Source of the DNA: a phage | Strand: one strand, 5' to 3' | Sequence record: PZ386956.1 | Length of the DNA: 53,024 nt | Part shown: piece after piece, positions 1-53,024 of the stretch | Layout: each line of letters opens with the position of its first letter | Numbering within the stretch: the stretch's first letter is position 1 | Notes under the pieces: generated by a model | Seen by the model: the letters and a program-made list of their open reading frames with translations, nothing else | Database searches by the model: none | What the model was told of the DNA's origin: nothing | Program-made: the position numbers and the translations under genes

Positions 1-1449
1 ATGAATCTTGACTTTCACCTGCATGACAGACAAGGTGCCGCTCTGCGGTCTCAGGCAACTGAGATACTGTACGGAGGTGCCGCTGGTGGTGGTAAGTCTC
101 ACCTTATGCGTGTAATGTCAATTATCATGTGCTGCATGATACCTGACTTGCAGATTTACCTTTTCCGCCGAAACTATAACGACCTTACGGCTAACCACAT
201 GGTTGGTCCCACAAGTTATCCTGCCTTGCTGGATGGTATGTGCAAAGCTGGCAAGTGCAAGATTAACTACTCGAGCAACACTATCAAATTCTGGAATGGT
301 GCGAACATCAAGCTCTGTCACCTCCAGTATGAAAAAGATATTTATACCTACCAGGGTGCTGAGATTCACGTTCTGCTGATGGATGAGCTTACTCACTTCA
401 CAGAAACGATGTACCGCTTCTTGCGTAACCGTGTCCGACTCGGTGCTCTCAAAGTCCCTGAGAACTTTTTCCGGCCACTGCCCCTTATCTTTTGTGGGTC
501 AAACCCCGGCGGTGTTGGTCACAACTGGGTTAAGCGTACTTTCGTAACTGCTGCTCCTCCGATGAAAATCGTTAAGCAGGAAAAACGCGAAGGTGGTATG
601 GCGCGTCAGTACATACCAGCTAAGATGACTGATAACCCTACGTTGATGGAAAACGACCCTGACTACGGCGACCGTCTTGAAGGTCTTGGTGACCCGGCAC
701 TTGTTGCCGCGATGAAAGAAGGTGACTGGGATATTGTTGCAGGTGGTGCACTCGATGATGTGTGGTCAACCAAGTGCATTCTGCCTCGTATGCGTATTCC
801 GAAAGGCTGGACTATCGAACGTTCTCTCGACTGGGGTTCTACTCACCCGTTCTCTGTTGGTATCTGGGCTATTGCAAATGGCGCTTCGCTTACAGACGAC
901 GAAGGCAATGAGTACTTTATTCCGCGTGGTTCCATTATACGTATAGCTGAATGGTATGGGTGCTCTGAAAAAGAAGCTAACAGGGGTATTAAACTTTCTG
1001 CTGCCGAAGTTGCTCAAGGCGTTATCCGCTTACAGGAAAATCTGCAAGCTGGTGGCTGGATTCAAAGCAACGTTAATCCTGGTCCGGCTGATAGTCAAAT
1101 TTATGCGTGCAAGGAAAAAGACGTTGAGACTATCGCGAAGAAAATGGAAGACGAAGGCGTAACCTGGGTCAAGGCCGACAAGTCACAAGGTTCGAGAATA
1201 AATGGCTTAGAGCTATTCCGTCAGCTTCTGAAAAATGTTAAGATGGACGAAACGGAAAAGCCGGGCATTTATTTCATGGAAAACTGTCCAGCAGCCATAA
1301 ACACGTTGCCGGTTCTGCCGCGTGACAAGAACAACACGGAAGATGTCGACACGAACTCTGAAGACCACGTATACGATGATTGTCGTTACATGGTGTTGCG
1401 TGGCATCAACCGTTATACTACCAAGCTCAAAATAAATATGGGACGGTAA
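1..1449 (+). CDS. terL: terminase large subunit
   Basis: 482 aa; N-terminal Walker A GGAAGGGKS; ATPase then nuclease-like layout; portal gene starts 2 nt after its stop. Confidence 0.92.
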   Translation: MNLDFHLHDRQGAALRSQATEILYGGAAGGGKSHLMRVMSIIMCCMIPDLQIYLFRRNYNDLTANHMVGPTSYPALLDGMCKAGKCKINYSSNTIKFWNGANIKLCHLQYEKDIYTYQGAEIHVLLMDELTHFTETMYRFLRNRVRLGALKVPENFFRPLPLIFCGSNPGGVGHNWVKRTFVTAAPPMKIVKQEKREGGMARQYIPAKMTDNPTLMENDPDYGDRLEGLGDPALVAAMKEGDWDIVAGGALDDVWSTKCILPRMRIPKGWTIERSLDWGSTHPFSVGIWAIANGASLTDDEGNEYFIPRGSIIRIAEWYGCSEKEANRGIKLSAAEVAQGVIRLQENLQAGGWIQSNVNPGPADSQIYACKEKDVETIAKKMEDEGVTWVKADKSQGSRINGLELFRQLLKNVKMDETEKPGIYFMENCPAAINTLPVLPRDKNNTEDVDTNSEDHVYDDCRYMVLRGINRYTTKLKINMGR

Positions 1450-1450
1450 A

Positions 1451-3013
1451 ATGTCGATAACCCCAAGCAGCACGCCTAATGTCGGATACCAGCGTCCTGA
1501 GCTGACTAAGAACGCTGGTAAGTACCGAATGATTAAGGACTGCATCGAGGGGCAGGAAGCTGTTAAAGCACGCGGTGATTTTTATCTGCCTCGTCCTGAC
1601 CCTACGAACTGCACAGAAGAAAACCTGATGCGGTACAATTCGTACCTGCGTCGCGCTGTGTTCTATAACGTACTACAGCGAACTCTTTCGGGTATGACTG
1701 GCCTGGTATTCCAGCAGCAACCTGAGATGCTGATGCCTGATGATATGGAAGTGCTGAAAGTAAATATCGACGGTGCAGGTATCGGTGCTATTCAGCAAAT
1801 GCGTAAGTGCTTTAAATCAGTGCTTGCGTTTGGACGGGCAGGATTGCTGACTGACTTTCCAAAAGCACGTATCGGTGAGTTTGGTGAATCCATTGGTTTT
1901 ACCCGTAAAGAACTAATGGACGGAGAAGTGCAGCCGACAGTAACGCTGTACATGCCATGGCAGATTATAAACTGGCGAGAAGAGTATCGCAACGGCAAAG
2001 TGATGCTCACTCAAGTTGTCATTTGCGAGCAAATACCGGGGGTTACTGATGGCTTTCAGCAAGACTACACACCCGTGTGGCGTCACCTTTACCTGGATGA
2101 AGAAGGCAATTGCAACCAGTCTTTGTGGGTCAATAAGGGCGACAAGAACGCGCAGAACGTCTCCGGCGGCGCGGTGTATGTCACGCAAGAGAATGTTGTC
2201 CTACGCGACTCCAATGGCTTACCGCTGAAGTTTATTCCGTTCCAGTTTATTGGTTCTGAAACAAACAGCGCTGAGATTGACCCTCCGCCGATGTACGACT
2301 TAGCTGTGCTTAATATTGCACACTACCGTAACTCTGCTGACTACGAAGAATCATGCTTCGTAACAGGTCAACCCACAGTATGGGCTTCTGGACTTACTGA
2401 GGCCTGGGTTGAGGATGTGCTTAAAGGTGAACTGCGACTCGGTTCGTTTGGTGGTATTCCGCTGCCGGCTAACGCCGCTGTAGGTATCATTCAGACCAGT
2501 CCTAACACTCAGCCGTTTGAAGCGATGAAGCAAAAAGAAGCACAGATGATTGCAATCGGTGCTCGACTCATTCGTGAGAATGGTAAGGTAGAACGACGCG
2601 AAGTTGAGATTAAGAATGAAGCTGCATCTGAGGCTTCGCTTATCGTAACTGTTGCGCAGAACGTTGAAGCTGCTTATCGGAAAGCAATCGAATGGTGTGG
2701 CCTGTTCTACGGACACCCTAAAGAAGAAATTACGATTAACCTCAGCTACAACTTCATCTATAGCCAGTTGACTTATCAAGAACGTCAGCAGCTGGTTAAC
2801 GAATGGATTGCTGGTGCTATCACGTTCAGTGAGATGCGTAGTAATCTCAAACAGGCTGGCATTGCTAAACTCACTGACGAAGAAGCTAAGAAGCTCATTG
2901 ATGAAGAGCTGGCTGAACGTGATGCACGTGAGGTAGCAAAAGAAGCAGAAAAGAACGCTCAAGCAGCTAAGAACAGCGATGGGCAGGAAAATAATCCAGA
3001 AAAAACTGAATAA
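1451..3013 (+). CDS. portal protein
   Basis: 520-aa ORF immediately downstream of terL (conserved head-gene order); acidic C-terminus; ATG at 1451 after TAA. Confidence 0.8.
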   Translation: MSITPSSTPNVGYQRPELTKNAGKYRMIKDCIEGQEAVKARGDFYLPRPDPTNCTEENLMRYNSYLRRAVFYNVLQRTLSGMTGLVFQQQPEMLMPDDMEVLKVNIDGAGIGAIQQMRKCFKSVLAFGRAGLLTDFPKARIGEFGESIGFTRKELMDGEVQPTVTLYMPWQIINWREEYRNGKVMLTQVVICEQIPGVTDGFQQDYTPVWRHLYLDEEGNCNQSLWVNKGDKNAQNVSGGAVYVTQENVVLRDSNGLPLKFIPFQFIGSETNSAEIDPPPMYDLAVLNIAHYRNSADYEESCFVTGQPTVWASGLTEAWVEDVLKGELRLGSFGGIPLPANAAVGIIQTSPNTQPFEAMKQKEAQMIAIGARLIRENGKVERREVEIKNEAASEASLIVTVAQNVEAAYRKAIEWCGLFYGHPKEEITINLSYNFIYSQLTYQERQQLVNEWIAGAITFSEMRSNLKQAGIAKLTDEEAKKLIDEELAERDAREVAKEAEKNAQAAKNSDGQENNPEKTE

Positions 3014-3018
3014 AGCTA

Positions 3019-3047
3019 TTTACTTTCGGTTTACCTGGCTATATAAT
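3019..3047 (+). promoter_or_regulatory. sigma70-type promoter TTTACT-N17-TATAAT
   Basis: Exact TTTACT (3019-3024), 17-nt spacer, TATAAT (3042-3047) upstream of the scaffold-capsid operon; same consensus recurs at several module boundaries. Confidence 0.45.
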
Positions 3048-3190
3048 CCTTCATGTCAACCGCGCAACAGCCGGCCACGAGAGTCTGCAGGGCTCAGTGG
3101 ATTTCGGATGGCTGGCTGCGCGGTTTGACCCAAACCTGTTCAGAGCCCACTTGAGTGGATTGAGCCCCTCTCATATAGGATTGTAAAATT

Positions 3191-3904
3191 ATGGCACTTA
3201 AAACAGTTGTAACTGACCTTACCGAAGTTGATGAAGGCTTCCGTGGCCTGTATATCAAAGACGAAGCATCTGGCGCATTCCGTTTGGACGTTGAACCAGA
3301 CGAAAAAACGCTGAAAGAATTAGAAGACCTGCGCAAAGAAAAACAGCGTATGGAACAGCACACCAAAAAGCTTCTCGAAGAAAAGAAAAAAGAAGCTGAA
3401 CGTGCTCGCCTGGCTGAAGAAGAACGCGCACGTCGTGAGCGTGATGTTGAATCTCTTGAGCGCTCTATCAAAGAGAAACATCAGGCTGAACTGGAACAGT
3501 ATACTAATCGTCAGGCACAGCTGCAAGCTCAGCTGGAAGCGCAAATGGTTGATAACCTGGCGCTGAACCTGGCTAACCAACTCTCTGACACCCCGGCACT
3601 TATTATGCCACACATCAAGGCCCGACTGCGCGCTCAGGAAATTGATGGTAAGTGGCGTACTACTGTCGTGGATGTTATGGGTAACCCGACTGCTACAACG
3701 CCAGATGAACTAGTGGAACATATGCGCGCTGATAAGCAGTTTGCACCTCTTGTGCGTGGAACCAAGGCTGGCGGTGGCGGTGCCAACGGCGGCGGAGCTA
3801 ATCCTGGTGGGAACGGCGGTGGCGAACAGCACACTTTCGGAGGCGGGGACGACCGCATAGCACGTGCTCGTGCTAAAATCCAAAACACACAATGGGGCAA
3901 ATAA
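3191..3904 (+). CDS. head scaffolding protein
   Basis: 237 aa; charged E/K/R-rich helical centre (EEKKKEAERARLAEEERARRERD), Gly-rich C-terminal tail; directly precedes the capsid gene. Confidence 0.6.
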   Translation: MALKTVVTDLTEVDEGFRGLYIKDEASGAFRLDVEPDEKTLKELEDLRKEKQRMEQHTKKLLEEKKKEAERARLAEEERARRERDVESLERSIKEKHQAELEQYTNRQAQLQAQLEAQMVDNLALNLANQLSDTPALIMPHIKARLRAQEIDGKWRTTVVDVMGNPTATTPDELVEHMRADKQFAPLVRGTKAGGGGANGGGANPGGNGGGEQHTFGGGDDRIARARAKIQNTQWGK

Positions 3905-3907
3905 TTT

Positions 3908-4885
3908 ATGTCACTGTATATTTTTAACGAACAAGTACGTTCTACCGCCACCGAACTGGTCGACCAGGACGTACAGAAGTTTAACGAAGCTTCTGCTGGT
4001 ACCCTTATCCTGGGTAACCAGTACGTAATCGGTGATTACGTTGAGCAGGCAATGTGGCAGCTGGTTGACGGTATCGCTACTCGTCGTAACGCTTACGCAG
4101 GCACCAACAAAGTTGATGCGCAGACTCTGGGCCAGATTCTGGACCGTTCTGTTAAGATCGACGGCCGTGTTGGTCCTCTGAACATTACCGGTACTATGAT
4201 GCGTCGCATCGGTGCAGGTGATACTGAACCAGCAGCTGTTGTTGCTGCACAGGCTTCTGCTGCGATGTTCCAGGATTACCTGAACACCACTGCTGCATGT
4301 CTGGTAGCTGCTATCGGCGCAAACGCTGATGTTGTTCTGGACGTAACTGCAGGCTCTGGTGCTGCTGCAAACATCACTATGCAGAACCTGAACAAAGTCA
4401 ACGCGAAGATGGGTGACCGTTCTCAGCAGATTCGTGCATACATCATGCATTCTACTGCGTTCCACTCTCTCATCGACCAGGCCATCAACAACACGGAACA
4501 CCTGTTCCAGATTGGTGACCTGAACGTGTACAAAGACTTCCTGGGTCGTCGTTATGTCGTTTCCGACATCCCGGCTCTGGTTGATGGCGCCGGTGCTTCC
4601 GCTAAGTACCGCACTCTGGGTCTGACCCCGTCTGCTGCAATCGTTCAGGTCGGCGGCCTGTACGACATGGTTACCTCCGAGCAAACCGGTGGTGAAAACA
4701 TCCTGCGTCAGATGCAGGGTGAATACGACTTCAACGTGTCGCTGAAAGGCTACAGCTGGGTCGGTCACAAAGCTGGTCAGTCTCCGACTGATGAAGACCT
4801 GGCTGCTCAGGCGTCCTGGTCTAAAGTTGCGACTTCCAACAAAGACACCGCTGGTGTTATGTTGCTGGCTAAGTCTGCAATCTAA
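3908..4885 (+). CDS. major capsid protein
   Basis: 325-aa ORF 4 nt after the scaffold gene; Ala/Gly/Val-rich composition; followed by a strong intrinsic terminator. Confidence 0.8.
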   Translation: MSLYIFNEQVRSTATELVDQDVQKFNEASAGTLILGNQYVIGDYVEQAMWQLVDGIATRRNAYAGTNKVDAQTLGQILDRSVKIDGRVGPLNITGTMMRRIGAGDTEPAAVVAAQASAAMFQDYLNTTAACLVAAIGANADVVLDVTAGSGAAANITMQNLNKVNAKMGDRSQQIRAYIMHSTAFHSLIDQAINNTEHLFQIGDLNVYKDFLGRRYVVSDIPALVDGAGASAKYRTLGLTPSAAIVQVGGLYDMVTSEQTGGENILRQMQGEYDFNVSLKGYSWVGHKAGQSPTDEDLAAQASWSKVATSNKDTAGVMLLAKSAI

Positions 4886-4907
4886 CCCACAAACGGGACT
4901 AACAAAC

Positions 4908-4937
4908 GGCGAGCTGACTAGCTCGCCTTTTTTATTT
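4908..4937 (+). terminator. rho-independent terminator after capsid gene
   Basis: GGCGAGCT-gact-AGCTCGCC hairpin followed by TTTTTTATTT. Confidence 0.7.
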
Positions 4938-4963
4938 ACACGTATAAAGTTCTGGTATATAAT
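4935..4963 (+). promoter_or_regulatory. sigma70-type promoter TTTACA-N17-TATAAT
   Basis: TTTACA 4935-4940, 17-nt spacer, TATAAT 4958-4963, immediately after the capsid terminator and before the neck genes. Confidence 0.45.
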
Positions 4964-4989
4964 CGGACTAAACTTGCTGGAGGCTTTCT

Positions 4990-5490
4990 ATGGCATACAC
5001 ACTTGTTGTGGAAGACGGTTCAATTGTTCCGGGTGCTAACTCGTATGTTAGTGCTGCAGAAGTGGATGAGTTTATCACTAACGAAGGTATTCTCATTCAA
5101 CCAGGAACTGACCCGTACTACCAGGCTGCCAAAGCAGCTATTCGACTGGACAACCAATTTAACTGGTTAGGTCGTAAGGTCAGCAAAGCGCAGAACATGG
5201 CTTGGCCACGTACTGGCCTCGGCGCATGTAATGTTGATATAGCGGAATCTGTAATTCCGCGAGAAGTTAAGCTGGCACAGCTTTATATGCTGGCTAGCGT
5301 ATTGAGCTACGACGGCGAGGAAGGTGTACGCGGTGACCAGGCTTTGCGCCGTAAGAAAGTTGGTAACCTGGAGATTGAATACTTCGACTCCAAGTCAGGT
5401 GTTACCGGTGCAACTGACCTTTGGACTTCAGACGTCAAGGTCATGCTCAAGCACCTTGTGGGTGCATCACTGAGAACGCGGAGAGTATAA
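4990..5490 (+). CDS. head-tail connector/adaptor protein (putative)
   Basis: 166-aa ORF, first gene after capsid, RBS GGAGG upstream; assignment from position in head module only. Confidence 0.5.
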   Translation: MAYTLVVEDGSIVPGANSYVSAAEVDEFITNEGILIQPGTDPYYQAAKAAIRLDNQFNWLGRKVSKAQNMAWPRTGLGACNVDIAESVIPREVKLAQLYMLASVLSYDGEEGVRGDQALRRKKVGNLEIEYFDSKSGVTGATDLWTSDVKVMLKHLVGASLRTRRV

Positions 5491-5978
5491 TGATTCGCAT
5501 ACGCCTTTACCGTCGTGACAAACAAAAGTTCGAGTACACCTACCGTGCCTTTAAGTCATTCGAAGGTCAAGGCGTATCAGTAGGTGTTCACCCAGAACAT
5601 AACAGACGTGTAAACCCCAGGGACCGTATAACAAACGCAGAGCTAGCAATGGTGCATGAATACGGTCTCAACGGTCTGCCAGAACGAAGCTTTCTTCGTA
5701 GTGCTGTTGGTGGCAGGGGTAAAGGCCGACAGGCAATAAACAAAGCTTTCCGTGATAATGTGCCTGCTGTTCTCAGAGGAAGCATGACTGTGCATGAGCT
5801 CAACGACAAAATAGGTCGTATGCTTGTTGACGCTGTTCACGACAGAATGGACAGTGACGTGCCACCTCCTAACACCGAGCTGACAGAAGAACGCAAACGC
5901 GGACCTGGTACGCTTAGAGAATCTATGCAGTTGTACGATTCGATAGGGTACAAGGTCGGCAGAAACTGGAGGCTATAA
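5490..5978 (+). CDS. head completion / neck protein (putative)
   Basis: Start moved to ATG at 5490 (TAATG overlap with upstream stop, RBS GGAGAG); track ORF begins earlier at 5421. Function from position. Confidence 0.45.
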   Translation: MIRIRLYRRDKQKFEYTYRAFKSFEGQGVSVGVHPEHNRRVNPRDRITNAELAMVHEYGLNGLPERSFLRSAVGGRGKGRQAINKAFRDNVPAVLRGSMTVHELNDKIGRMLVDAVHDRMDSDVPPPNTELTEERKRGPGTLRESMQLYDSIGYKVGRNWRL

Positions 5979-6355
5979 TGCTCAAGATAACTTCGCTAAT
6001 GAAGGATAAAACCTTTGTAGCATTAACGGATGTTCTTCTCCGAAACGATTCGCGCTTACCAAATGGCGACTTCGAAGACGAATATACAGCTGCAAAGTAT
6101 CTGTGTAACATTCAACCTGGTGCAGCTACCAACCAGCCTAACCTGTTGACTAAAGACGATGGCGAGCATGAGTTCCCACGTATTGCGATATACAGTGGAC
6201 AAGAGCTGAAGCTCGGAGACTTCGTTATATACGAAGACCAACCCTACCGTGTATTCCGTATCGACCCATGGAGTCGTCATGGCCACTACTACGTTACAGC
6301 AATTCTCCATAAAGGACCTCAGGGAGCTCGTTCAGAAGCTTTTACCATTACCTGA
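5978..6355 (+). CDS. neck/tail completion protein (hypothetical)
   Basis: 125-aa ORF coupled to the upstream stop; 3' end overlaps the next ORF. Confidence 0.4.
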   Translation: MLKITSLMKDKTFVALTDVLLRNDSRLPNGDFEDEYTAAKYLCNIQPGAATNQPNLLTKDDGEHEFPRIAIYSGQELKLGDFVIYEDQPYRVFRIDPWSRHGHYYVTAILHKGPQGARSEAFTIT

Positions 6356-6806
6356 CGGGACATGTATTATTGGTGAAGAGTCTGGTACAGTTGACGGTAG
6401 TCCGTATGTTTACTTGCGCCCTGGCGACGCATATGACTTCGGACCTCCTCGAACCAGACAAGGCGCTGACGGCTTTGAGTACGTCAGTAAGCCTATGATG
6501 ACATCTGTACGTATTACAGCTGTCGGTAAGAATGCTGCTGAGCTAATGCGTAAGCTACACATAGCACTGGGTAGTTCACCAGCTAAGCAGTTTAACCGTT
6601 TACGACATTATGCAATAACCAAAATATCGAAGATTGATAATGTCGGTGGTGCTATCGGTGCAGGCTATGCCCAGAAGTCAATGATGACTGTCGACATTAG
6701 CTATGTACATAAAGTTAAAATTGAGCAACCGTACATCTACAAGGTTGACATCACTTGTATGGATGATAACGGTAACAAAGCGACTGGTACAGTAGAGGAA
6801 CCGTAA
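6279..6806 (+). CDS. hypothetical virion protein
   Basis: Start chosen at ATG 6279 (MATTTLQQF) with GGAG 5 nt upstream; track ORF starts 6249; overlaps previous gene by 77 nt in another frame. Confidence 0.4.
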   Translation: MATTTLQQFSIKDLRELVQKLLPLPDGTCIIGEESGTVDGSPYVYLRPGDAYDFGPPRTRQGADGFEYVSKPMMTSVRITAVGKNAAELMRKLHIALGSSPAKQFNRLRHYAITKISKIDNVGGAIGAGYAQKSMMTVDISYVHKVKIEQPYIYKVDITCMDDNGNKATGTVEEP

Positions 6807-7429
6807 TGGCAACTGAAGTAGACCCGGAACTGCAAGCGCAGCTGGATAAGCTAACAACTGCTGTCCAGCTCATTCATGACTTCGGTATGTCAGACAACCC
6901 AAACATCCCTAACCCAGAAGGTGGTGTCATACGCACACTCGAAGGCATTAACGCTGCAATCAATGAAGCTATACCAAACTTTGAAAATGCTAACGAAGCT
7001 GCTATCCAGGCGCGCGCTGCTCGTGATGCAGCTATTGCAGCCAAAGAAGCTGCAGAAGCCGCAGCTGAACAGGCTACAGTATCTTCGACGTCAGCAATCT
7101 ATGAGTATGGCAACGTTGCAAGTGCAGCTACCGTAACTATACCTGCTGCATCTAAAACAATTGTCAGCCTTACTCTTAACCAGCCAAACACCGTAATTAA
7201 TATCGGTGGTGTATCTGACCCGTCTACTGTTGCACGTCAGATTACTATTGCTATTAAGCAAGGCACTGGTTCTAACAAGGTGACTTCTTGGGATCCAAGA
7301 ATAAAATGGGCCAACAACAGGAAGCCCGTTCTGTCATTCCTTGTGGGTTACACAGATGTTGTTACGTTGCTGACCTTTGACTCAGGCGCAACTTGGATGG
7401 GTTTCTTTAACGGTGGATGGATTAAATAA
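6806..7429 (+). CDS. hypothetical virion protein
   Basis: 207 aa; Ala/Glu-rich helical segment then beta-rich C-terminus; ATG overlaps upstream stop. Confidence 0.45.
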   Translation: MATEVDPELQAQLDKLTTAVQLIHDFGMSDNPNIPNPEGGVIRTLEGINAAINEAIPNFENANEAAIQARAARDAAIAAKEAAEAAAEQATVSSTSAIYEYGNVASAATVTIPAASKTIVSLTLNQPNTVINIGGVSDPSTVARQITIAIKQGTGSNKVTSWDPRIKWANNRKPVLSFLVGYTDVVTLLTFDSGATWMGFFNGGWIK

Positions 7430-10386
7430 TGCACACGATGTTGCTTAAAGACGGATCAGACCATCGAGCTAATGTCGAAAGCCTTATCGAAGGTCACCAC
7501 CACTTTCTTGAGCGCAATACTGGTAGAACTGACGACGCTACGCGTCAGCACTATATCTTCAACCCAGAAGGAGTAGTGTCGAACAACCGCCATTTTATTG
7601 CGCACACTATGATGGAGTACCAACCTAACGGTGATGCTCCGTCTGAAAGTCAGTCGCTGCTGATACTCGGCGAAATTCACGCGTATCTTGCTACTAAGGA
7701 ACAGCGGTATCTGGACAAAGCAATTGAGTACTTCAATGCTTACGTCAAATACTATTACGAGGGTGACCCAATCCCTGATACTCCTCGTCGCTGGATCGCT
7801 AACTGGCTTTGTAATGGCAAAGAGCCTGTGCTAGCCAGCTTCCCGATCAACCCTGATTCACCAACACAGGGTGGATATAAAAATGTGCCAGTTAAATTTG
7901 TTAACGGCAAAGCACAAATCCCTCATGGTTCTCCTTTCTGGGGCGAGTACCTGGATGTTGCTACTTGGGCCCACAGGGGGCACATGGCGTGGCCTGCTAT
8001 TAACGGTGGTGTCCGTGTTATTAAAAATAAAGTTGACTGGGACGATATTTACAACAATTATCGCATCACTACCATGCCAGCTGACCCGTGGAATCAGTTA
8101 GCCTGGATTGACTGGCCGAGGTATCTGGGCGAACCAAGCTACACTGTGGACTGGTCAGCTGCTGAACCTCCTGTACATCTCATCGAGTATATTGTTGCAT
8201 GGACCAATAACAAGATTGGTGTTCTGCCTGGCAAAAACGATGAGCTATGGGGAGGCGAGATTCTTGAGACTGGACTACCTGACTCTCGTAGAGGTGAGAT
8301 TCAACTCCGTGACCACACTGTTAACGGTGTGTATCTGCTTAACTATGCCGTTAAGCTTCCTGTTGAACACGGTGGTTATTTACTTAAGCGAAATGAAGTA
8401 TGGCACAACAGACCGGTAAACGTTCCATTGTACGGTGAGCTTCAACGCGGTAATGCTGCTGATGCTGAGTTGTGGTTCTGTGACTGCTGCTATATGCTGT
8501 GGCGAATTACTAACGAGCAAAAGTATTACAATGCTTGGCGAGCTGTCCTGTTTACACTGGAGGAGTATATTGATATTGATAAACAAGACCAGTTCTTCAG
8601 ACAAGACCCTCACGCGTCGTCTCCGTTTACTGATGGCATCTCTTATGATTGGACTTATCCTGAACTGGCACAAGCTATATATTCACGTGATGAAAATGGT
8701 TATATAGTTCTACGTCAGAACCAAAAAGCTCAATCATCTCTGGAGCAACAGGCTGTATGGTTTAAGTGTAAGCCAACAGCTAAGATACGTACCGCTGTTG
8801 GTGGTAAAGATGACGCTGGTCAGAATATCAGTGTCAAGGTGGAAATGTACATGAACCGTGAAAAGGTTGACGTCGAGCAAAACATCTATCGTTTTGTCAC
8901 ACAGCTACCTGCTCTTGGTGCTTCTCCTGCTAACTACGACATTCCGTTAAGCGATTTTGTCGCAGGTACTAAGCCAGACGGTTCTGAGTATATCTTAGCT
9001 GATATTCGTTCATCCACTGATTATGGTAATGCCACTATTGCAGTGTCCTATCGTACTGACATACTCGACAACAGACGTGGCAACACTGTTCGTATGACTA
9101 TACCTGATAGTTCGTCAGGTGCCATTATAGGCTTTTGGTTACTGGAATCTTCCCAGGCACCTTTAAACTCGCTGACGTATACTTCTACAGGTCCGTTGTA
9201 CATCAAAGTAACTGACGCGCAAGGCTGGAGCTGGGTACGTGATTTACCTGCCGCGTCAGGCTGGGTAACTCAGCAGATTCGTACATGGGAGTTCAGGCTG
9301 GCGTCATACCAGGAAAACCCAGGTACACCACCTACCAGCCCACAATTCGGCGAGATTAAGCAGTTCTCGTTTGTACTGCCTGACGGCGTTAATACGTCGA
9401 CAAGTATTAGCTGGTACTGTGTGAATGATGTTCCGCCTCGCTATAACTGGCCAATTGGTTACACGATTAAGTATCGTCTTACTTTCTCGGCAGATAACCC
9501 GTACACAGCTAGGCTTGGCGACTGTACTGTGCTGGACTATGAGAATGATAACCTTGCTTACACGCCAGGTGTTATTCCGTTCTCCAACATTTATAACCCT
9601 GATTCTAAGCAGTTCGATGGTTGGCACGGTATACCTTACCCTGGCTATCAGTATCCGTTTGTCTTTACGCATGACGATACTGCAGCAGGTACAATCAGGC
9701 TGAACAACATGGTTAACTTTTTGTACGATTCTCAGCAATGGTACTATAAGAAGTTTGGTCAGCTAGGTCCTGGTGCATCTGCTTTTATCTGGAACCGTTG
9801 GGATAACTTTAAATACGGTGTACCTGATACGTTTACCATGTATCACTGGGGTAATGGTAGTGCATGGTCAGGTTACCAGCCTCGTGCTTATTTCTCCGCA
9901 GCACGTGGATGGTATGAGCTAGTAAACCGTGGTAAGCCAGTTCCGAGTAAGCTTATTGCTTATGTGGATAACTGGTCAAAATGGTTGCTTGACTTCATGG
10001 AAAGGTCAGGAGGTGTGTCGCCTTCTAACTTCCCACAAGAAGGTGTTGCTCTGCCAGTCCCTTCAGACTTCACAGGTCACATGTGCGGACTATGGCTCGC
10101 TGGTGCAGCTATGTCAGCCCTTTGTGGGTCAACAGTATCAGGACTGGATAAGCTGATGGACATGCTTGTCAATGAGCTGGAAGACCATTACGACATAACT
10201 GGTATTCCGGGGCATGTAATGGATGGTGGTTGGTCACCAGCGTTACGCCTTGAAACTGGTTCAGGACCTGAAAGCAACGCCATGTACTATGGTTTTTACT
10301 CTGGCGAAATATTACGAGGGTTGGGCTTATACCTGCTGTACAAAAACAAAGGGGCTAAAGCAGATATTTATGATTTAGGCCCGTAA
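7429..10386 (+). CDS. large virion-associated protein (fibre/tailspike-like, function unknown)
   Basis: 985 aa, Trp/Tyr/Asn/Gly-rich, coupled to upstream gene; sits between neck genes and Ig-like proteins. Confidence 0.55.
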   Translation: MHTMLLKDGSDHRANVESLIEGHHHFLERNTGRTDDATRQHYIFNPEGVVSNNRHFIAHTMMEYQPNGDAPSESQSLLILGEIHAYLATKEQRYLDKAIEYFNAYVKYYYEGDPIPDTPRRWIANWLCNGKEPVLASFPINPDSPTQGGYKNVPVKFVNGKAQIPHGSPFWGEYLDVATWAHRGHMAWPAINGGVRVIKNKVDWDDIYNNYRITTMPADPWNQLAWIDWPRYLGEPSYTVDWSAAEPPVHLIEYIVAWTNNKIGVLPGKNDELWGGEILETGLPDSRRGEIQLRDHTVNGVYLLNYAVKLPVEHGGYLLKRNEVWHNRPVNVPLYGELQRGNAADAELWFCDCCYMLWRITNEQKYYNAWRAVLFTLEEYIDIDKQDQFFRQDPHASSPFTDGISYDWTYPELAQAIYSRDENGYIVLRQNQKAQSSLEQQAVWFKCKPTAKIRTAVGGKDDAGQNISVKVEMYMNREKVDVEQNIYRFVTQLPALGASPANYDIPLSDFVAGTKPDGSEYILADIRSSTDYGNATIAVSYRTDILDNRRGNTVRMTIPDSSSGAIIGFWLLESSQAPLNSLTYTSTGPLYIKVTDAQGWSWVRDLPAASGWVTQQIRTWEFRLASYQENPGTPPTSPQFGEIKQFSFVLPDGVNTSTSISWYCVNDVPPRYNWPIGYTIKYRLTFSADNPYTARLGDCTVLDYENDNLAYTPGVIPFSNIYNPDSKQFDGWHGIPYPGYQYPFVFTHDDTAAGTIRLNNMVNFLYDSQQWYYKKFGQLGPGASAFIWNRWDNFKYGVPDTFTMYHWGNGSAWSGYQPRAYFSAARGWYELVNRGKPVPSKLIAYVDNWSKWLLDFMERSGGVSPSNFPQEGVALPVPSDFTGHMCGLWLAGAAMSALCGSTVSGLDKLMDMLVNELEDHYDITGIPGHVMDGGWSPALRLETGSGPESNAMYYGFYSGEILRGLGLYLLYKNKGAKADIYDLGP

Positions 10387-10392
10387 CCACTA

Positions 10393-10431
10393 TTTACTTA
10401 ACCGAGGCGCCAGCCTATAATAAGCTGGCGC
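10393..10431 (+). promoter_or_regulatory. promoter TTTACT-N17-TATAAT embedded in an 8-bp inverted repeat
   Basis: TTTACT 10393-10398, TATAAT 10416-10421; arms GCGCCAGC / GCTGGCGC (10407-10414, 10424-10431) flank the -10 element. Confidence 0.4.
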
Positions 10432-10453
10432 ACCCAATAAGAGGATTCTCCAG

Positions 10454-11092
10454 ATGGCAAATCGTACTACAGCCAACCGTCCTGTTAAAGACGCAGACCT
10501 GCGTCAAGAGTCGGTTACTCAGTTCCCGTTATCCAAGCCAACCAAGCTTGACGAGAACGGAAAATTCATTCCAACCCCAGTTACCGGTGTAACTGCTACA
10601 CCTAAGGCTAAGTCAATTGCTGTTGGTGAGTTTACAACTCTGTCAGCAGCAGTAGCCCCGGTAGACGCGGACGACGTTACTGTATTGTGGGAAAGCAATG
10701 CGCCTGACAAAGCCACTGTTGATGGTTCAGGTCGTGTTCAGGGTATTAAAGTTGGTTCAGCAACTATTACTGCTAAATCCAAGCTTGACCTTTCCAAAAC
10801 CGATACTGTAGCAATTACGGTAACTGCTCCGCCTGTAGCCGTCACTGGTGTTACGTTAGCGCCTAAGTCGCCAAGTGTTGTAGTAGGCTCTACTGTACAG
10901 CTGACTGCAACTGTACTGCCTGCTGGCGCTACTAACAAAGCTGTTACCTACGAATCAAACGACCAGGCTAAAGCTACCGTTAGTGCAACTGGTCTGGTTA
11001 CCGGTAAAGCAGCTGGTGTCGTCACCATCACTGTCAAAACAGCTGATGGCAGCTTCACTGACACCGCGTCAGTAACTGTTACTGCTGAGTAA
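10454..11092 (+). CDS. Ig-like (Big_2) domain protein
   Basis: 212 aa with two Big_2-type repeats (VTGVT...VGSTVQLTATVLP...TYESN...ATVSATGLVTG...TITVKTADGS). Confidence 0.6.
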   Translation: MANRTTANRPVKDADLRQESVTQFPLSKPTKLDENGKFIPTPVTGVTATPKAKSIAVGEFTTLSAAVAPVDADDVTVLWESNAPDKATVDGSGRVQGIKVGSATITAKSKLDLSKTDTVAITVTAPPVAVTGVTLAPKSPSVVVGSTVQLTATVLPAGATNKAVTYESNDQAKATVSATGLVTGKAAGVVTITVKTADGSFTDTASVTVTAE

Positions 11093-11103
11093 GGAGCTGA
11101 TTG

Positions 11104-13233
11104 ATGTCGCTTCCACTTAATGAGGTTGTCGACGTCCAGTTCAGTAAGAGCAACGGGGGTAAAGGTTTTACCCCCAATGTTCCGCTGGAAGGTATAATGC
11201 TTTCCAACTACGAGTACTCAATCGTCGCGGGTGATGACCCTGTTCAGCTAGTTGTGCGTTACATTCCAACCAACGCTACTGAGCGTGGTATGGCATGGAA
11301 ATCTAGCGACCCGGACGTTATCACTGTTGATGAGCTCGGATTTGTGAAGCCACTGGCGGAAGGTGTTGCATACGTGACTGGTACGTCTGTTGACGGCGGT
11401 TATACAGTACGGGCAAAGTTTAACATTGCTCGGGCACCTATCCTTGTTGAATCTGTTACAGTGTCTCCCACAAGTGTGACACTTGAAGAGGGCAAGACTC
11501 AACGCCTGACATACACCTATTTACCTGCTAACGCAGATAATCCTGATTTCTACTGGATTTCAGATGATGAGTCTGTTGCTGTCGTTAGCGACAACGGGCT
11601 TGTCACTGCCATTGGAGATGGCGAAACAACTGTAAACGTACAGTACGGTGTTGACAGCTCTATATTCGATAGCTGTACAGTAACTGTTATTCCTCCTGTT
11701 GTGCACGTTACAGGAGTCGAGTTTCTTACTCAGTCACCTCTTAACGTTAATATCGGAAGCACAGCTGGGACTAGTATTCTTATATCGCCAGAAGACGCCA
11801 CTGACAAAACAGTGACGTATGAAAGCAGTGCGCCTGATGTAGCAACTGTGGATACTGACGGAAATGTTACTGGTGTTATAGCTGGTAATGCCACTGTGAC
11901 TGTTAAGACGAATGACGGTGATAAGACTGACACTCTTGATATTATAGTCAGAGTGCCTGCTGTAAATGTTACCGGTGTAAGTATTGACGAAGGCGATACA
12001 GCTTCCATGGAAGTTGGTGACACTCTTCAGCTACATGCCACTGTGACTCCTGAAAATGCTACTGACCCATCTGTTGTATGGAGTGCTCCTGTATCAGAAG
12101 TTGCGTCTGTGACTGAAGCTGGTTTGGTAACCGCTAACGCTGCAGGCTTAATCGATGTTACTGTTATCACTAATGACGGGAACTTTACTGACAGAATCGA
12201 GGTTAAAGTTACAGACCCCAGAATCGCAGTTACGGATGTTGCATGGGCTCCTGACTCTCCGACTAAAGTAAGCGCCGGCCATCAGGTGCAGACTAAAATT
12301 GTTATAACACCTGACAACGCAACCAACAAAAAAGTTAGCTACAATAGCTCAAACCCAGACGCTATTACTGTTGACACTAACGGAGTTATATACGGTCAAT
12401 CGCCTGGAACTTCGACTATTACAGTTACAACAGACGACGGTGGACTTGTTGCCTCATTTGTAGCGACTTGCACAGAGGTGGCTGTTATTACACCAGATGG
12501 TCTTGGGGGTATTCCAATTGGTGGTACTCAGCAGTTCACTTATACTGTTAGTCCGTCTGACGCTGAGCTGACTAATATTCGTTATGAGTCTGCTGACCCA
12601 GCTATTGCAACTGTTGATTCGTCTGGCGTTGTAACTGGTGTTGCTAGCGGCGGATGTAACATCTGGATTTACGCAACTAGCAATGGTGCTGACATTAGCG
12701 CAGCTACTTGGGCACAAATTTCTGAGAAGGTACAGGTCTACCCTCAGTATACCGAATGGCTTGTGGGTAACACCAAACAGCTTGATGTTAAGATTTATCC
12801 GTCTGACTCTAAGAGCGTTACCGTTACTTATGAATCGTCAGATGACACTATCATTAGTGTAGATGCAAATGGCTTGATGACTGCTAAGTCTGAAGGTTCA
12901 GCAACTATTACTGCTAACGTTGTGATGAACGGTGTTGCTGCTTCTGGCACAACATCTCCTTACGTGTCTGAGCTTTCTGTTACTACTGACTCGTTGCCTG
13001 CACTCACTGTTGGTAACACGCAACAGCTGGTTGTAACTGTTAGACCTGAATACGCTAAGACAGACCCAGGATATAACATTCAGTATACAACTACAGACGA
13101 TACTGTCGCTACTGTAAGTAATACCGGTGTTATTACTGGCGTTGGTAACGGTGGATGTCGTATTGGTGCCACAGTAACTGTGAGAAACGCTACAGCGTCG
13201 GACAGCTCTTATCAGTCCGTCGATGCAGCATAA
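11104..13233 (+). CDS. Ig-like (Big_2) repeat protein
   Basis: About seven tandem Big_2-like repeats (recurring VTGV..., TVTPENATD, YESS.PDVATVD motifs); AAGGAG RBS 7 nt before ATG 11104 (track start 11101 is TTG). Confidence 0.65.
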   Translation: MSLPLNEVVDVQFSKSNGGKGFTPNVPLEGIMLSNYEYSIVAGDDPVQLVVRYIPTNATERGMAWKSSDPDVITVDELGFVKPLAEGVAYVTGTSVDGGYTVRAKFNIARAPILVESVTVSPTSVTLEEGKTQRLTYTYLPANADNPDFYWISDDESVAVVSDNGLVTAIGDGETTVNVQYGVDSSIFDSCTVTVIPPVVHVTGVEFLTQSPLNVNIGSTAGTSILISPEDATDKTVTYESSAPDVATVDTDGNVTGVIAGNATVTVKTNDGDKTDTLDIIVRVPAVNVTGVSIDEGDTASMEVGDTLQLHATVTPENATDPSVVWSAPVSEVASVTEAGLVTANAAGLIDVTVITNDGNFTDRIEVKVTDPRIAVTDVAWAPDSPTKVSAGHQVQTKIVITPDNATNKKVSYNSSNPDAITVDTNGVIYGQSPGTSTITVTTDDGGLVASFVATCTEVAVITPDGLGGIPIGGTQQFTYTVSPSDAELTNIRYESADPAIATVDSSGVVTGVASGGCNIWIYATSNGADISAATWAQISEKVQVYPQYTEWLVGNTKQLDVKIYPSDSKSVTVTYESSDDTIISVDANGLMTAKSEGSATITANVVMNGVAASGTTSPYVSELSVTTDSLPALTVGNTQQLVVTVRPEYAKTDPGYNIQYTTTDDTVATVSNTGVITGVGNGGCRIGATVTVRNATASDSSYQSVDAA

Positions 13234-13258
13234 AAATTAATTAACTTTGCACTGGCCA

Positions 13259-13287
13259 TTTACTTGGTTAAACTTACTGGGTATAAT
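13259..13287 (+). promoter_or_regulatory. sigma70-type promoter TTTACT-N17-TATAAT
   Basis: TTTACT 13259-13264, 17-nt spacer, TATAAT 13282-13287 (TGGGTATAAT extended -10) upstream of the tail module. Confidence 0.45.
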
Positions 13288-13319
13288 GGCCGGAAAGTCC
13301 ACCCAAGAGGTAAACAAAA

Positions 13320-14459
13320 ATGCCGTTGAATGTAAACCAGATTGTAAACGTTCAACTGAACAACACTCCAACTGGTATCAGCAAAGGTGACTTCGGTAAG
13401 CTGGCTCTTTTAACTCAGGATCCTGGCACTGCTTTTCCTGACAGCGACAACGGGCACTATGTTGAAATCGGCAGCTACTCTGAAGCCGAGTCTTATTGGG
13501 GTACTGGTTCAGTTGTACTTGGCGCGCTGAAGATTTTCTTTGCACAATCTCCGCGTCCTCGTTCAGTAGTTATCGCCTCATGGAGCAACACCGCTACTCT
13601 GGATGCGGCTATTAAAGCATTCAACGATGTGTATCCTGACTGGTATGTTCTGCGTCCGCTTCCGCCTACTGGCGAGCTGTCTGACGATGACATCAGTTTG
13701 CTGGCGTCAACTGTTGCTGCTTACGATAAAAAACGTTGCAGCTACACTACCACTAAAGCAACTCATATTGAAAACAGCGACTCCAACCCGATTAAAGTTC
13801 TGGCTGGTAAAGGCTACAACAATATGTGGCTTCAGTACGATAAGAACAACCAACACTATGCAGACATTTCTGCTATGGCGCGTGCTCTGTCTGTTAACTT
13901 CTCTGGTAACCGCACTACGATTACCATGAAGTTCAAACAAGAGCCTGGTATTACACCGAACAACACTTTAACGCTCACTGAAGCTAACAAGTGTAAAGCG
14001 CTGGGTATTAACTGGTACACCTACTACAGCACCTTTGCTATGCTTGCAGAAGGTACTGTCCTCGGTACGTCCAAGCCGCCGCGCTTCTGGGATGAAGTAC
14101 ATGGTCTCGACTGGTTCTGTAACGCTGTCCAGACTTATGTCTTCAACTCAATCGCTACGTCACCCACGAAGGTGCCGCAGACGAACAAAGGTCACGAGCG
14201 CCTTACCGGTGCTGCAGCTGTTGCTTGTCAGCAGGCTGTCGACAACGGCTTGGTTGCACCTGGTATCTGGTACGGTGATGAGTTTGGTACACTGTCTTAT
14301 GGTGACCGACTCGAGACAGGTTTCTACATCTACATCCCTGACGTAGATGACCAGCCTCTGGATGAGCGTGAAGCTCGTCAGGCCGTTGTAATGCAAATCG
14401 CGATTAAGCTGGCTGGTGCAATCCACTCCAGTGACATCCTGATTAACTTCACTCGCTAA
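13320..14459 (+). CDS. tail sheath protein (putative)
   Basis: 379-aa first gene of tail operon, followed by a 143-aa tube-sized gene, chaperone with frameshift site and tape measure (Mu/P2-like order). Confidence 0.6.
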   Translation: MPLNVNQIVNVQLNNTPTGISKGDFGKLALLTQDPGTAFPDSDNGHYVEIGSYSEAESYWGTGSVVLGALKIFFAQSPRPRSVVIASWSNTATLDAAIKAFNDVYPDWYVLRPLPPTGELSDDDISLLASTVAAYDKKRCSYTTTKATHIENSDSNPIKVLAGKGYNNMWLQYDKNNQHYADISAMARALSVNFSGNRTTITMKFKQEPGITPNNTLTLTEANKCKALGINWYTYYSTFAMLAEGTVLGTSKPPRFWDEVHGLDWFCNAVQTYVFNSIATSPTKVPQTNKGHERLTGAAAVACQQAVDNGLVAPGIWYGDEFGTLSYGDRLETGFYIYIPDVDDQPLDEREARQAVVMQIAIKLAGAIHSSDILINFTR

Positions 14460-14470
14460 GGAGCAGATCA

Positions 14471-14902
14471 ATGATCATCGATTCTTCTGAATGCGTGTTG
14501 AGCCTGAATGGTGTTCAGCTGTCCGACTGGGCAGACGGTGCCGATGTCATTGACGTGCAATGGGTGGACCCAGCTTCCACCTATCTTGCAGGTGCAGATG
14601 GCAATGGCATTCAGATTATGAACCCGTCCAAAGCCATTAAGCTAACTATCAAGGTTAAGCAAAATGGCCCGGATGCCAAATGGCTTAACGACCAGTACAA
14701 CCTGCAGCGTAACAACATTCGTGGATTTGTCCCGTTTGTGCTGCAAGCCAAAGACCTGCTAAACCAGGATTTGGCATGGGGTAAAAAAGGTTACTTTACC
14801 GATGGTTCCCCGTGGACTCGCGGTAACGGCCATAACCCGACTACCTTCGCTATTGTGTTCCACCAAGGTGGTATGCAGTTGACTGAAGGCTTTGACCAGT
14901 AA
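14471..14902 (+). CDS. tail tube protein (putative)
   Basis: 143-aa ORF between sheath and chaperone genes; RBS GGAG upstream. Confidence 0.6.
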   Translation: MIIDSSECVLSLNGVQLSDWADGADVIDVQWVDPASTYLAGADGNGIQIMNPSKAIKLTIKVKQNGPDAKWLNDQYNLQRNNIRGFVPFVLQAKDLLNQDLAWGKKGYFTDGSPWTRGNGHNPTTFAIVFHQGGMQLTEGFDQ

Positions 14903-14920
14903 CAATAGAGGAAAGCACAA

Positions 14921-15349
14921 ATGACTGAGCCCAAATCATTTGACATCGACGACGTAACGTACAACATGACACTCGCAAACGCGCTGCAAGCCTGGACAGT
15001 CCTGAAAAAAGCAGGTAAGCTGTTCAAAGGCATTGGCAACGCGGACATTGTGGGTAAAGACGGCAAAGTGGACGGTAAGAAAGCAATGCTGGTCCTGTTG
15101 GACGCTGTTCTGGAGAACGCAGGTTCTGACGAGATGACAGCTATTGAGGAACTAATCTTCCGCAATACTGTTGTTGTAGTTGATGGCAAACCGCGTAAGC
15201 TATCTGACTGTAAAGACCAACACTTCAACGCACATCGTAGCCATATCTTCGGTGTGCTCAAGGAGGGATTGGTATATCAGTTCGCGGATTTTTTCAAAGG
15301 GAATGGCCTGTCAGGTCTAGCGGGTCTAGCCACGCCCTTGACGAAATAA
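14921..15349 (+). CDS. tail assembly chaperone
   Basis: 142-aa ORF directly upstream of tape measure gene; contains slippery heptamer T_TTT_TTC near its 3' end. Confidence 0.6.
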   Translation: MTEPKSFDIDDVTYNMTLANALQAWTVLKKAGKLFKGIGNADIVGKDGKVDGKKAMLVLLDAVLENAGSDEMTAIEELIFRNTVVVVDGKPRKLSDCKDQHFNAHRSHIFGVLKEGLVYQFADFFKGNGLSGLAGLATPLTK

Positions 15350-15531
15350 AACGCAAGCAACAGTCAGGGACGCAAGAAACTGACTGGTTCGTTTGGCTTC
15401 CTATTCTCAAGGGTCATGTGACCCTTGCAGAATTAAAGTCGTCTTACAGCTTGTGTGATTTGTGCGACCTGCATATTGCTATTCTGGACTATGCCGAGTT
15501 AGAGGAAATCCATGGCGACCATAATCGATAG
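14921..15531 (+). CDS. tail assembly chaperone, -1 frameshift-extended isoform (predicted)
   Basis: From the slippery site T_TTT_TTC (15289-15295) the -1 frame is open for 81 codons, ending at TAG 15529-15531 just inside the tape measure gene. Confidence 0.4.
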
Positions 15532-17194
15532 CTTTCTGGTAACGCTTGAGAGTAAAGCTGATAGTTCTGGCTTTGACCTCTTCGACCAGCTGTCCCGCCG
15601 TTTTGTGATTACCCTCGGCGATGTAATCAATCTTGCTGAGCGTGCCGCTGGTGCGCTCGGTAGGATGTTTGCGCCTGCGTTAGAGGCTGACGTACTCGCC
15701 GCCAAGATTAAAGGCTTCGGCTACGACGTCGAATCGACGTGGAAAACGCTGATGGATATGTCTTTACAAATGGGCACACCATTTCAAGAGGCACTCGACG
15801 GCTTTACTAAACTTAAATCGTATGGCGTTGACCCGTTAAACGGTTCGCTACAAATGCTCAAAACAATCACTGCTGCAACAGGCGGTGATTTGGCACGTAC
15901 CATTGTTGCGTATGGCCAGGCGTCTGCTATGGGTTCATTGCAGGGCCAGGAAAAGAACCAGTTCATTAACGCCGGTGTTGACATCTGGGGCGCATTGTCC
16001 CGCTACACTGGTAAGAAGCTTGGCGAGCTTCAGGATATGATGCGGCAGAAGCAAATCACTGCCGACATACTGACTAGCGCGCTCAAACAAGAAGCCGAAC
16101 GTTTAAAACCAATTGCCCACGAAGTGTCACAGACACTCAAAGCGCAGTTAACTAACCTGGGCACAATTTGGTATGCTGCTCGTTCTAAGATTGCCCAGAC
16201 CAGAATATGGGATGAGGTAACTAAAGGCGCGATAGGTATGGTTAAGTCACTCACAGCAGTGCTTAACGATACCACACTTACTGCGGCGTTTAAAAAGTTC
16301 GACGAAGTTGTATTCAATACAATTGAAAACGTAAAACGACTTATCTATGTTATCGGGGATAACTTCCCGTTAATGGTTGCGATAACATCATACGCACTGC
16401 TGTCACTTATTCCCGTGCTGGCGGCACTTATTCCCTGGCTAGCCAAGGTCGGCAACGCCTTTGTGGGTTTAGCTACCAAAATGCTTATGAATCCGCTCAC
16501 GTGGTTTGCACTGGCTATCGGCACAGTTGTTGCTGTACTCACTGACCTCGACGACGCTCTGGCAGGACGTGAGACAGTTGTTAAGTGGTCAAAAGATGTT
16601 GTAGCCGCATGGGGAATTGTCAAGCAGTATATCGTAGTTATTGCAGACTTTATTCTGTCAATATTTGACGGTCGCTTATGGAACAAACTCGGTAACTGGT
16701 GGCAAGGTTTCCTTGTTGAAGTTAAGCAAGGCATAGAGCAAATAAAGCTGTGGTTGTCTGAAGCGCTTTACCAGCTGCCTGGTGGTAAGTTCCTGATGGC
16801 GTTGTTTGGTAAGCTCGATTCTACACTGGGCTTTGCTGGCAACAAACTTGTGGCAGGCGCTGAAGCTACTGCTAATGCTGTATCACCTACAACTGAACGG
16901 GGCGGAAGCTTCTGGAGTAGGGCACTCAACTGGTCTATGCGTAACTTCAACCCTATTACAGGGGAGATGACAGCTGGAGGCCAGGCTATGCAGTCAGCTA
17001 TAAATACAGCTAAGCAAAACCAACAACAGAACGCAACTGTTATCCATCAGGATAATAGCGTTAAAGTTGATGCTACTATTACCGGTGTACAGAACCCACA
17101 AGAAGTAGGTCGTGAGGTCAATGACCAGGTCAAACAGGCGCAGAAAGAGAATGCTACTGTAAGGGCCAACAACAAAACGGCGGTAACACAATGA
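15512..17194 (+). CDS. tail tape measure protein
   Basis: 560 aa, helical with central hydrophobic segments (LMVAITSYALLSLIPVLAALIPWLAKVG..., LTWFALAIGTVVAVL), canonical position after the chaperone. Confidence 0.8.
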   Translation: MATIIDSFLVTLESKADSSGFDLFDQLSRRFVITLGDVINLAERAAGALGRMFAPALEADVLAAKIKGFGYDVESTWKTLMDMSLQMGTPFQEALDGFTKLKSYGVDPLNGSLQMLKTITAATGGDLARTIVAYGQASAMGSLQGQEKNQFINAGVDIWGALSRYTGKKLGELQDMMRQKQITADILTSALKQEAERLKPIAHEVSQTLKAQLTNLGTIWYAARSKIAQTRIWDEVTKGAIGMVKSLTAVLNDTTLTAAFKKFDEVVFNTIENVKRLIYVIGDNFPLMVAITSYALLSLIPVLAALIPWLAKVGNAFVGLATKMLMNPLTWFALAIGTVVAVLTDLDDALAGRETVVKWSKDVVAAWGIVKQYIVVIADFILSIFDGRLWNKLGNWWQGFLVEVKQGIEQIKLWLSEALYQLPGGKFLMALFGKLDSTLGFAGNKLVAGAEATANAVSPTTERGGSFWSRALNWSMRNFNPITGEMTAGGQAMQSAINTAKQNQQQNATVIHQDNSVKVDATITGVQNPQEVGREVNDQVKQAQKENATVRANNKTAVTQ

Positions 17195-18087
17195 GTGACA
17201 TCTTTGCTGGAATTACTGATGCTGCCAACGACTTGTACCAAGATGCCCGTGACAGACTCATGGGCGACGGTACAACCACCTTACGCTTCCGCAACTGCGG
17301 AGGCATTAAGATGGATGCTGTCACTAACGAAGAACATCAGTCTGACCTTGACATCGCTGACAACGAACTTGAGTCCGGGGCTAAGGCTTCGGACCATGCT
17401 GCAGTACAACCAAAAGTTATTACTGTAACTGGTGTTGTAGTTGGCTATATCGACGAGTCGATTCAAGAGTCAACAATTAACGACGTAACCGGCTTACGGT
17501 CTATGGATTTCTTGGATGATATTCAGCTTCCACAGGTAGTGTCTACTGTCCTCGAAGGAACAAGGGACTTTGCCGTTAACAAGCTAGTCTCATTCATAGA
17601 CTGGGGCGGTTTAGACGCCACCATTTCACGCTCTTTAGTTCCATGGCTTCCTGACTTTAGTATAGCTGAACAACTTAAGTCTTCGGACAACATGAGGATT
17701 GAACAGGTATACCGTACACTGCTGGATTTACAGAAAAACGTTATTTACTGTGACGTTGATACTGGTATCTTCAAGTATACGAATATGCTTTTGAAGTCTG
17801 TTCGTGTTGTGCAGGAGAAAGATGGTTCAGCTACGTTTACCCTTACGTTCCGTGAAGTCATTGAAGTACCGATTGTAGTTACAAACGCTGTAGCCGCTAA
17901 GTCGACAGGCCGCCCTGCTAATAACGGCACTAAGAAAAGCGGACGTGCACAAGGTCAGGGTGATGCCACCAGTAAGAAGGACATAAACACAACTACACCG
18001 ATTAGCGAGAAACGTGTAAACGATAACCGCGGTTTTGGTGTAACGCTCGGTGACATGTTTGGCTTTAACTTACGAGGCATATTCTGA
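17191..18087 (+). CDS. tail/baseplate protein (Mu gpN-like position)
   Basis: 298-aa ORF overlapping the tape measure stop (ATGA); function from synteny only. Confidence 0.45.
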   Translation: MSDIFAGITDAANDLYQDARDRLMGDGTTTLRFRNCGGIKMDAVTNEEHQSDLDIADNELESGAKASDHAAVQPKVITVTGVVVGYIDESIQESTINDVTGLRSMDFLDDIQLPQVVSTVLEGTRDFAVNKLVSFIDWGGLDATISRSLVPWLPDFSIAEQLKSSDNMRIEQVYRTLLDLQKNVIYCDVDTGIFKYTNMLLKSVRVVQEKDGSATFTLTFREVIEVPIVVTNAVAAKSTGRPANNGTKKSGRAQGQGDATSKKDINTTTPISEKRVNDNRGFGVTLGDMFGFNLRGIF

Positions 18088-18479
18088 TGATATTTACCAC
18101 AACTGCTTTCCTTGACATTATAGGTAATGATGGTTCTGGTATTTACGACTTGGAACCTACCTCCGAAGGTAAGCAATCAATATCAATTTCTATCGCTGGA
18201 TATACGTATAACATTGAGTTGTACTATAACACGGTAGGTCAGCTCTGGCAGGCTACAGTGACTGACATATCAAGTAATGCTGTACTTTGTTCCAGTTATG
18301 CTTTACAATATGGGCGTATTGCTTTTGGTAACTGGGACACGCGTATAGCGTTGCTGGTAAGTGACAAATCCTCCAGCCGCATCGGTCCTATGACTACAGA
18401 TGACATGGGAGGACGTTGCAGTGTCTACATCGTCGACAAAACAGCCTACCCGTCAGTTTGGCCGCGCGTTAAAGCTTGA
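18087..18479 (+). CDS. baseplate-associated hypothetical protein
   Basis: 130-aa ORF coupled to upstream gene. Confidence 0.4.
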   Translation: MIFTTTAFLDIIGNDGSGIYDLEPTSEGKQSISISIAGYTYNIELYYNTVGQLWQATVTDISSNAVLCSSYALQYGRIAFGNWDTRIALLVSDKSSSRIGPMTTDDMGGRCSVYIVDKTAYPSVWPRVKA

Positions 18480-19380
18480 GGTCAGCAACGGTAAAGATGA
18501 AGGCATAATCATCTCAAATCTTCGTGTTACCTTTGACATTCAAAAGGGTAACACGAAGCATCCGAATAAAGCGACAATCACAGTGTTTAACTTGACTGAA
18601 TCCAACCGTTATAAGTTGGCGTCAGGTATCTGGGATTACGTCCGTCTCTCTGTGGGTTACGGTCTTGACAACATAGTTTATCGTTTGATATTCGAAGGCG
18701 ATATTACTCGTGCTAACGACCAACGAAACGGCCTTGACATTCAGACTGTTCTCGAATGTGGCGATGCCCGTAAATCTTACAACGATGGCTTTGTTAATAC
18801 GACGCTGGCTGCTGGTTCTACGTATGACAGTGTTGTTGACGTTTGCCTGGCTAGCATGCCAAACGTTGAAGAAGGGTACGTCTGCCTTAACAGCAACAAA
18901 CCAGCTTTCCTGAGAGCACGTACTCTGTTCGGACAAACGCACAGCATACTCGACCAGGTTGCTGCTGCCAACAAGGCTACCTGGTCTATACAAGACAATA
19001 AACTCAATATCATTCCTAACGACTCTGTTACTGACTACGACGTTGTTGTGCTGTCAGAATCGTCTGGTATGATTGGTGCTCCTCGCGGCACAGACAAAGG
19101 TCTTGAGGTTACTTGCAACCTGAATCCTTCTCTGGCCATCGGTGGTCTTGTACAAGTAAATTCTATGTTTACACAGTACAACGGACAGTATAAAATCGAC
19201 ACTATAAGATTTCGGGGTGACAATAAACCGAAAGGACCGTGGCGTGCTGACTTGACGGTTCTCGGTGGACAATTTGCGAAGAAAGTTCGTCGACTCAAGA
19301 AGCCACGCAAACTGTCGAAGATTGAGTACGACTATGTTACTGAACCCGGTGTTGACCATACAGTAGGCGGAGGTAGCTGA
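18421..19380 (+). CDS. baseplate hub-like protein (Mu gpP / P2 gpD-like position)
   Basis: Start set at GTG 18421 with GGGAGG 8 nt upstream (track start ATG 18400 lacks an RBS); 319 aa. Confidence 0.5.
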   Translation: MSTSSTKQPTRQFGRALKLEVSNGKDEGIIISNLRVTFDIQKGNTKHPNKATITVFNLTESNRYKLASGIWDYVRLSVGYGLDNIVYRLIFEGDITRANDQRNGLDIQTVLECGDARKSYNDGFVNTTLAAGSTYDSVVDVCLASMPNVEEGYVCLNSNKPAFLRARTLFGQTHSILDQVAAANKATWSIQDNKLNIIPNDSVTDYDVVVLSESSGMIGAPRGTDKGLEVTCNLNPSLAIGGLVQVNSMFTQYNGQYKIDTIRFRGDNKPKGPWRADLTVLGGQFAKKVRRLKKPRKLSKIEYDYVTEPGVDHTVGGGS

Positions 19381-20027
19381 TGTCAGCTATTGACTATAAT
19401 ACAGCAACACTTGATGAGGCCATTGAGGCTGCACTGTTTGCTGCAATGATTGGTAAGCGCCACTGTTTACCTGGCCGCATAGTATCGTTTAACAGCAACC
19501 TACAGACTGTTGTTGTTGAACCTATGGTTAGTGCCGAAAACGAAGATGGTTCAATGAGACCACTACCACCAGCAGCTGATGTTCCTTTATTCCAGCTAGG
19601 CGGTGGTGATTTTGTTATAACGCTTGAACCAAAGAAAGGCGACCCGTGCTTACTTCTTGTTGCCGACAGATGTATTGACGTATGGTATGAGCTGGCTGAA
19701 AACGCTATACCAGGTGACTTCCGACAGAATGACCTGTCAGACTGCTTCTGTCTTGTGGGCTTCAGACCTAAGCCTCTGAAGATAACAAACTGGATGGAAG
19801 GCGTAACTATACGTAAGGTTGACGGAAGTCACTATATCAATATTAATAATGCTGGCAAGGTATCGATAAAGGCTACAGCAGTGGACTTGCTTGATACACC
19901 AACACTTAATGCACCAAACACAGAAGCCAAGTTTAAAGAAGTTGACATTGGCGGCGTTAAGATGTCCAAACACAGACACCAAGAAAATGGTGACGGTGGC
20001 GGTATTACTAATGGCCCGCAAAACTAG
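19380..20027 (+). CDS. baseplate assembly/spike protein (gpV-like)
   Basis: 215 aa, coupled start, size and position match gpV/Mu gp45 class. Confidence 0.5.
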   Translation: MSAIDYNTATLDEAIEAALFAAMIGKRHCLPGRIVSFNSNLQTVVVEPMVSAENEDGSMRPLPPAADVPLFQLGGGDFVITLEPKKGDPCLLLVADRCIDVWYELAENAIPGDFRQNDLSDCFCLVGFRPKPLKITNWMEGVTIRKVDGSHYININNAGKVSIKATAVDLLDTPTLNAPNTEAKFKEVDIGGVKMSKHRHQENGDGGGITNGPQN

Positions 20028-20037
20028 GTAACCCACA

Positions 20038-20409
20038 ATGCGAACAAGACGACTCGATTCAAACTGGGACTGGAATTTTGGGCGTGGCCGACTTGACTAC
20101 GCCGATACGTCTGAGTCCATTGAACAACGCATCGTGCAGATACTCCGCTGCTATACTATGGACTGGGTACATGACCTGGACTATGGCATTGACTGGTTCG
20201 GACTAATGGAGAAGCCTGTTCGATGGGCTGACCTTGAGGCTGCAATCAAGACAGCAATACTTGCGGAGTATGGAGTTAGTTCTATCGAGAGCTTTACCCT
20301 AAGCTTCGACCCTGACTCACGTCACGCTGTTTATTCGGTTGAGGTTAATGATATTTATCACAACACAACCTCTATTAACAGAAGTATTAATTTAACCGGA
20401 GAAAACTGA
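20038..20409 (+). CDS. baseplate wedge protein (GPW/gp25-like)
   Basis: 123 aa, size and position typical of GPW/gp25 family between spike and J-like genes. Confidence 0.5.
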   Translation: MRTRRLDSNWDWNFGRGRLDYADTSESIEQRIVQILRCYTMDWVHDLDYGIDWFGLMEKPVRWADLEAAIKTAILAEYGVSSIESFTLSFDPDSRHAVYSVEVNDIYHNTTSINRSINLTGEN

Positions 20410-21581
20410 TGGGCTCTGTAACTAGCACAGGCTATGTTCCCGTCAAGCTCGACGACTGGATCAGCAGATTCGAAACGCTCTTCCGTCGTGTGTATGGCGC
20501 GGATATTGATTTGTCAGCTAAGTCTGCTGACGGACAAATGGTTGGTATTCTGGCGCAGATGTTTGCAGACCAGGACGAGCAAGTTGCAATTCTGTTTTCT
20601 ATGCTTGACCCTAACCAGGCATCTGGTGTATACGTAGACCAGTTCCTTGCCTACGTAGCGCTTCAGCGTAAAGGCGAGATGTCAACGCTGTTGACCAGGG
20701 TTAAGATCGAAGGTGACCGTAACACTATTATACGTACTCCTTACTATGTAACTGATAGCTCGAATAACGTGTACCAGCTTAACTCCACTGTTGCGCTGGA
20801 TGATAACGGTGTAGTCGAAACAAGCTTCAGTTCTGTTAAGACTGGCCGCTTTGTCGTACTCGCAAACGATGAGCTTAAACCACAGACCATCGTTTCTGGT
20901 GTGCGTAAAGTTACCAACATGCAAGTGTCGTCTGGCGGTGCGTCCACTGAGCTCGACTCTGAGGCAATAGACCGTGCGTATAGCTCTTACGGCAAACCTG
21001 GCACGAACAGCTTAGACGGTATTGTTGCTGAGATTCGTCAGATGACTGATGTTATCGCGTGTAACGGTTACGAGAACGAAGAAGATACTCGGGACCCATT
21101 AACTGGCTTACCTCCTCACAGTATGCAGATTGTTGTGGATGGTGGTTCGCCTGCGGCTATTGCTGACTGTATCTTCCGTCGTAAGACTAATGGCTGTAAG
21201 CAGATTGGCACTGTGTCTTATCAGATTACGGATAAGTCAGGTACACAGCGCACAATGAAATGGAGTCAGCCTACTTATGTTGAGGCTTATGCTTCACTTG
21301 TTGTAGCCCGTAAGGAACTGTTTACCGACGTTTCCGAGGAACTTATTAAGAATGCTATTCTGTCCAAGGTATACAATATCGGTGAAGAGGTATCAACCTA
21401 TGAACTGGGCCAGCTGATTCAAGAAGCGAATGGCGTAAGCCCTAACTTCTACATCAAGACTTTCTTTGTGGGTAAATCAGCTAATCCGTCGACAGATACG
21501 ATTCTGCGTATCACTGCTCTTGAGCGTGCAATATTCACTGCAGACCGTATCACTATTGCAGTGGTGAATGCTGATGGCTGA
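20409..21581 (+). CDS. baseplate J-like protein
   Basis: 390 aa, ATGA overlap with upstream gene, position before gpI-like and fibre genes. Confidence 0.55.
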   Translation: MGSVTSTGYVPVKLDDWISRFETLFRRVYGADIDLSAKSADGQMVGILAQMFADQDEQVAILFSMLDPNQASGVYVDQFLAYVALQRKGEMSTLLTRVKIEGDRNTIIRTPYYVTDSSNNVYQLNSTVALDDNGVVETSFSSVKTGRFVVLANDELKPQTIVSGVRKVTNMQVSSGGASTELDSEAIDRAYSSYGKPGTNSLDGIVAEIRQMTDVIACNGYENEEDTRDPLTGLPPHSMQIVVDGGSPAAIADCIFRRKTNGCKQIGTVSYQITDKSGTQRTMKWSQPTYVEAYASLVVARKELFTDVSEELIKNAILSKVYNIGEEVSTYELGQLIQEANGVSPNFYIKTFFVGKSANPSTDTILRITALERAIFTADRITIAVVNADG

Positions 21582-22227
21582 ATATCATAAACTACTTATT
21601 CAACAGTACGCTGATAAGCCAAAAGCTGTTGCAACTATTAAGGGCTTCGATGATGCAATTCAGGGTATCTGGGACGGAGCCCAACAAGTTGTTGATAGCC
21701 TTAATATCGATAAAGCTTTTGGTAAAGGTCTTGATAATGTTGCAGCCCGCGTTGGTGCATCTCGTGTTCTTAAAAAAGGCGTAGACCGTAAGTTCTTCGG
21801 CTTTACCAACAAAGTACCAGACGTGCTTGGTTTCGGCGGTTCGTCTGGTAATAAAGGTGGCCCGTTCTATCGCTACGGTGCATCAGTATGGGACCCGGTA
21901 ATTCTTGACGACATTGACCTGCGTACTTACATCAAGATGAAAATCTGGAAGAACATGCAAGACGGTACTATGCCGTATCTAATTGACTTCCTGATTGAAT
22001 TCTTCGGAATGAATAACTTCGTTATAACTGACAACGAAGATATGACAATGACTCTGGAGATATACAGTACTCTGACACCACTTAAGCAAGTGCTGATTCA
22101 GAACTACGATATACTTCCGCGCCCCACAGGGGTGAAGATTGAACTTAACACGAGCGTTGACGTCACGGATAGTCTGTACCGTTACGCTACTGTAAACTTA
22201 CCAGCACAGGTGAATGTATATGGCTGA
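21568..22227 (+). CDS. baseplate/tail protein (P2 gpI-like)
   Basis: 219 aa, overlaps J-like gene end, precedes tail fibre gene. Confidence 0.5.
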   Translation: MLMAEYHKLLIQQYADKPKAVATIKGFDDAIQGIWDGAQQVVDSLNIDKAFGKGLDNVAARVGASRVLKKGVDRKFFGFTNKVPDVLGFGGSSGNKGGPFYRYGASVWDPVILDDIDLRTYIKMKIWKNMQDGTMPYLIDFLIEFFGMNNFVITDNEDMTMTLEIYSTLTPLKQVLIQNYDILPRPTGVKIELNTSVDVTDSLYRYATVNLPAQVNVYG

Positions 22228-23554
22228 TGTACAAACAAGACCCGATAACGACATCTTCGCCAGCTCCGCGGGTACTGGTGAACTGCTGCCGTTCGGTGAC
22301 CTTGCTCGTGGCTGGGGTGCAACCCTTGGCTACTCTGAAGGTATTCCTCCGATGGAGTGGTTTAACTTTATCGGTAACCGTACTGACAAAGGTATCCACT
22401 ACATCCTTCAGCAGGGTGTTGATATATGGGTAGAAACTGAGACCTACCCGGTTGGTGCACTGGTTAAAGTTAACGCCGACAATATGCTGTACCGTTGTCT
22501 GGTGCAGAACATTAATATGCCACCGTCTGCTAACCCTACGCAGTGGCGCCCTGTACTCGACCTGACTGCGGCAACTGCGGCAGCACGACAGGTTGGTAAG
22601 GCCTCTGGTAACGTAATCCAGGTCGGTGCATTTGGGTTAGGTGGCAACGCTGAGGTAGTTACTAATGCTAACAGCATTGTAAACGACGGTATCTACCAGC
22701 TTCCAGCGTCAGGTACGGGCGGACCTACTAACGGCGTTGAGACTGAGATTCTGCATATCAACTGGGATGAGAAAAACGCTTCACAGTGGGGACGCACCAA
22801 GGGTAAGCGCGTAATAGCCATGCGTGAGAAGGTTAACAATACCTGGGGCGGATGGTCATACTCTTACGGGCCGGATAATAAACCTACGGCGTCTGAGCTG
22901 GGCATTAACCAGGACTTCATCCCTATGGATGGTTCTGACTCAATCCGCGGCAACTTAGGTACTGTAGGCTGGTTACATATTGCACGTACTACTTCCGACT
23001 TGCTACGTGCTGCTAACTCCGCCGGTGTAGGTACTGTTGAGTATTCTGGTAACATCGCAGGCGGTACTGCTGTTCAGGAGTTGCTGACTTCAGTTTCTGT
23101 CGCGGCTAACAGTAATGTTGTCACTGCTGCTCGCTGGGGATCTGTGCCTATGTCGCACATCCAGCACATCCTTGTGGCTGGTGGTGCTACACAGATTAAC
23201 ATGGCAGTATGTCGCCCTGGTGGTATTGCCGACCGCCGTACAGTAGCTTTGCAGGTGGATGGTCTTAATAACCGAGTAACTACCACAAATAGCTTTATTT
23301 TATGCGAGAATGGTGTTAGAGTATATTCACCTAACAACCCGCAGCCTATCGATACTTCAGCCGGTAACGTTCGGGGTATTCGACTCGGCGCTCGTATTGC
23401 TGCTGGTGTATCCGAGTCAACGTTCTACCCTGGGCATGTAATGACTGGCTGGCGCTTCGGCAATAAGAAAGAGCTGCGCGGTGGTTCATACTGGTCAGCG
23501 CCGTTACAGTATTACATCAACGGCACTTGGATTAACGTAAGCAACGTATCGTAA
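22214..23554 (+). CDS. tail fibre protein
   Basis: 446 aa, Gly/Asn/Thr/Ser-rich with beta-rich C-terminus, directly followed by two Tfa-type chaperone genes. Confidence 0.6.
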   Translation: MYMADVQTRPDNDIFASSAGTGELLPFGDLARGWGATLGYSEGIPPMEWFNFIGNRTDKGIHYILQQGVDIWVETETYPVGALVKVNADNMLYRCLVQNINMPPSANPTQWRPVLDLTAATAAARQVGKASGNVIQVGAFGLGGNAEVVTNANSIVNDGIYQLPASGTGGPTNGVETEILHINWDEKNASQWGRTKGKRVIAMREKVNNTWGGWSYSYGPDNKPTASELGINQDFIPMDGSDSIRGNLGTVGWLHIARTTSDLLRAANSAGVGTVEYSGNIAGGTAVQELLTSVSVAANSNVVTAARWGSVPMSHIQHILVAGGATQINMAVCRPGGIADRRTVALQVDGLNNRVTTTNSFILCENGVRVYSPNNPQPIDTSAGNVRGIRLGARIAAGVSESTFYPGHVMTGWRFGNKKELRGGSYWSAPLQYYINGTWINVSNVS

Positions 23555-23563
23555 AGGTTTATT

Positions 23564-24106
23564 ATGACTAAGCATAAGGTGTTCCGTAACTTTACCATGT
23601 ACCATCCTGAGGTAACAGAAGAGAACGAGAACATTGTAAATGCTGGTGCAATCTTCCTCAAGGACGAGGAAGGTCGCGACTGGTACAATCTCGCAAAAGA
23701 GTTCGCTGTCAAATACGAAGGCGCAACGTTCTTGCAGGTAGATAAGAACGGAGTTGTAATTGCTGCACATACCGACCCAACTATGTTCCATCCTGTGGGT
23801 TGCGATATGGTTGTAACGTACGACCCGCCCTTCAACATCTTCGAGACGGTTGGCGAATGGCTGTTTGACGGTAAAGAGTTTACGCTTAACGCACCAATGA
23901 TGAAGGAGATTGCTCGTGAGCGTAAAGAACAAGCTCTGTCCATCGCTTCGACCAAGGTCAGTGTTTTACGCGACACAGTTGATAGTGGCAATGCTACCGA
24001 TGAAGAAAAAGAGCTATTTGCTAAATGGCGTGATTACAGGATTGCTGTCAATCGTCTTGACATTAACCTTGGTTCCGCTATGGTTGTTCCACCTATGCCG
24101 GAGTAA
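23564..24106 (+). CDS. tail fibre assembly chaperone (Tfa)
   Basis: 180 aa; C-terminal region typical of Tfa proteins (W.DYRIAVNRLDIN...PPMPE); paralogous to next gene. Confidence 0.6.
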   Translation: MTKHKVFRNFTMYHPEVTEENENIVNAGAIFLKDEEGRDWYNLAKEFAVKYEGATFLQVDKNGVVIAAHTDPTMFHPVGCDMVVTYDPPFNIFETVGEWLFDGKEFTLNAPMMKEIARERKEQALSIASTKVSVLRDTVDSGNATDEEKELFAKWRDYRIAVNRLDINLGSAMVVPPMPE

Positions 24107-24109
24107 ACC

Positions 24110-24613
24110 ATGCAACTGTCATTTTTCAACTTTACAGAATACAACCCACAAAGGACAGCGGAGACACTTCCGCTGATTAAGCAAGGCGTTGTATTCATCA
24201 AGGATAACAATGGTAATGACTGGCGCAAGCTGGCTAAAGAGCTGGCTAAGAATAAAGAGCTGGTTCATTACATTGTTGTGGACAAGTACAATGCTGTTGC
24301 CGCGTATGCTAACGATCCTACGCTACTGTTTCCTGTTAATTGCGATTTGCATATTGTTGAGTCTGCCCCTGTTGCTAAGTTTGCGGATTGCTATTACGAA
24401 TGGTCGTACGTTAATGGCAAGTTTGTTAAGCACTCTGAACTGCAGAAGGTGATTGCAGAAGAACGCCTGCAGGAAGAACAGGCTTGGGTTGAAGGACAAC
24501 TCGACACTGAAGAAGATGAGGAACGTATTATCGCTCTCCATAAATTCCGTGCCGATTTGTTGCTGCTTGTTATGTCAGATGCGCCGCATATCGACTGGCC
24601 TGTACGACCGTAA
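24110..24613 (+). CDS. tail fibre assembly chaperone (Tfa) paralogue
   Basis: 167 aa; shares block G.(I/V)F(L/I)KD..G.DW..LAKE...V...ND.T..FPV.CD with upstream gene; ends ...DWPVRP. Confidence 0.6.
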   Translation: MQLSFFNFTEYNPQRTAETLPLIKQGVVFIKDNNGNDWRKLAKELAKNKELVHYIVVDKYNAVAAYANDPTLLFPVNCDLHIVESAPVAKFADCYYEWSYVNGKFVKHSELQKVIAEERLQEEQAWVEGQLDTEEDEERIIALHKFRADLLLLVMSDAPHIDWPVRP

Positions 24614-24715
24614 CTAATTGCTACCAGCAAGCTTGTGCAGTTGCTGGTAGTGTTTCTTTTACGCTTGAGTCGTGCTATAATCCACTCTGGGTATACAATA
24701 AACCGGAGATATGGG

Positions 24716-24976
24716 ATGTTTGACTACAACGACAAGTCTTCCCTTATTGGACAGTTTGTGGCTTGGGTAACAATAACAGTAAGTACTTTATCACTAAGTG
24801 ATTGGGGTACTCTTATCGGTATACTCAGTTCCTTGGTGATGCTGATTGTTGTTACGTATAACCAAACACGGCGAACCAAAATTATGTCGGATTATTACAA
24901 TCGTAAGAAGCCGATAGAGGATGAAGTCGCATCGAAAGAAGAGGTGTTGCGTGAGTCTGAAATCAGCAGCGACTAA
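24716..24976 (+). CDS. holin (putative)
   Basis: Start at ATG 24716 (GGAGA RBS); ~86 aa with two hydrophobic helices and charged C-terminus; immediately upstream of endolysin. Confidence 0.5.
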   Translation: MFDYNDKSSLIGQFVAWVTITVSTLSLSDWGTLIGILSSLVMLIVVTYNQTRRTKIMSDYYNRKKPIEDEVASKEEVLRESEISSD

Positions 24977-25496
24977 AGGAGGTTGCAGCGTGCTGGCTAT
25001 CATCGGGCTTGTATTGTCGATGACGAGTACACATGTCCGTACTAATAAAGAAGGTCTTGAAATAATCGGTAATGCAGAAGGTTGTATGCGCAACCCGTAT
25101 GTATGTCCTACTGGTTACTTAACAGTTGGCATTGGTAGCCGCATCTACAGCGATGAGCCCGCTGTACGGCGCGAAGGCCTGACAGACCAGGAGATTGCTG
25201 ACCGCTGGGTCAAGAATATTCAAGAGGCCGAAAAGTGTGTTAACGACTGGTTTCACGGTAAAGACATGAACACCAACCAGTTCAGCGCCATGACCTCTAT
25301 GGTATTTAACCATGGTTGCACTAGACTCCGTAAGAACAAGGATGGTTCACCTACCAAAATATATACTGCTGCTCGTAAACAAAACTGGACTGAAATGTGT
25401 AACCGCATAACGGACTGGGATATGGGTGGTAAGTACAGGGGCTTGACAATACGTAAGCAAAAGGAAAAAGCGCTATGTCTAAAACCGGTGCAATAA
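24951..25496 (+). CDS. SAR endolysin (GH24 lysozyme)
   Basis: Strong match by eye to P1 Lyz-type SAR endolysins: Gly/Ala-rich Cys-containing signal-anchor (GGCSVLAIIGLVLS), then VRTNKEGLEIIGNAEGC, GKDM..NQFSAMTSMVFN.GC, RGLTIRKQKEKALC. Start GTG 24951 preferred; 24921 or 24990 possible. Confidence 0.85.
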   Translation: MSLKSAATKGGCSVLAIIGLVLSMTSTHVRTNKEGLEIIGNAEGCMRNPYVCPTGYLTVGIGSRIYSDEPAVRREGLTDQEIADRWVKNIQEAEKCVNDWFHGKDMNTNQFSAMTSMVFNHGCTRLRKNKDGSPTKIYTAARKQNWTEMCNRITDWDMGGKYRGLTIRKQKEKALCLKPVQ

Positions 25497-25804
25497 TTGC
25501 AGTTATTCTCGGCCTCGCCATTGTGTTCCTGTCTTTGTGGGTACGTGAGCTGAAAGGCGATATTACCGACCGCGACGGTATAATCAAACAGCTTAACAAG
25601 ACTAATGGCGAGTTGTCTGCTGCTAATCAAACGCTGATTAATTCTGTAAAGGATGAACGTGAGGCCTCAGCCAAACGCGCCAGTAAGATAGCTGAACTTG
25701 AACAACAACTGCGTGATAAGAAGGGTAAATATGACGAAGCGACAAAATATGATTCGTGCGCTAATACCGTTGCTCCTTCTGCCGTTCTTGAACTCATGCG
25801 CTGA
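25475..25804 (+). CDS. i-spanin (Rz-like)
   Basis: 109 aa; N-terminal TM helix (GAIIAVILGLAIVFLSLWV) then charged coiled-coil periplasmic domain; overlaps endolysin stop. Confidence 0.6.
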   Translation: MSKTGAIIAVILGLAIVFLSLWVRELKGDITDRDGIIKQLNKTNGELSAANQTLINSVKDEREASAKRASKIAELEQQLRDKKGKYDEATKYDSCANTVAPSAVLELMR

Positions 25805-26006
25805 TAAGCCTGAAGTTGTTTATGTTGATAGGGTAGTCAAGGTTTATCCGCCTGGTGCGTACCTGGTTAAATGCCATAAGCCTGAATTAACAGGTAATAC
25901 CTGGAAGGCAATAGGTCAGTTAGCTATTGAACGTGGAACAGCTCTTGATGATTGTGCAGACAAGATGGACAGCATAATTAACTGGAGTAACAAAGGGGCC
26001 GAGTGA
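25731..26006 (+). CDS. o-spanin lipoprotein (Rz1-like)
   Basis: Starts inside the i-spanin gene in another frame and extends 200 nt past it; signal with lipobox-like LNSC (MTKRQNMIRALIPLLLLPFLNSC), Pro-containing mature part. Confidence 0.55.
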   Translation: MTKRQNMIRALIPLLLLPFLNSCADKPEVVYVDRVVKVYPPGAYLVKCHKPELTGNTWKAIGQLAIERGTALDDCADKMDSIINWSNKGAE

Positions 26007-26021
26007 TGGCCCCTTTATCTA

Positions 26022-26246
26022 TTAGCGTTTTCCTTTCAGCTCGTTATACTGCGCACATGCAGCACACAGCACTGTACCGGGTAAAAGCTGACGTCGTTTT
26101 TCTTCAATGTCTTCCCCACACTGGTAGCACGTCAGCGGGCTTACTCCGGTGTATCTTACTCGGTTCGATAGTGCTGCGTCCCGGGCAACTTGTTCAGCTT
26201 CAGAAGCCATATCAGTAATGTCCGATGTGCGCATAGTCTCAATCAT
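26022..26246 (-). CDS. TraR/DksA-family C4 zinc-finger protein
   Basis: 74 aa with CxxC...(17)...CxxC (CYQCGEDIEEKRRQLLPGTVLCAAC). Confidence 0.65.
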   Translation of the reverse strand: MIETMRTSDITDMASEAEQVARDAALSNRVRYTGVSPLTCYQCGEDIEEKRRQLLPGTVLCAACAQYNELKGKR

Positions 26247-26521
26247 TATTTTCCCTCTTCTTCACAATACAGGGTTTCTAATTCATCGCATAGCTGTTGC
26301 GTCCAGTAATCATCCTCGCCACGTATCTGGAAGCACAGCACAGGAATATCCTGTCGTAAAATATCGCTCTTGTAAATCTTTTTGGCAACAGCTTCTGGTT
26401 CTTCCTGGAATATCTTCATAAACCAGTCCAGGCCTGACGTGCAGCCTGAGGCGTCTAGTATCTCCTTTGCCCTTAACTTAAGCGTTTCATCTGCCTCATA
26501 CTCTAAACCTATCTTAGACAT
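26246..26521 (-). CDS. hypothetical protein
   Basis: 91-aa ORF coupled between polymerase and TraR-like genes. Confidence 0.5.
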   Translation of the reverse strand: MSKIGLEYEADETLKLRAKEILDASGCTSGLDWFMKIFQEEPEAVAKKIYKSDILRQDIPVLCFQIRGEDDYWTQQLCDELETLYCEEEGK

Positions 26522-26536
26522 ATTATAGACCTTTAA

Positions 26537-28504
26537 TTAGTGCGCCTCTGCCCAGTTACTTTCTATCTTAGCATCAGTAAGAACAGGCACACGAAGCGGT
26601 AGCACAGTTTCCATGACCCGTACGAAATCGTAGAATCCATCTTCTGCTTGCTTACCAGTTGGTAGAGAGAAGTTAAGCTCATCGTGTACCGTCAGGCGAG
26701 GCACGCCAATCACGTCGAAGTAACCGTCTTCATACCCTTTCAGCATTGCAGACTTCATCTGGTCTGCTGACGACCCTTGCAGCACTCGGTTGATTGCTTT
26801 GTGGGTGTCTGCCAGTTTAATGTTAGGACCGTACTCCTGACGTGCTTCTTCAAATGGCAAAGGCATCTTACCGAATCCACCACGTTTTGGGACCCATTTG
26901 TTGAACCACGTTTTCCGGCCCATAAAGGTTTCTACATACCCCTGGCTATAACATAAATCTTCATAATGCTTCATGGTAGCACCAATGAATGGTGCACCCT
27001 GATGGTACGCCTTCAGAACAGGTTCTGCTTCTTCAGGCGTCATTGCTAACTTACGGGCAAGAGCATTAAGCATCATGCCGTACAACAAACCAAAGTTGAT
27101 GGTCTTAGCCGGTTTACGCTCTATAACGTGACCTGAGGCTTCCTTGATAATATCGACCATAACATTGTGGTAATCTGCTTCCGGGTTAGCCGCGAAAATT
27201 GCTCGTAACTCATCAGCGCCCGGGCCGACTGCAAAATGCGCCATGAATCGATATTCAATTTGGGCGTAGTCTGCTGATCCCCATCGGTGTCCGACATCCG
27301 GTACGAAACAAGCACGAAGGAGTGGTCCCAGTATTTTGTGTCGAGACGGTATATTCTGCAGATTAGGGTCAGATGAGCTAAACCGACCACTAACGGTTCC
27401 ACCGTCATCACCGCGCATTTGATGGAATTGACCGTGAAGGAAGCCATTTGTATTCATCCCCAATATATAGCCACGAATAAACGTGGACTGGATTTTCTCA
27501 TAAGACTTAATCTCAGACACCAGTTCCGCAAACGGATGGTGCAAGCCTGCTAAGAAGTCCGCTGTAAACGACGGATTACCCGCCGCTGTTTTGAAGTACT
27601 CCAGACCTAAATGGTCAAATGCAAGTGCTAAATCAGGACCGGAGTTAACGTTAATGTTAAAGCCAATCTGGTCTTTAATCTGCTGGTGCATTTTCCTTAT
27701 TTCAGCGCTAAGCGTATCATCCGCCTCTTTGGCCTTGTCAAGGTCAACACGCACACCTGCAAAACGCATCTTAAGCATTAATGGAATGAGCTTGCACTCC
27801 ATATAGAATACGTCTGTTAAACACCAGCGACTTAACAATGGCCACTGGGCTTTGATAATGTGTATTGGTAAGTCGGCGTCAGATTCAGCATAGTAACCCA
27901 CAAGACGAGGAGGTGTTTTGTAGATGTACTTTCTGGCTTCACCTGTTGGCTTACAGCCATAAGCGTCTGAAATCCATTGGTACATCTCGGCTGAGTCTTT
28001 ACCTTCGCCTACATACTTTCGTCCAAGTCCTTCAAGTGCAACACGCGCGCCTGGGTCAAGTAATGCTTCCGCGAATTGTACATCCATGCACAATCCTTTA
28101 ACTTCCACACCTTCTGCTGCAAGCCAGCCCAAGTCATATGTGATGTTAGCACCGACTTTAACTTGGTTAGGTCGCGAGAGTTCGAGCCGAAGCCAACCAA
28201 GTACTTCCTCAGCTGGAAGGTTATCCTCTTCGCCGAGCTCGTGTCTGATTGGGTAGTAAGCTTTGAAGCCGTTGTCCGTAGCGATACTAACTCCAACTAT
28301 ATGACCCTCCCTCCTGGCCCAACCACTACCATTTGTATCCATCCCTGGGTCGTATGTTTCACAGTCAAGACCGATAATCTTTGCAGAAGACAAGTCCGGG
28401 TAATGCGCGCGCGGCCGCCATCCAGTATCCCTGACGTATGGTATAGGACGGTTGATAGGTTTAACATTCTTTGCACCTTCGAAGCTATCGAATAAAAAGC
28501 TCAT
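26537..28504 (-). CDS. DNA polymerase, family A (with 3'-5' exonuclease domain)
   Basis: 655 aa; exo motif GLDCETYD; Pol A motif A DYAQIEYRF, motif B RKPAKTINFGLLYGM, motif C VHDEL. Confidence 0.9.
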   Translation of the reverse strand: MSFLFDSFEGAKNVKPINRPIPYVRDTGWRPRAHYPDLSSAKIIGLDCETYDPGMDTNGSGWARREGHIVGVSIATDNGFKAYYPIRHELGEEDNLPAEEVLGWLRLELSRPNQVKVGANITYDLGWLAAEGVEVKGLCMDVQFAEALLDPGARVALEGLGRKYVGEGKDSAEMYQWISDAYGCKPTGEARKYIYKTPPRLVGYYAESDADLPIHIIKAQWPLLSRWCLTDVFYMECKLIPLMLKMRFAGVRVDLDKAKEADDTLSAEIRKMHQQIKDQIGFNINVNSGPDLALAFDHLGLEYFKTAAGNPSFTADFLAGLHHPFAELVSEIKSYEKIQSTFIRGYILGMNTNGFLHGQFHQMRGDDGGTVSGRFSSSDPNLQNIPSRHKILGPLLRACFVPDVGHRWGSADYAQIEYRFMAHFAVGPGADELRAIFAANPEADYHNVMVDIIKEASGHVIERKPAKTINFGLLYGMMLNALARKLAMTPEEAEPVLKAYHQGAPFIGATMKHYEDLCYSQGYVETFMGRKTWFNKWVPKRGGFGKMPLPFEEARQEYGPNIKLADTHKAINRVLQGSSADQMKSAMLKGYEDGYFDVIGVPRLTVHDELNFSLPTGKQAEDGFYDFVRVMETVLPLRVPVLTDAKIESNWAEAH

Positions 28505-29499
28505 CAGTCCCCTCTCACATACGCAATTACAACTGTACGAGTTGAGTTTTCCATTTTGAGCGCCTGACTACCCAGTCCTATTCTTTCCATGCCTTTAGCC
28601 AGTTTACTCATCTGACTAATAACACAGTTGAACGGTTTACTAAACTTAGTCGACTGGAACTTAATGTCGACGGACATCTTTGGAATAATCTTATCTGGTA
28701 AGTCTGCCTTTGCAGTTGACTCGCCTGTTATCTCCAGAATAGCCTGACCTTCGTCGTACCCAGTAAGCTGGTCCATGACTTCCAGGAACTCAGGAGTGAT
28801 GGCCTGCATATCCATTTCCATATTGAAGAACTTCGATACGTCTGGCCATTTGGCTGCTAGTACCGGAGCATCCATCTGTACACCATCCGCAAAGCCGAAG
28901 AACATCTGGCCGCGGGCGTAACCTACACTTGTGGGTTCCATCTTCAGCTTAACCAGAGCCTCAAGCATTGGTTTGGCTATGGCACATTCAAATTCAAAAT
29001 CTACATTCAACTTCTCGCGTATCATATACTTACCGTTAGTTGCGTAAGCATAACCATCGCGCAGAAGTAAAGATGTTGCCCATATCTGCGGTGCTTCGTT
29101 AGGTACCCATTTGGCTAAGGCAGTTAATACCGGGAGTAATTCGCCATGCGCTGAATACCAGTTGTTAACTGTAGCAAGTGGTGGTATTGGTTCATTAAGC
29201 GCTTGCATTCTTGTTTTAAGTACACCTGCTGTGACTGTGAGGTTTCCAGCGGCTGTAATGTTAAAAGTAATCTGTTCAGTTCTTGCCGCATTAACGGCCT
29301 TACGAAATGATTCAGCATCCACTTGCAGGTCTGGGAATCCTTTACATGGCGCTCGTAGTAATACGTTCTTGTAGTACGAATGGATTGTTCCGTCTGCAAT
29401 CCATATTTTGCCCATAAGACCACTATCAGTATACTTGATGGGACGAGCTTGTTGAACGGCAATCTGTATTTGTTTGGTGTCATAGTTAAACTTGCTCAT
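28504..29499 (-). CDS. hypothetical protein (replication-operon)
   Basis: 331-aa ORF whose stop overlaps the polymerase start; no motif recognised. Confidence 0.5.
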   Translation of the reverse strand: MSKFNYDTKQIQIAVQQARPIKYTDSGLMGKIWIADGTIHSYYKNVLLRAPCKGFPDLQVDAESFRKAVNAARTEQITFNITAAGNLTVTAGVLKTRMQALNEPIPPLATVNNWYSAHGELLPVLTALAKWVPNEAPQIWATSLLLRDGYAYATNGKYMIREKLNVDFEFECAIAKPMLEALVKLKMEPTSVGYARGQMFFGFADGVQMDAPVLAAKWPDVSKFFNMEMDMQAITPEFLEVMDQLTGYDEGQAILEITGESTAKADLPDKIIPKMSVDIKFQSTKFSKPFNCVISQMSKLAKGMERIGLGSQALKMENSTRTVVIAYVRGD

Positions 29500-29529
29500 A
29501 GTATAACGGGGCCGAAGCCCCGCTCCATC

Positions 29530-30414
29530 TTATACGGCCATTTGGAGTTTGATGTTTGGCATTGGCTTGTACTTCTCAACCATTGGCGCAACATCGGCAG
29601 GAGTGAAGTCAAATACTGACACATCGTAAATCGCGTTGATGTCAGGACGACCTTCAAAGTTAGTGTCCAGCGTGGTGTCTGTATTGCTCACGATGCGCTG
29701 TAAGAAAATCTTGGCAGCATCGATATGGTTCTTATAGATATGGTAGTCGCCCAAGGTAACAGTCATATCCCCTACACCAACACCCAGTTCTGCAGCGATG
29801 GTAATCTGCAACATCTGGTGCAGCAGAATATCGTGAGGCAGACCCAGAATAACATCCGCGCTACGCATATGGAACATCAGCTCTAATTCATTACGGTTGT
29901 TAATGAACAGCTGAAAACCATGGTAACAAGGCGGAAGGGCCATGGCGTCCATCTCTTGTGGGTTCCATGCCGTAACGTAAGCCCGGCGGTCGGTAGGTTT
30001 AACCTTCAGCGTTTCAATAACATCTTTAAGCTGGTTAGTGAGAACACCATTCTTATAGAAAGGCTTAATCCACTGCACGCCGTACACAGGACCTAAGTCA
30101 CGGTTGTCTGGCGTACCCCAACGTTTGTTTGCGTCCTGCAGGTTACCTTCCCACCAGTTGCAGCCAAAGCCTTTGAGCGTGTCGACGTTTGAAATGCCGT
30201 TGATAAAGCAGTAAAGCTCAGCAGCAACAGCTTTGATGTTAACAGGTTTAAACACCGGCACCATCAGTTTGTTGTCGTTGAAAGCCAGTTTAAACGCCGT
30301 ACCAAAACAACGGCGGGTACCAACACCTGTACGGTCTACAACATCCTCGCCTTTACGTAAGATAAAAGAAATGATGTCGCTGTAAAGAGAATCGACAGTG
30401 CTGTATGTTTTCAT
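29530..30414 (-). CDS. ThyA-family pyrimidine C5-modifying enzyme with Asp at the specificity site (predicted dCMP methylase/hydroxymethylase)
   Basis: 294 aa; thymidylate-synthase landmarks DRTGVGT, GPVYGVQW, DRRAYVTAWNP, LPPCY (catalytic Cys), RSADVILGLPHDI, GDYHIYKNH; the conserved PFNI Asn is Asp. Confidence 0.85.
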   Translation of the reverse strand: MKTYSTVDSLYSDIISFILRKGEDVVDRTGVGTRRCFGTAFKLAFNDNKLMVPVFKPVNIKAVAAELYCFINGISNVDTLKGFGCNWWEGNLQDANKRWGTPDNRDLGPVYGVQWIKPFYKNGVLTNQLKDVIETLKVKPTDRRAYVTAWNPQEMDAMALPPCYHGFQLFINNRNELELMFHMRSADVILGLPHDILLHQMLQITIAAELGVGVGDMTVTLGDYHIYKNHIDAAKIFLQRIVSNTDTTLDTNFEGRPDINAIYDVSVFDFTPADVAPMVEKYKPMPNIKLQMAV

Positions 30415-31007
30415 TAAAACAGTTCCTTTTGAGCCGGGTTAACGTGTGCGTCGATAATGGCCTGAATGTCAGGTGCTTTCCATCCTTCAGGCTTAACAAT
30501 ATCCTGACCAGACTTATGCTTACTATTGCTTGCATCAGGCTTAGCGCGTTCTTTCGCCATGTTAGCAGCCTGTACCGCATCCCATGCGGCGTCAAGTGGC
30601 CAGTTGTTGTTTGCACACCAGGTAATCAGGTGGATAATTAACTGGGCCAGACGGTCGCAATGAGTGTCTTCAGTATCCTTAACGTATACGATAAGACCTT
30701 CAGCATCAAAGCGGTCCATAAATCCGCATGGCGTAGTCAACAGAATCGGATACTCAAATTCGTTGGTGAACCATGCTGTCTGGTCATACAGGTATAACGT
30801 ACCTGCAGCAATATAGATTAAGTCTACAATACCATCTAAGAATCCAGCTTTATCGCCTTCCTTCTTAGCTTGTTTAATTTCATCCATCTCCTCAATAAGA
30901 CGGTCATAGCGAAGCTTGAACTCTGGCTTACCGCCCTGGCTAATGGGCTTGAGGTCAAACTTCTCGTGGAAAGCTGTAACACCTGCAGCAATTTTACTGA
31001 ATCGCAT
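30414..31007 (-). CDS. MazG-like nucleotide pyrophosphohydrolase (putative)
   Basis: 197 aa, all-alpha with acidic EExxE-type cluster (RLIEEMDEIKQAKKEGD); start overlaps ThyA-like gene; assignment tentative. Confidence 0.4.
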   Translation of the reverse strand: MRFSKIAAGVTAFHEKFDLKPISQGGKPEFKLRYDRLIEEMDEIKQAKKEGDKAGFLDGIVDLIYIAAGTLYLYDQTAWFTNEFEYPILLTTPCGFMDRFDAEGLIVYVKDTEDTHCDRLAQLIIHLITWCANNNWPLDAAWDAVQAANMAKERAKPDASNSKHKSGQDIVKPEGWKAPDIQAIIDAHVNPAQKELF

Positions 31008-31392
31008 TTCTTAACTCCTTACAAACAGTTTCGATAAACTTACGTTTTGTTTCAGTAGACCAGATTATATGTCGGGCCTTCTCTAATACGTCCCAACGGT
31101 CTTTACCCACAGGAAAGGGGACAATGAAGAGGCCGGTGCGAGATATACGCTTGATAAACGGGAACTTGCAACGCATGGTTGTTTCAAATTTGATAAAGTT
31201 ATTTTGCGCTTCGCGTGTAAATTTAACCTTATCAAATTCATGCTCGAGTGTTTGAGCAAGGTTGCATACCTCATGGAAAGAGGATGCAGGCAGGTAGTCT
31301 TCACGACCGACAGTGTTTACGTAGTCAATTTGGCCTTCAAGACGAAGTATCCAAATTCTATAATAAGCTTCAGCGACACGTTGTAGATTCAT
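30994..31392 (-). CDS. hypothetical protein
   Basis: 132-aa ORF, first gene downstream of a promoter/terminator pair. Confidence 0.5.
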   Translation of the reverse strand: MNLQRVAEAYYRIWILRLEGQIDYVNTVGREDYLPASSFHEVCNLAQTLEHEFDKVKFTREAQNNFIKFETTMRCKFPFIKRISRTGLFIVPFPVGKDRWDVLEKARHIIWSTETKRKFIETVCKELRNAIQ

Positions 31393-31418
31393 TGTATCTC
31401 TCCTCTAAAAGATAACTT

Positions 31419-31447
31419 ATTATACCACATCACTCTCTAGTGGTAAA
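31419..31447 (-). promoter_or_regulatory. promoter TTTACC-N17-TATAAT with extended -10 and internal palindrome
   Basis: On minus strand: TTTACCACtagagagtgatgTGGTATAAT; ACCAC/GTGGT arms span the spacer. Confidence 0.45.
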
Positions 31448-31472
31448 GCACTTTTTATGCTTCGGGTAAAAT

Positions 31473-31502
31473 AAAAAGGACCAGCGTTAACTGGTCCTTT
31501 TG
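31473..31502. terminator. bidirectional rho-independent terminator
   Basis: AAAAA-GGACCAG-cgttaa-CTGGTCC-TTTT: 7-bp GC stem flanked by A-run and T-run, so it terminates in either orientation. Confidence 0.6.
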
Positions 31503-31552
31503 GCAGGGTGGCGTAAGGAGATACAAGGAATCGCAGTTATGCAACCAGGCAG

Positions 31553-31641
31553 CGCATATGAGATTGGCTAAAGGACTTACCGACTTAGTCCCCGCGACGA
31601 GTCAGAAAGGAGGTACCGTCAAGTAGCCAATCGCATATGCG
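31553..31641. repeat. long stem-loop element 1 (18-bp inverted repeat, 1 mismatch, ~53-nt loop)
   Basis: cGCATATGaGATTGGCTA ... TAGCCAATCgCATATGCg; loop contains nested hairpin GGACT-taccgact-tAGTCC. Confidence 0.6.
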
Positions 31642-31642
31642 T

Positions 31643-31727
31643 TACTTGCTGTGTGCTCTTACCACATGAAAAGTATATAGCGTTACACTTATCACACAGT
31701 TGTAGTGGCAAAAGCACACAGCGAGTA
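31643..31727. repeat. long stem-loop element 2 (15-bp inverted repeat with one G-T pair, 55-nt loop)
   Basis: TACTTGCTGTGTGCT ... AGCACACAGCGAGTA; inner 10 bp perfect. Confidence 0.6.
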
Positions 31728-31732
31728 CAACC

Positions 31733-31819
31733 TTAGTTGTGGTGTCTTAGCACCTGAGTTACTGTGGATAACCTGCACCCGACGGGTGTCAAAAAGATAC
31801 GCCAAAACACCACAACTAA
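31733..31819. repeat. long stem-loop element 3 (13-bp perfect inverted repeat, 61-nt loop)
   Basis: TTAGTTGTGGTGT ... ACACCACAACTAA; loop contains hairpin CACCCG-a-CGGGTG; followed by 12-bp palindrome CCAGGCGCCTGG (31840-31851). Confidence 0.6.
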
Positions 31820-32070
31820 AATTGTGACCGCCGTCTACACCAGGCGCCTGGGGTCAAGGTAGCGAGCCAATACCCTTTTCAGCGTTGGAGGAATCGAACC
31901 TCACACATCACGGCTTTTACCAAATCTCGGTCAGCGAGCAGAATTGAACTGCATTCACTGGACACCCTCACTGTTTCAACACACCAGGCTTAATTGATTG
32001 TTGATAAGAAGAGAGATGTAAGGATGTCCATTGAATGCACCTCCGTAGAGGTGCGTTCAGATCAGCGCTA

Positions 32071-32538
32071 TTATTCAGCGACTTCTTCGTTGTCGCCTTC
32101 GATCGCGCCAGCCAGTTTAGCAGCTTCAGCTTTAGCAGCTTCTGCTTTCTGGCGAGCTTTTTCAGCTTTCTCTTCAGCTTTGCGGATCTGCTCAGCAGCT
32201 TTCGCTTCGGCTTTTTCAGCTTTGATGCGAGCACGCTCTTCAGCTTTACGCTGTTTTTCAGCGGCTTTAGCAGCATCGCGTTCTGCTTTAGCGGTATCAA
32301 CACGCTTAGCCAGAACTTTACCAGTGGCTTTACGCCAGTAGGTCAGCTGGGAAGAAACAGTACCACGGGACATTTCGGTAGTGGCAACAACTTCGTCCAT
32401 AACGTCAGAGCTGGACTTGCCTTCTTCGTGGGCTTTGTCAGCCAGGTCCCATACATAACGTGCGCCAGTACCAGCTGCCGGATACAGTACGCCGTTAACT
32501 TCTTCTTTACCAGTTACAAAAGTCAGTTTCTCGCTCAT
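32071..32538 (-). CDS. Lys/Ala-rich histone-H1-like DNA-binding protein (putative)
   Basis: Start ATG 32538 (GAGG RBS); C-terminal 70 aa is an AKAE/KAEE low-complexity basic tract. Confidence 0.5.
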   Translation of the reverse strand: MSEKLTFVTGKEEVNGVLYPAAGTGARYVWDLADKAHEEGKSSSDVMDEVVATTEMSRGTVSSQLTYWRKATGKVLAKRVDTAKAERDAAKAAEKQRKAEERARIKAEKAEAKAAEQIRKAEEKAEKARQKAEAAKAEAAKLAGAIEGDNEEVAE

Positions 32539-32586
32539 AATTTTTTCCTCGTCTACAGGGCTTAATGTTTGTTCGTTACGTGAGTT

Positions 32587-32615
32587 AATATACGTCATTT
32601 AAAAGAGTGTGTAAA
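32587..32615 (-). promoter_or_regulatory. promoter TTTACA-N17-TATATT
   Basis: Minus strand TTTACAcactcttttaaatgacgTATATT about 45 nt upstream of the KA-rich gene start. Confidence 0.4.
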
Positions 32616-32644
32616 CACCTTTTTTAAACTTTTTTCATTAGTGT

Positions 32645-32866
32645 CTAGAAAGGCACATCATAGTCAAAAAGTTTACATCCGGAAGACAGGACTGCCGGCG
32701 GTGGTGTTTTGCCTCCGGATAATAGACAGCCTCCTGCCTGGAAGCTACGGCAGTTCGCACAGCTCATATCCTGCAGGTATATAATAAGCTGCCGGCGAAC
32801 GTGCCGCGGTAAAGCTTTAGCCTGGGTTGCTACCCGTTCAAATAGTTCTCTGTCATCGAGCGCCAT
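32645..32866 (-). CDS. small Cys-containing hypothetical protein
   Basis: 73-aa ORF overlapping helicase stop by 14 nt; CANC...GGC...GC motif; weak. Confidence 0.3.
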   Translation of the reverse strand: MALDDRELFERVATQAKALPRHVRRQLIIYLQDMSCANCRSFQAGGCLLSGGKTPPPAVLSSGCKLFDYDVPF

Positions 32867-34523
32867 ATCCGTTTCCCCAGTCGTAGTTCATGATTTGTGG
32901 GTAGGGTCGTTTAATCCATACCTTGATACGCTTAGGAATGGCCAGCTCACCCTTACGGCGAATAAACTCATCGCATGTTTCAGGCGGTTCTGTTCCTGCA
33001 GCATTACGCCACCAGGCATCTGCCATTTGTTTAGCATTGCCATGGGCCTCTATATTTACCCATGTTGTATACACTTCCAGGTTTGAGTAGTACACAACCT
33101 TTATACTGTCAGGTCGTCCCTGCTTCTGGAATAAAGAATAGTTTACCAGCGTAACATCTTTATCCACAACACGAAGCTGACCATTAGTCATTACCTCTTC
33201 TTCTGACGAAGTGAATGCAATAGCAGGTCCGTTAACTGTAAATTCAAATTCATGTCCGCACATCGGATATACACCATTCTCGTCTGGCGTACTTCCTTTA
33301 GCCGGATGTTTACACGTACGAGCAGCATAGCCACTTACCTGGTGACAGATAGGGCACTCTTTACCACCAGGCGTTTTCTCTGACCGTTTCTTTTTCTTCT
33401 TACCAAGACGTGGCGGAACAGCCGGGTCGTCAATAGGTCCAAGGTCAATGGTATTAGATGTAAAGTCCATGACAAGACAGTCATGCTTGCCAGGCGCTGT
33501 ACGTAATCCTCGACCGAGTATCTGCACCCACAAAGCAACGGACGTGGACGGGCGCAAGATGCCGAGCATATCAATCTCAGGATAGTCAAATCCTGTCGTC
33601 AATACGTTTACGTTTACACAGACTCGCGCTCGTCCGCTTGTAAACTCTTCCAGTGCGGCTTCACGTTCTTTCTTTGTAAGACCGCCATGCACAACTACAG
33701 TCTGCCACCCTCGCAGATTAAATTCGTCTGCTATGTTGTGGGCGTGCTCAACACTTGTGGCAAATACAAGAACGTGGTTCCTGTCTTTACCGTAGTGCAT
33801 CATCTCACGAATAGCCGCGACTGTTATACTATGCTGGTTGGCTACCTTCTCAAGCTCTGACGGAATGTAGTCACCCATCCTTTCGCCAACATTACTGGTG
33901 TCAATCTTGGTTAACACTTTCTTGTTGACCAGGCGCGACAGGAAGCCTTCATTTACCAGTCTGGTGAATGCGTCAGGTGTTGTAAGGTCGTAGCAGATGT
34001 CGGTAAATATACCACAGTCCAGCAAGTGACCACCTGCCAGGCGGTACGGAGTTGCTGTGAGTCCTGTTACCTTTACCTTAGGATTAAGCTCTTTGAAGTG
34101 AGCAATAACCTTACGGTATGTTGTTTCAGACTTCTCAGGAACAAGATGGGCTTCGTCAATGAATATAAGATTGAACTTACCTGCTTCTTCCAGGTTCTTA
34201 ATAATCGACTGTACTGACGCTACAACGATACGACCTGAAAAGTCTTTGTGTCCTGCGCCTGAAGAGTAGATAGATACGGGTGCTTGTGGCCAGTGGCGTA
34301 CAATCGCTTTGGCGTCTTGTTCTACCAGCTCCTTGACGTGTGTCAATATAAGAATGCGCTGACGGGGATAGCTGGTAAGAATATCCTTCATCAACATACC
34401 AAGCACAGGTGATTTACCTGAACCTGTCGGCATGACAATAAGTGGATTACCACTATAAGAATTGAAGTACGACCACCAAGCTGTGACCGCTTCTTGTTGA
34501 TACCAGCGAGCTTCAAAAGCCAT
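32853..34523 (-). CDS. SF2 DEAH-box DNA helicase with C-terminal zinc ribbon
   Basis: 556 aa; motif I MPTGSGKS, motif II FIDEAHLV, TAT/ARG motifs; Lys-rich linker then CPICH...C..C. Confidence 0.85.
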   Translation of the reverse strand: MAFEARWYQQEAVTAWWSYFNSYSGNPLIVMPTGSGKSPVLGMLMKDILTSYPRQRILILTHVKELVEQDAKAIVRHWPQAPVSIYSSGAGHKDFSGRIVVASVQSIIKNLEEAGKFNLIFIDEAHLVPEKSETTYRKVIAHFKELNPKVKVTGLTATPYRLAGGHLLDCGIFTDICYDLTTPDAFTRLVNEGFLSRLVNKKVLTKIDTSNVGERMGDYIPSELEKVANQHSITVAAIREMMHYGKDRNHVLVFATSVEHAHNIADEFNLRGWQTVVVHGGLTKKEREAALEEFTSGRARVCVNVNVLTTGFDYPEIDMLGILRPSTSVALWVQILGRGLRTAPGKHDCLVMDFTSNTIDLGPIDDPAVPPRLGKKKKKRSEKTPGGKECPICHQVSGYAARTCKHPAKGSTPDENGVYPMCGHEFEFTVNGPAIAFTSSEEEVMTNGQLRVVDKDVTLVNYSLFQKQGRPDSIKVVYYSNLEVYTTWVNIEAHGNAKQMADAWWRNAAGTEPPETCDEFIRRKGELAIPKRIKVWIKRPYPQIMNYDWGNGYGAR

Positions 34524-34581
34524 TTATCATCTCCTCATTAACTTTATATATTATACCACTTCCTTGTGGTAAAGTATACTT

Positions 34582-35460
34582 TTATTTTAAGGAAAGTTTA
34601 ACGGGCTTCTCATCCTGCGGGAAGACATCAGCGGCGTGATAATCATCGCAAGCCGCTAATTGCTCTTCGGTTGTTTCGAGCTCTTTCTGGTGTTTGTTAC
34701 AATACCACACTTTGCCCTGGAGCGGTTTACTGTAGTGGCAGGTTCTGCAGTTCCTGTCGGGCATTGCTCCTTTGTGGCACAAGTGGTGGTACGTGCACAT
34801 TCCTGGCTTGCACTCCCACCAAATAGGCGATTCAGAAATCTTCGGCATATCCAAACCAGATTCCGCATATACGACAGCCTCTGCTTTGCTCAGTTGTATA
34901 TCACTTTCAAGTAAGTCAATCTCGACCACTTCAAAATACATCTCGTCGGTGTTCTTGTTAATTGCAATATACACAGCTTGATTCAGCTTAAGCTTCCGCA
35001 TGTATACCTGCATCTGTGCATAGTGTACCGGCTTACTGGCTTTAACAGACTTGAGCTTGATTAGCTCTTTAAATGACTTATCACCATGCGTTTTGAATTC
35101 AGCAAGTGCCCATACGCCTTTGTATTTGACTACACAGTCACAAGACCCAGAGAAGATGTCATTGAAATCGTGTATGCGCCACTGCTTACCCGTTTTAGGG
35201 TTGACGTCCAGCACTTCATCACACACGGAACGAAGCCACTTCACAATTCTGCTTTCTTCAAGGTTACCACGTTCAAACAGACGAAGTTGCTTCGCGGTAA
35301 ACTTCTCCTTGTACGACCAGTGCAGAACGTGCCAAAGATAGCGATAGCAGTTGTGTCCTATCTGCGATGCTCCAAGATGCCCGCGTCGTTCTTCTCTTTC
35401 GTGGGCTTCGACTATCTTGATGTCAATACGTTTCTGCAGGTCGTCAAACGGACTGGGCAT
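34582..35460 (-). CDS. Cas4/RecB-like PD-(D/E)xK exonuclease (Fe-S type)
   Basis: Start ATG 35460 (GGAG RBS; track first Met at 35577 is internal to upstream gene); N-terminal Cys plus C-terminal C-x4-C-x5-C cluster, D...EFK nuclease motif. Confidence 0.6.
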   Translation of the reverse strand: MPSPFDDLQKRIDIKIVEAHEREERRGHLGASQIGHNCYRYLWHVLHWSYKEKFTAKQLRLFERGNLEESRIVKWLRSVCDEVLDVNPKTGKQWRIHDFNDIFSGSCDCVVKYKGVWALAEFKTHGDKSFKELIKLKSVKASKPVHYAQMQVYMRKLKLNQAVYIAINKNTDEMYFEVVEIDLLESDIQLSKAEAVVYAESGLDMPKISESPIWWECKPGMCTYHHLCHKGAMPDRNCRTCHYSKPLQGKVWYCNKHQKELETTEEQLAACDDYHAADVFPQDEKPVKLSLK

Positions 35461-35929
35461 TATTAAACTCCTCAATGCTGAATTCGTCGTACACAATGTT
35501 ATGTGCCCACAAATGAGCGACGGCATTTGCCATGCTCTCTTTCCACTTGGATTGTGAAGCTGTATGTGCCAATGCAACTACACGTACCAGGTTAAGGTTG
35601 GCTATCAGCATGTCAGCACAATGTTCGCACGGCGGGTAGGTTATGTAGATGGTAACCGGGCCTAAAGAAGGAGTGTCTAACTCACTCCTTATATTAGCTA
35701 AGGTGTTTATCTCGCTATGAATAGTTAGAGCGTTCTTGAGGCTATTAGGCACTATTCTTATAGAGTCTAACTGCGTAGGCAGACCGTTATATCCAGTGGA
35801 AATAATACGCTTGTTCTGGTCCACAAGAACGCTACCGACTTGACGTTTCGGGTCCTTAGACCAGCTTGCAACTTCACAAGCTATGCGCATAAACCGCCTG
35901 TCCCACTTGTCCATCTTCTTCTTTTGCAT
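35444..35929 (-). CDS. dCMP deaminase
   Basis: 161 aa; zinc-binding HSE (HSEINTLANI) and PCEHC motifs of deoxycytidylate deaminases. Confidence 0.85.
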   Translation of the reverse strand: MQKKKMDKWDRRFMRIACEVASWSKDPKRQVGSVLVDQNKRIISTGYNGLPTQLDSIRIVPNSLKNALTIHSEINTLANIRSELDTPSLGPVTIYITYPPCEHCADMLIANLNLVRVVALAHTASQSKWKESMANAVAHLWAHNIVYDEFSIEEFNNAQSV

Positions 35930-35990
35930 GGTAGTCTCCGTATACGAAAATAGGGGCCGAAGCCCCTATTGAATATCTACTCGGCAGGGA

Positions 35991-36536
35991 TTATTCTTCC
36001 CAAGGAGCTGCTGCACCGTCGTCAGCACCAGGGGCCGTTGCAGTAGCACTCGCCTTCGTTGAAGTACCCGCACCTGCACCTACTTTCTTCGTCGTCGATG
36101 CAGTTGCTTGAGACTGACCGCCTACTGCAGTAGTTGCTTCAGTTGACGCTTTGTATTCGCGAATATCGTTCTGTGGGTCGTACTCACCGGTCTTGTCAAC
36201 GCGAATGCCTACTTTACCAGCTACGATACGGTTTTCCAGCAGGCCAGTAGAAGTCAGTTCAACAATACCCAGAGCACGGCACAATGCAGACAGTTTGCGA
36301 TGACCGATTTCAACAGCTTGTGCGTTAGGGTTGGAGTAAGTAATCATGTCAAATACAACACGGTTAGCAAACTCACCTTCCTGCACTTTCAGACGCAGGG
36401 ACAGGTAAGAACCGGTGCCTGCTTTAGTCGGCTTCAGCTCAACCTCTTCAATCATGAAGTTGTACCAGCCTTTCGGGATTGGGTCAAAAGACTGTTGCGG
36501 TTCGACGGTAGAGCTGTTGAAGTTTAATTCAGCCAT
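35991..36536 (-). CDS. ssDNA-binding protein (putative)
   Basis: 181 aa; globular N-domain, Gly/Ala/Thr/Ser-rich linker, acidic C-terminal tip (DDGAAAPWEE); adjacent to Sak4-like and exonuclease genes. Confidence 0.45.
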   Translation of the reverse strand: MAELNFNSSTVEPQQSFDPIPKGWYNFMIEEVELKPTKAGTGSYLSLRLKVQEGEFANRVVFDMITYSNPNAQAVEIGHRKLSALCRALGIVELTSTGLLENRIVAGKVGIRVDKTGEYDPQNDIREYKASTEATTAVGGQSQATASTTKKVGAGAGTSTKASATATAPGADDGAAAPWEE

Positions 36537-36608
36537 TGTTTGGTATCCTGTTTAAGTTTAGTTTAATTTCGTTTAACGCTTTACCGGCAGCGTTCGGCCG
36601 TGATGCTT

Positions 36609-36638
36609 ATTATACGCCACTTTTTATCATGGCGTAAA
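36609..36638 (-). promoter_or_regulatory. promoter TTTACG-N18-TATAAT with internal palindrome
   Basis: Minus strand TTTACGCCAtgataaaaagTGGCGTATAAT; arms CGCCA/TGGCG. Confidence 0.4.
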
Positions 36639-36643
36639 CACTT

Positions 36644-37528
36644 TTATTCGCCGGATTCTTTTTCAGCTTGAGCGGCTTTCTTCGCCATCCAGGCTTGGTG
36701 CTTCTCTTTCGATTCGTCCGAACCGATTTTAGTGAGCTGCACGTTCGGGTCGTCGTTCTGCATCTGTTCTGCAGCTCGACCTGTCAGAAGCAGGTAGCTG
36801 TCTGACTCCGGATGATAGTACCACAGCTGGTAAGGATGATAGCCTTGCAGCTTGTCATAAATCCAGCCCAGGTCAGCAGGTTCACGTGCATCCAGTTCAC
36901 GGCCTGGTGCGTTACGGCACTTAGCTTCCCATTGGTAGTCTGGCTGTGTCTGGATGTATCGCTCGCTGTTACCGTTGGCGTCGGGTGCAGTCATACGTAA
37001 AGCAAGCACCGCATCCATAAGGTACGGTAACTGTTTAGGCAACTGCTGACCAGGCATAAGAGGTGAGTACAACATTGCACCAGTAACTTCGTCCTTGTTC
37101 TTCTCAAGCTTGCACAGGTATGCAACGCTGAAAGGCAAGTCACGGAACTGACGCATGATATACATCATCTTGTCGTTAGTATTACCATAGGCCTGTCGTT
37201 TGTCGTTGACCTGCGACTTCTCATAGTCCAGACAAACTTCAGCCACGTCTGATAACGAGTCGAAAATCAGATGCTCATACTTCTGCGCATCCTTACTTTC
37301 GGTAAGCCATTTGTACAGCGCCAGAATGTCGTTGAACGTATTGATTGGCGTAGAGTCAATGTCAGCGTCTGCAATTGACATCAAACCGCCTTCGGCGTTA
37401 ATGACAAGAACCTTGTCGTGAGGCAAGGTCTTAGCCAGGGTGGTTTTACCAACACCTGATGCGCCGTAAATAGCGACCTTAGGTCGCTTATTTTCTACGG
37501 CTTGTTTAGTAGATACAATCTGAACCAT
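36644..37528 (-). CDS. Sak4-like RecA-family recombination ATPase
   Basis: 294 aa; N-terminal Walker A GASGVGKTT then Walker B-like hydrophobic-D; acidic C-terminus. Confidence 0.7.
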   Translation of the reverse strand: MVQIVSTKQAVENKRPKVAIYGASGVGKTTLAKTLPHDKVLVINAEGGLMSIADADIDSTPINTFNDILALYKWLTESKDAQKYEHLIFDSLSDVAEVCLDYEKSQVNDKRQAYGNTNDKMMYIMRQFRDLPFSVAYLCKLEKNKDEVTGAMLYSPLMPGQQLPKQLPYLMDAVLALRMTAPDANGNSERYIQTQPDYQWEAKCRNAPGRELDAREPADLGWIYDKLQGYHPYQLWYYHPESDSYLLLTGRAAEQMQNDDPNVQLTKIGSDESKEKHQAWMAKKAAQAEKESGE

Positions 37529-37758
37529 TAATGATAGTCCTCGTAAAGTGATTCTTCATCGCAATACATACGGTAAAGAGCTTCTTCGGCTTCTTCCAGA
37601 GTGTCGAACTCCTCGCCACAGACGGAGTACGTTGTGGGTTCATCAAATGACTCGACGATGTGCCAGTCATGATGAACGCCATATGTCCATAAATCGCAGT
37701 TATCTTTTGCTACAAGCTTACGTGTGGAACGAAATTGTGCTAGAGTATTGATGCTCAT
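37528..37758 (-). CDS. hypothetical protein
   Basis: Start ATG 37758 with GAGGAG 8 nt upstream; acidic C-terminus; track ORF starts at 37797 inside the promoter. Confidence 0.45.
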   Translation of the reverse strand: MSINTLAQFRSTRKLVAKDNCDLWTYGVHHDWHIVESFDEPTTYSVCGEEFDTLEEAEEALYRMYCDEESLYEDYH

Positions 37759-37818
37759 ATTCTCTCTCCTCATGTGTATAGAGGTATTATACACCACTTA
37801 CATGGGGTAAGTACACTA

Positions 37819-38265
37819 CTATTTTACACGAACAGCTTGACACGATAAACGCGACAAACCGAGATTAGCTATAACGCCATCAAGCAATACGCCTGCATGC
37901 TCTTCATTGTATGCTTCTACCCACAAGGGGATTGTCACGCCCTTCATATGGTCGCTGTATACGTTGAACGTAAATAGTTGTTTGTGTGCTTTGTCAACAC
38001 GCACAACAGTAAGATTACCATCCTCGCGTGACGGAAGCTCAACGCCGTTATTACTCCAGAAGTTACGGAACTCGTCGCTGTTAACAATACCGTGCACGAC
38101 ACGTTCTGTAAGCTCTGTTTTGAGGTCAGCACGTGCCTTTGTACTGATAAAGAAACGACAAGAGAAGAAGGCATTGACGTTTAGCACATCAACAGCATAC
38201 ACAACGTTATGCTCTTCAGTAGTTGGCGCTTTATAAACAATATATTTAGTCTTGAACAGGTCCAT
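37819..38265 (-). CDS. hypothetical protein
   Basis: 148-aa ORF in replication operon. Confidence 0.5.
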   Translation of the reverse strand: MDLFKTKYIVYKAPTTEEHNVVYAVDVLNVNAFFSCRFFISTKARADLKTELTERVVHGIVNSDEFRNFWSNNGVELPSREDGNLTVVRVDKAHKQLFTFNVYSDHMKGVTIPLWVEAYNEEHAGVLLDGVIANLGLSRLSCQAVRVK

Positions 38266-38313
38266 AGTACTCTCCAGGGAGGAAGACTGGCGGGCTTGTA
38301 CCCGCCAAAGTTA

Positions 38314-39219
38314 TTACAGCAGTTCTGCTTTCAGTGCAGCGATACCATCAAGCAACGCTTTGATGTCCGGGTTAGATGCCGCCAGGTCAGCAACAACTGA
38401 CTGACGACGACGTTCCAGCTCTTTCTCAACTTCCAGATCGAGGCGTGCTGACGCTTCACGCAGTAAGTCTTCAACCTGCTGACGACGCTGATACTTGTTA
38501 AAGTCAGGCACATCAACCAGCCATTTGAGAGTTGCAGTGTTGTAGCCAGAAGTATTGGCTGCACTTACAGACACAACATCAACGAGTTTGGTACCATTCA
38601 GCTCCGGATAGTTAACATTGCGAACGTCAACAACCGCTTTATCACCTACACTTACTTTGCCGATGTACTTGTAAGTGTACACACGACCATTCGGTTCAAA
38701 CTTAACACCAACAAACTTCAGTTTGTCGTCTGCAATAACTTCTTCCTCAACTTTGAAGTTGATTGCAGTGTTCTTGACAGGTGCAGCCGCTTTGAGCTTA
38801 GCAACCATGTACTGTTCTGAATGAGACGGACGGTACAGACGGAAGACGTCTTCATTGTACGTCAGCCAGTTACCGGTTTCGTCCATGCATGCAATCTGAT
38901 TAGTGCCATCCAGCGAACGAACGCCAGGGCGATTCTTCTCAACACGATACAGCTTACCTTCTTTCAGGTTAGCATAAGAACGGCGGGCGATACCCCAGTT
39001 GTGTTTTTCAGATTCATACTTAGCGAAACGGTCAACACTGAAGTTCTGCTTCAGACCGCGGTCGTCAATTACCCATAAGTTATCGTAAGCACCGCCGAAA
39101 GAACCCAGGTTGGCATACACTTTGCCCTGCGTCAACAGGGAAGTATTTCCCTCGTCAACACAGATAACAAAACCCAGAGCTTCGTGTGCTTTACCGCTGC
39201 GGTCAAATACTGTAGTCAT
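38314..39219 (-). CDS. hypothetical protein
   Basis: 301-aa ORF with coiled C-terminus. Confidence 0.5.
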   Translation of the reverse strand: MTTVFDRSGKAHEALGFVICVDEGNTSLLTQGKVYANLGSFGGAYDNLWVIDDRGLKQNFSVDRFAKYESEKHNWGIARRSYANLKEGKLYRVEKNRPGVRSLDGTNQIACMDETGNWLTYNEDVFRLYRPSHSEQYMVAKLKAAAPVKNTAINFKVEEEVIADDKLKFVGVKFEPNGRVYTYKYIGKVSVGDKAVVDVRNVNYPELNGTKLVDVVSVSAANTSGYNTATLKWLVDVPDFNKYQRRQQVEDLLREASARLDLEVEKELERRRQSVVADLAASNPDIKALLDGIAALKAELL

Positions 39220-39333
39220 TTCTTGTTTCCTTGTATACCAGTTTGATTGTACGCCAGAGATATTCCCTGCGCATGTGCTTTATTGCTTAACCGTTAAAGA
39301 CATTATATCATTAGTGAGTGGTGACGTACACAT

Positions 39334-39624
39334 TTATTTTAAGGCAGAAGTGCAAATAGCATCGCACAAACAATAATGAGCACGGTCGTAGTCCTCAAAC
39401 AAGAACACTTCGCCATTGGCGACTACTTCTGTATCATTAACCTGCAGGTTGATACCCGCATGGATGAGCACATCCATAGCCTGGTCCTTGTTCTTATACG
39501 GATCCCAGATAAGCTGGAAGCCTGACCCACAAAGGAGACAACCTTTGAGCTCCGGAAGAGATGACTCCTTCACAGTCACATTACAAATCTTAGCCAGCTT
39601 AGCGCGAGAATCGAGAGTGCTCAT
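39334..39624 (-). CDS. hypothetical protein
   Basis: 96-aa ORF, 4-nt overlap with upstream gene. Confidence 0.45.
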   Translation of the reverse strand: MSTLDSRAKLAKICNVTVKESSLPELKGCLLCGSGFQLIWDPYKNKDQAMDVLIHAGINLQVNDTEVVANGEVFLFEDYDRAHYCLCDAICTSALK

Positions 39625-39923
39625 TTACATTTACCTTTACGTTTGTGTGGAGGTGTATATGTTTTCTTCGGTACGCCGAACATGGCGGCATAGGTACCGA
39701 CTTCTTTCTTTGTTGGCTTATCCACAATCTCGTCGGCCACGATAAAGTCTGGTCTGAGGTCACGACCTGTACCGCCAAATACTTCAGCCGCTCTTTTCTC
39801 AACAGGAGTAAAGTCAATAACCAGCTCTTTGCCTATCAGGCTTTCTTTGAACTTGTCAAATAGCCATTTGTCACGCGGACCAGGATTGCCCATAAACATA
39901 ACATGCATCTGCTTATTGCCCAT
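39621..39923 (-). CDS. hypothetical protein
   Basis: 100-aa ORF, basic C-terminus; start uncertain (first Met used). Confidence 0.4.
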   Translation of the reverse strand: MGNKQMHVMFMGNPGPRDKWLFDKFKESLIGKELVIDFTPVEKRAAEVFGGTGRDLRPDFIVADEIVDKPTKKEVGTYAAMFGVPKKTYTPPHKRKGKCK

Positions 39924-40013
39924 GGATGATATACCCCGTTATTTGTGTTGCCAGGTACAAACCGTATACCACACACCCAACTAGTATGGCATCAAGAATC
40001 AGATGAGCTATCT

Positions 40014-40304
40014 TCACGTTTGATTTCCAGCCTTGACTACCACGTTACGGCTGTTAACCACTTCCAGGCTGGCGCCATCCTTTTTGTGGGTTACACGAAT
40101 AAATGCAACACCCTCAGCCTGTGCCTGCGCAATAGCTTTATTCAACACAACATTATCCTGTACCATATGACGTACGCGAGGAAGGATATTGCAAAGAGGT
40201 TCCATCTCATCCATTCCTGCAGTACGCATGACTGACTTGAGAATGCCAAGATGATGCTTATAACGGTCTTCAAGATTATACTTCTTGCTGTTATCTGATG
40301 CCAT
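40014..40304 (-). CDS. hypothetical protein
   Basis: Start ATG 40304 (GGAGA RBS); 96 aa. Confidence 0.45.
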   Translation of the reverse strand: MASDNSKKYNLEDRYKHHLGILKSVMRTAGMDEMEPLCNILPRVRHMVQDNVVLNKAIAQAQAEGVAFIRVTHKKDGASLEVVNSRNVVVKAGNQT

Positions 40305-40348
40305 GTAAGTCTCCAAAAGTTAAGGGGCTTGTGCTAAGCCCCGTCTAA

Positions 40349-40798
40349 TTACTCGGCTTCTTCCGTAGCTGCCGGGGTGAATGTTACAGTCGGAATACCA
40401 GGCGAGGTCTTCACAACAGGGTCGACGATAGCCAGCTGTTCTGGTGTCAGGTTACGGTATGCAGTAACTGACATTTCATACTTGGTTTTAAACAGCTTGG
40501 CAACAACAGTCTTCGGTAACTTCTTCATTACGTCAGGCACAAGCTTCTGGTCTAGCGAGCGGTTAACCTTCTGCTCAACCTTGAGTTTACCAGGTACGCC
40601 ATGCATACTGAACTCAACCGTTTGTGTACCTTCTTTACCGCGGTTGATAATCATGTCACGTTCAAGACGAGCCTTAATGGTCCGGCGCAATGTCTCCTGG
40701 TCAGCTTTCGCTTGTGCCATCCAGCGGTTCAGATTCGCCAGCTTGTCGTACAGCTGTTCCGTGTCCATCGATTCCAGTTCTTGTGGGGTCAGTGCCAT
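40349..40798 (-). CDS. hypothetical protein
   Basis: Start ATG 40798 (GAGG RBS, MALTPQELESMD...); 149 aa. Confidence 0.5.
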   Translation of the reverse strand: MALTPQELESMDTEQLYDKLANLNRWMAQAKADQETLRRTIKARLERDMIINRGKEGTQTVEFSMHGVPGKLKVEQKVNRSLDQKLVPDVMKKLPKTVVAKLFKTKYEMSVTAYRNLTPEQLAIVDPVVKTSPGIPTVTFTPAATEEAE

Positions 40799-41069
40799 CA
40801 GTTGTTTCCTCAGGTTGCATGTGCATAGTTGCACCGATCAGTAAGCAATAGTTATTGAACATTGTACGTAGCGCTTGGCCCGCAGCAATATCCGTTACGT
40901 CTATTATACCACTTTTAGTGGTGACGCGTAAAGCTTTTTCTTTCTTTGTTTTTTCCACGAATGCAATGCTGATGATTTCTTCCGCGTGGATTACGTGAAT
41001 GGTACCAGCAAACTCACCAGTCTTAGCTGGCGCCTGATACACTAACGACATAGCTGGTTGACTACTCAT
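40701..41069 (-). CDS. hypothetical protein (3' part overlaps next gene and an internal promoter-like site)
   Basis: Strong AGGAG RBS before ATG 41069; protein-like first ~90 codons; last ~30 codons overlap 40349..40798 in another frame. Confidence 0.4.
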   Translation of the reverse strand: MSSQPAMSLVYQAPAKTGEFAGTIHVIHAEEIISIAFVEKTKKEKALRVTTKSGIIDVTDIAAGQALRTMFNNYCLLIGATMHMQPEETTDGTDPTRTGIDGHGTAVRQAGESEPLDGTSES

Positions 41070-41079
41070 TTAACTACTC

Positions 41080-41517
41080 CTATTTATATAAGTCCATCCA
41101 GTTACGATACTCGTCATAAAACCGGTCAAACTCGTTTTTGGTGAGTGCAATAGCAACACCATTTACCAGATGCATGGTTCGTGTTTTGATGTTGACATAC
41201 ATGACATTGCTGTACGGGAATAAGCTACCGTCATTGTCAGTGAAATAAGTAGGCGTAATATGAAGCGCATCACGCAATGCAACCAGTGATTCAACAGCTT
41301 CAGCGTGCCATTCACGTTTGAAGGTCATGCAAGGCGGTGCACCGTCTTCGTCCTGGGTACCGCGCAAAGTAAGGTATACAACTTCGGCAGTATCATTGTG
41401 TACAATTACGCTAATGTCGACGATGTCGCTGGTACGGAAGGTAACAAAGTGCTCTTCAATTACTTGTTCGTCGGTATTAGGGCTGACGCCCTGAAAGGTC
41501 TTGAGTGTGTGAAACAT
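41080..41517 (-). CDS. hypothetical protein (first gene of leftward operon)
   Basis: Start ATG 41517 with AAGGAG 8 nt upstream; 145 aa. Confidence 0.5.
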   Translation of the reverse strand: MFHTLKTFQGVSPNTDEQVIEEHFVTFRTSDIVDISVIVHNDTAEVVYLTLRGTQDEDGAPPCMTFKREWHAEAVESLVALRDALHITPTYFTDNDGSLFPYSNVMYVNIKTRTMHLVNGVAIALTKNEFDRFYDEYRNWMDLYK

Positions 41518-41610
41518 TGGTTGTATCTCCTTAGCAGAATGTACGTTTATTATGTATATAAAGGAGGGGAAAGTAAATAGATATAAATGTATAAAATACA
41601 TAAAAGTCTA

Positions 41611-41640
41611 TTTACTCTGGTTTAATAACGTGTATATAAT
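41611..41640 (+). promoter_or_regulatory. promoter TTTACT-N18-TATAAT
   Basis: TTTACT 41611-41616 and TATAAT 41635-41640 in the divergent AT-rich region, upstream of the 41671 gene. Confidence 0.4.
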
Positions 41641-41670
41641 GAGAGCCCCACAAACAAGAGGAGAGACTCA

Positions 41671-42003
41671 ATGATAAAGCCAAAACTGTTGCGGCATATT
41701 CGCAACGGTATTAAGCTACTCGCTGAAGGCAATGAGTATGCCTGCAAGCAACGCGGTATTACAAAAGTCGGCCTGTTCAATAAAGAGTTACCAACTCGCT
41801 ACTTTACCAAATCACCACTAACACTCGTACCTGCAGCGGAGTATTATAAAGACCCCGAAGCAGCCAGGGCTAAAATCAAGGAAGGTCTTGACCGACTTGT
41901 AGAGGAAGGCTATTTGACAGTACGTCAACACACTGAATCATCTTATTACTACAAGCCAACTTCTAAGGTAACCAGCAATGACAATGACGAGTCAGCCGAG
42001 TGA
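41671..42003 (+). CDS. hypothetical protein
   Basis: 110-aa ORF with AAGAGGAG RBS; overlaps primase-helicase start. Confidence 0.5.
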   Translation: MIKPKLLRHIRNGIKLLAEGNEYACKQRGITKVGLFNKELPTRYFTKSPLTLVPAAEYYKDPEAARAKIKEGLDRLVEEGYLTVRQHTESSYYYKPTSKVTSNDNDESAE

Positions 42004-44512
42004 TATTCTCGGTCTGAAATACTTTAAGCCAGAAGGGATTCCCCAAGTCTTCAAAGATATGAAGCGCTGGGCTATCTTTGAGCTGACGTACGAAGACGAG
42101 ACCCTCGAAGTTCAATCCAAACCTAAGAAACCTGCAAGAGCGCCATCAGGCCGTTCCTTCAGCACAACAGTGCCTGAAGAGTGGATGACTTTCGACGACG
42201 CCCTGACACGTTGTATCCGCAATCGTGAAATGAAGATTAAAGCTGTACAGGGTAACATCACCTTTGTGCCGGCTTTGATTGTTCCTCGCCAGTGGTACTT
42301 TGTTGACCTGGACAACCATGATGATAATCCAGACATTGAAGCTACCCACAAAGCGATAATTGAGGGGACTCGTGGCGCTTATGCTGAGACGTCAATCTCC
42401 GGCAAAGGGCAACACATTGCAATCCCTTTACCCTGGACTGCAGCAACATCCAAAGAGAAAGACGAACAGCTGGACATCAAAATCCAGAAGGCTGAGATGT
42501 TCCTGGTAATGACAGGCAATGTATTGAGCGAGTTCAATGCTAATCCTGTTTCAGCCCGTGAATGGCATGCAGCAATTGAGAAGTTCTTTCTTGAATCAAG
42601 CGCACCTGACATTGATGTTGAGTTTGAGCAAGACGAAGACCGTGGCGAAGAGTATGACAAAGAGCTATACGAACAGTTAGCCGACAATACTCGCTGGGCG
42701 CTTGAACATTATCTTAGCGACTATGCACCAGACGGTGTTGGTGTGAGTAATGACGGTTCCGAACGTTTAAGCCGCATACTCAAAGACTTGCTTCGTGTAA
42801 CCCGTAACTATGAAGTTACACAACGCATCTTCATGGCCAGCAAAGCTGCAGCATATGAAGGCCGCAGACCAAGTCGACATAACCTGTCTGTTGATAAGTA
42901 TCATCAGTGGTTCAGTCGTGTCGGTAAGACTGTGCTGAAAGAGATGCAACGTGACGGCTTATTCGTTAAGACCAAGTTTGCTCTTGACATCAACAAAGAG
43001 TTAGCCAAGAATTCAGGTGTCTCCCTGGCTGAGAACGTTGAGTTCAAGGTCAACGACGACATTCTGCCTTCTGATGTATTCGTCAGGACGGCCCCGTCCG
43101 GGTTTAAACGGCTTATTGCTGAGATACAGGATAACATATCTCCTGCTAACAGGGTTAACGACTATGCCATCGGCACAGCTCTTAACATCCTGAGCAACTG
43201 CGCCGGTCGCAAGTATGTTTGTCCAGTAGGTGGTCATGCTAACTTCCTGGTAACCAACATCATTCTTGTGGGTGGTTCATCAATCGGTAAATCCCTGTAT
43301 ACCGAAATGTTCCCACAAATCCAGGCAAGTTTACCTGACACATCACCTATCAGCCTTAACCGTATCCCAAGGGAACAGACTTTTGCAACCAGGACGTTTG
43401 CTGAACTGATGTCCAACCCGTCATACCATTCAGTTCAGTTGTTCTATCCTGAATTTGGTCTGGCTTTAGGTTCAGGCTTACGCATGAATCCTAACAACCC
43501 GGACAACTTTCAGAAAGCTCTGATGGACGCTTCAACCAAGCGTAAGGTTGGCGGTATACTGACAGGTATCAAACGTGCTAATGCTGACAATGATGTTAAG
43601 ACTGTAAGCGAACCGTGCTACTCTATCCTGGGTGACTCAACTCAAGAGCTTATCCTTGACAACACCCGGAAGCAAGACTTCTCAAGTGGCTTTTTGCCCC
43701 GCTTCCTGTTCATCCCGAACTATGAGCGAGCGGAGTTTGCCAAACCTGAGAAAGTAGGACGTCGCCAGCAGATTCGCCGTACATCCTTTTCAAAGGAGCT
43801 GATTGAGAAGCTGGAAGCAATCGCTTATGTGAATGCTATCCCGCCTAACGGTAAACTAAGGCATGACCCGATTCCTATTTACGACGAATCGGATGATGAC
43901 GACTTCCTGTACGAGTACCAGTGCAATATTAATGACATGCGCCAGTATTACAGGGACAACGAAGTAGCATCCGCCTTTGTGGGCCGAATGGGTGAGTATG
44001 TATTCAACATAGCAGCACTGATTGGTTTACTCGACAACTGGGATGCTCCTGTAATGACCAGGGACAACATTGAATGGGCTTACAAATACGTTCTTCGCTG
44101 TATAACCGCCTGGGTCAATAACACAAGCAGAATAGTCGCACCTCCGACTACCAACGCCGAAGTAGTGGACGGCTTCCTCAAAGTCTACAGGGACATTTTG
44201 GCCCTTTACACCAAAAGAGGCTGGAACGGTATTGTTAAGCATTATCCTGAAGGTGTTGTAAGAAGCTTACGGGAAGACCATCTGAAAATGAACGGGCTTA
44301 GCATATATGCTATCCGGCAATCATTAAGTTGGTTCAAGTCCAATTATGGCTTTAACATAACCGCTAATAACAAGGTTATTGACGGTATGTTGCAGGATAT
44401 GATTGACCAGGACTATTTAGCAGTCCAAATATACAAACCCACAAGAGGTAAATCGGCAAATATCTACTGTTTAACTGAACGGGGATACGACGAAGCCAAG
44501 AAACTTAAGTAA
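41978..44512 (+). CDS. DNA primase-helicase (AEP prim-pol domain fused to SF3/D5-type helicase)
   Basis: 844 aa; N-terminal AEP motifs (FVDLDNHD with DxD; SGKGQHIAI with His), C-terminal P-loop VGGSSIGKS. Confidence 0.8.
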   Translation: MTMTSQPSDILGLKYFKPEGIPQVFKDMKRWAIFELTYEDETLEVQSKPKKPARAPSGRSFSTTVPEEWMTFDDALTRCIRNREMKIKAVQGNITFVPALIVPRQWYFVDLDNHDDNPDIEATHKAIIEGTRGAYAETSISGKGQHIAIPLPWTAATSKEKDEQLDIKIQKAEMFLVMTGNVLSEFNANPVSAREWHAAIEKFFLESSAPDIDVEFEQDEDRGEEYDKELYEQLADNTRWALEHYLSDYAPDGVGVSNDGSERLSRILKDLLRVTRNYEVTQRIFMASKAAAYEGRRPSRHNLSVDKYHQWFSRVGKTVLKEMQRDGLFVKTKFALDINKELAKNSGVSLAENVEFKVNDDILPSDVFVRTAPSGFKRLIAEIQDNISPANRVNDYAIGTALNILSNCAGRKYVCPVGGHANFLVTNIILVGGSSIGKSLYTEMFPQIQASLPDTSPISLNRIPREQTFATRTFAELMSNPSYHSVQLFYPEFGLALGSGLRMNPNNPDNFQKALMDASTKRKVGGILTGIKRANADNDVKTVSEPCYSILGDSTQELILDNTRKQDFSSGFLPRFLFIPNYERAEFAKPEKVGRRQQIRRTSFSKELIEKLEAIAYVNAIPPNGKLRHDPIPIYDESDDDDFLYEYQCNINDMRQYYRDNEVASAFVGRMGEYVFNIAALIGLLDNWDAPVMTRDNIEWAYKYVLRCITAWVNNTSRIVAPPTTNAEVVDGFLKVYRDILALYTKRGWNGIVKHYPEGVVRSLREDHLKMNGLSIYAIRQSLSWFKSNYGFNITANNKVIDGMLQDMIDQDYLAVQIYKPTRGKSANIYCLTERGYDEAKKLK

Positions 44513-44516
44513 AATC

Positions 44517-44566
44517 AAGGGCTTATGTAGTAAAATACGTAAGCCCTTATTTTATATACTCTTTTT
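44517..44566 (+). terminator. terminator-like hairpin after primase-helicase gene
   Basis: AAGGGCTTA-(14 nt)-TAAGCCCTT followed by T-rich ATTTTATATACTCTTTTT. Confidence 0.45.
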
Positions 44567-44568
44567 GC

Positions 44569-44902
44569 TCCGGTAGACTAGTTATGGAATAAATAAACCG
44601 TGTTTTTCGAATTAAGTGCACTTAAGCTACTGTTTTATATACTCTTTTCTTTTTACATGAATTAGTAAATATATGGAGCCCTTTATAAAGAAAAAGGGGG
44701 GTAATAAGGGGATACAAGTACCGGATAAAAGGGGTATATATTTATTTATTATTATTATTATTATTATATATTATTAATTATATTAGAAGTAATAAAAACA
44801 GCTACTTAGAGGCGTCTATATGTATGATCCGGTTTATCTCTTTATTAATATCAGAACCGGATGAAAAAAAATTACGCCGGCGAAAAAAAATAAAAAACCG
44901 GA
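44569..44902. promoter_or_regulatory. putative replication-origin region: ACCGGA iteron-like repeats, AT tract, A-tracts
   Basis: Five ACCGGA/TCCGGT copies (44569, 44720, 44828, 44856, 44897), 8-bp IR ATCCGGTT/AACCGGAT, palindrome CGCCGGCG, two A8 runs; no ORF. Confidence 0.35.
44735..44786. repeat. pure A/T tract with (ATT)n microsatellite
   Basis: About 52 nt of only A/T including TTATT(ATT)6-like run. Confidence 0.7.
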
Positions 44903-45026
44903 CTGATAAATAATTCGTAGGCATGTCTAAAGCCAGGCGTGGCAAGCTTCGGTGATATTTACTATGTTATTGTATGTTAGTGTGCGTTATAATATATTTA
45001 TTATTCAACAGATGAGTTGTGCAACT

Positions 45027-45533
45027 ATGGATCCAATTGTAAAAGTATTTGAAGGTAAAAATATCACATTTTCATCAATTAAGAGGGGTACCAAAATGGC
45101 ATCCCTCATTGTTGTTAAAGGAAGCGATTTAGCTAAAGCGCTGGGCTACAGCTACGCGGAAAAACTTTATAAAAGGTTAGACAGCGATTATAAAATTACT
45201 GATGACAAAGGAGCAGTATGGGTAACTGAACCTGGTATTTATCAGGCTATATTCGGTTCGCAGCTTGAATCAGCTAAAGCATTTCAGCGCTGGGCATACG
45301 AAGAAGTATTTCCCACCATTCGTGGGAATGGTTATTACGTTACACCAGAGCTTCAACCAGTGCTGGATCTACTGTCTGATGAAATAGACTTACTACGTGC
45401 ATATGCTACAGCTGACTGCCACGGAAGAGCAAGGCTTAAGTCAAGAATTATGACGATATGGAAAAAACAAGTAGAAAATGGTAACTCTTTGGACCGCGTA
45501 GTCCAGATTTTAAAAGGAAACAGTGCATGGTAA
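45027..45533 (+). CDS. Bro-N domain protein
   Basis: Bro-N signature (VFEGKNITF...SLIVVKGSDLAKALGY...GIYQAIFGSQLESAKAFQRWAYEEVFPTIRGNGYY); start could also be 44952 or 45012. Confidence 0.65.
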   Translation: MDPIVKVFEGKNITFSSIKRGTKMASLIVVKGSDLAKALGYSYAEKLYKRLDSDYKITDDKGAVWVTEPGIYQAIFGSQLESAKAFQRWAYEEVFPTIRGNGYYVTPELQPVLDLLSDEIDLLRAYATADCHGRARLKSRIMTIWKKQVENGNSLDRVVQILKGNSAW

Positions 45534-45958
45534 ATATTCGTGTTATTGGCCAGAACTTTGAGAGAAAGATGGCTAAAAAATTCAACGAATCTTTTGGACT
45601 TGACTGCCAGCGTAACCTGCAGCAATCAATAAATGGCGGGGATGACTTGCTTGGTATACCGTTTTTCAGCGTTGAACTGAAGAAGCACAAGACCAAGTCT
45701 ATCGGAACATGGTGGAGACAGTGTGCGGCATCGGCAAAGGCTCAGAACAAGATGCCGGTACTGATATACGAACTACCAAGAAAACAGCCTACCGTGGTGA
45801 TGAATAAGGCTGATGTGATTGACTGCTTTCCAAGTGGCACGACTTTTAACGAGGCATCGAACCGCCTCTTTGTGGGTCTAGTAGAATTAACATGGGAACA
45901 ATTTTGCCGGGTCTACAACTATTACGTTGCGCCCGGCACTCAATATCACGTCAATTAA
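45527..45958 (+). CDS. VRR-NUC-like PD-(D/E)xK nuclease (putative)
   Basis: 143 aa; D...E-x-K arrangement (GDDLLGIPFFSVELKK) typical of small phage nucleases/resolvases; overlaps Bro-N stop. Confidence 0.45.
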   Translation: MVNIRVIGQNFERKMAKKFNESFGLDCQRNLQQSINGGDDLLGIPFFSVELKKHKTKSIGTWWRQCAASAKAQNKMPVLIYELPRKQPTVVMNKADVIDCFPSGTTFNEASNRLFVGLVELTWEQFCRVYNYYVAPGTQYHVN

Positions 45959-46140
45959 TCTTGTTTCAGCTCGTCACAAATAACACGCTGATTTTTGGCA
46001 GGGATAATACCAAGATTCAGTAAGGTGTATGGACTATCGGCGGCACATTGTTCAACGGTAGTCCATTCAGGTTTGGATTCAACAATTTTGTAACTACAAT
46101 CATGAGTAGCCACACATGTTGCCAGGATTAAGCCAATCAC
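45955..46140 (-). CDS. small hypothetical protein (hydrophobic N-terminus, possible lipoprotein)
   Basis: 61-aa ORF, GTG start overlapping upstream stop (GTGA); N-terminus MIGLILATC. Confidence 0.4.
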   Translation of the reverse strand: MIGLILATCVATHDCSYKIVESKPEWTTVEQCAADSPYTLLNLGIIPAKNQRVICDELKQD

Positions 46141-46316
46141 AAGTAATCGCCTTCAACCAGGAACTCAAACAATTGGTTGTAGACGTTGCAACCTTTAGCG
46201 AAAGAGCTTTCAGCAGGTTTACCATCGCGGACGATCATCATATACTCACCGCCATGGATGTCCACCCAGTATTGCATGCCACCTTTGACCGGGTTACGTT
46301 GTAAGAATTTAAACAT
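46137..46316 (-). CDS. small hypothetical protein (59 aa, not in ORF track)
   Basis: ATG with AAGGAG RBS 6 nt upstream, TAATG-coupled to upstream gene and GTGA-coupled to downstream gene; reads MFKFLQRNPVKGGMQYWVDIHGGEYMMIVRDGKPAESSFAKGCNVYNQLFEFLVEGDYL. Confidence 0.45.
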   Translation of the reverse strand: MFKFLQRNPVKGGMQYWVDIHGGEYMMIVRDGKPAESSFAKGCNVYNQLFEFLVEGDYL

Positions 46317-46561
46317 TATTTGCTCCTTATTCCAAGTTTATTCAATAGCCAAATTGTCATGTCAACCCAGGTTAACGGTACAGTTTTCGGGGGTTGATAA
46401 TTCCAGCAGCTTGCAGTTCTTTGTATTTCTGCTTGGCGCCGCTCCGCTTCGCGTAATACCGCATCGTCAGAAGTGCCGGCAGAAAAAAGATCGGTAACAC
46501 CAGATAAATCGCGTTGATTAACACGTCGAGCAATGTCATATAAATCATCCTTAGAAAACAT
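46316..46561 (-). CDS. hypothetical protein
   Basis: 81-aa ORF in early leftward cluster. Confidence 0.45.
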   Translation of the reverse strand: MFSKDDLYDIARRVNQRDLSGVTDLFSAGTSDDAVLREAERRQAEIQRTASCWNYQPPKTVPLTWVDMTIWLLNKLGIRSK

Positions 46562-46700
46562 AAGCCAATACCATAAGAATTATCAGAAAGATCCCAACCA
46601 GCTTCCTCATGGCCCGACCTTCAGCATATGCAGGATTCACAACAGAATACTCAACAACATGTTTACAGCGGACCATAAGGCCTCCACTTGTGGGTTAATT

Positions 46701-46737
46701 CAATCATGAGGACTTTTGGCAAATCCTCATTGTTGAA
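46701..46737 (-). repeat. conserved intergenic hairpin, copy 1
   Basis: Plus strand CAATCATGAGGACTTTTGGCAAATCCTCATTGTTGAA, immediately 3' of the stop of gene 46738..46941. Confidence 0.55.
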
Positions 46738-46941
46738 TCACTCCATCATTACCTGAACTATTATTATACACTCTTTATTGAAGCGGGTAAATACCTTTCC
46801 TCCATTGGTGCGTTTAGCCCCAGATTTTAGAGCTGACTGGCACCAGACATGCCACTCCTCAACTGTCAAGAATTTTTGCTCAGCTTTGGGTGGTAGTCCA
46901 TTGGCAAGGTCTACCGTAGTAAATTTGACCAGCGGCATCAC
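46738..46941 (-). CDS. hypothetical protein
   Basis: 67-aa ORF, ATGA-coupled to upstream gene. Confidence 0.4.
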   Translation of the reverse strand: MMPLVKFTTVDLANGLPPKAEQKFLTVEEWHVWCQSALKSGAKRTNGGKVFTRFNKECIIIVQVMME

Positions 46942-47327
46942 TTAACCTCAAATTTTGACTCGTCATATTCCGGATCAGTCACGTCCCGGGTAGCACAATT
47001 TTTGATTGCCTCCCAGTAACGTTGGGCGTCATCGCCATCGACATAAACTGTCCAGTGGCCGTAACCACCTTCAAATCTGTCCCAGGCTTGTTCCCAGACT
47101 TTGCCATCTTCCAGCTTGTACCAAGTTGGACGACTGTCAAACTCGCGGATTGGATGGTACCCCATCAAAGGATTCATCAGGTCAATAATGTCTTCCCGAC
47201 TAATCTCCTGGTTCTCCCACAACACCGTCATGAATTGCTCAAACTTGAAGGCGTTTGGCAGAACTTTGATGACTTCACCATCACGATATACGGTATAGGT
47301 ACCATCTTCGCATTTTGCACTGTACAT
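46938..47327 (-). CDS. hypothetical protein
   Basis: Start ATG 47327 (AGGAG RBS, MYSAKCEDG...); track first Met at 47360 lies inside hairpin copy 2. Confidence 0.5.
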   Translation of the reverse strand: MYSAKCEDGTYTVYRDGEVIKVLPNAFKFEQFMTVLWENQEISREDIIDLMNPLMGYHPIREFDSRPTWYKLEDGKVWEQAWDRFEGGYGHWTVYVDGDDAQRYWEAIKNCATRDVTDPEYDESKFEVK

Positions 47328-47353
47328 GTTTCTCTCTCCTATTGATATAATTT

Positions 47354-47394
47354 CAATCATGAACTATCACAACTTTGGATAGTTCATTGTTGAA
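47354..47394 (-). repeat. conserved intergenic hairpin, copy 2 (compensatory stem)
   Basis: CAATCATGA-ACTATC-acaacttt-GGATAGTT-CATTGTTGAA: same flanks as copies 1 and 3 but a different, still complementary, stem. Confidence 0.55.
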
Positions 47395-47395
47395 A

Positions 47396-47569
47396 CTATA
47401 CTAACTTTGTTGCGATCTGAATTGTCAGCCGGAAATCTTCCATCAAGTTATCAAACTCTTTGGAACCGCCAACCGCATCAGATATTTGATCTTTCACGAT
47501 TTGGGCATTTGATTCCAGTAATTCAATCAGGTGCGCCAATTCGTCTTCAGTCAATTTCAGATCTTTCAT
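47396..47569 (-). CDS. hypothetical protein
   Basis: Start ATG 47569 overlapping upstream stop (ATGA); 57 aa. Confidence 0.4.
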   Translation of the reverse strand: MKDLKLTEDELAHLIELLESNAQIVKDQISDAVGGSKEFDNLMEDFRLTIQIATKLV

Positions 47570-47823
47570 AATGCATCCACCCAAGCCATAACTTTTGCCA
47601 GTCTTACAACGTCTTCATGGTCCCGATCGCCATCAGAAAATTCGCTGGCGATGATACCCATAATTGACGCCAGATTCATGTTGATGATGTACGAGTGTTC
47701 CCGCACTTCATCAATTCCTGAATCTATCACCAATTCCGCAAATTCCTGCGAACCTTCATCCCATTCAGCCCAATACTGCTCAGCATAAAAGTCCAGTTCT
47801 TTTTTCATCTCAATATCAGTCAT
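47566..47823 (-). CDS. hypothetical acidic protein
   Basis: 85-aa ORF, acidic. Confidence 0.45.
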   Translation of the reverse strand: MTDIEMKKELDFYAEQYWAEWDEGSQEFAELVIDSGIDEVREHSYIINMNLASIMGIIASEFSDGDRDHEDVVRLAKVMAWVDAL

Positions 47824-47828
47824 TTTGA

Positions 47829-47987
47829 TTACTCCTCAGAACCTGAAAATTTGTCGTCAATGGTTTCAACGATATAATCAAGAGTTGAAGTGTGAGAACT
47901 ATCAGAAAAAGTGCCCATCTTCTCTAACTCAATCATCATATCCCGCAAAGCCATCGCCTGGTCTTTGGTCAGTTTGATTTTAAGCAT
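47829..47987 (-). CDS. hypothetical protein
   Basis: Start ATG 47987 (GGAG RBS, MLKIKLTKDQ...); 52 aa; track start 48029 lies inside hairpin GATGGCACT-acttg-AGTGCCATC. Confidence 0.35.
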   Translation of the reverse strand: MLKIKLTKDQAMALRDMMIELEKMGTFSDSSHTSTLDYIVETIDDKFSGSEE

Positions 47988-48051
47988 GTTTCTCTCCTGT
48001 TGATTGTGAATAATTTCAATTGATGGCACTACTTGAGTGCCATCTCAAAAA

Positions 48052-48621
48052 TTACTCTTCAGTTTCTTGTGCTTCAGTTTCAGGTTTTTCTTCAGTCTCA
48101 GGTTTTTCGCCTGTTACTGATTTGCCCTCAGTCACTTTACCAGATTTTACATCATTACGGTAATATGACATATAGGATTGGACAACACGTTTTGCCCTAA
48201 TATCATCCGCTTCCATCCCACAGGCTTTCATGGCATCAGCCAGCGCCAATTTGGAATCTTCTTTGTCCATCAAGTTGTAATCCTTGAATACTGCATAGCA
48301 TGTATCCTTGGTTGACGGACCGGATGAAGTTTTGCGGGTGCCACCTGCAGATGCACGTGATGCCGCAACTTTGACCTCTTCAACTTCCAGTTGGTTAAGC
48401 TCATCAAACAAGGCTTTCACCAGCACTTCTTTGGAGTCTTTGACAGTTACAGAACTTTCATCATTAAGGGACTTAATCATCTTAATGATCTGGTTATTGG
48501 CAAAGTACTGAAGACTATCCATCTGCACTACAATAGTCCCAAGACTTTCAGTAGTCAGACCAGATTTTACAGACTCAACAGAAAAGGCGGAAGTCAGGTA
48601 AACATAGTTGATAGTAGTCAT
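48052..48621 (-). CDS. hypothetical protein with acidic PETEE-repeat tail
   Basis: Start ATG 48621 (MTTINYVYL...); 189 aa; C-terminus EKPETEEKPETEAQETEE. Confidence 0.5.
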   Translation of the reverse strand: MTTINYVYLTSAFSVESVKSGLTTESLGTIVVQMDSLQYFANNQIIKMIKSLNDESSVTVKDSKEVLVKALFDELNQLEVEEVKVAASRASAGGTRKTSSGPSTKDTCYAVFKDYNLMDKEDSKLALADAMKACGMEADDIRAKRVVQSYMSYYRNDVKSGKVTEGKSVTGEKPETEEKPETEAQETEE

Positions 48622-48677
48622 TGATGTATCCTCATTGATAGAATTTTTGATAAGTGTCAATCCTTGACAAGTAAGTC

Positions 48678-48715
48678 CAATCATGAGGACTTTTACCAAG
48701 TCCCCATTGTTGGAA
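48678..48715 (-). repeat. conserved intergenic hairpin, copy 3
   Basis: CAATCATGAGGACTTTTACCAAGTCCCCATTGTTGGAA immediately 3' of the stop of gene 48717..48890. Confidence 0.55.
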
Positions 48716-48716
48716 A

Positions 48717-48890
48717 TTACTTCAATTTATCCAGAATTGATTGGAGTAACTTGACCCTCACTTCCTGGTCTTTGACATCCCTTCCACTTTCCCTGTCATA
48801 TTCCAACAGGTCACTTTCCATAAATAAGGTTGTGTCCAGTTGGTCAACCAATAATTCCAGTTCTTCTTGGGACAATTCTAAAACTTTCAT
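48717..48890 (-). CDS. hypothetical protein
   Basis: Start ATG 48890 (AGGAG RBS, MKVLELSQEE...); 57 aa, acidic helical. Confidence 0.4.
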   Translation of the reverse strand: MKVLELSQEELELLVDQLDTTLFMESDLLEYDRESGRDVKDQEVRVKLLQSILDKLK

Positions 48891-48894
48891 CTTA

Positions 48895-49044
48895 TTACTC
48901 CTGATATTTAACAACTTGGGATTGGATAAAGTCAACACAATCTTCCACATCCATTGACTCAAAGTCTGGAACTGGACCAGTATTTATATTGACACACCAA
49001 AGCCCTTCATTGGTATCATACCAAAGTGTGTAGTTGTCCTTCAT
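48895..49044 (-). CDS. hypothetical protein
   Basis: Start ATG 49044 (AGAGGTG RBS, MKDNYTLWYD...); 49 aa; track GTG start 49098 is an alternative. Confidence 0.35.
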   Translation of the reverse strand: MKDNYTLWYDTNEGLWCVNINTGPVPDFESMDVEDCVDFIQSQVVKYQE

Positions 49045-49428
49045 AATAGTCACCTCTTGTATTAGTTTCCAGTTGTGACTACTGTTACCAATAGTCACTG
49101 GTTGAAACTATTACTAGTGTTACTATCAACAAGAAACATGTTACCAAATTGTTAAAGAGCAAAAGGTACCATTGACATCTACCAGATGTACCTGTTGACT
49201 GGTTAAGTACTACCTACCCAAATTAAACCATACCAATACCCTCCAGACCAGTTGACTGGTCACTCAGTCATCACATTCAATAAATATATAATAGTCCAAT
49301 CCCTCTTGATTGTACACCTTATATTTGTAAGTTTATGCAAGTTTTTAGAAATGATAATCACTTGCGGTTGAGAGTGGTTCTCATATACAATTGATATAGT
49401 TTCACATGTAATTACTCAACTCAAAATG

Positions 49429-49483
49429 GTCGGCAGGGGTTATAATAACATAGGGGTGCCACTCGAAGGAGCCGGCGAAATTA
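49429..49483. repeat. 55-nt imperfect direct repeat, copy A
   Basis: GGTCGGCAGGGGTTATAATAACATAGGGGTGCCACTCGAAGGAGCCGGCGAAATT; about 65-70% identical to copy B. Confidence 0.45.
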
Positions 49484-49604
49484 TTTCTAAAAATATAATT
49501 TCAATCTGAATTATAGACGCTTTGTACTATAACGGCCGAAGTAGTTCACCCGGTAATTGTATCAATCACAATAGTTACCAGAGTAATCATTTCAATTGAA
49601 ATAG

Positions 49605-49659
49605 GTGCGGCGGGGGGTAATTTCGCAAGGGTGCTACCTGCCAGGAGCCAGCAAAATTT
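49605..49659. repeat. 55-nt imperfect direct repeat, copy B
   Basis: GGTGCGGCGGGGGGTAATTTCGCAAGGGTGCTACCTGCCAGGAGCCAGCAAAATT followed by T-rich run; shares GGGTGC.AC...AGGAGCC.GC.AAATT core with copy A. Confidence 0.45.
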
Positions 49660-49879
49660 TTTATTTTTTCTCTATTTTCTCCTTATCAGGACCAATCATC
49701 ATCAGATTGATACAACAGGAGCTAACCTTTTGCCTAACACAATAATAAGTGAAGCCCCTCTAAAATTTTTTTATATTTTTCGGAAATTGTGTAGACACTC
49801 ACTAAAAAGTGGTGTACTTTCTCTCCTCCACGCGCTATCATTAATGTGAATCATCAAACGGCCTCACGGTCTCCTACTT

Positions 49880-50377
49880 GTGGGTAACATTATGAAAATT
49901 GTTCAATTAGAGCCATATCCACCTCAATTGGCTATCGTTTGTAGTGAAAAAGAGCACGAAGAGCTCCAAAAACTGATGGATTTGCCTGATTTTGGCAACT
50001 GGAATGACCGGGAAACGCGTAATGCATCTACCTTTACGTTCACTCGCGTTAACTATCCGTACCTGTTAATCGTCGTCGAACTGTATCACCCGGACGACCT
50101 GAAGTACAACACCATTTCCCACGAAGGCATTCACGTAATGTCGTCGCTGATGAACTATGTAGGGCTTAAATACGACCCAGAAAACGATGAATGGTACGCA
50201 TATCAGCACGATTTCATCGTAAATGCCATTTGTAAGGCCCATGACGAGTACCTGGAGCGCAAAAAAGCGCCAAAACATAAGCCAAAAATCGAAACAGGTA
50301 ACCATCCTGCAATACTGCCACAAGACGTAATGAACTCGCTTTTGACTGACACTACTGGGGACTTTTTAGGTGATTAA
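49880..50377 (+). CDS. HExxH-motif protein (putative Zn-metallopeptidase-like)
   Basis: 165-aa ORF (GTG start; ATG 4 codons later); contains HEGIH in a helix-like context (TISHEGIHVMSSLMNYVG). Confidence 0.5.
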   Translation: MGNIMKIVQLEPYPPQLAIVCSEKEHEELQKLMDLPDFGNWNDRETRNASTFTFTRVNYPYLLIVVELYHPDDLKYNTISHEGIHVMSSLMNYVGLKYDPENDEWYAYQHDFIVNAICKAHDEYLERKKAPKHKPKIETGNHPAILPQDVMNSLLTDTTGDFLGD

Positions 50378-51044
50378 TATTATCTTCGCAATGGGCCAAA
50401 ATGGGGAATTCGGGTTATCTCCGGAGTTTATGAAGCATCAGGTTGACTCGTGCAAGACCATGGAAGAGGTTCGTGCGCTTCCTAAATCTGGTCTACCCTG
50501 GAAATGTCCGTCAGACATGCTATTTTTCAGGACTATGACTAATTCAATTGCGACAGAACCAGGCTATAATGCATATCAGCAACTACGTGGACAGTTCCCA
50601 CAAGACCAGTTGCGAAACATGATAGCAGATGTAACGGTAAAAATGGTAGGACATAGCGTATTGTTAGCCGGTCGTAACACGTATATGACTATGAGTCTGC
50701 CTATGTCAGCCCACAGAATACTGCTGCCGGTATCACGTCAGATTATGGCTTCAGAAGGCTACAATAATTTGGGTGAGATGGCAGCAGACCTTGAATCCAG
50801 AGGTACTGACGTCTGGATTGTAGGTGGTGCCGAGTTGATACTTTCGGCCCTTGAAGAACACGCAAAAGACTTACTCCGTATCGACAACATGTTTATCAGT
50901 ACGATCAAGCAATCAGGTCCAAGTGATATTTTAATGGATCGTAGCAAATTAATGATGTACATTGATAGCGACTTCACTTATAATGATGAATATGTTGATA
51001 ACAAACAAGTTCTGATACAACGGTACAGGAGTTTACACGAATGA
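50370..51044 (+). CDS. dihydrofolate reductase-like protein
   Basis: 224 aa; DHFR-like N-terminus (MINIIFAMGQNGEFG...LPWKCPSDMLFFRTMT), (V)LLAGRNTY and WIVGGAEL blocks; has an insertion relative to bacterial DHFR. Confidence 0.55.
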   Translation: MINIIFAMGQNGEFGLSPEFMKHQVDSCKTMEEVRALPKSGLPWKCPSDMLFFRTMTNSIATEPGYNAYQQLRGQFPQDQLRNMIADVTVKMVGHSVLLAGRNTYMTMSLPMSAHRILLPVSRQIMASEGYNNLGEMAADLESRGTDVWIVGGAELILSALEEHAKDLLRIDNMFISTIKQSGPSDILMDRSKLMMYIDSDFTYNDEYVDNKQVLIQRYRSLHE

Positions 51045-51547
51045 ACATCATAATCGAGGGTCCCGATAATGCTGGTAAAAGTACACTTATTGAGTTCCTT
51101 AAATCTCATACTGGCCGCAGTGTTACTCATAATACTGTTGACAAAGATCCCGAATCGGTCATGGCTAAACAGACCAAAGAAAACGCGCTGGAAGGCGATT
51201 GCATTTATGACCGTAGCGCTGTTATATCTGAGTATATCTATTGCCTGGTTCTTCAACGTACGCCTGTCATCAATATTAATGTATCACATGTAGCAGATAT
51301 GTGTGACAACGCCATCGTTATCTTTTGTATGCCGCCTGTTGAAAAGGTACTGGCAACTACAAAAGACGAGATGCCTGGCGTTGTGGAAAATCTTGAGGCG
51401 TTATACAATCAGTATGACAACCTCATTGACGAGCTGGTTATGATGAGTAAGCAGTTCTTCATTTACGACTGGACTGTTGAAGAAGACGGTCCTGAAGCAG
51501 TTCTAGAATATATCAACGAACGTATTAATAAGGAGTGGAACAAATGA
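51041..51547 (+). CDS. thymidylate-kinase-like P-loop (d)NMP kinase
   Basis: 168 aa; P-loop IIIEGPDNAGKST resembles Tmk IEG.EG.GK(S/T)T; ATGA-coupled to DHFR-like gene. Confidence 0.6.
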   Translation: MNIIIEGPDNAGKSTLIEFLKSHTGRSVTHNTVDKDPESVMAKQTKENALEGDCIYDRSAVISEYIYCLVLQRTPVININVSHVADMCDNAIVIFCMPPVEKVLATTKDEMPGVVENLEALYNQYDNLIDELVMMSKQFFIYDWTVEEDGPEAVLEYINERINKEWNK

Positions 51548-52263
51548 GCCCAGTATACAATAGCACAATCACACTGTCAGCAACCGTAGGCGACGTCAAC
51601 AAGACCGTTACTGTGGGTTCAACTAACCCAAACCTGTCAGGTGAAGACCTGCTGCGCCTGGCCAAACGTGCTCTTGAAGATAACGAAGTGACTGGTACTG
51701 AAGGTGTCAGCATCGAAATTAACGTCGAAGGATGTCCACACAGCATCAGTATTGCGACCTCTTCATTGCCGGATGATGAAACTCGTGAACAGCTGGAAAC
51801 CAAAAAGTTCAACGACGAGCTGGAATATCGTACTGGTGAGATGTTTAGCAGTGCGCTAAACTGGTACTTGTGCAAGGCCTCGGGTTATACTGGTGCTCCT
51901 ATGTCAGACCGCATGTTAGCTGATATGTCAGCACGTGAAATAGCTAAAGGCTGGGCGCATGTACAGATGTTACAGGAGCATATCTGCAAGCTGGAAAGCT
52001 GCAATAAAGATGCGTCTGAGCTTATCACTGCCTATAAACGGCAGATTACCGACCTGCAGCAACTGATGAGCAAGCGTGCTGAAGAATATGAGGCTGAGAT
52101 TCGTAGCCTTAATGGTACAGCTGTTGCTAACAACCGTGCTTTCAGCGAAGAGCGTAAAGCGCTTATTGCCCAGCGTGACGCTGAAAAACGTCGTGCAGAC
52201 GACCTGGCTGACCGTCTCAACTTTATCCGTAAGCATATGGATGCTATGGAAGGGGTAATCTGA
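51544..52263 (+). CDS. hypothetical coiled-coil protein
   Basis: Start ATG 51544 (AGGAG RBS; ATGA overlap with kinase stop); 239 aa, C-terminal half helical/charged. Confidence 0.5.
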   Translation: MSPVYNSTITLSATVGDVNKTVTVGSTNPNLSGEDLLRLAKRALEDNEVTGTEGVSIEINVEGCPHSISIATSSLPDDETREQLETKKFNDELEYRTGEMFSSALNWYLCKASGYTGAPMSDRMLADMSAREIAKGWAHVQMLQEHICKLESCNKDASELITAYKRQITDLQQLMSKRAEEYEAEIRSLNGTAVANNRAFSEERKALIAQRDAEKRRADDLADRLNFIRKHMDAMEGVI

Positions 52264-52553
52264 TGGACCTGTTCGATATGGTCGAACATCCTGAAGTAAA
52301 CGGCTTGGCGGAAGCTAAGCCTTTTAACTGGGATGAATTCGTAGCAGGCAAACCTGCTGTAACCCACAACGGGCAGATTGCATATTACGGAGGCCATAGC
52401 GAACATCCGATGTGCACTCACCTGTACAACGCTATAACAACCATAACCGACGAAAACGTTATTAAATACGGAAAAGAGGTAATGCCTTTTCTTGTAGATG
52501 AGCGCGGTTACTTCGAAGGTAAATGGTTCCCATTTCTGGTAGAAATGGCCTAA
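52263..52553 (+). CDS. hypothetical protein
   Basis: 96-aa ORF, TGATG-coupled to upstream gene. Confidence 0.5.
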   Translation: MDLFDMVEHPEVNGLAEAKPFNWDEFVAGKPAVTHNGQIAYYGGHSEHPMCTHLYNAITTITDENVIKYGKEVMPFLVDERGYFEGKWFPFLVEMA

Positions 52554-52669
52554 AAACCGGATAAATATAAAGGCGTCTAAGCTAGTTCTTCATCTATATA
52601 AGCTACTTATTCGCCTTTCTACTGTAGACTTTCTCATCATCTCTCTAGACACTTCATTTTTATATTCTG

Positions 52670-52698
52670 TTTACTTACTTCGCGTAACTCGTTATAAT
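52670..52698 (+). promoter_or_regulatory. sigma70-type promoter TTTACT-N17-TATAAT
   Basis: TTTACT 52670-52675, 17-nt spacer, TATAAT 52693-52698, upstream of the putative small terminase gene. Confidence 0.45.
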
Positions 52699-52730
52699 CC
52701 CGACTATCCGGATTAACGAGGACGACACCC

Positions 52731-53021
52731 ATGGCAAAACCGAAAAAAACCCGTGAGGCAACAGAAGAATTGTTGGCCACGATGCGACGTATCCAGCTGG
52801 ACCCGTTGGAAGTTATGCAACGGGCTATCATACTTGCTGAACGTGAAGACGACTACAAAGCAATGATGGATGGTGCACTGGGCGTTATGCCGTACATGTA
52901 TCCTAAGCTGAAAGAATCCGTTGTCAAAGCAGACATCGACCAAAACCTGTCCGGTAATGGCGTCAACCTGAACATTACAATAGGCGACCAGAAAGTGGTA
53001 GATACTACTGGGGAAGAGTAA
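52731..53021 (+). CDS. terminase small subunit (putative)
   Basis: 96-aa basic/helical protein whose stop is 3 nt from the window end; terL begins at nt 1, so it sits directly upstream of terL if the genome is circular or permuted. Confidence 0.4.
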   Translation: MAKPKKTREATEELLATMRRIQLDPLEVMQRAIILAEREDDYKAMMDGALGVMPYMYPKLKESVVKADIDQNLSGNGVNLNITIGDQKVVDTTGEE

Positions 53022-53024
53022 TAA

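What the first reader, a model, noticed from the sequence alone, without database searches (positions are those of the whole stretch)
31506..32070. About 570-bp ORF-free region with three consecutive ~87-nt elements closed by long near-perfect stems
In a genome where most genes overlap or are separated by under 60 nt, this stretch has no ORF of 60 aa or more on either strand. It contains three adjacent elements of similar size: stems of 18 bp (1 mismatch), 15 bp (one G-T) and 13 bp (perfect) enclosing loops of 53, 55 and 61 nt, each with nested hairpins, followed by a 12-bp palindrome CCAGGCGCCTGG. It lies between a bidirectional terminator (31473..31502) and the KA-rich protein gene, inside the replication module. 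This regularity is not expected by chance and is consistent with a cluster of structured small RNAs, a degenerate tRNA-like array, or a cruciform-forming DNA element such as a lytic origin or packaging site.
Basis: seen in the sequence. Interest (0 to 1): 0.7.

Follow-up and report, generated by a model that had tools for sequence, protein, structure and literature searches.

The report
Structured RNA cluster in phage genome
The gene-free stretch is real and most likely encodes a string of folded non-coding RNAs, one of which belongs to an uncatalogued RNA family that dozens of unrelated phages carry directly beside their tRNA genes; what these RNAs do is still unknown.

Summary
The three longest inverted repeats in the 53-kb window lie back to back at 31546-31834, and a fourth long hairpin (31950-32039) lies upstream. 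All four fold better as RNA of the gene (-) strand than as its complement, keep fixed G-U pairs, and show compensatory changes between phage clades. So they are RNA structures, not DNA cruciforms.

The stretch lies between a promoter plus a small gene and a strong terminator. In the distant relative Erwinia phage SOI901 the same gap holds tRNA-Pro and tRNA-Gln.

The main result lies between the hairpins, at 31816-31959(-). This ~135-nt unit ('X') has two T-loop hairpins, two D-loop-like UGGU(A/G) motifs and two long-range helices. A covariance model finds X in 57 distinct phage contigs, usually 4-5 nt after a tRNA. 91% of cells are paired and 15 of 19 pairs show double changes. X matches no Rfam 15 family.

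Best reading: a co-transcribed, processed array of stable RNAs in a tRNA slot, with X acting as a tRNA-elbow mimic of unknown function. The origin/packaging-site, decayed-tRNA and small-ORF readings are poorly supported. I found no published description. Expression and function are untested.

The parts
32587..32615 (-). Sigma-70-like promoter (TTTACA-17-TATATT) upstream of the KA-rich gene. Presumed start of the transcript that runs through the whole non-coding stretch.
   Evidence: Consensus scan. PHROG 28664 covers only residues 21-175 of the ORF, so the real start codon lies downstream of this site. Function not tested.
32071..32598 (-). KA-rich protein gene (mechanical ORF of 175 aa; probable start at Met21). 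The non-coding array is its 3' extension.
   Evidence: Syntenic in all relatives.
32032..32059 (-). Hairpin P0 (UGAACGCACCUC-UACG-GAGGUGCAUUCA) just after the stop codon. No U-tract follows, so it is not an intrinsic terminator.
   Evidence: I6. Conserved in all clades; changed on both arms in SOI901 (GCCCCUC...GAGGGGC).
31950..32039 (-). Hairpin A. The 12-bp core stem is GGACAUCCUUAC/GUGAGGGUGUCC and can extend to 22 bp. Its 3' arm contains the GAAUGCA leader of unit X. The loop carries GCCUGGUG. It occupies the position that a tRNA holds upstream of X in other phages.
   Evidence: (I4). Alignment of 8 clade representatives including SOI901: 12/12 pairs kept, 6 with changes on both sides, fixed U-G pairs. 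Sense RNA is more stable than antisense in all 11 homologs.
31816..31959 (-). Unit X, a member of a widespread phage RNA family found next to tRNA genes. P1 is the T-loop hairpin GCAG-UUCAAUU-CUGC (31938-31952). P2 is UGACC (31929-31933) / GGUCA (31825-31829). The internal loop GAGAUUUGGUAAAA is at 31915-31928. P3 is GCCGU (31910-31914) / ACGGC (31830-31834). P4 is the T-loop hairpin GAGG-UUCGAUU-CCUC (31888-31902). A lineage-specific insertion includes the palindrome CCAGGCGCCUGG (31840-31851) and the motif CUGGUG (31838-31843).
   Evidence: Covariance model R1: 66.9 bits, E 2.7e-12, the only hit in the window. Family covariation. The family structure costs only 1.1 kcal/mol more than the window copy's MFE. 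No Rfam match.
31726..31826 (-). Element 3: a ~100-nt hairpin with a 20-25-bp G-U-rich closing stem and two apical hairpins. One apical hairpin carries the invariant GGUUAUCCACA.
   Evidence: -46.4 kcal/mol, z -6.9; the + strand gives only -32.7; 20/20 stem pairs kept in 8 sequences, 5 with changes on both sides. It lies after X here but before X in fHy-Eco03-type phages.
31646..31726 (-). Element 2: an ~80-nt hairpin with an 18-22-bp closing stem and a conserved apical region GUGAUAAGUGUAACGCUAUAUACUU.
   Evidence: -40.0 versus -26.8 kcal/mol on the + strand; stem kept in Rosemount- and Loughborough-type phages, with U-G / G-U pairs and compensatory changes..
31550..31646 (-). Element 1: an ~90-nt hairpin with an 18-bp stem (one mismatch). 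The loop carries ACCUCCUUU. Present only in the Rosemountvirus clade.
   Evidence: (I2). Sense RNA is more stable in 6 of 7 homologs; the window's own copy is the exception.
31474..31501 (-). Strong intrinsic terminator (12-bp stem followed by UAUUUU) that closes the non-coding transcript. It is flanked by A and T runs, so it has a bidirectional shape.
   Evidence: Conserved in all clades with compensatory changes (CCAG..CUGG versus CCUG..CAGG).
31419..31447 (-). Promoter (TTTACC-17-TATAAT with an extended -10 TG) for the downstream nucleotide-metabolism genes. It marks the end of the unit.
   Evidence: Nearly invariant in all clades. Annotated as a promoter in BP63 and S144.

Best explanation
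Window 31474-32070 is the non-coding 3' part of a - strand transcript. The transcript starts at the promoter near 32615, encodes the small KA-rich protein, and ends at the terminator 31501-31474.

This part occupies a 'tRNA slot'. In a distant syntenic relative the same gap holds two tRNA genes. Here it instead holds a string of independently folding, modular RNAs: hairpin A, unit X and three long G-U-rich hairpins.

X belongs to a phage RNA family that normally starts 4-5 nt after a tRNA 3' end, inside tRNA arrays. Its conserved parts are two T-loop hairpins, two D-loop-like UGGU(A/G) motifs and two stacked long-range helices.

Inference: each T-loop docks with a GG motif as in the tRNA elbow, so X presents tRNA-like elbows. 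Like T4's stable RNAs C and D, it would be cut out of the precursor by the host's tRNA-processing enzymes. In this phage, hairpin A (12-bp stem, the length of the stacked acceptor and T-arm helix of a tRNA) would replace the missing upstream tRNA as the 5' processing determinant. The ~20-bp hairpins would act as RNase III-type processing or protective modules, or as stable small RNAs in their own right.

Shown: the sequence features, the strand specificity of pairing, the covariation, the family distribution and the tRNA adjacency. Inferred: transcription, processing, elbow mimicry and any trans-acting role. The molecular target of X is unknown. My leading guess is a host factor that reads the tRNA elbow, such as RNase P, RNase Z/BN, the CCA-adding enzyme, the ribosome, or a tRNA-directed defence nuclease.
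For: (1) Strand. hpA, el2 and el3 fold better in gene sense than antisense in every homolog, and el1 in 6 of 7. Phage yarpen changed two U-A pairs of el3 to U-G, which is tolerated only on the - strand.

(2) Covariation in the hairpins. hpA keeps 12/12 pairs, 6 with double changes, across 5 clades whose neighbouring protein is down to ~40% identical. el3 keeps 20/20 stem pairs, 5 with double changes. el2 is shown.

(3) Context. A promoter and a gene lie upstream and a terminator downstream, with no + strand promoter inside. SOI901 has tRNA-Pro and tRNA-Gln on the same strand in the same gap.

(4) Unit X. Model R1 hits the window once (66.9 bits) and hits 57 distinct phage loci. In these, 91.2% of cells are paired, 15 of 19 pairs show changes on both sides, and 0 of 500 shuffles reach the observed values. 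With partners slid by 1-3 columns, pairing falls to 32-61%.

(5) tRNA adjacency. ARAGORN places a tRNA ending 4-5 nt before X in 23 loci. In several loci a tRNA follows X. In cultured phages X follows tRNA-Cys (Cellulophaga phi19:3) and tRNA-Gln (Rhizobium RHph_I1_6).

(6) Conserved motifs. P1 loops fit U-U-C-R-A-N-U in 55 of 57 sequences, and P4 loops mostly do. GG is present in the internal loop in 51 of 57.

(7) X is essentially absent from cellular genomes. The 20-mer gave 2 hits in 100,044 species genomes, both MAG contigs. One of them is a Rosemount-like phage and the other lacks the P1 hairpin and looks like a chance match.

(8) The family structure is within 1.1 kcal/mol of the MFE of the window's own copy.
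Against: No expression or processing data exist for this phage group. Published genome papers only state 'no tRNA genes'.

The X covariation counts come from alignments fitted to the model, which favours the model. P1 is almost invariant, with a single doubly compensated variant, so its helix rests mainly on the T-arm analogy.

Folding of the window's X alone is no more stable than shuffled sequence (z +0.79).

The T-loop/GG docking has only one possible tertiary swap behind it, in the fHy-Eco03 type.

Phage rivia lacks about 145 nt (the 3' part of X plus the 5' arm of el3) yet is a viable isolate, so the RNAs are at most accessory.

G-T pairs also form in single-stranded DNA, so strand asymmetry alone does not exclude a - strand ssDNA structure.
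Confidence: 0.62

Rival explanations
1. Purely cis-acting 3' UTR. The hairpins and X are not trans-acting RNAs. They would be processing, stability or termination signals for the KA-rich mRNA and the neighbouring operon: RNase III sites as between T7 early genes, 3' protective stem-loops, or retroregulation as at lambda sib.
For: The array has no promoter of its own and follows a gene directly. Stems of about 20 bp are the size RNase III needs (my knowledge of the enzyme). The segment UGCAUUCA can pair with either of two partners, so P0 and the extended hairpin A are mutually exclusive, which resembles a regulatory switch. A natural deletion is tolerated.
Against: Loop sequences are conserved as strongly as stems, for example GCAGGUUAUCCACAAUAAC in el3 and the el2 apex. 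Simple stability hairpins do not need this. X occurs in unrelated phages inside tRNA arrays with no upstream mRNA to regulate. Modules are shuffled between clades while the flanking genes stay put.
Confidence: 0.2
2. DNA-level element. The inverted repeats would extrude as cruciforms or fold in single-stranded DNA to serve as a lytic origin, a single-strand initiation (priming) signal, or a packaging site. The DnaA box in element 3 would recruit host DnaA.
For: A perfect DnaA box TTATCCACA (31763-31771, - strand) is invariant in every clade that has element 3. The three long inverted repeats sit next to helicase and nucleotide-metabolism genes. Hairpins in ssDNA that carry a DnaA box are known primosome assembly sites (my knowledge: the R6K 'A site', G4-type origins).
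Against: Pairing relies on G-U/U-G pairs that become A-C mismatches on the other strand, so a two-armed cruciform would be badly mismatched. The region has only one perfect box; the genome has four, boxes with <=1 mismatch are not enriched (19 found versus 13.5 expected), and there is no cluster or AT-rich unwinding element here. The GC-skew sign change is near 26 kb, not here. Rivia lost the 5' arm of el3 and is viable. The same slot holds tRNA genes in SOI901, and X is an RNA family tied to tRNAs.
Confidence: 0.07
3. Decaying remnant of a tRNA gene cluster, with no present function.
For: Synteny with the tRNA-Pro/tRNA-Gln pair of SOI901. T-arm-like hairpins are present, and relaxed ARAGORN (80% thresholds) produces weak tRNA-like calls. 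X resembles the SOI901 tRNA-Pro only across the T-arm (p about 0.004).
Against: Structure is kept by compensatory change across clades whose flanking protein is only about 40% identical. X is intact and under the same constraints in 57 unrelated phage loci. The relaxed tRNA calls disagree between clades. The hairpins show no similarity to the syntenic tRNAs (p>=0.06). Default ARAGORN and the Rfam tRNA model are negative.
Confidence: 0.05
4. The region encodes several very small proteins (about 30-40 aa), as some GenBank annotations suggest.
For: Several records annotate 2-5 'hypothetical proteins' of 29-40 aa here. Mechanical - strand ORFs of 30-37 aa exist.
Against: The annotated ORFs differ in position, frame and even strand between closely related phages. 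Most start with GTG or TTG. Indels of 1, 2 and 5 nt between >94%-identical genomes fall inside them. Substitutions follow base-pairing, not codon, logic.
Confidence: 0.03

Closest known systems
Phage T4 stable RNAs C and D (rnaC, rnaD; 'species 1 and 2 RNA')
   Same: Small RNAs of about 120-140 nt and unknown function at the 3' end of a phage tRNA cluster. rnaD starts 1 nt after tRNA-Arg and rnaC 6 nt after rnaD. rnaC ends in a T-arm-like hairpin. Both are presumably released by tRNA-processing enzymes.
   Different: No detectable homology: model R1 with filters off gives no hit over rnaC or rnaD beyond a 9.6-bit partial match (E 0.36) to the rnaC T-arm. T4 RNAs end in tRNA-like 3' ends (..CACCA in rnaD), whereas X has no CCA-like end and carries two T-loops.
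Theta ribozymes (minimal HDV-like self-cleaving ribozymes directly 3' of phage tRNAs; Kienbeck et al. 2024, PMC10879173)
   Same: A small structured RNA placed within a few nucleotides of the 3' end of phage tRNAs, often tRNAs without an encoded CCA. Found almost only in phages and only rarely in bacterial genomes.
   Different: X does not fit the HDV fold. The conserved unit starts about 4 nt after the tRNA with a hairpin, leaving no room for the 5' strands of P1 and P2. No catalytic-C J4/2 context could be identified. X is about twice as long. Self-cleavage is untested.
GOLLD and ROOL large ornate RNAs
   Same: Phage or prophage non-coding RNAs of unknown function, 'often near tRNA islands', sometimes with tRNAs embedded. 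The ~560-nt multi-hairpin array here is of similar size and context.
   Different: No Rfam match to either family, even at E<=10. Here the modules are shuffled, gained and lost between clades, which argues for separate modules rather than one integrated fold.
tmRNA tRNA-like domain, including CDS-less phage forms (mycobacteriophage DS6A; PMC11915505)
   Same: A phage-borne RNA with a T-arm and a D-loop analogue but no anticodon arm. The DS6A form inhibits host tmRNA, a precedent for a phage tRNA-domain mimic acting as a competitor.
   Different: No hit to any Rfam tmRNA model, including the permuted-form model said to be in Rfam 15. ARAGORN calls 'permuted tmRNA' only at 80% thresholds, with nonsense tags. 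X has no acceptor end and no CCA.
RNase III processing hairpins of T7 early mRNA, and RNase P-processed hairpin RNAs of P1 (C4) and P4 (CI)
   Same: Long irregular hairpins in phage polycistronic transcripts that are cut by host enzymes to give defined, stable RNAs. The stem lengths here (12-22 bp) are in the same range. This comparison rests on my knowledge, not on a test.
   Different: No sequence relation. Cleavage here is untested. Three or four hairpins in tandem in a 3' UTR is not the T7 arrangement.

Membership tests
tRNA | Cloverleaf with 7-bp acceptor stem, D, anticodon and T arms, detectable by ARAGORN or the Rfam tRNA model (RF00005) | tested here: not met
   ARAGORN finds 0 genes in the window. 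Rfam gives no tRNA hit even at E<=10 over 31350-32150. Calls at relaxed 80% thresholds are mutually inconsistent between clades. The same tools find the true tRNAs in SOI901 and in other X loci.
tRNA | T-arm (5-bp stem, 7-nt loop U-U-C-R-A-N-N) and D-loop GG | tested here: met
   The window has two T-loop hairpins, GCAG-UUCAAUU-CUGC and GAGG-UUCGAUU-CCUC, and two motifs, UUGGUA and CUGGUG. These are partial features only, so this is resemblance, not membership.
X family (defined here; not in Rfam) | 5' T-loop hairpin GCAG-UUCRANU-CUGC followed by UCG | tested here: met
   Window 31938-31952 plus UCGC. Present in 56 of 57 family members; the one variant stem, CCCG/CGGG, is doubly compensated.
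X family (defined here; not in Rfam) | Long-range helices P2 and P3, with a continuous 3' strand and a 5' strand interrupted by the loop GAG-R-UU-GGUA | tested here: met
   Window UGACC/GGUCA, GCCGU/ACGGC and loop GAGAUUUGGUAAAA. Across the family, P2 is 90% paired with 4 of 5 pairs covarying, and P3 is 82% paired with 5 of 5 covarying.
X family (defined here; not in Rfam) | Position 4-5 nt downstream of a tRNA 3' end, on the same strand | tested here: not met
   There is no tRNA in the window. Hairpin A lies where the tRNA would be, followed by the spacer AGUGAAU. Several other members (L016, L023, L048) also lack an upstream tRNA, so this feature is typical rather than obligatory.
HDV-like / theta ribozyme | Nested double pseudoknot P1-P1.1-P2-P3-P4, with the cleavage site at the 5' end of P1 and a catalytic C in J4/2 | tested here: not met
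   Manual threading shows no sequence upstream of the first hairpin that could form the 5' strands of P1 and P2. There is no Rfam HDV-like hit. Self-cleavage itself cannot be tested here.
GOLLD / ROOL | Match to the curated covariance models | tested here: not met
   No hit at gathering score or at E<=10.
tmRNA (standard or permuted) | tRNA-like domain with acceptor stem (G3-U70), a 3' CCA context and a tag reading frame; match to the Rfam tmRNA models | tested here: not met
   Default ARAGORN finds none. Rfam finds none. The relaxed 'tmRNAp' calls carry implausible tags.
Bacterial-type replication origin (DnaA-dependent) | Cluster of DnaA boxes next to an AT-rich unwinding element; GC-skew inflection | tested here: not met
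   The region has one perfect box and one 1-mismatch box. The genome has four perfect boxes, and boxes are not enriched (19 found versus 13.5 expected). GC content is 0.45 and the skew sign does not change here.
RNase III substrate | About two turns (>=20 bp) of largely uninterrupted dsRNA | tested here: inconclusive
   Extended hairpin A has 21 of 22 pairs, el3 about 20-25 bp and el2 about 18-22 bp. Cleavage cannot be tested with these tools.
Intrinsic terminator (31474-31501) | GC-rich stem-loop followed by a U-tract | tested here: met
   12-bp stem, 4-nt loop, tail UAUUUU. Conserved with compensatory changes.

The most novel reading that the evidence does not exclude
X is a new class of phage RNA with an active role in tRNA biology, not a passive spacer. 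One possibility is a small ribozyme or RNA cofactor that docks on the neighbouring tRNA or on host tRNA-processing enzymes and directs maturation of the tRNA 3' end, a structural alternative to theta ribozymes. The other is a double-elbow tRNA decoy that titrates a host factor or an anti-phage tRNA nuclease. In tRNA-less Rosemount-type phages X would then be retained for its trans activity, with the long hairpins as further anti-host RNAs.
Probability: 0.25. Interest if true: 0.85.

Novelty: new variant of a known kind. Interest (0 to 1): 0.7.

Why it matters
Phages are known to place enigmatic structured RNAs next to their tRNA genes: T4 RNAs C and D (unexplained for about 50 years), GOLLD, ROOL and theta ribozymes. 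This locus adds a compact, sharply defined family. It has an 18-nt near-invariant T-arm-like hairpin, two T-loops and strong covariation, and it occurs in phages of Enterobacteria, Bacteroidota and Alphaproteobacteria. It is present in easily grown, widely used Salmonella and E. coli phages (BP63, S144, swi3 and others) that are published as having 'no tRNA genes'.

This makes the family experimentally tractable in E. coli or Salmonella, and a natural deletion mutant (rivia) is already in hand. If X mimics the tRNA elbow, it could reveal which host tRNA-reading machinery phages need to control. It also corrects current annotations, which place 2-5 spurious 'hypothetical proteins' on this RNA locus.

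Tried and rejected
- Known RNA families. Rfam at gathering score over the whole window, at E<=10 over the region, and at gathering score over eight other X loci returned only chance miRNA/sRNA-like hits and the flanking tRNAs.
- tRNA or tmRNA. ARAGORN with default settings was negative. At 80% thresholds and in intron, mitochondrial and tmRNA modes it gave inconsistent calls that I did not trust.
- Hairpins as decayed tRNAs. Local alignment to the syntenic SOI901 tRNAs was not significant.
- Host-derived repeats or MITEs. No match on any E. coli chromosome, and the three hairpins are not copies of one another.
- Origin of replication. DnaA-box scan and GC skew gave no support.
- A protein partner for X. 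All-against-all BLASTP of ORFs from 15 loci found no family shared across unrelated X loci. The flanks were limited to at most about 14 kb.
- Homology to T4 rnaC/rnaD. None found with the covariance model.
- HDV-like, hammerhead, permuted-tRNA and permuted-tmRNA topologies for X. Threaded by hand and rejected. The RNase P-like motif resemblances (GCUGACC.../GGAAAG) are too weak to claim.
- Literature. Eight searches, including searches for exact sequence strings, found no description of X or of this region. One search was badly designed and wasted.
- Neighbouring proteins. Pfam and PHROGs give unknown function only.
- Relatives through the flanking 132-aa protein. The IMG/VR scans added only one new clade, L015.
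Full report
WHAT THE WINDOW IS

The 53,024-base window is essentially a complete genome of a Rosemountvirus-type myophage. It is 99% identical over the region to Salmonella phage emiel and 94-98% identical to BP63, yarpen, swi3 and others. All genes around the finding are on the - strand. Reading in that sense, the order is: helicase (32853-34523), a 73-aa ORF, the KA-rich protein (32071-32598), the non-coding stretch, a 132-aa protein (30994-31392), an NTP pyrophosphohydrolase and thymidylate synthase.

CHECKING THE OBSERVATION

They are far from a chance pattern. Only 15 inverted repeats in the window have arms of at least 14 nt within 90 nt, and the three longest are these three, side by side. 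Each folds much better than its dinucleotide shuffles, with z-scores of -5.6, -7.4 and -6.9 on the - strand.

Two corrections are needed. First, three mechanical ORFs of 111-176 aa reach into 31968-32070. They lie over the repetitive KA-rich gene and are probably spurious.

RNA OR DNA, AND WHICH STRAND

As RNA of the - strand, elements 2 and 3 reach -40.0 and -46.4 kcal/mol. The + strand gives only -26.8 and -32.7, because many pairs are G-U.

The asymmetry holds in relatives. Hairpin A, element 2 and element 3 are more stable in gene sense in every homolog examined, and element 1 in six of seven.

Alignments across clades show closing stems with no broken pairs, fixed U-G/G-U pairs and compensatory double changes:
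- Hairpin A keeps 12 of 12 pairs, six with double changes, from the window to Erwinia phage SOI901.
- Element 3 keeps 20 of 20 stem pairs, five with double changes.
- Element 2 keeps its stem while its inner half is rewritten between Rosemount- and Loughborough-type phages.
- Phage yarpen converted two U-A pairs of element 3 to U-G.

The flanking 132-aa protein is only about 40% identical between the most distant of these phages. Conservation of pairing is therefore selected, and it is selected on the - strand.

TRANSCRIPTIONAL CONTEXT

A sigma-70-like promoter lies at 32615-32587. The PHROG profile for the KA-rich protein covers only residues 21-175, so the true start codon lies just downstream of that promoter.

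After the stop codon comes a hairpin (P0) with no U-tract. The non-coding array follows, then a strong terminator (31501-31474), and then a near-consensus promoter for the next operon (31447-31419). No convincing + strand promoter lies inside. The array is thus the 3' part of the KA-gene transcript. This is inferred; there are no expression data.

THE SYNTENY CLUE

Erwinia phage SOI901 has the same gene order. In the same gap, on the same strand, it carries tRNA-Pro(UGG) and tRNA-Gln(UUG). They are preceded by a covarying copy of hairpin A and followed by another long hairpin and the same terminator and promoter. The locus is therefore a tRNA slot.

The window itself has no tRNA: ARAGORN finds none, and the Rfam tRNA model gives no hit even at E<=10. 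The three hairpins and hairpin A show no significant similarity to the SOI901 tRNAs.

UNIT X

Between hairpin A and element 3 the - strand reads:

GAAU-GCAG-UUCAAUU-CUGC-UCGC-UGACC-GAGAUUUGGUAAAA-GCCGU-...-GAGG-UUCGAUU-CCUC-...-CUGGUG-UAG-ACGGC-GGUCA

This gives two T-loop hairpins (P1 and P4). Two helices (P2 and P3) share a continuous 3' strand, and their 5' strands are separated by a D-loop-like 14-nt loop. A second UGGU motif lies near the 3' side.

The 20-mer TCTGCTCGCTGRCCGAGATT gave these results:
- 14 IMG/VR stretches.
- 21 metagenome stretches, about half of them chance matches in coding sequence and the rest true.
- Only 2 of 100,044 species genomes, both MAG contigs. One is a Rosemount-like phage; the other lacks the P1 hairpin and looks like a chance match.

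The true hits are in unrelated phages. I built a covariance model from six compact members. It finds one copy in the window (31816-31959, 66.9 bits, E 2.7e-12) and none in SOI901.

A second scan with the P1 hairpin returned 65 IMG/VR stretches, and 52 of the 54 new ones are hit by the model.

On 57 distinct sequences, 91.2% of cells are paired and 15 of 19 pairs show changes on both sides. None of 500 shuffles reaches the observed values. Sliding the 3' partners by 1-3 columns drops pairing to 32-61%. The caveat is that this alignment is fitted to the model.

P1 is almost invariant. The single variant (Rhizobium phage RHph_I1_6, CCCG/CGGG) is doubly compensated.

The P1 and P4 loops follow the T-loop consensus, and GG is present in the internal loop in 51 of 57 sequences.

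On the window's own copy, the family structure costs only 1.1 kcal/mol more than the unconstrained optimum. Single-sequence folding of that stretch is nevertheless unremarkable (z +0.79).

WHERE X LIVES

In most members X begins 4-5 nt after the 3' end of a tRNA. ARAGORN places a tRNA there in 23 loci, covering many isotypes, and many more loci show a visible T-arm just upstream. Sometimes X is followed directly by another tRNA.

In cultured phages X sits after tRNA-Cys in Cellulophaga phages phi19:3 and phi13:2 and after tRNA-Gln in a Rhizobium N4-like phage. It is unannotated in all of them.

Many members carry an extra 3' hairpin (UGAC-stem-GGAAAGAC-stem) that the window lacks. No protein family is shared among the X loci. 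No Rfam 15 family matches X, either in the window or in eight other loci. I found no description in the searchable literature, and papers on this phage group say only 'no tRNA genes'.

HOW IT MOST LIKELY WORKS

Shown: the array is a set of modular - strand RNA structures in a tRNA slot, and X is a conserved, tRNA-array-associated RNA with two T-loops and two GG motifs.

Inferred:
- Each T-loop docks a UGGU(A/G) segment as the D-loop does in a tRNA elbow.
- X is released by the host tRNA-processing machinery.
- Hairpin A stands in for the missing upstream tRNA. Its 12-bp core equals the length of the stacked acceptor and T helices, its loop carries GCCUGGUG, and its 3' arm runs into the GAAUGCA leader of X.
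- The ~20-bp hairpins are RNase III-type processing or protective modules, or stable small RNAs.

The modules are clearly separable:
- Element 1 exists only in Rosemountvirus.
- Element 3 lies after X here but before X in fHy-Eco03-type phages.
- L015 and SOI901 have different long hairpins at the equivalent place.
- Phage rivia has lost about 145 nt, from the GGU of X's internal loop to the GGU of element 3's apex. The RNAs are therefore accessory, not essential.

What X binds is unknown. Near-invariance of the 18-nt P1 hairpin across phages of three bacterial phyla, without a shared phage protein, points to a universal host component that reads tRNA shape.

RIVALS

A purely cis-acting 3' UTR remains possible for the hairpins (about 0.2). 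It does not explain the conserved loops or X's occurrence inside tRNA arrays.

A DNA-level origin, priming site or pac site has one point in its favour: a perfect, invariant DnaA box (31763-31771) in the apex of element 3. Against it are the single-strand-specific pairing, the absence of a box cluster or AT-rich element, the absence of a skew inflection, and the rivia deletion.

A decayed tRNA cluster and small ORFs are contradicted by the covariation, by frame-breaking indels between near-identical genomes, and by inconsistent annotations.

COMPARISON WITH KNOWN SYSTEMS

The closest analogues are T4's stable RNAs C and D. They hold the same position after a tRNA, are of similar size, include a T-arm in rnaC, and have unknown function. 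They are not homologous by the model.

Theta ribozymes share the 'directly 3' of a phage tRNA' position but have an HDV fold that X cannot adopt.

GOLLD and ROOL share the tRNA-island context but do not match.

CDS-less phage tmRNA-like RNAs are a precedent for a tRNA-domain competitor, but X fails the tmRNA features.

VERDICT

The 'structured small RNA cluster' reading is supported. The 'tRNA-like array' reading is right about the locus and about X but wrong about the three hairpins. The DNA-element reading is unlikely.

The most valuable outcome is X, an apparently undescribed, well-supported phage RNA family that is now accessible in standard Salmonella and E. coli phages.

Noticed in passing
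window 31763-31771 (- strand): A perfect DnaA-box 9-mer TTATCCACA sits in the apical hairpin of element 3. It is invariant in Rosemount-, Loughborough- and fHy-Eco03-type phages. The genome has four perfect boxes in total and no cluster here.
   Followed up: partly
L009 (Salmonella phage rivia), aligned to window ~31780-31922: A natural ~145-nt deletion between two GGT triplets removes the 3' two-thirds of X and the 5' arm of element 3 in a viable isolate. This amounts to a ready-made knockout.
   Followed up: partly
window 32032-32039 versus 32052-32059 and 31950-31957: The segment UGCAUUCA can pair either with UGAACGCA (hairpin P0) or with UGAAUGCA (the leader plus the first bases of X's P1). 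P0, the extended hairpin A and P1 of X are therefore partly mutually exclusive. The same arrangement is seen in L015 and SOI901.
   Followed up: partly
window ~31600-31612 (- strand), loop of element 1; also 31506-31535: Anti-Shine-Dalgarno-like CU-rich motifs are conserved in all element 1 copies: ACCUCCUUU in the element 1 loop, and UCUCCUUAC / UUCCUUG just before the terminator. They could pair with ribosome-binding sites.
   Followed up: no
IMG/VR loci such as L058 5557-5662, L071, L063, L108, L025: Many X members outside the Rosemount group carry an extra conserved 3' hairpin, UGAC-stem-GGAAAGAC-stem, often just before the next tRNA. It is absent from the window's copy, which ends in GGUCAcaaUUUU.
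   Followed up: no
L004/L008 (fHy-Eco03 type), equivalent to window 31888-31902 and 31838-31843: The P4 T-loop reads UUGGAUU (C to G at loop position 3) while the 3' motif CUGGUG reads CUGCUUG (G to C). This may be a compensatory swap of a tertiary T-loop/GG pair. It is a single event.
   Followed up: partly
window 41572-41616, 44512-44553, 47346-47400; 44-50 kb overall: An AT-rich part of the genome (GC 0.39-0.43 versus about 0.47) has irregular GC skew and several long near-perfect palindromes. It is a better candidate than the finding region for origin or early regulatory elements.
   Followed up: no
public records PP583539.1, NZ_CP067310.1, NZ_JBVNBN010000003.1, JAEWER010000021.1: Four records carry this same phage region at 94-99% identity: a 'Listeria phage', two 53-kb RefSeq E. 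coli 'plasmids' and a 'Bacillota' MAG contig. These are probably mislabelled hosts, phage genomes deposited as plasmids, and mis-binning.
   Followed up: no
window 32538-32598: The mechanical 175-aa ORF of the KA-rich protein probably starts at Met21. The PHROG profile and homologs cover residues 21-175, and a promoter-like site overlaps the upstream part.
   Followed up: partly
GenBank annotations of this region (MT012730, MT663719, PP856723 and others): Different records place two to five mutually inconsistent 29-40-aa 'hypothetical proteins', and in SE4 and ZCSE2 a ~100-aa + strand ORF, on what is an RNA locus.
   Followed up: partly

What the first reader, a model, noticed from the sequence alone, without database searches (positions are those of the whole stretch)
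44565..44905. Iteron-like ACCGGA array with AT tract and phased A-runs next to the primase-helicase gene: candidate replication origin
The 440-bp ORF-free gap after the AEP-primase/SF3-helicase gene contains five ACCGGA/TCCGGT copies (three as ACCGGAT(A/G)AAA), an 8-bp inverted pair ATCCGGTT/AACCGGAT around a 20-nt AT spacer, palindrome CGCCGGCG, a 52-nt pure A/T tract with (ATT)n, and two A8 runs. Repeated initiator-binding motifs plus an easily melted AT tract beside the initiator gene is the textbook origin arrangement.
Basis: partly seen in the sequence, partly recalled or inferred. Interest (0 to 1): 0.5.

Follow-up and report, generated by a model that had tools for sequence, protein, structure and literature searches.

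The report
Phage genome end, not clearly origin
The repeat-rich, AT-rich gap after the primase gene of this Salmonella/E. coli phage contains the exact spot where the packaged DNA molecule begins (the left edge of a ~4.8-kb terminal repeat), so its repeats most likely guide the DNA-packaging enzyme, and a replication origin is at best a second function of one part of it.

Summary
Five ACCGGA copies, the CGCCGGCG palindrome, a 51-nt pure A/T tract (the least stable duplex in the genome) and the genome's only two A8 runs all lie at 44569-44902. A ~230-nt core (44694-44920) is conserved far above neutral expectation, even in relatives whose primase is only 43% identical.

The window is a Rosemountvirus genome. 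Two relatives carry identical long direct terminal repeats: fHy-Eco03 (PhageTerm plus restriction digests, PMC8145870) and vB_SalM_Sz. Both repeats start at the homologous base, in the centre of the palindrome (GCC|GGCG), which is window 44878|44879. ACCGGA copies and A8 runs flank this cut symmetrically.

The other repeat boundary (window 49649|49650) shares GCC|RGCRAAA plus A/T runs. It also shares GGGGGGTAAT, which occurs only twice in the genome, once near each boundary.

Best reading: this is the left terminal-repeat boundary and terminase processing site. The terminus is shown by homology; the role of the repeats is inferred.

An origin remains possible only for the 136-nt AT-tract module beside the primase-helicase gene. 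Supporting hints are a probable C-terminal winged helix and short-repeat arrays after homologous primase genes in distant phages. None of this was tested directly.

No structured RNA was found. It is a new member of a known kind, of moderate interest.

The parts
41671..42003 (+). Small conserved gene (110 aa) overlapping the primase start. Its C-terminus has a winged-helix-like pattern (LDRLVEEGYLTVRQHTESSYYYKPT). It is a possible binder of the conserved motifs.
   Evidence: 72-76% identical in KE26, KM and SOI901; in KM and SOI901 the primase is only 43-44% identical. PHROG 28429, function unknown. Distant phages also have a small gene in front of the primase; in Loki it is annotated 'putative DNA-binding protein'.
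41978..44512 (+). Primase-helicase (844 aa): N-terminal AEP primase motifs, DUF3987 P-loop ATPase, and a probable C-terminal winged helix.
   Evidence: phrog_3022 'DNA primase', E = 1e-186. DUF3987 scores 22-25 bits here and 45.6 bits in homolog P0007. DxD and SGxGxH motifs are visible in alignment A1. The C-terminal model shows a helix plus beta-hairpin at pLDDT 70-75. The top Foldseek PDB hits are predominantly winged-helix proteins, but all have E >= 0.07. PMC4889955 states that DUF3987 helicases are SF6 and carry a C-terminal wHTH.
44517..44552 (+). Intrinsic terminator of the primase gene (13-bp stem plus T run).
   Evidence: Found by the scan. The stem is conserved with differing complementary stem versions in relatives (ATG/CGT, GGG/CCT, AGG/CTT).
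44550..44648 (+). Variable left part of the gap, with two exact 16-nt direct repeats TTTTATATACTCTTTT (44550, 44633). These belong to a loose TAAGnnCTTGTTTT box family.
   Evidence: 0 of 100 shuffles reach 6 matches. This part is poorly conserved and rich in indels among relatives. Related boxes occur in KE26, KM, SOI901 and SE4.
44696..44705 (+). G-box GGGGGGTAAT, the first of three AAGGGG runs (44695, 44706, 44728).
   Evidence: The exact 10-mer occurs only twice in the genome: here and at 49612, 38 nt before the right repeat boundary. The G runs are conserved in most lineages (reduced in SOI901).
44712..44730 (+). Left copy of a 19-nt direct repeat, ATACAAGTACCGGATAAAA, containing ACCGGAT.
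   Evidence: family D3 (79% identical to 44848-44866). Conserved in Rosemountvirus and Loughboroughvirus; degenerate in KE26, KM and SOI901.
44735..44785 (.). 51-nt pure A/T tract, a (TTA)n microsatellite and the least stable duplex in the genome.
   Evidence: In relatives the repeat unit differs ((TTA)n, (TTTA)n, (ATCT)n) while the A/T composition is kept.
44796..44810 (+). Most conserved box, AAAACAGCTACTTAG (consensus AAAACAnnnACTTAG), followed by a -10-like hexamer at variable spacing.
   Evidence: AAAACA and ACTTA invariant (final G in all but S144) in nine lineages. The block 44796-44826 is 77-81% identical in KM and SOI901, against 34-36% at primase third codon positions.
44827..44862 (.). 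Inverted pair ATCCGGTT / AACCGGAT around a 20-nt spacer.
   Evidence: I2. Not conserved as sequence outside Rosemountvirus; SE4 and PK3 have a different inverted repeat (AATCCATAT / ATATGGATT) at the same place.
44848..44905 (+). Terminus unit: ACCGGAT-G-A8-TTA-CGCC|GGCG-A8-T-A6-CCGGAC. The predicted physical left end and first base of the terminal repeat is 44879. ACCGGA copies lie 17 nt to the left and 18 nt to the right of the cut.
   Evidence: The identical terminal repeats of fHy-Eco03 (3,699 bp; PhageTerm plus restriction, PMC8145870) and vB_SalM_Sz (4,263 bp) both start at the homologous GCC|GGCG (GCT|GGCG in Sz). The AEV23, PEA2-3 and L019 assemblies end 8-23 nt to the right of it. The architecture is conserved in all lineages.
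44879..49649 (+). Predicted direct terminal repeat (4,771 bp) holding Ant (45027-45533), the RusA-like gene (45527-45958) and the minus-strand cluster of small genes.
   Evidence: Boundaries placed by homology to fHy-Eco03 and Sz (right boundary corrected by one base against 'GGAGCC|AGC'). Gene content matches 'g01, g02 forward, then reverse small genes' in PMC8145870.
49612..49672 (+). Right repeat boundary unit: GGGGGGTAAT, 28 nt, GGAGCC|AGCAAAATTTTTTATTTTTT. A paralogous copy with exact GCCGGCGAAA lies at 49471.
52731..53021 (+). Probable small terminase subunit gene (96 aa), directly before the large terminase gene (1-1449). It is the candidate binder of the terminus repeats.
   Evidence: ORF position; by synteny with S144 ORF07/ORF08, annotated as terminase small and large subunits. 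It was not analysed further here.

Best explanation
The element is the left boundary of the phage's long direct terminal repeat, that is, the place in replicated concatemers where terminase makes the cut that creates the left end of the packaged DNA.

Shown, by homology to two relatives with identical terminal repeats: the left end falls between 44878 and 44879, in the centre of CGCC|GGCG. The repeat runs to about 49649.

Inferred:
- The direct repeats flanking the cut symmetrically (ACCGGAT plus A8 on the left, A8 plus ACCGGAC on the right) and the upstream G-box GGGGGGTAAT are the recognition and bending elements on which small terminase assembles, positioning large terminase at the palindrome. 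This resembles repeat boxes and intrinsically bent DNA around the SPP1/SF6 pacC cut.
- A compact version of the same unit (G-box, 38 nt, GCC|AGCAAAA, then T runs) specifies the right-end cut.
- At the left boundary this unit is split by a 136-nt module (AT tract, AAAACAnnnACTTAG box, inverted repeat) bracketed by a 19-nt direct repeat.
- That module is easily melted. It may serve as the start point for the DNA synthesis needed to regenerate the repeat, or as a replication origin used by the adjacent primase-helicase. Which of these applies, if either, is open.
For: 1. Published termini. fHy-Eco03, a Rosemountvirus, has 3,699-bp direct terminal repeats found by PhageTerm and confirmed by restriction digests. 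Its forward genes g79 and g80, just before the right repeat, correspond by position to gp79 and primase gp80 of the record.
2. In MW602648 the two annotated repeats are identical. The right copy starts 360 nt after the primase stop, in the context ...GTTATTGCC|GGCGCAAAAAG.
3. Independent record PP236111 (vB_SalM_Sz) has identical 4,263-bp terminal repeats starting at the homologous base...TTTACGCT|GGCGAAAAAAA.
4. Three assemblies without duplicated repeats end 8-23 nt to the right of this point.
5. ACCGGA copies and A8 runs are symmetric around the cut. The pattern ACCGGAT / A-run / (G)CC|GGCGG / GAAAAAAAGTCGGATTG is conserved in nine lineages, down to 43% primase identity.
6. Both boundaries share GCC|RGCRAAA plus A/T runs. 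Exact GGGGGGTAAT occurs only at 44696 and 49612, and exact GCCGGCGAAA only at 44876 and 49471.
7. The published S144 restriction bands fit a right end in the 45.4-46.2 kb gap: PacI to end 7.9 kb, SspI to end 5.5 kb.
8. The non-coding core is 65-84% identical in Loughboroughvirus/KE26 and about 50-81% per block in KM/SOI901 (highest at the conserved box; two blocks only ~50%), where primase third codon positions are 34-55%.
9. SPP1/SF6 pac sites consist of direct-repeat boxes on both sides of the cut and A/T runs interspersed with GC pairs that wrap small terminase (PMC4737164).
Against: - No reads or virion DNA of this phage were available, so the terminus is transferred by homology (the gap is 71-99% identical among relatives).
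- The Sz ends may have been set by its depositors by analogy with fHy-Eco03.
- No binding data link terminase to ACCGGA or to the G-box.
- The right boundary has no ACCGGA copies.
- The S144 authors reported two unexpected 5-7 kb SspI bands and proposed short repeats. My model predicts 5.5 kb plus 10.9 kb, so it is only partly consistent.
- Other record ends in the gap (BP63 at about 44746; swi3, IntR and SD350 at about 44803) do not coincide with the cut. They are probably assembly breaks in the AT tract or depositor conventions.
- The AT tract, the conserved AAAACAnnnACTTAG box and the position next to the primase-helicase gene are not explained by packaging alone.
Confidence: 0.62

Rival explanations
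1. Replication origin. The primase-helicase, or the small conserved protein encoded just upstream of it, binds ACCGGAT-type repeats on both sides of the 51-nt A/T tract, melts it, loads itself and primes synthesis. This is how SaPI Rep/PriRep proteins act at origins placed immediately after their genes. It could coexist with the terminus function, confined to the 136-nt AT module (about 44727-44862).
For: - The AT tract is the global stability minimum. Its composition, but not its sequence, is conserved in relatives, as expected for an unwinding element.
- ACCGGAT copies at 44720(+) and 44828(-) bracket the tract.
- The adjacent protein is AEP plus DUF3987 with a probable C-terminal winged helix. 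The literature says DUF3987 helicases carry a C-terminal wHTH and, for other primase-helicase families, that such WH domains may recognise origins (PMC5862659).
- SaPI origins are 6-12 penta- or hexanucleotide iterons immediately downstream of rep, with a central AT-rich region (PMC9371898).
- Distant homologs have lineage-specific arrays after the primase gene. Halfdan has TATAAGG x6, none elsewhere in 5 kb. IMG/VR contig L022 has TTGGGAAA x2 and TTTCCCAA x2 around an AT-rich centre. Its genus relative Loki has permuted ends, arguing against a fixed terminus there.
Against: - The palindrome, both A8 runs and two of the five ACCGGA copies are centred on the physical end, not on the AT tract.
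- The G-box recurs at the other terminus.
- Only one conserved ACCGGAT lies to the left of the tract; the 44569 copy is not conserved.
- ACCGGAT is conserved (in L019; partly in SOI901, not in KM) although the primase winged helix region is only about 41% identical.
- Cumulative GC skew has no extremum here; it follows gene orientation.
- There is no experimental origin mapping for these genera in the searched library.
- The structural evidence for a winged helix is of low confidence (pLDDT 55; Foldseek E >= 0.07).
Confidence: 0.28
2. Promoter-upstream regulatory region. The A runs and CGGAT repeats act as UP-element, curved DNA or operator sites for the first promoter on the entering DNA (TTTACA-N17-TACAAT in relatives), which drives the RusA-like gene.
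For: - In S144, SE4, PK3, JEP7, brunost, KE26, KM and SOI901 a good sigma-70 promoter starts about 45-50 nt to the right of the cut. It is the only promoter-like site conserved across the S144, KM and SOI901 scans.
- The A runs lie at about -40 to -100 relative to it.
Against: - In the window and at least 13 relatives the Ant cassette replaces that promoter at 44921, yet the core is unchanged. No sigma-70-like site is found on the plus strand here.
- This reading does not explain the exact coincidence with the terminus, the motif sharing with the other boundary, or the AT tract 100 nt further upstream.
- The AAAACA / -10-like pair has variable spacing of 14-21 nt.
Confidence: 0.1
3. A structured non-coding RNA or small peptide gene is encoded in the gap.
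For: The gap is large and conserved. Some depositors annotated small ORFs here (KE24).
Against: - No Rfam match at the gathering threshold, and only chance-level hits at E <= 1.
- The consensus fold of eight diverged sequences gives only 5 pairs with no compensatory change.
- The single-strand fold is no better than shuffles (z = 0.31).
- The small ORFs lie in the microsatellite and are not conserved.
Confidence: 0.03

Closest known systems
Direct-terminal-repeat boundaries / concatemer-junction processing sites of T7/T3-type phages (pacB, pacCL, pacCR; short repeat arrays beside the terminal repeat). Recalled from my own knowledge, not checked here.
   Same: The ends are fixed and non-permuted, with an identical repeat at both ends. 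The cut occurs at a defined sequence, with a recognition region just outside or at the repeat boundary, short repeats next to it, and a need to regenerate the repeat by DNA synthesis.
   Different: The repeat is 3.7-4.8 kb and carries early genes (more like T5 or SPO1 in size), against 160-230 bp in T7/T3. The phage has no RNA polymerase of its own. The motifs are unrelated. The cut is at the centre of a GC palindrome flanked by A8 runs. Whether an upstream recognition site exists is not known.
SPP1/SF6 pac site (pacL-pacC-pacR; PMC4737164)
   Same: The cleavage site is flanked on both sides by direct-repeat boxes. Runs of 5-8 A/T are interspersed with GC or CG pairs, giving bendable DNA suited to wrapping around a small-terminase ring.
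   Different: SPP1 packages by the headful mechanism, with one initiating cut and permuted ends. Here both ends are fixed and a second related site marks the right end. SPP1 pac overlaps the terS gene, whereas here the site is about 8 kb from terS.
SaPI/PICI replication origins (PMC9371898)
   Same: Short hexanucleotide repeats lie immediately downstream of a gene for a self-loading AAA+ (MCM-like clade) helicase that can be fused to an AEP primase and ends in a winged helix. An AT-rich centre has repeats on both sides.
   Different: Only 1-2 conserved repeats lie to the left of the AT tract. The densest repeats surround the genome end, not the AT tract. No binding or origin activity is known. 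SaPI origins are not genome termini.
Phage lambda cos (cosQ-cosN-cosB) logic. From my own knowledge.
   Same: There is an elaborate recognition array at the initiating cut and a simpler signal for the terminating cut. The cut site has two-fold symmetry.
   Different: Lambda makes 12-nt cohesive ends at a single site per junction. Here there are two cuts 4.8 kb apart and a duplicated repeat.

Membership tests
Direct-terminal-repeat (fixed-end) genome terminus | A unique, non-permuted physical end at this sequence | tested here: met
   Met in relatives. fHy-Eco03 ends were determined by PhageTerm plus restriction digests (PMC8145870). Record MW602648 starts at GGCGCAAAAAG, which is the homologous palindrome centre. 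Sz starts at the same base. This was not measured for the window's own DNA.
Direct-terminal-repeat (fixed-end) genome terminus | Identical sequence repeated at both ends of the virion DNA | tested here: met
   The 3,699-bp copies of fHy-Eco03 and the 4,263-bp copies of Sz are each 100% identical. The window is a collapsed single-copy assembly, so this cannot be seen in the window itself.
Direct-terminal-repeat (fixed-end) genome terminus | Related cleavage or recognition sequence at the two repeat boundaries | tested here: met
   GCC|GGCGAAAAAAAA versus GCC|AGCAAAATTTTTT (window), and CCC|GGCAAATTTTTT (fHy-Eco03). GGGGGGTAAT occurs only at 44696 and 49612.
Direct-terminal-repeat (fixed-end) genome terminus | Terminase binds and cuts here | not testable with these tools
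   This needs EMSA or footprinting and in vitro cleavage with the products of 52731-53021 and 1-1449.
Iteron-type replication origin (SaPI/PICI-like) | Located immediately downstream of the initiator-helicase gene | tested here: met
   The primase-helicase stop codon is at 44512 and the conserved core starts at about 44694.
Iteron-type replication origin (SaPI/PICI-like) | Six to twelve short iterons, at least two on each side of a central AT-rich region, in opposite orientations (PMC9371898) | tested here: inconclusive
   The window has two copies on the left (44569-, 44720+) and three on the right (44828-, 44856+, 44897+). However, 44569 is not conserved, and 44856 and 44897 are centred on the genome end.
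Iteron-type replication origin (SaPI/PICI-like) | Initiator carries a sequence-specific DNA-binding (winged helix) domain | tested here: inconclusive
   The sequence pattern and a low-confidence AF2 model (pLDDT 55 overall, 70-75 in the wing) suggest a winged helix. Foldseek hits are predominantly winged-helix proteins, but all at E >= 0.07. The literature generalisation about DUF3987 supports it.
Iteron-type replication origin (SaPI/PICI-like) | Supports initiator-dependent replication, or shows a marker-frequency peak | not testable with these tools
   No read data are available. No publication on origins in Rosemountvirus or Loughboroughvirus was found.
Headful pac site (SPP1/P22 type) | Circularly permuted, terminally redundant ends produced from a single initiating cut | tested here: not met
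   Relatives have fixed, identical terminal repeats with defined boundaries.
Sigma-70 promoter with UP element | -35/-10 hexamers at 16-18 nt spacing directly downstream of the A-rich region | tested here: not met
   Present in relatives lacking the Ant cassette. Absent from the window's plus strand.
Structured RNA family | Rfam match, or a conserved fold with compensatory changes | tested here: not met

The most novel reading that the evidence does not exclude
The left terminus-recognition unit (G-box ... GCC|GGCG) has been split by a 136-nt AT-rich module bracketed by a 19-nt direct repeat. This module would be an origin or priming site used by the adjacent AEP-DUF3987 primase-helicase. Replication initiation next to the repeat boundary would then be mechanistically coupled to regeneration of the 4.8-kb terminal repeat, and possibly to terminase cutting. 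That would be a combined ori/pac junction element not described for this kind of phage.
Probability: 0.15. Interest if true: 0.65.

Novelty: new member of a known kind. Interest (0 to 1): 0.4.

Why it matters
Most deposited genomes of these widely used Salmonella and E. coli biocontrol phages (Rosemountvirus, Loughboroughvirus) are arbitrarily permuted and lack the terminal repeat.

Knowing that the DNA starts at GCC|GGCG after the primase gene and ends at GCC|AGC about 4.8 kb further on has three practical uses:
- genomes can be oriented and completed correctly;
- it explains why many assemblies break in this gap;
- it identifies which genes are present in two copies and enter the cell first.

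It also gives a concrete, testable sequence model for how a long-terminal-repeat terminase recognises its two cut sites. Finally, it flags a candidate origin beside an MCM-like primase-helicase, a class of phage replication initiator with almost no experimental data.

Tried and rejected
- Structured RNA: Rfam on the gap (E <= 1) and on the whole window (gathering threshold), RNAalifold on eight diverged sequences, and a single-strand fold against shuffles were all negative.
- Sigma-70 promoter inside the core: AAAACA plus a -10-like hexamer has inconsistent spacing of 14-21 nt. The scans find only the downstream TTTACA-N17-TACAAT in relatives.
- Minus-strand terminator reading of the AAAACAnnnACTTAG box: plausible only in KM and SOI901 (palindrome ACACTT-AGA-AAGTGT), not in Rosemountvirus.
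- GC skew as an origin indicator: it follows gene orientation and is uninformative.
- Primase domain assignment: phmmer and an HMM profile against PDB sequences gave no hits. The full-length AF2 model was unusable (pLDDT 47). The homolog search found only 7 proteins.
- Physical end in this gap: I first rejected this from the S144 restriction paper. I reinstated it after finding the fHy-Eco03 PhageTerm result; the S144 data concern the right end.
- Record ends at 44746 and 44803 (BP63, swi3 and others): these do not coincide with the terminus and were left as probable AT-tract assembly breaks.
- PaMx42: the repeat counts downstream of its primase were terminator or coding sequence and unconvincing.
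- A literature search for T7 'pacB' returned only PacBio matches, so the T7/T3 comparison rests on my own knowledge.
Full report
CONTEXT

The window is a complete, collapsed and permuted genome of a Rosemountvirus, a ~53-kb Salmonella/E. coli myovirus. A 3.7-kb stretch around the finding is 92-96% identical to phages birk, emiel, SPLA11 and others.

The finding lies in the gap between two genes:
- An 844-aa primase-helicase (41978-44512, +). It matches phrog_3022 and weakly matches DUF3987. AEP motifs FVDLDNH and SGKGQH are visible in alignment A1.
- A Bro-N/Ant gene (45027-45533), followed by a RusA-like PDDEXK resolvase gene (45527-45958).

Kazlauskas et al. (PMC4889955) place DUF3987 in SF6 (MCM-like) helicases that are often fused to AEP primases and end in a winged helix.

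CHECK OF THE OBSERVATION

All listed features exist.
- ACCGGA occurs 14 times in the genome, which is the chance expectation, but five copies fall within 334 nt. The pointwise P is 4.5e-8, the best non-AT hexamer cluster. Genome-wide, 11 of 300 Markov genomes reach this level for some GC-containing hexamer.
- The A/T tract is 51 nt (44735-44785). It is the longest in the genome and the global stability minimum (z = 6.7).
- The two A8 runs are the only ones in the genome.
- The inverted pair and the palindrome (44875-44882) are as described.
- Only two copies, not three, are exactly ACCGGAT(A/G)AAA.

CONSERVATION

I aligned the gap from twelve relatives. I then aligned the core with more distant ones: KE26 (primase 79% identical), vB_SE1_KM (44%), Erwinia phage SOI901 (43%) and an IMG/VR contig (42%). 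The layout from left to right is:
- The primase terminator (44517-44552) is conserved, with differing complementary stem versions.
- 44553-44690 is variable.
- 44694-44920 is a conserved core.

The order of elements in the core is kept throughout: G runs; a CAGAACCGG-type box; a pure-A/T microsatellite whose unit differs between lineages; an invariant AAAACAnnnACTTA(G) box; a second ACCGGAT box; (G)CC-GGCGG; and GAAAAAAAGTCGGATTG.

Core blocks are 65-84% identical in Loughboroughvirus/KE26 and about 50-81% in KM/SOI901 (highest at the conserved box), where primase third codon positions are 34-55%. The element is therefore under purifying selection.

Homology stops at about 44920, where the downstream cassette varies. 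It is Ant in some phages, an HNH endonuclease in others, or directly a TTTACA-N17-TACAAT promoter and the RusA-like gene.

There is no sign of a structured RNA.

THE DECISIVE LEAD

Many database records end inside this gap. At first I discounted a physical end. The S144 paper (PMC7432712) places the ends in the gap between the small-gene cluster and the next cluster, and my in-silico PacI/SspI map of S144 agrees for that end.

However, the paper on fHy-Eco03, a Rosemountvirus (PMC8145870), reports 3,699-bp direct terminal repeats found by PhageTerm and confirmed by restriction digests. Its forward genes g79 and g80, just before the right repeat, correspond by position to gp79 and primase gp80 in the record.

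The sequence records confirm this:
- In MW602648 the two annotated repeats are identical. The repeat begins 360 nt after the primase stop, at ...GTTATTGCC|GGCGCAAAAAG....
- An independent 57,020-bp record, vB_SalM_Sz, has identical 4,263-bp terminal repeats beginning at the homologous base...TTTACGCT|GGCGAAAAAAA....
- Three assemblies that lack the duplicated repeat (AEV23, PEA2-3, contig L019) end 8-23 nt to the right of it.

By homology, the right repeat boundary is at window 49649|49650 (GGAGCC|AGCAAAATTTTTTATTTTTT). This gives a 4,771-bp repeat carrying Ant, the RusA-like gene and the minus-strand small genes.

For S144, a right end at GGGCC|GGCGAAATT (45,789) reproduces the 7-10 kb PacI band and one of the 5-7 kb SspI bands. 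The second SspI band is not reproduced, because my model predicts 10.9 kb.

ANATOMY AROUND THE CUT

- ACCGGA (44856-61) lies 17 nt to the left of the cut and ACCGGA (44897-902) lies 18 nt to the right.
- The A8 runs lie 7-14 nt to the left and 5-12 nt to the right.
- All lineages keep the pattern ACCGGAT / A-run / (G)CC|GGCGG / GAAAAAAAGTCGGATTG.
- The two repeat boundaries share GCC|RGCRAAA followed by A/T runs.
- Exact GCCGGCGAAA occurs only at 44876 and 49471. Exact GGGGGGTAAT occurs only at 44696 and at 49612, which is 38 nt before the right boundary.
- The right boundary thus looks like a compact unit: G-box, then the cut.
- At the left boundary the same unit is interrupted by a 136-nt module (AT tract, AAAACAGCTACTTAG, inverted repeat). 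The module is bracketed by the 19-nt direct repeat ATACAAGTACCGGATAAAA / ATATCAGAACCGGATGAAA (D3).

INTERPRETATION

- The position of the end is shown, by homology.
- That the ACCGGA/A8 repeats and the G-box are terminase recognition or bending elements is inferred. The inference rests on their symmetry about the cut, their recurrence at the other boundary, and analogy with SPP1/SF6 pac sites, which have repeat boxes on both sides of the cut and A/T runs interspersed with GC pairs that wrap small terminase (PMC4737164).
- The comparison with T7/T3 concatemer-junction sites rests on my own knowledge.

WHAT REMAINS OF THE ORIGIN IDEA

The 136-nt AT module lies just outside the repeat and next to the primase-helicase gene. 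Packaging alone does not explain it.

In favour of an origin:
- The tract's composition, but not its sequence, is conserved.
- It is bracketed by ACCGGAT copies in opposite orientation (44720+, 44828-).
- The primase-helicase probably ends in a winged helix (low-confidence model; Foldseek hits predominantly winged-helix but not significant).
- SaPI origins have this layout immediately after rep (PMC9371898).
- Distant homologs carry different short-repeat arrays in the gap after the primase gene: TATAAGG x6 in Halfdan, and TTGGGAAA/TTTCCCAA 2+2 in contig L022. Loki, of Halfdan's genus, has permuted ends by BAL-31 digestion.

Against an origin:
- Only one conserved repeat lies to the left of the tract.
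- The motif stays ACCGGAT in L019 and partly in SOI901 although the primase winged helix region is only about 41% identical. The small upstream 110-aa protein (41671-42003) is 72-76% identical in these phages and also looks like a winged helix, so it is an alternative binder.
- GC skew is uninformative.
- No origin mapping exists for these genera in the searched library.

I rate an origin function at about 0.28, not exclusive of the terminus function.

VERDICT

The location of the terminus was already implicit in one GenBank record and paper. The sequence anatomy of the two boundaries and the split-unit layout have not been described, as far as the searched library shows.

This is a new member of a known kind, of moderate interest (0.4).

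Noticed in passing
window 31393-32070: A ~650-nt ORF-free stretch of normal GC content inside the minus-strand replication gene cluster, with a hairpin plus T run at about 31474-31503. It has no Rfam family and no tRNA.
   Followed up: partly
window 49050-49880: An 830-nt intergenic region between the minus-strand small genes and the plus-strand cluster. It contains the predicted right terminal-repeat boundary (49649|49650). It also has two paralogous ~60-nt units (G-box ... GGAGCC|RGCRAAA) 178 nt apart, ACCWGTTGACTGGT x2 (49190, 49247; these contain TTGAC -35-like hexamers) and AAAATTTTTTATTTTT x2.
   Followed up: partly
window 44513-44951 versus database records: About 11 of ~45 related genome records or contigs have a record end inside this 440-nt gap. 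Three ends lie 8-23 nt from the true terminus. Others are in or next to the AT tract (BP63 at about 44746; swi3, IntR and SD350 at about 44803) or elsewhere in the gap (BEC1-17, SB2, UPF_BP2, SE-SHZ-R). These are probably assembly breaks or depositor conventions. Most records lack the terminal repeat altogether.
   Followed up: partly
window 41671-42003: A 110-aa protein overlapping the primase start is much more conserved (72-76% identity) than the primase (43-44%) in distant relatives KM and SOI901, and has a winged-helix-like C-terminus. fHy-Eco03 gp79 and gp80 (its homolog and the primase) are annotated as virion-associated by LC-MS/MS.
   Followed up: partly
window 44921-45533 and homologous loci L008, L009, L010: There is a mosaic junction right after the core. 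The Ant (Bro-N) cassette in the window and at least 13 relatives replaces the TTTACA-N17-TACAAT promoter found in others. LPSEYT carries an HNH homing endonuclease at the same place.
   Followed up: no
L029 3802-4102 (Escherichia phage Halfdan) and L022 4787-5163 (IMG/VR contig): Distant AEP-DUF3987 primase genes (21-24% identity) are followed by gaps with their own short-repeat arrays. Halfdan has TATAAGG x6 (5 direct, 1 inverted), none elsewhere in 5 kb. L022 has TTGGGAAA x2 then TTTCCCAA x2 around an AT-rich centre.
   Followed up: partly
PMC8145870 (fHy-Eco03): The authors report that most restriction enzymes fail to cut the DNA and suggest an unknown DNA modification in this Rosemountvirus. 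This is relevant to any restriction-based end mapping.
   Followed up: no

Follow-up and report, generated by a model that had tools for sequence, protein, structure and literature searches.

Conserved RNA hairpins divide a small-gene cluster in the inferred terminal repeat of a Rosemountvirus genome into five cassettes

What does the dense run of tiny genes beside the divergent regulatory region of this phage encode, and how is it organised? The window, 53,024 nucleotides in length, is the genome of a Rosemountvirus (BP63-like) myophage, a Salmonella/E. coli phage with Rosemountvirus relatives at 94-96% nucleotide identity. A preliminary description had placed about ten mostly acidic, translationally coupled ORFs at 45955-49098 and proposed a host-takeover or anti-defence array. 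The dense run is present there on the minus strand, next to the divergent regulatory region as described, but it comprises 13 genes of 41-189 aa at 12 loci (Table 1), with a GC content of 41.7% compared with 46.6% in the remaining genome. Sequence comparison identifies it with a block already annotated in relatives (12 genes, all products hypothetical), namely "cluster E" of phage S144. Beyond this annotation, we found that the genes form cassettes parted by conserved RNA hairpins and that two overlapping genes share the one locus whose homologue in a relative is toxic. As a whole, the locus is probably, though by no means certainly, a leftward small-gene operon in the terminal repeat, built of five cassettes, with a hairpin-processed message and a role in host takeover.

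Table 1. Features in and around the small-gene cluster; codon-position variation (CPV) is given as variable columns at positions 1/2/3.
Feature	Position	Strand	Details
Putative direct-terminal-repeat equivalent, 4771 bp	44879..49649	.	homology with mapped termini of two relatives
PD-(D/E)XK nuclease gene ("resolvase")	45527..45958	+	PF24608, E 8.7e-16; phrog_244; convergent; within putative terminal repeat
g12, 61 aa, GTG start, core gene	45955..46140	-	phrog_32337; CPV 18/3/43
g11, 59 aa, accessory	46137..46316	-	phrog_34345; CPV 20/12/33
g10a, 81 aa, soluble	46316..46561	-	18 protein clusters of 81-84 aa (one 75-aa entry)
g10b, 55 aa, in +1 frame of g10a	46372..46539	-	annotated in birk and S144; own Shine-Dalgarno AAGGA
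g9, 41 aa, core gene	46551..46676	-	phrog_10979 "membrane protein"; CPV 17/11/24
g8/g9 hairpin, type A	46696..46740	-	z -4.1; covariance model 67.6 bits sense vs 27.2 antisense
g8, 66 aa, basic, core gene	46738..46938	-	phrog_35966; CPV 45/30/59 (12 genomes)
g7, 129 aa, acidic alpha+beta protein	46938..47327	-	CPV 17/14/40
g6/g7 hairpin, type A, 12 + 10 bp	47345..47401	-	z -6.1; covariance model match
g6, 57 aa, acidic	47396..47569	-	phrog_29626; CPV 21/13/37; start overlaps g5 stop (ATGA)
g5, 85 aa, net charge -15	47566..47823	-	phrog_35114
g4, 52 aa, acidic, accessory	47829..47987	-	phrog_35350; missing from AV127
g3/g4 hairpin, type B, internal loop TGA/AATT	48008..48057	-	z -4.5
g3, 189 aa, core gene	48052..48621	-	phrog_9997; CPV 8/6/43
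g2/g3 hairpin, type A	48676..48714	-	z -5.05; covariance model 64.9 bits
g2, 57 aa, acidic, accessory	48717..48890	-	annotated in birk and emhyr
g1, 49 aa, acidic	48895..49044	-	phrog_5461; CPV 3/2/23
g1 5' leader hairpin, type C	49063..49110	-	dG -28.8, z -5.3; covariance model E 0.06
Candidate sigma-70 promoter: -35 TGTACA, 17-bp spacer, -10 TATTAT	49288..49316	-	consensus scan; weak evidence

The gene models are backed by the annotation of relatives and by a codon-position test on ungapped orthologues. Purifying selection was evident in every testable gene; g2, g4 and g5, left out of the test for want of suitable orthologues, rest on the relatives' annotation, and g4 and g5 also on PHROG matches. 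The ORFs are real, conserved and densely packed, and they have Shine-Dalgarno sequences, as described earlier. The acidic character ascribed to most ORFs is confined to g1-g7 (net charge -5 to -15); g8-g12 do not share it. The first gene, g1, was found in all relatives examined, with distant homologues also in T-even phages, in their e-segB region, and g2, which starts 4 nt past the g1 stop codon, is restricted to close relatives. The g3 product consists of two domains and an acidic repeat tail; its 26 homologue clusters all fall within this phage group, and homologues were seen by LC-MS/MS in particle preparations of fHy-Eco03 and S144 (PMC7432712). Structure prediction, one of the checks proposed in the preliminary description, was applied to g3 and g7 and yielded nothing like a known fold for either, with no fold match to the AlphaFold2 model of g3 (pLDDT 68). 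Homologues of g5 among 1.8 billion representative proteins were small and belonged to the same phage group only.

The hydrophobic peptide of 19-41 aa thought possible between two of the ORFs is real in its 41-aa form, g9, which we accept because its N-terminal motif KHVVEY..NP.Y is conserved; a C-terminal hydrophobic stretch follows, and the product is predicted to be a tail-anchored small membrane protein. The 59-aa ORF reported as missing from the ORF track is likewise a real gene, g11, annotated in relatives; it fell below the track's length cut-off and is called in GenBank relatives. Its fHy-Eco03 counterpart shows 100% identity; other relatives lack the gene or have another in its place. 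The last gene, g12, encodes four conserved cysteines and has a conserved N-terminus (MIGLIL..C) and C-terminus (CDELK). Its convergent neighbour, previously called VRR-NUC-like, is a nuclease matching PF24608 PDDEXK_15, which we take to be a member of the VRR-NUC superfamily, though VRR-NUC itself gave no match.

The genes are arranged in five cassettes (g1-g2, g3, g4-g6, g7-g8 and g9-g12, the last including g10a/b). Junctions within cassettes are overlaps or gaps of no more than 5 nt (+4, +5, -4, -1, -11, -1 and -4), and tight coupling, earlier supposed to run throughout, is confined to the cassettes, whereas four structured spacers of 61-95 nt split the cluster. Each spacer contains a long hairpin, and a fifth lies in the g1 leader. 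These hairpins, of 20-24 bp with an internal loop (z scores from -4.1 to -6.1), are conserved, strand-specific and covarying, and share a plan of two helical turns: a lower stem of 5-12 bp, a small internal loop in which CA mostly faces GA, and an upper stem of 9-12 bp whose sequence is free yet always complementary. The leader hairpin, for example, has a 7-bp lower stem, a 5x5 internal loop and a 10-bp upper stem, with compensatory changes among relatives (GTGAC/GTCAC, GAGAC/GTCTC, GTGGC/GCCAC), and the g3/g4 hairpin is kept in relatives with the alternative upper stems GATGGCACT, GATGGCATC and CAGACCTCT. The same architecture was observed at equivalent spacers in eight relatives; the upper stems came in 25 different sequences, some 15 of which belong to intergenic members of the family. 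Cells were paired in 97.7% of cases, a percentage somewhat inflated by fitting the alignment to the model and by antisense echo hits; those changed on both sides numbered 50 against 14.7 +/- 3.1 in shuffles (reached by 0 of 500), and slid controls paired at only 20-50%.

We consider it most likely, by analogy, that the hairpins act in mRNA as RNase III-type processing or 3'-end-stabilising signals, similar to those of the T7 early operon. The analogy with RNase III substrates is drawn because the hairpins have two helical turns and an internal loop, a design that leads to single-site RNase III cleavage and a protective 3' hairpin (PMC1540722). Host RNA polymerase would most likely produce a polycistronic mRNA from the candidate promoter, which belongs to the putative repeat and is separated from g1 downstream by about 240 nt and from the right end of the genome by about 330 nt, and this message may be cut or 3'-stabilised at the inter-cassette hairpins. 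In seven of seven aligned relatives, the -35 element of this promoter is invariant and the -10 element reads TATTAT, CATAAT or TATAAT at the same spacing; the consensus sigma-70 scan as such showed no enrichment over shuffled sequence (17 vs 16 +/- 4 sites).

Alternatively, each cassette might be its own transcription unit, with the hairpins acting as terminators or attenuators paired with promoters. The model for this would be the PeSL (promoter-early stem-loop) of T4-type phages, a sigma-70 promoter plus stem-loop that separates small early genes and mediates their modular shuffling (PMC2839356). The resemblance extends to genome rearrangement, since breakpoints relative to SE13, AV127 and S144 fall at the hairpins or within about 25 nt of them: indel breakpoints against SE13 and S144 lie at 48721, by the g2/g3 hairpin; in AV127, the deletion that removes g4-g6 has its end at 47357, within the g6/g7 hairpin; and a 345-nt insertion in SE13 and the S144 breakpoints lie at 46730-46749, by the g8/g9 hairpin. 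The g3 cassette also occupies a different position in the fHy-like lineage, and these genome comparisons show that the conserved flanks of the hairpins double as joints for cassette gain, loss and reordering. In addition, a promoter-like TTGTCA-16-AAAAAT follows the hairpin of the 95-nt g2/g3 spacer, and for S144 two spacers are annotated with predicted promoters. However, none of the hairpins is followed by a U-tract, a terminator scan called none, and three of the four inter-cassette spacers (61-68 nt) leave 15-25 nt between hairpin and next start codon and therefore no space for a downstream promoter. Independent transcription units are thus unlikely, and we favour a single processed message.

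Within the distal cassette, the 81-aa ORF g10a appears to hold a second, overlapping gene, g10b, the predicted product of which is a membrane protein with an N-terminal transmembrane helix and a basic tail. Each of the 20 sequences compared keeps both frames intact, and synonymous change at the locus is suppressed. A single product is conceivable but improbable: either the 55-aa membrane protein alone, with the 81-aa frame open by chance, or a -1 slip at the invariant AAC CCC CGA AAA C joining the membrane domain to a conserved tail in the g10a frame. In favour of a single product, the g10b frame is better conserved (amino-acid identity 0.82 vs 0.74), with most of the synonymous change falling in it (synonymous/non-synonymous codon differences 103/171 vs 53/258); all sequences share the stretch ATCAACCCCCGAAAACTGTACC without variation; and the part of g10a past the g10b stop shows a clear coding signal (codon-position variation 10/2/13), as a frameshift product would also give. 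By contrast, g10a is open from a conserved ATG throughout, with a probability given the g10b protein of 0.02-0.03 (2-3% per lineage); T occurs at 0 of its approximately 18 stop-prone third positions, which carry G, C or A, against 31.7% T at the third positions of neighbouring genes; and the site departs from the canonical slippery heptamer, X XXY YYZ. Dual coding hence remains our reading of the locus.

By homology, the small-gene cluster lies in the direct terminal repeat of the genome. Besides the 13 small genes, the putative repeat would contain a gene for a Bro-N protein, that for the PDDEXK nuclease and about 550 nt of regulatory DNA; it starts with GGCGAAAAAAAATAAAAAACCGG and ends with ...CCTGCCAGGAGCC, sequences shared with the termini of vB_SalM_Sz, whose 4263-bp terminal repeat covers exactly the small-gene cluster. 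The 3699-bp terminal repeat of fHy-Eco03, determined with PhageTerm, also covers exactly the cluster (PMC8145870), its end sequences being homologous to those of the window repeat though diverged, and restriction mapping placed a physical end of S144 in the gap beside the cluster (PMC7432712). Where termini have been mapped in relatives, the repeat consists of the small-gene operon and the nuclease gene next to it. The repeat itself is not visible in the window because the window is a collapsed assembly.

This position suggests a role. T5 carries its pre-early genes in its terminal repeat, a location like that proposed for the present cluster. Similarly, the 24-gene host-takeover module of SPO1 occupies its terminal redundancy (PMC10531801). 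By position and by these analogies, the cluster may serve early host takeover: seven acidic soluble proteins would be made nearest the promoter, followed by a distal conserved block of the tail-anchored 41-aa membrane protein, the g10a/g10b pair, the 59-aa protein and the four-cysteine 61-aa protein, together taking over or modifying the host directly upon DNA entry. The one experimental support is strong toxicity of the g10 locus in a relative. A toxicity screen of the kind proposed in the preliminary description has been published for fHy-Eco03, in which Gp05, the homologue of the g10 locus, arrested E. coli growth and was the only clearly toxic gene, but most others (g03, g04, g06, g08, g09 and g11) were non-toxic and that phage's own g10 was only weakly toxic, in one assay (PMC8145870). 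The toxic product is ambiguous because two overlapping frames occupy the Gp05 locus. The proposed host-takeover or anti-defence array thus finds partial support, in the SPO1-like position and the toxic homologue, but not in family matches: among the proteins scanned per library, none matched a family in the Pfam, NCBIfam, defence or anti-defence libraries, and none of those scanned resembled host-takeover families.

It is also conceivable, although we think it doubtful, that the distal block (g9, g10b, g12), instead of shutting off the host, modifies the cell envelope or excludes superinfecting phages in the manner of T4 Imm/Sp or T5 Llp, with the proximal acidic genes as dispensable accessories. 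All relatives keep the two small membrane proteins and the cysteine-rich protein, the N-terminus of which is hydrophobic, while the proximal genes vary, and g9 falls in the PHROGs category "moron, auxiliary metabolic gene and host takeover". However, neither a lipobox nor a signal peptide of canonical type is present in g12 (8 residues before the cysteine, no basic n-region, T/V at -1), nothing resembling Imm, Sp, Llp or Cor turned up in the family searches, and the strong g10-locus toxicity fits a host-directed effector at least equally well (PMC8145870).

That the inverted repeats work at the DNA level, whether as cruciforms or as palindromes bound by a protein such as the PD-(D/E)XK nuclease during recombination or replication of the terminal repeat, is very improbable: they do lie in that repeat, adjoin the "resolvase" gene and coincide with recombination breakpoints, but the structure is strand-specific, with 50 sense-strand hairpins meeting our criteria against 15 antisense, covariance model scores of 65-68 bits sense against 21-27 antisense (about 40 bits lower) and 73 of 661 pairs (11%) being G.U, which become A-C mismatches on the opposite strand, and the free upper-stem sequence fits selection for pairing, not a protein-binding sequence. 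The hairpins, for which we favour action in RNA, are a lineage-specific family. The covariance model gave no further match elsewhere in the 53-kb window, and the flanking pattern matched 73 times in IMG/VR, with a paired middle in only five, all from this phage group.

The minus-strand cluster at 45955-49098 forms a dense array of 13 genes (41-189 aa) with ribosome-binding sites, packed into 3.1 kb. Start codons were selected from the Shine-Dalgarno sequence together with the annotation in relatives, which list 12 genes at this locus, every one of them hypothetical. All minus-strand ORFs named in the preliminary description were recovered, and the cluster that it reported is real. Its 59-aa ORF (g11) is a genuine gene, and the hydrophobic peptide that it regarded as possible is likewise genuine in its 41-aa form (g9). 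When ungapped orthologues were compared, variation was concentrated at codon position 3, indicating that the tested genes are real and under purifying selection rather than chance ORFs. For g2, g4 and g5 the support comes instead from the annotation in relatives and, for g4 and g5, from PHROG matches. The window (53,024 bases) has the appearance of a complete genome whose coordinates begin, at base 1, with a 482-aa ORF. Over 45900-49200 it shares 94-96% identity with Rosemountvirus genomes (emhyr, birk, BP63, JEP7 and others) and about 75% with Loughboroughvirus (ZCSE2, S144) and fHy-Eco03-like phages. GC content is 41.7% in the cluster versus 46.6% in the rest of the genome, and a lower GC was likewise noted for "cluster E" in the S144 paper (PMC7432712).

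Features of the small-gene cluster and its surroundings, with variable columns at codon positions 1/2/3 among ungapped orthologues
Feature	Coordinates	Strand	Cassette	Codon positions 1/2/3	Remark
g1	48895-49044	-	1	3/2/23	
g2	48717-48890	-	1		
g3	48052-48621	-	2	8/6/43	
g4	47829-47987	-	3		
g5	47566-47823	-	3		
g6	47396-47569	-	3	21/13/37	
g7	46938-47327	-	4	17/14/40	
g8	46738-46938	-	4	45/30/59	
g9	46551-46676	-	5	17/11/24	
g10a	46316-46561	-	5		81 aa
g10b	46372-46539	-	5		55 aa, embedded in g10a, +1 frame
g11	46137-46316	-	5	20/12/33	
g12	45955-46140	-	5	18/3/43	
Leader hairpin	49063-49110	-			type C
g2/g3 hairpin	48676-48714	-			type A
g3/g4 hairpin	48008-48057	-			type B
g6/g7 hairpin	47345-47401	-			type A
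g8/g9 hairpin	46696-46740	-			type A
Hairpin within g12	46080-46124	-			6 + 9 bp
18-nt tandem repeat in g3	48072-48108				
TTAA shared by g12 and nuclease gene	45955-45958				
PD-(D/E)XK nuclease gene	45527-45958	+			PF24608 PDDEXK_15
Bro-N / anti-repressor-like gene	45027-45533	+			PF02498
Predicted equivalent of the terminal repeat	44879-49649				4771 bp
GGCGAAAAAAAATAAAAAACCGG	44879-44901				
AAAATTTTTTATTTTTTCTC	49653-49672				
GC-rich element, end copy	49604-49650	-			about 47 nt
GC-rich element, second copy	49428-49476	-			about 47 nt
Direct repeat ACTTGCA, ACTTACA	49326-49342	-			
Promoter candidate	49316-49288	-			TGTACA-17-TATTAT
Intrinsic terminator	44509-44555				13-bp stem + T-run
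(TTA)13 microsatellite	44746-44785				

The genes are arranged in tightly joined cassettes. Junctions within cassettes measure +4, +5, -4, -1, -11, -1 and -4 nt, whereas the spacers between them measure 95, 64, 68 and 61 nt. Each of these long spacers contains a single long hairpin, and a further one lies in the leader of g1 (z -4.1 to -6.1). Their build is constant: a lower stem of 5-12 bp, often UAGUUUCAA paired with UUGAAAUUA, is followed by a small internal loop, an upper stem of 9-12 bp and a closing loop of 3-9 nt, so that the total stem of 15-22 bp plus the stacked internal loop amounts to 17-24 positions. In every long spacer and in the leader the internal loop is 2x2 (CA/GA), 3x4 or 5x5; among the 50 hairpins that met the selection criteria across nine genomes, CA faced GA in 23 and TGA faced AATT in eight. 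The equivalent spacers of relatives hold the same structures with other upper-stem sequences, and 25 distinct upper-stem 5' arms were collected from them (for example ATGGGGACTT, ATGACAACTT, ATGCGGTAT, GTGACAATTA and AAGTCTCGG).

MAFFT misaligned the variable stems of these paralogous hairpins, and anchored parsing and a covariance model were used in its place. The model, built from five hairpin copies and searched against both strands of the whole window, matched only hairpins of the cluster, namely the three type-A copies and, weakly, the leader copy, and missed the type-B copy. Scores were 65-68 bits for the sense strand compared with 21-27 bits for antisense echoes. In the resulting alignment 97.7% of cells were paired, a figure that is somewhat inflated because the alignment was fitted to the model; sliding the partner columns reduced it to 20-50%. 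Cells changed on both sides numbered 50, against 14.7 +/- 3.1 in shuffles, a count reached in none of 500. G.U pairs made up 11% of all pairs, and the same selection criteria were passed by 50 hairpins in the sense orientation but by only 15 in antisense. The conserved hairpin flanks occurred 73 times in IMG/VR; a self-complementary middle of 10-12 pairs was present in five of these, all from this phage group, and the middle of the remaining occurrences had no more than four pairs. Together, the strand bias, the covariation and the IMG/VR distribution point to lineage-specific elements selected for RNA pairing in the mRNA sense. An Rfam search with the hairpins returned nothing similar, only two sub-threshold miRNA matches. 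A further hairpin of similar build lies inside the g12 coding sequence and is kept in birk and AV127.

By analogy with known phage operons, the hairpins would most likely serve as RNase III-type processing sites in the mRNA. They present about two helical turns of double-stranded RNA in the transcript, where such a site calls for 20 bp or more, and are strand-specific and covarying, with an internal loop and an intercistronic position. In RNase III sites that contain an internal loop, only one strand is cut and a protective 3' hairpin remains, and the sites of T7 share with those described here about two duplex turns broken by such a loop (PMC1540722). The resemblance extends to the setting, since the T7 early operon sites (R0.3-R1.3, with R1.1 as the model substrate) are likewise intercistronic in a same-strand array of small genes, possibly early ones in our case. 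T7 sites carry larger, asymmetric internal loops, whereas the loops in this cluster are mostly symmetric 2x2 CA/GA. Conservation of the lower-stem and loop sequences across the family could instead reflect recognition by a phage-specific partner in place of RNase III.

Comparison with relatives placed the module joints at 46730-46749, 47325-47357, 47985 and 48721. SE13 has a 345-nt insertion, comprising an extra 99-aa gene and an extra hairpin, exactly at the g8/g9 hairpin (46730-46740). AV127 is missing the g4-g5-g6 cassette, with breakpoints at 47357, within the g6/g7 hairpin, and at 47985, in a repeated hairpin-to-Shine-Dalgarno segment that follows the g3/g4 hairpin. The similarity blocks shared with S144 stop at 46749, 47325, 47985 and 48721, and in the fHy-Eco03-like lineage the g3 cassette is placed after the g7/g8 cassette rather than after g1/g2. 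Judged from these genome comparisons, the hairpins evidently double as recombination joints. Such shuffling resembles that mediated by promoter-early stem-loop (PeSL) elements in T4-type phages, which combine a sigma-70 promoter with a terminator stem-loop and underlie the modular exchange of small non-essential early genes (PMC2839356). The hairpins might accordingly be read as PeSL-type cassettes, given that in both cases repeated structured intergenic elements mark insertion, deletion and replacement joints between close relatives. This reading accounts for the joints but not for the rest of the structure: a promoter-like site was found only in the g2/g3 spacer, most copies have no associated sigma-70 promoter, for which the spacers of only 61-68 nt leave no room, and the hairpins share neither the U-tract terminator nor any sequence similarity with PeSL elements. 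A role as intrinsic terminators was rejected, because none of the hairpins is followed by a U-tract and the terminator scan called none. N4-type hairpin promoters were set aside because the largest ORF of the window is 985 aa, leaving no giant virion RNA polymerase; S144 likewise has no phage RNA polymerase (PMC7432712).

The cluster probably lies within a direct terminal repeat. The records of two relatives show the true genome ends: vB_SalM_Sz (57,020 bp) is bounded by identical stretches of 4263 bp, and in fHy-Eco03 (57,011 bp) the repeat, determined using PhageTerm, measures 3699 bp (PMC8145870). In either phage the repeat begins a short way upstream of the nuclease gene, spans the entire small-gene cluster and stops within the regulatory gap. 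Its end sequences are kept in the window (GGCGAAAAAAAATAAAAAACCGG from 44879 onwards and ...CCTGCCAGGAGCC up to 49649), and the predicted equivalent of the repeat, assigned by homology, contains the cluster. In S144, restriction mapping independently located a physical end in the gap adjoining the cluster (PMC7432712). The repeat of the window is the longer one because of the additional Bro-N/Ant gene, which lies within the repeat equivalent in the window, birk and emhyr and is absent from Sz, SE13 and AV127, showing that repeat content differs within the genus.

Several other elements flank this region. A near-inverse of GGCGAAAAAAAATAAAAAACCGG, AAAATTTTTTATTTTTTCTC, is found just beyond the right end of the repeat, and the same arrangement occurs at the ends of Sz and fHy-Eco03; the pair may represent terminase recognition or cutting signals. 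Two related GC-rich elements (GCCGGCnCC...GCACCC...ACCCCnGCCGnACC) are conserved across genera amid an otherwise A/T-rich regulatory region, and one copy abuts the predicted genome end. On the left side, a strong intrinsic terminator follows the primase gene and precedes the (TTA)13 microsatellite, which lies before the predicted start of the repeat.

Upstream of the cluster we noted a conserved promoter candidate, although the consensus scan that called it performed no better than on shuffled sequence. An invariant TACAAT block and the ACTTGCA repeats were rejected as promoters, neither being accompanied by a -35 or -10 partner at a usable distance. The direct repeat, ACTTGCA followed by ACTTACA 10 nt apart, is positioned directly upstream of the candidate -35 and reads ACTTGCA in both copies in most relatives; it could serve as an operator or bind a phage factor.

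The preliminary description considered such arrays to be the usual place of host-takeover and anti-defense factors, a general interpretation that is reasonable, and by analogy with known modules the cluster most likely functions in early host takeover. Its genes lie within the direct terminal repeat, by homology with Sz and fHy-Eco03, and they are small, dense and devoid of homologues elsewhere, as judged on g3, g5, g7 and g10a, with g1 as an exception that has distant T-even homologues. The pre-early genes of T5 are likewise small, densely packed and without homologues; they occupy the left terminal repeat, which is 10 kb long, and at least one of them is toxic to the host. Similarly, the host-takeover module of SPO1 consists of dense small genes without homologues in a long direct terminal repeat, with at least one toxic member (PMC10531801). 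The present cluster has no sequence or fold similarity to either module, and its repeat is approximately 4-5 kb compared with 13 kb in SPO1. As for toxicity, a published screen of the fHy-Eco03 homologues reports one strongly toxic locus (PMC8145870).

That locus corresponds to g10, for which the annotations of relatives conflict: SE13, ZCSE2 and fHy-Eco03 carry the 81-aa ORF (g10a), whereas birk and S144 carry a 55-aa ORF in the +1 frame (g10b), whose product has a membrane helix at the N-terminus and a basic tail. In each of the 20 sequences compared, which include eight metagenomic contigs and extend down to 56% amino acid identity, both frames are open and their starts and stops are conserved; the third frame contains 43 stop codons. 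Across the 165-nt overlap, variable columns are low and nearly flat by codon position (26/17/17 of 55), whereas 58-91% of third positions vary in neighboring genes over the same lineage breadth (48% in g1; g3 was compared with close relatives only). The part of g10a beyond the g10b stop shows a clean g10a-frame signature (10/2/13). Of the two products g10b is the better conserved (identity 0.82 versus 0.74 for g10a) and most synonymous change falls in its frame (103 synonymous to 171 non-synonymous codon differences, compared with 53 to 258 for g10a). Given the g10b protein and phage codon usage, the probability of the g10a frame being open is 0.02-0.03. At approximately 18 third positions where T would create a g10a stop, G, C and A are used and T never is, although the other cluster genes have T at 31.7% of their third positions. 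A separate purine-rich Shine-Dalgarno sequence serves the g10b start and is retained or improved in every lineage. Taken together, these features are best read as a predicted gene pair, one member embedded out of frame in the other; a minor alternative is a -1 slip within the locus, at its invariant CCCCCGAAAAC stretch. Embedded small membrane-protein genes of this kind are familiar from phiX174 E within D and lambda Rz1 within Rz, and the predicted g10 pair resembles them in that g10b is fully contained in another gene, is read in the +1 frame and has a ribosome-binding site to itself. The setting differs, as annotation in relatives indicates a separate lysis cassette for this phage (PMC7432712).

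The predicted pair bears on the published toxicity data. Kasurinen et al. screened hypothetical genes of fHy-Eco03 for toxicity in E. coli; the cluster homologues g03, g04, g06, g08, g09 and g11 (fHy-Eco03 numbering) were non-toxic and g10 of that phage was weakly toxic in one assay (PMC8145870). By far the most toxic gene was g05 (read ratio 0.003), which stopped growth when expressed from pBAD30; the authors modelled the N-terminus of its product, Gp05, on RecG and proposed interference with RecG (PMC8145870). We found that g05 is the homologue of g10a (68% identity) and that the cloned 246-nt ORF also holds the entire g10b gene with its ribosome-binding site, so that the toxicity may come from either product. 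As the killer, the small membrane protein is no less plausible than the g10a product. The published lead on Gp05 and its proposed interference with RecG should thus be looked at again, since a conserved membrane protein is encoded in the other frame of the cloned fragment. Tentatively, and as a possibility that we would not yet bet on, we propose jointly that the hairpins form a new class of intercistronic RNA signals, specific to this lineage and either cut or bound by RNase III or a phage factor, which punctuate a terminal-repeat pre-early operon and act as joints for cassette-shuffling recombination, and that the toxicity of Gp05 arises wholly or partly from an unrecognized out-of-frame 55-aa membrane protein. 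Should this be true, the g10 locus would be a two-product host-killing module.

In close relatives the cluster itself has already been annotated and, in part, screened. Its direct homologues, "cluster E" of S144 and g03-g11 of fHy-Eco03, have the same genes in the same place, low GC, exclusively hypothetical products and a repeat that covers the cluster, but gene content and cassette order vary between lineages. The word "hairpin" is absent from the S144 paper (PMC7432712), and the sections of the fHy-Eco03 paper that were consulted describe none (PMC8145870). The same texts do not describe the cassette structure or the second g05 frame (PMC7432712, PMC8145870). To that extent, hairpin-bounded cassettes and an overlapping gene at the toxic locus appear to be unreported in the S144 and fHy-Eco03 literature. 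Rosemountvirus and Loughboroughvirus phages have been isolated in numbers for biocontrol of Salmonella and E. coli, and the cluster is their main block of unknown genes; its probable place as the content of the terminal repeat and its hairpin-bounded division into cassettes offer a guide to where genes could be deleted or swapped, and the hairpins provide a direct handle on early mRNA processing in this phage group. This is a well-defined local result that leaves the general understanding of phage biology unchanged.

Among the products of the cluster, the first seven (g1-g7) are acidic, with net charges of -5 to -15, and g8 is basic; g9 and g10b are membrane proteins, and g12 combines four conserved cysteines with a short hydrophobic N-terminus. 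For g12, a lipoprotein exclusion factor of the Llp/Cor type was considered and rejected: there is no canonical signal peptide or lipobox ([LVI][ASTVI][GAS]C), and Cys9 is preceded by only eight residues, with no Lys or Arg and with T or V at position -1. A Pfam scan of the cluster proteins gave nothing above threshold; PADLOC (all but g4, g6 and g9) and NCBIfam (all but g9, g10b and g11) gave no matches, and PHROGs matches were confined to families of unknown function. PDB sequence searches with g3, g5, g7, g10a and g12 returned nothing, and fold searches with models of g3 (pLDDT 68, two domains) and g7 (pLDDT 91.9, pTM 0.80) found no fold neighbors. Homologues of g3, g5, g7 and g10a, the genes searched in this way, were restricted to this phage group, and an IMG/VR search for more distant loci yielded the same group only. 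The distant homologues of g1 (44-59% identity) correspond to a 58-aa ORF in the e-segB hyperplastic region of T-even phages (1489-1665 of that locus).

Homologues of g3 were detected by mass spectrometry (LC-MS/MS) in particle preparations of two relatives, fHy-Eco03 and S144 (PMC7432712 for S144); as the same preparations contained obvious non-structural enzymes, we read this signal as abundant expression rather than a structural role. The 18-nt tandem repeat in g3 encodes its acidic KPETEE tail, whose length differs among relatives and which is annotated as a repeat_region in some records. At the other end of the cluster, the stop codons of g12 and the convergent nuclease gene overlap in a common TTAA, and with no terminator between the two genes, cluster transcripts would run antisense into the nuclease gene. 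Finally, the g11 protein is 100% identical in fHy-Eco03 (counterpart at 959-1138), while the flanking genes share 65-85% identity, which points to recent horizontal exchange of g11 alone.

What the first reader, a model, noticed from the sequence alone, without database searches (positions are those of the whole stretch)
46701..48715. Family of conserved hairpins with compensatory stem changes placed right after stop codons in the early leftward cluster
Three intergenic sites (46701..46737, 47354..47394, 48678..48715) share flanks CAATCATGA ... CATTGTTG(G)AA. Copies 1 and 3 have stem GAGGAC/GTCCTC-like arms; copy 2 has a different but perfectly complementary stem (GAACTATC/GATAGTTC). Covariation with conserved flanks points to selection for structure. 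Each lies immediately 3' of a stop codon on the transcribed strand and lacks a U-tract, so they are more likely RNase processing or stability elements or attenuators than terminators. Two further hairpins of other sequence sit at about 48022..48044 and 49077..49105, and a TTTCAATTGA motif recurs nearby.
Basis: seen in the sequence. Interest (0 to 1): 0.55.

Follow-up and report, generated by a model that had tools for sequence, protein, structure and literature searches.

The report
Conserved hairpins between phage early genes
A family of two-part RNA hairpins sits right after the stop codons of small leftward genes in this Salmonella/E. coli phage and its relatives, is clearly kept by selection, and most likely marks where host RNase III cuts a long early messenger, as in phage T7.

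Summary
The window is a Rosemountvirus-type myovirus. The three sites are minus-strand RNA hairpins with one design: stop codon, lower stem (5-12 bp), small internal loop (5'-CA/GA-3'), 10-bp upper stem, loop of 5-9 nt. Three perfect copies occur against 0.01 expected. The two "other" hairpins are diverged members (3x4 and 5x5 loops).

The family recurs in every relative examined that carries the cluster (15 phage genomes and contigs), with over 20 different stem sequences. In 17 variants, 13 of 14 pairs show compensatory changes. G.U pairs occur only on the transcribed strand. Members lie 0-5 nt after a stop codon and mostly 18-26 nt before the next start.

Architecture, position and the base pairs next to the loop (A-U, U-A, G-C) match phage T7's early RNase III processing signals, though a covariance model finds no sequence relation. 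I favour single-strand RNase III processing that leaves protective 3' hairpins (confidence about 0.5, untested).

The hairpins also coincide with gene-cassette insertion, deletion and relocation breakpoints. No paper found describes them. One GenBank record labels two as promoters.

The parts
46696..46740 (-). On minus-strand RNA the stop codon UGA (46740-46738) is part of the lower stem. Lower stem UUCAA 46737-46733 pairs with UUGAA 46703-46699. The internal loop is CA 46732-46731 opposite GA 46705-46704. Upper stem AUGAGGAUUU 46730-46721 pairs with AAGUCCUCAU 46715-46706. The terminal loop is GCCAA 46720-46716. The predicted RNase III cut on the 3' strand lies between 46706 and 46702.
   Evidence: -25.2 kcal/mol, z -5.7; covariance model 74 bits; 0 nt after the stop codon, 22 nt before the next ATG.
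47345..47401 (-). Element B (site 2), between g14 and g15. The lower stem extends to 12 bp. The core is 47352-47394: UUCAA, CA, AUGAACUAUC, loop CAAAGUUGU, GAUAGUUCAU, GA, UUGAA. The stop codon UAG lies 1 nt upstream. The predicted cut lies between 47359 and 47355.
   Evidence: inverted repeat I1, 23-nt arms; -25.8 kcal/mol, z -8.2. The element is 98% identical in phage KE26 although no flanking DNA similarity remains.
48664..48725 (-). Element C (site 3), between g10 and g11. The core is 48676-48714: UCCAA, CA, AUGGGGACUU, loop GGUAA, AAGUCCUCAU, GA, UUGGA, and it includes a G.U pair. An outer helix follows after a small bulge. The stop codon UAA lies 2 nt upstream. The predicted cut lies between 48683 and 48679.
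   Evidence: searches (-25.4 kcal/mol, z -5.0; 73 bits), 57, and 74 (orthologues show G-C to C-G and G-C to A-U compensatory changes).
48008..48057 (-). Diverged family member between g11 and g12. It has a 10-bp lower stem (GAGUAAUUUU/GAAAUUAUUC), a 3x4 internal loop (UGA/AAUU), a 9-bp upper stem (GAUGGCACU/AGUGCCAUC) and the loop CAAGU. Its 3' strand keeps the family motif AAUUGAAAUUAU.
   Evidence: z -6.9; Loughboroughviruses have an unrelated but fully paired upper stem, CAGACCUCU/AGAGGUCUG, at the same position; the lower stem covaries in L138.
49063..49110 (-). Diverged family member upstream of the first gene of the cluster (g9, start at 49044), so in leader position. It has a 7-bp lower stem (UAGUUUC/GAAACUA), a 5x5 internal loop, a 10-bp upper stem (GUGACUAUUG/CAGUAGUCAC) and the loop GUAA. 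An outer helix (to about 49046-49125) reaches the g9 ribosome-binding site.
   Evidence: z -4.3; covariance model hit at 49064-49112, E 0.04; A-U to G-C compensatory change in BP63.
45955..49044 (-). Leftward cluster of 12 small genes (g9 to g20, 41-189 aa) of unknown function that the hairpins punctuate. It is the presumed polycistronic early or host-takeover unit. In the relative fHy-Eco03 the equivalent cluster lies inside a 3.7-kb terminal repeat.
47328..47357 (-). Spacer and ribosome-binding segment downstream of element B (GAUUGAAAUUAU...AGGAGAGAGAAAC AUG). It is repeated downstream of the g11-g12 hairpin (47988-48020). Phage SPLA11 has deleted everything between the two copies.
   Evidence: (window 47985-48020 matches BP63 2003-2036 at 92%; the SPLA11 junction).

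Best explanation
The elements are cis-acting RNA structures in the leftward, presumably early, polycistronic transcript made by host RNA polymerase. One lies in the leader and one after each of several cistrons. Each is a quasi-continuous helix of about two turns (17-24 bp) interrupted by a small defect 9-11 bp below the terminal loop. The most likely mechanism is the one known for the phage T7 early transcript. Host RNase III binds the helix, and the defect limits it to cutting one strand, on the 3' side at or just below the internal loop. The predicted cut is ...CAU GA(U)|UGAA, about 0-3 nt below the upper stem. The upstream cistron then ends in a stable 10-bp hairpin that blocks 3'-5' exonucleases, and the downstream cistron starts about 20 nt before its ribosome-binding site.

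Shown here: the structures exist, are far beyond chance, are confined to this cluster and strand, are conserved with many compensatory changes across the related phages examined, act at RNA level, and sit in fixed register with stop and start codons.

Inferred: that the cluster is one early transcript, that RNase III is the enzyme, the position of the cut, and the stabilising outcome.

Because the same 60-70-nt unit (hairpin plus spacer plus ribosome-binding site) is repeated between genes, it also serves, probably as a by-product, as short homology for recombination that inserts, deletes and relocates gene cassettes.
For: Structure and significance: (3 perfect copies against 0.01 expected, all on the minus strand; 4 in the first 50 kb of the KE26 genome, all in its cluster). 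A covariance model finds only the cluster copies in the whole window and in the KE26 stretch.

Covariation: 17 distinct variants give 99.6% paired cells, 13 of 14 pairs with double changes, 0 of 500 shuffles reaching this, and slid controls of 30-48% paired. Synteny-aligned orthologues, which were not selected for pairing, show compensatory changes at element C, the leader and the g11-g12 hairpin. More distant contigs add new stems.

RNA level and sense strand: the sense strand has 15 G.U cells and 1 unpaired cell, and the G.U pairs become A.C mismatches on the other strand. Several elements are 3-5 kcal/mol more stable on the sense strand.

Position: members lie 0-5 nt after stop codons and 18-26 nt (some 51-88 nt) before the next ribosome-binding site and ATG.

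T7 parallel: the T7 sites R0.3, R0.5, R1 and R1.1 fold as a lower stem, an internal loop and a 9-10-bp upper stem. At R0.5 the stop codon lies in the lower stem, at R1 the hairpin starts right after the stop codon, and R0.3 lies in the leader.

Proximal-box rule of E. coli RNase III (PMC1540722): pb1 should be G-C, pb2 A/U, pb3 A-U, and pb4 is non-Watson-Crick in natural R1.1. In the same register the family has pb4 as the A.G mismatch, pb3 A-U or U-A in 14 of 17, pb2 A/U in 16 of 17, and pb1 G-C in 16 of 17.

The defect rather than its sequence is what is kept: yarpen and BP63 carry 1x1 C.U or U.U mismatches, and the leader and g11-g12 copies carry larger loops.

Internal loops restrict RNase III to one strand and leave protective 3' hairpins (PMC1540722, PMC3867540).

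No phage RNA polymerase or RNase is annotated.
Against: There are no transcript-end or cleavage data for any phage of this group.

The distal-box pairs that matter for the minimal T7 substrate are not conserved here; only type A has the T7-like A-U/U-G (my reading).

The F-type variants (AGUG.../...CACU; in KM, L138 and L141) put a G-C pair at the position where it blocks RNase III binding in vitro.

A 2x2 or 1x1 defect is much smaller than T7's 4x5 loop. RNase III might therefore cut both strands, which would be destabilising, or might only bind.

The strong conservation of the lower-stem and loop sequence (UUCAACA...GAUUGAA) exceeds what RNase III is known to need.

The family has no sequence relation to the T7 sites (covariance model) and no Rfam family.

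The covariation table used members picked by a pairing-based scanner and cropped to a common length.
Confidence: 0.5

Rival explanations
1. The hairpins are passive stability and insulation elements that do not involve RNase III. They would block 3'-5' exonucleases after cleavage by RNase E in the A/U-rich single-stranded spacer just downstream (AUUAUUCA...), much as bacterial REP elements protect upstream cistrons, or they would simply isolate neighbouring translation-initiation regions.
For: The hairpins are stable and lie immediately 3' of cistrons. The spacers after the hairpin are A/U-rich and unpaired. Loop sequences vary freely.
Against: This idea does not explain why a helix defect is kept at a fixed distance from the loop in every member, why the three pairs above it are nearly invariant (A-U, U-A, G-C), or why the lower stem is conserved and covaries. 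A plain hairpin would be enough for an exonuclease block.
Confidence: 0.2
2. The hairpins are binding sites for a phage-encoded or host RNA-binding protein that reads the internal loop and neighbouring pairs. Such a protein could be a translational repressor or activator of the downstream gene, an antitermination factor, or a phage-specific endoribonuclease.
For: The sequence around the loop (UUCAACA AUG ... CAU GAUUGAA) is highly conserved while the apical stem varies. The distance to the next ribosome-binding site is fixed at 18-26 nt. The cluster encodes 12 proteins of unknown function.
Against: CA/GA is not invariant. Yarpen and BP63 replace it with 1x1 C.U or U.U mismatches, the lower stem changes to AUUAA or UUUUA with compensation, and the leader and g11-g12 copies have different loops. 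No recognisable RNA-binding or nuclease domain is found in the cluster.
Confidence: 0.12
3. The primary role is at DNA level. The elements would be recombination joints or mobile cassette boundaries, like the PeSL cassettes of T4-like phages, or cruciform targets for the neighbouring RusA-like resolvase. The RNA structure would be incidental.
For: Synteny breakpoints with relatives fall at the elements. SE13 has a gene-plus-hairpin insertion at 46730-46740. The g10 replacement ends at 48721. The SPLA11 deletion of 47358-47984 lies between repeated spacers. The g11 cassette is relocated in fHy-Eco03, KM, KE26 and SOI901.
Against: G.U pairs on one strand only, and compensatory changes that keep pairing, indicate selection on a single-stranded transcript rather than on duplex DNA or a two-armed cruciform. 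The strict register with stop and start codons and the single orientation also argue for an expression role. The defining promoter of PeSLs is absent. Recombination at repeats needs no dedicated function.
Confidence: 0.1
4. The hairpins are transcription attenuators or weak factor-independent terminators that grade expression along the cluster.
For: The hairpins are strong (-22 to -26 kcal/mol) and lie between genes. PeSL-type stem-loops in T4-like phages are read as terminators (PMC4122927).
Against: There is no U-tract after any copy, and the terminator scan finds nothing at these sites. The stems are A/U-rich at the base. One copy lies in the leader, upstream of the first gene.
Confidence: 0.05

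Closest known systems
RNase III processing signals of the phage T7 (and T3) early region: R0.3, R0.5, R1, R1.1, R1.3
   Same: Both are hairpins in a polycistronic early transcript made by host RNA polymerase. Both have one copy in the leader and others between cistrons. Both have a lower stem, an internal helix defect, an upper stem of about 10 bp and a small loop, for about two helical turns in total. The stop codon of the upstream gene lies in or next to the lower stem (T7 R0.5 and R1). The pairs just above the defect follow the proximal-box pattern A/U, A/U, G-C; variants D and J read AAG/CUU exactly as in T7. The 3' strand reads ...AUGAUUGA... in both T7 R1.1 and elements A and B.
   Different: There is no sequence-family relation: the covariance model does not hit the T7 sites. 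The defect is a symmetric 2x2 loop (CA/GA) or a 1x1 mismatch instead of T7's asymmetric 4x5 loop. The shared AUGAU string sits 3 nt higher relative to the upper stem. The distal-box pairs are not conserved. Cleavage is untested. The phage is an unrelated myovirus without its own RNA polymerase.
PeSL (promoter-early stem-loop) cassettes of T4-like phages (PMC2839356, PMC4122927)
   Same: Both are short conserved intergenic motifs containing a stem-loop, repeated between small non-essential early genes. Both are found at insertion, deletion and replacement breakpoints between close relatives.
   Different: PeSLs are defined by a near-consensus sigma-70 early promoter joined to a terminator-type stem-loop. 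No promoter is detectable here, and the 18-26 nt between hairpin and start codon leave no room for one. The hairpin here is bipartite with a conserved defect and has no T-run.
Bacterial REP/BIME intercistronic hairpins
   Same: Both are imperfect palindromes placed just after stop codons inside operons, and both are able to protect the upstream message from 3' exonucleases.
   Different: REP elements are host-genome repeats with their own G+C-rich consensus. They lack the conserved lower stem, defect and upper stem design, and they are not phage-borne. I did not search host genomes for the present motif.
Antitermination RNA hairpins (lambda nut boxB, HK022 put) and N4-type DNA hairpin promoters
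   Same: Both are conserved hairpins in phage early regions.
   Different: nut and put occur once per operon, near promoters, with specific loop sequences. N4 promoters are 5-7-bp stems with 3-nt loops and are read by a giant virion RNA polymerase that this phage lacks. The present elements recur after four to five cistrons, and their loops are not conserved.

Membership tests
T7-type RNase III processing signal | Hairpin of about two helical turns interrupted by an internal loop or mismatch at the target site | tested here: met
   Lower stem of 5-12 bp, a defect of 2x2, 1x1, 3x4 or 5x5, and an upper stem of 9-12 bp. The T7 sites were folded the same way for comparison.
T7-type RNase III processing signal | Proximal-box base pairs compatible with E. 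coli RNase III: pb1 G-C, pb2 A/U (G-C blocks binding), pb3 A-U, and no G-C at pb4 | tested here: met
   In the R1.1 register, pb4 is the A.G mismatch, pb3 is A-U or U-A in 14 of 17 (G-C in 3), pb2 is A/U in 16 of 17, and pb1 is G-C in 16 of 17 (rule from PMC1540722). The F-type variants misfit.
T7-type RNase III processing signal | Distal box (canonical UA/UG) about 7-8 bp above the cleavage site | tested here: not met
   Only type A has A-U/U-G there. Other variants differ (C has A-U/C-G, B has U-A/A-U), as read. Natural RNase III substrates also vary at this position.
T7-type RNase III processing signal | Leader and intercistronic positions in a polycistronic early transcript made by host RNA polymerase | tested here: inconclusive
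   The positions are met and no internal sigma-70 promoters stand out. The transcript itself has not been mapped, and no transcriptome paper was found.
T7-type RNase III processing signal | Site-specific cleavage by RNase III in vivo or in vitro | not testable with these tools
   This needs end mapping in wild-type and rnc hosts, or an enzyme assay.
T7-type RNase III processing signal | Sequence homology to the T7/T3 site family | tested here: not met
   Model R1 gives only a chance hit (E 0.87, inside gene 0.7) in T7 400-7000. There is no Rfam family.
PeSL cassette (T4-like phages) | Sigma-70-like early promoter (-35, N17, -10) joined to the stem-loop | tested here: not met
   The promoter scan is not above chance and finds nothing at elements A and B. 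There is one weak 9/12 match after element C. The 18-26-nt spacers are too short.
PeSL cassette (T4-like phages) | Located at indel or replacement boundaries between close relatives | tested here: met
   Breakpoints lie at 46730-46753, 47325-47357, 47985 and 48721.
Intrinsic (rho-independent) terminator | G+C-rich stem followed by a U-tract | tested here: not met
   The terminator scan finds none at the elements. The 3' flanks read AUUAUAUCAA, UUAACCCACA and CUUACUUGUC.
DNA cruciform or dimeric-protein operator | Symmetry usable on both strands, or a fixed spacing of half-sites | tested here: not met
   G.U pairs make the plus strand mismatched. The arm-to-arm distance varies from 35 to 43 nt.

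The most novel reading that the evidence does not exclude
The elements are a new class of phage intercistronic RNA module. It would be a self-contained hairpin, spacer and ribosome-binding-site unit, read by a dedicated factor or by RNase III in a non-T7 mode (binding without cleavage, or translation-coupled cleavage, because the stop codon sits in the lower stem). The same unit would double as the mobile joint that lets early host-takeover genes be exchanged as cassettes among Rosemountvirus, Loughboroughvirus and related phages. It would be an RNA-processing counterpart of the promoter-based PeSL cassettes.
Probability: 0.2. Interest if true: 0.65.

Novelty: new variant of a known kind. Interest (0 to 1): 0.45.

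Why it matters
If RNase III does process these sites, this phage group has independently arrived at the T7 solution for expressing a string of small early genes from one transcript. It used a different sequence family and a minimal 2x2 or 1x1 helix defect. That gives a natural set of more than 20 covarying substrates for studying how helix defects direct single-strand cleavage.

It would also correct database annotation, because two of the elements are labelled promoters in the phage S144 record. It explains the mosaic gene content of the early cluster in phages that are being developed for Salmonella and E. coli biocontrol. It could also supply compact operon-insulator parts.

Tried and rejected
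Promoter reading: the S144 GenBank record marks 4699-4739 and 3065-3083 of locus L122 as promoters. These come from a machine-learning predictor and coincide with hairpins C' and D. No sigma-70 pattern supports them.

Terminator reading: rejected because there is no U-tract.

Rfam: nothing above noise.

Exact-pattern scan of IMG/VR: about 120 stretches, almost all single chance matches. Only two contigs, which match the SE13 and ZCSE2 genomes in length, carry three copies. This was uninformative beyond close relatives.

Protein-guided scans of IMG/VR and metagenomes: only two further distant relatives, L138 and L141.

MAFFT alignment of whole elements scrambles the variable stems. I therefore cropped the members to a common length for pair counting and checked the result with synteny-based alignments.

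Scoring with the in vivo RNase III matrix of Altuvia et al. was not possible because the supplementary table is not held.

The AUG codons inside the arms are not alternative starts: there is no ribosome-binding site, and the frame relation to the next gene differs between copies (my reading). Stop-codon readthrough was considered and dropped because the stems are not conserved as coding sequence.

The CAATCATGA at 46097 is an intragenic chance match. The TTTCAATTGA motif is at chance level.

A first version of the shuffle script timed out and was rewritten.
Full report
**What the window is.** The region is 93-97% identical to Rosemountvirus phages such as BP63, emhyr, birk and SE13, and about 73-78% identical to Loughboroughvirus phages (ZCSE2, S144, SE4) and a few unclassified relatives (fHy-Eco03, vB_SE1_KM, KE25/26, Erwinia phage SOI901). 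The finding lies in a leftward (minus-strand) cluster of 12 small genes, 45955-49044, here called g9 to g20 after the emhyr annotation. All of them are of unknown function. In fHy-Eco03 the equivalent cluster lies inside a 3,699-bp direct terminal repeat. These phages encode no RNA polymerase (S144 paper; KE26 annotation). That the cluster is early and polycistronic is an inference from this context.

**Observation check.**
- On the transcribed strand the flanks are not separate from the hairpin. They form its lower stem (UUCAA/UUGAA, extendable to 8-12 bp and including the stop codon), a 2x2 internal loop (5'-CA / GA-3') and the first four pairs of a 10-bp upper stem (AUGA/UCAU). The variable part is the apical six pairs and the loop.
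- Each element folds at about -25 kcal/mol, with z-scores of -5.0 to -8.2.
- A strict scanner for this design finds 3 copies in 53 kb, all on the minus strand, against a mean of 0.01 in 100 dinucleotide shuffles.
- A covariance model built from six copies finds only these three and the 49064-49112 hairpin in the whole window.
- The hairpins at 48008-48057 and 49063-49110 share the design but have larger internal loops (3x4 and 5x5). The first keeps the 3'-strand motif AAUUGAAAUUAU.
- TTTCAATTGA is not enriched.

**The family in relatives.**
- All 15 related genomes and contigs examined that carry the cluster carry 2-5 such elements in their leftward cluster. At least ten stem types (A to J) were seen initially, and more were found in yarpen, L138 and L141.
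- Lower stems also change with compensation: UUCAA/UUGAA, UCCAA/UUGGA, AUUAA/UUAAU and UUUUA/UAAAA.
- On 17 distinct members cropped to a common length, 99.6% of cells pair and 13 of 14 pairs show changes on both sides. No shuffle out of 500 reaches this, and slid controls pair at only 30-48%.
- Those members were chosen by a pairing-based scanner, so I also aligned orthologous sites by synteny alone. Element C shows G-C to C-G and G-C to A-U exchanges and several G.U intermediates with no broken pair. The leader shows an A-U to G-C exchange. The g11-g12 hairpin has entirely different but perfectly paired upper stems in the two genera (the MAFFT alignment is off by one base).
- Between the window and S144, whose flanking genes are about 75% identical, the paired positions of elements A and B are identical and only the loops differ.
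- Element B is 98% identical in KE26, where no flanking similarity remains.

**RNA level and strand.** G.U pairs are common on the minus strand (15 cells) against one unpaired cell. On the plus strand they become A.C mismatches. All members have the same orientation as the genes. This excludes a duplex-DNA operator or a cruciform as the selected form.

**Register with genes.** Every intercistronic member begins 0-5 nt after the stop codon of an ORF of at least 59 codons. It ends 18-26 nt before the next ribosome-binding site and ATG in types A, B, D, F, G, H and I, and 51-88 nt before the g11 homologue in types C, E and J. One copy lies upstream of the first gene. Not every gap has one: the 55-nt g18-g19 gap lacks it.

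**Comparison with T7.**
- I fetched T7 and folded the regions around the RNase III sites. The site coordinates (890, 1468, 3138, 5887, 6450) are from my memory of Dunn and Studier 1983. Three of them land exactly on UAU|GAU in the record, which agrees with the remembered termini of T7 early mRNAs.
- The T7 sites show a lower stem, a 4x5 internal loop, a 9-10-bp upper stem and a 4-5-nt loop. At R0.5 the stop codon of the upstream gene lies in the lower stem, at R1 the hairpin starts right after the stop codon, and R0.3 lies in the leader.
- Pertzev and Nicholson (PMC1540722) define an 11-bp helix from the cut to the loop. They define a proximal box with G-C at pb1, A/U at pb2 (G-C there blocks binding), A-U at pb3, and a non-Watson-Crick pair at pb4 in natural R1.1.
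- In that register the present family has the A.G mismatch at pb4 and A-U, U-A and G-C above it. pb1 and pb2 fit in 16 of 17 variants, and pb3 is A/U in 14 of 17.
- Internal loops restrict RNase III to one strand and leave protective 3' hairpins.
- The CA/GA sequence is not itself essential. Yarpen and BP63 carry 1x1 C.U or U.U mismatches at the same height. This fits a structural defect better than a sequence-specific reader.
- By the R1.1 register the cut would fall after GAU on the 3' strand. By the shared string AU|GAUUGA it would fall 3 nt higher. I therefore give a 0-3-nt window.
- Against membership: there is no sequence relation to the T7 sites, no Rfam family, the distal box is not conserved, the F-type variants misfit, and there are no experimental data.

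**Cassette boundaries.** Pairwise BLAST of the cluster against eleven relatives places synteny breakpoints at the elements.
- SE13 has an extra gene plus hairpin D inserted at 46730-46740.
- The g10 replacement ends at 48721.
- SPLA11 lacks 47358-47984, which lies exactly between the repeated spacer and ribosome-binding segments downstream of element B and of the g11-g12 hairpin. Its junction was confirmed.
- The g11 cassette sits at a different place in fHy-Eco03, KM, KE26 and SOI901.

This resembles the PeSL cassettes of T4-like phages, but the defining promoter is absent. I read the recombination as a consequence of repeated short homology rather than as the selected function.

**Novelty.** Searches of the held literature on these phages found no mention of these hairpins. 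The S144 record annotates two of them as promoters from a machine-learning predictor. The kind of element, RNase III-type intercistronic processing hairpins in a phage early transcript, is classical. The sequence family, the minimal symmetric defect and the link to cassette shuffling are new, and the enzymology is unproven.

**Limits.** All functional statements are inferences from sequence. The covariation table used cropped sequences with an artificial GAAA linker in unpaired columns. The T7 site coordinates and termini rest on memory, checked only for internal consistency against the record.

Noticed in passing
L122 (phage S144, MT663719) 4699-4739 and 3065-3083, minus strand: Two 'promoter' features in the GenBank record coincide with family members C' and D. 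They come from the PhagePromoter predictor and are probably mis-annotated hairpins.
   Followed up: partly
L135 (phage yarpen) 3895-3961, 5216-5286, 5929-5995: All three yarpen elements have the 2x2 CA/GA loop replaced by a 1x1 C.U or U.U mismatch. In element A the old loop is closed by U-A and C-G pairs and a new mismatch appears one pair higher. BP63 and SPLA11 show the same change at element C.
   Followed up: partly
window 48052-48621 (g11, 189 aa): This is the largest protein of the cluster. It has homologues of about 30% identity in T4-like coliphages, Shigella, Acinetobacter and Morganella phages (SP18, VR7 and others). It ends in acidic EKPETE-type repeats encoded by tandem direct repeats at 48056-48108, which emhyr annotates as a repeat_region.
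   Followed up: no
L124 (fHy-Eco03) 1-3699: In this relative the RusA-like gene and the whole leftward small-gene cluster lie inside a 3.7-kb direct terminal repeat. Each virion DNA would therefore carry the hairpin-punctuated cluster twice. Whether the window's phage has the same ends is unknown.
   Followed up: no
window 44512-44553 and 44537-44648: Just after the primase gene there is an 18-nt inverted repeat (AAATCAAGGGCTTATGTA / TACGTAAGCCCTTATTTT) followed by a T-rich run. It is likely an intrinsic terminator. A 29-nt direct repeat sits 83 bp further on.
   Followed up: no
window 49563-49601: The palindrome TTTCAATTGAAA overlaps a promoter-like TTGAAA-16-TATTGT on the minus strand and a conserved small hairpin (AAUGAUUAC/GUAACUAUU) in the divergent intergenic region. 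GATTGAAATTATAT recurs at about 49498-49513 and in the 3' flank of element B.
   Followed up: no
window 49170-49265: TTGAC-containing motifs recur (CATTGACATC, CCTGTTGACTGGTT, CCAGTTGACTGGTC) in the region between the leftward and rightward clusters. They could be promoter -35 boxes or regulator sites.
   Followed up: no
L141 4548-4583 (metagenome contig ERZ1463040 NODE-2): In this distant relative the element after the g11 homologue is a canonical CA/GA member. Its upper stem begins AAGG...CCUU, the same first four pairs as the T7 RNase III sites.
   Followed up: no
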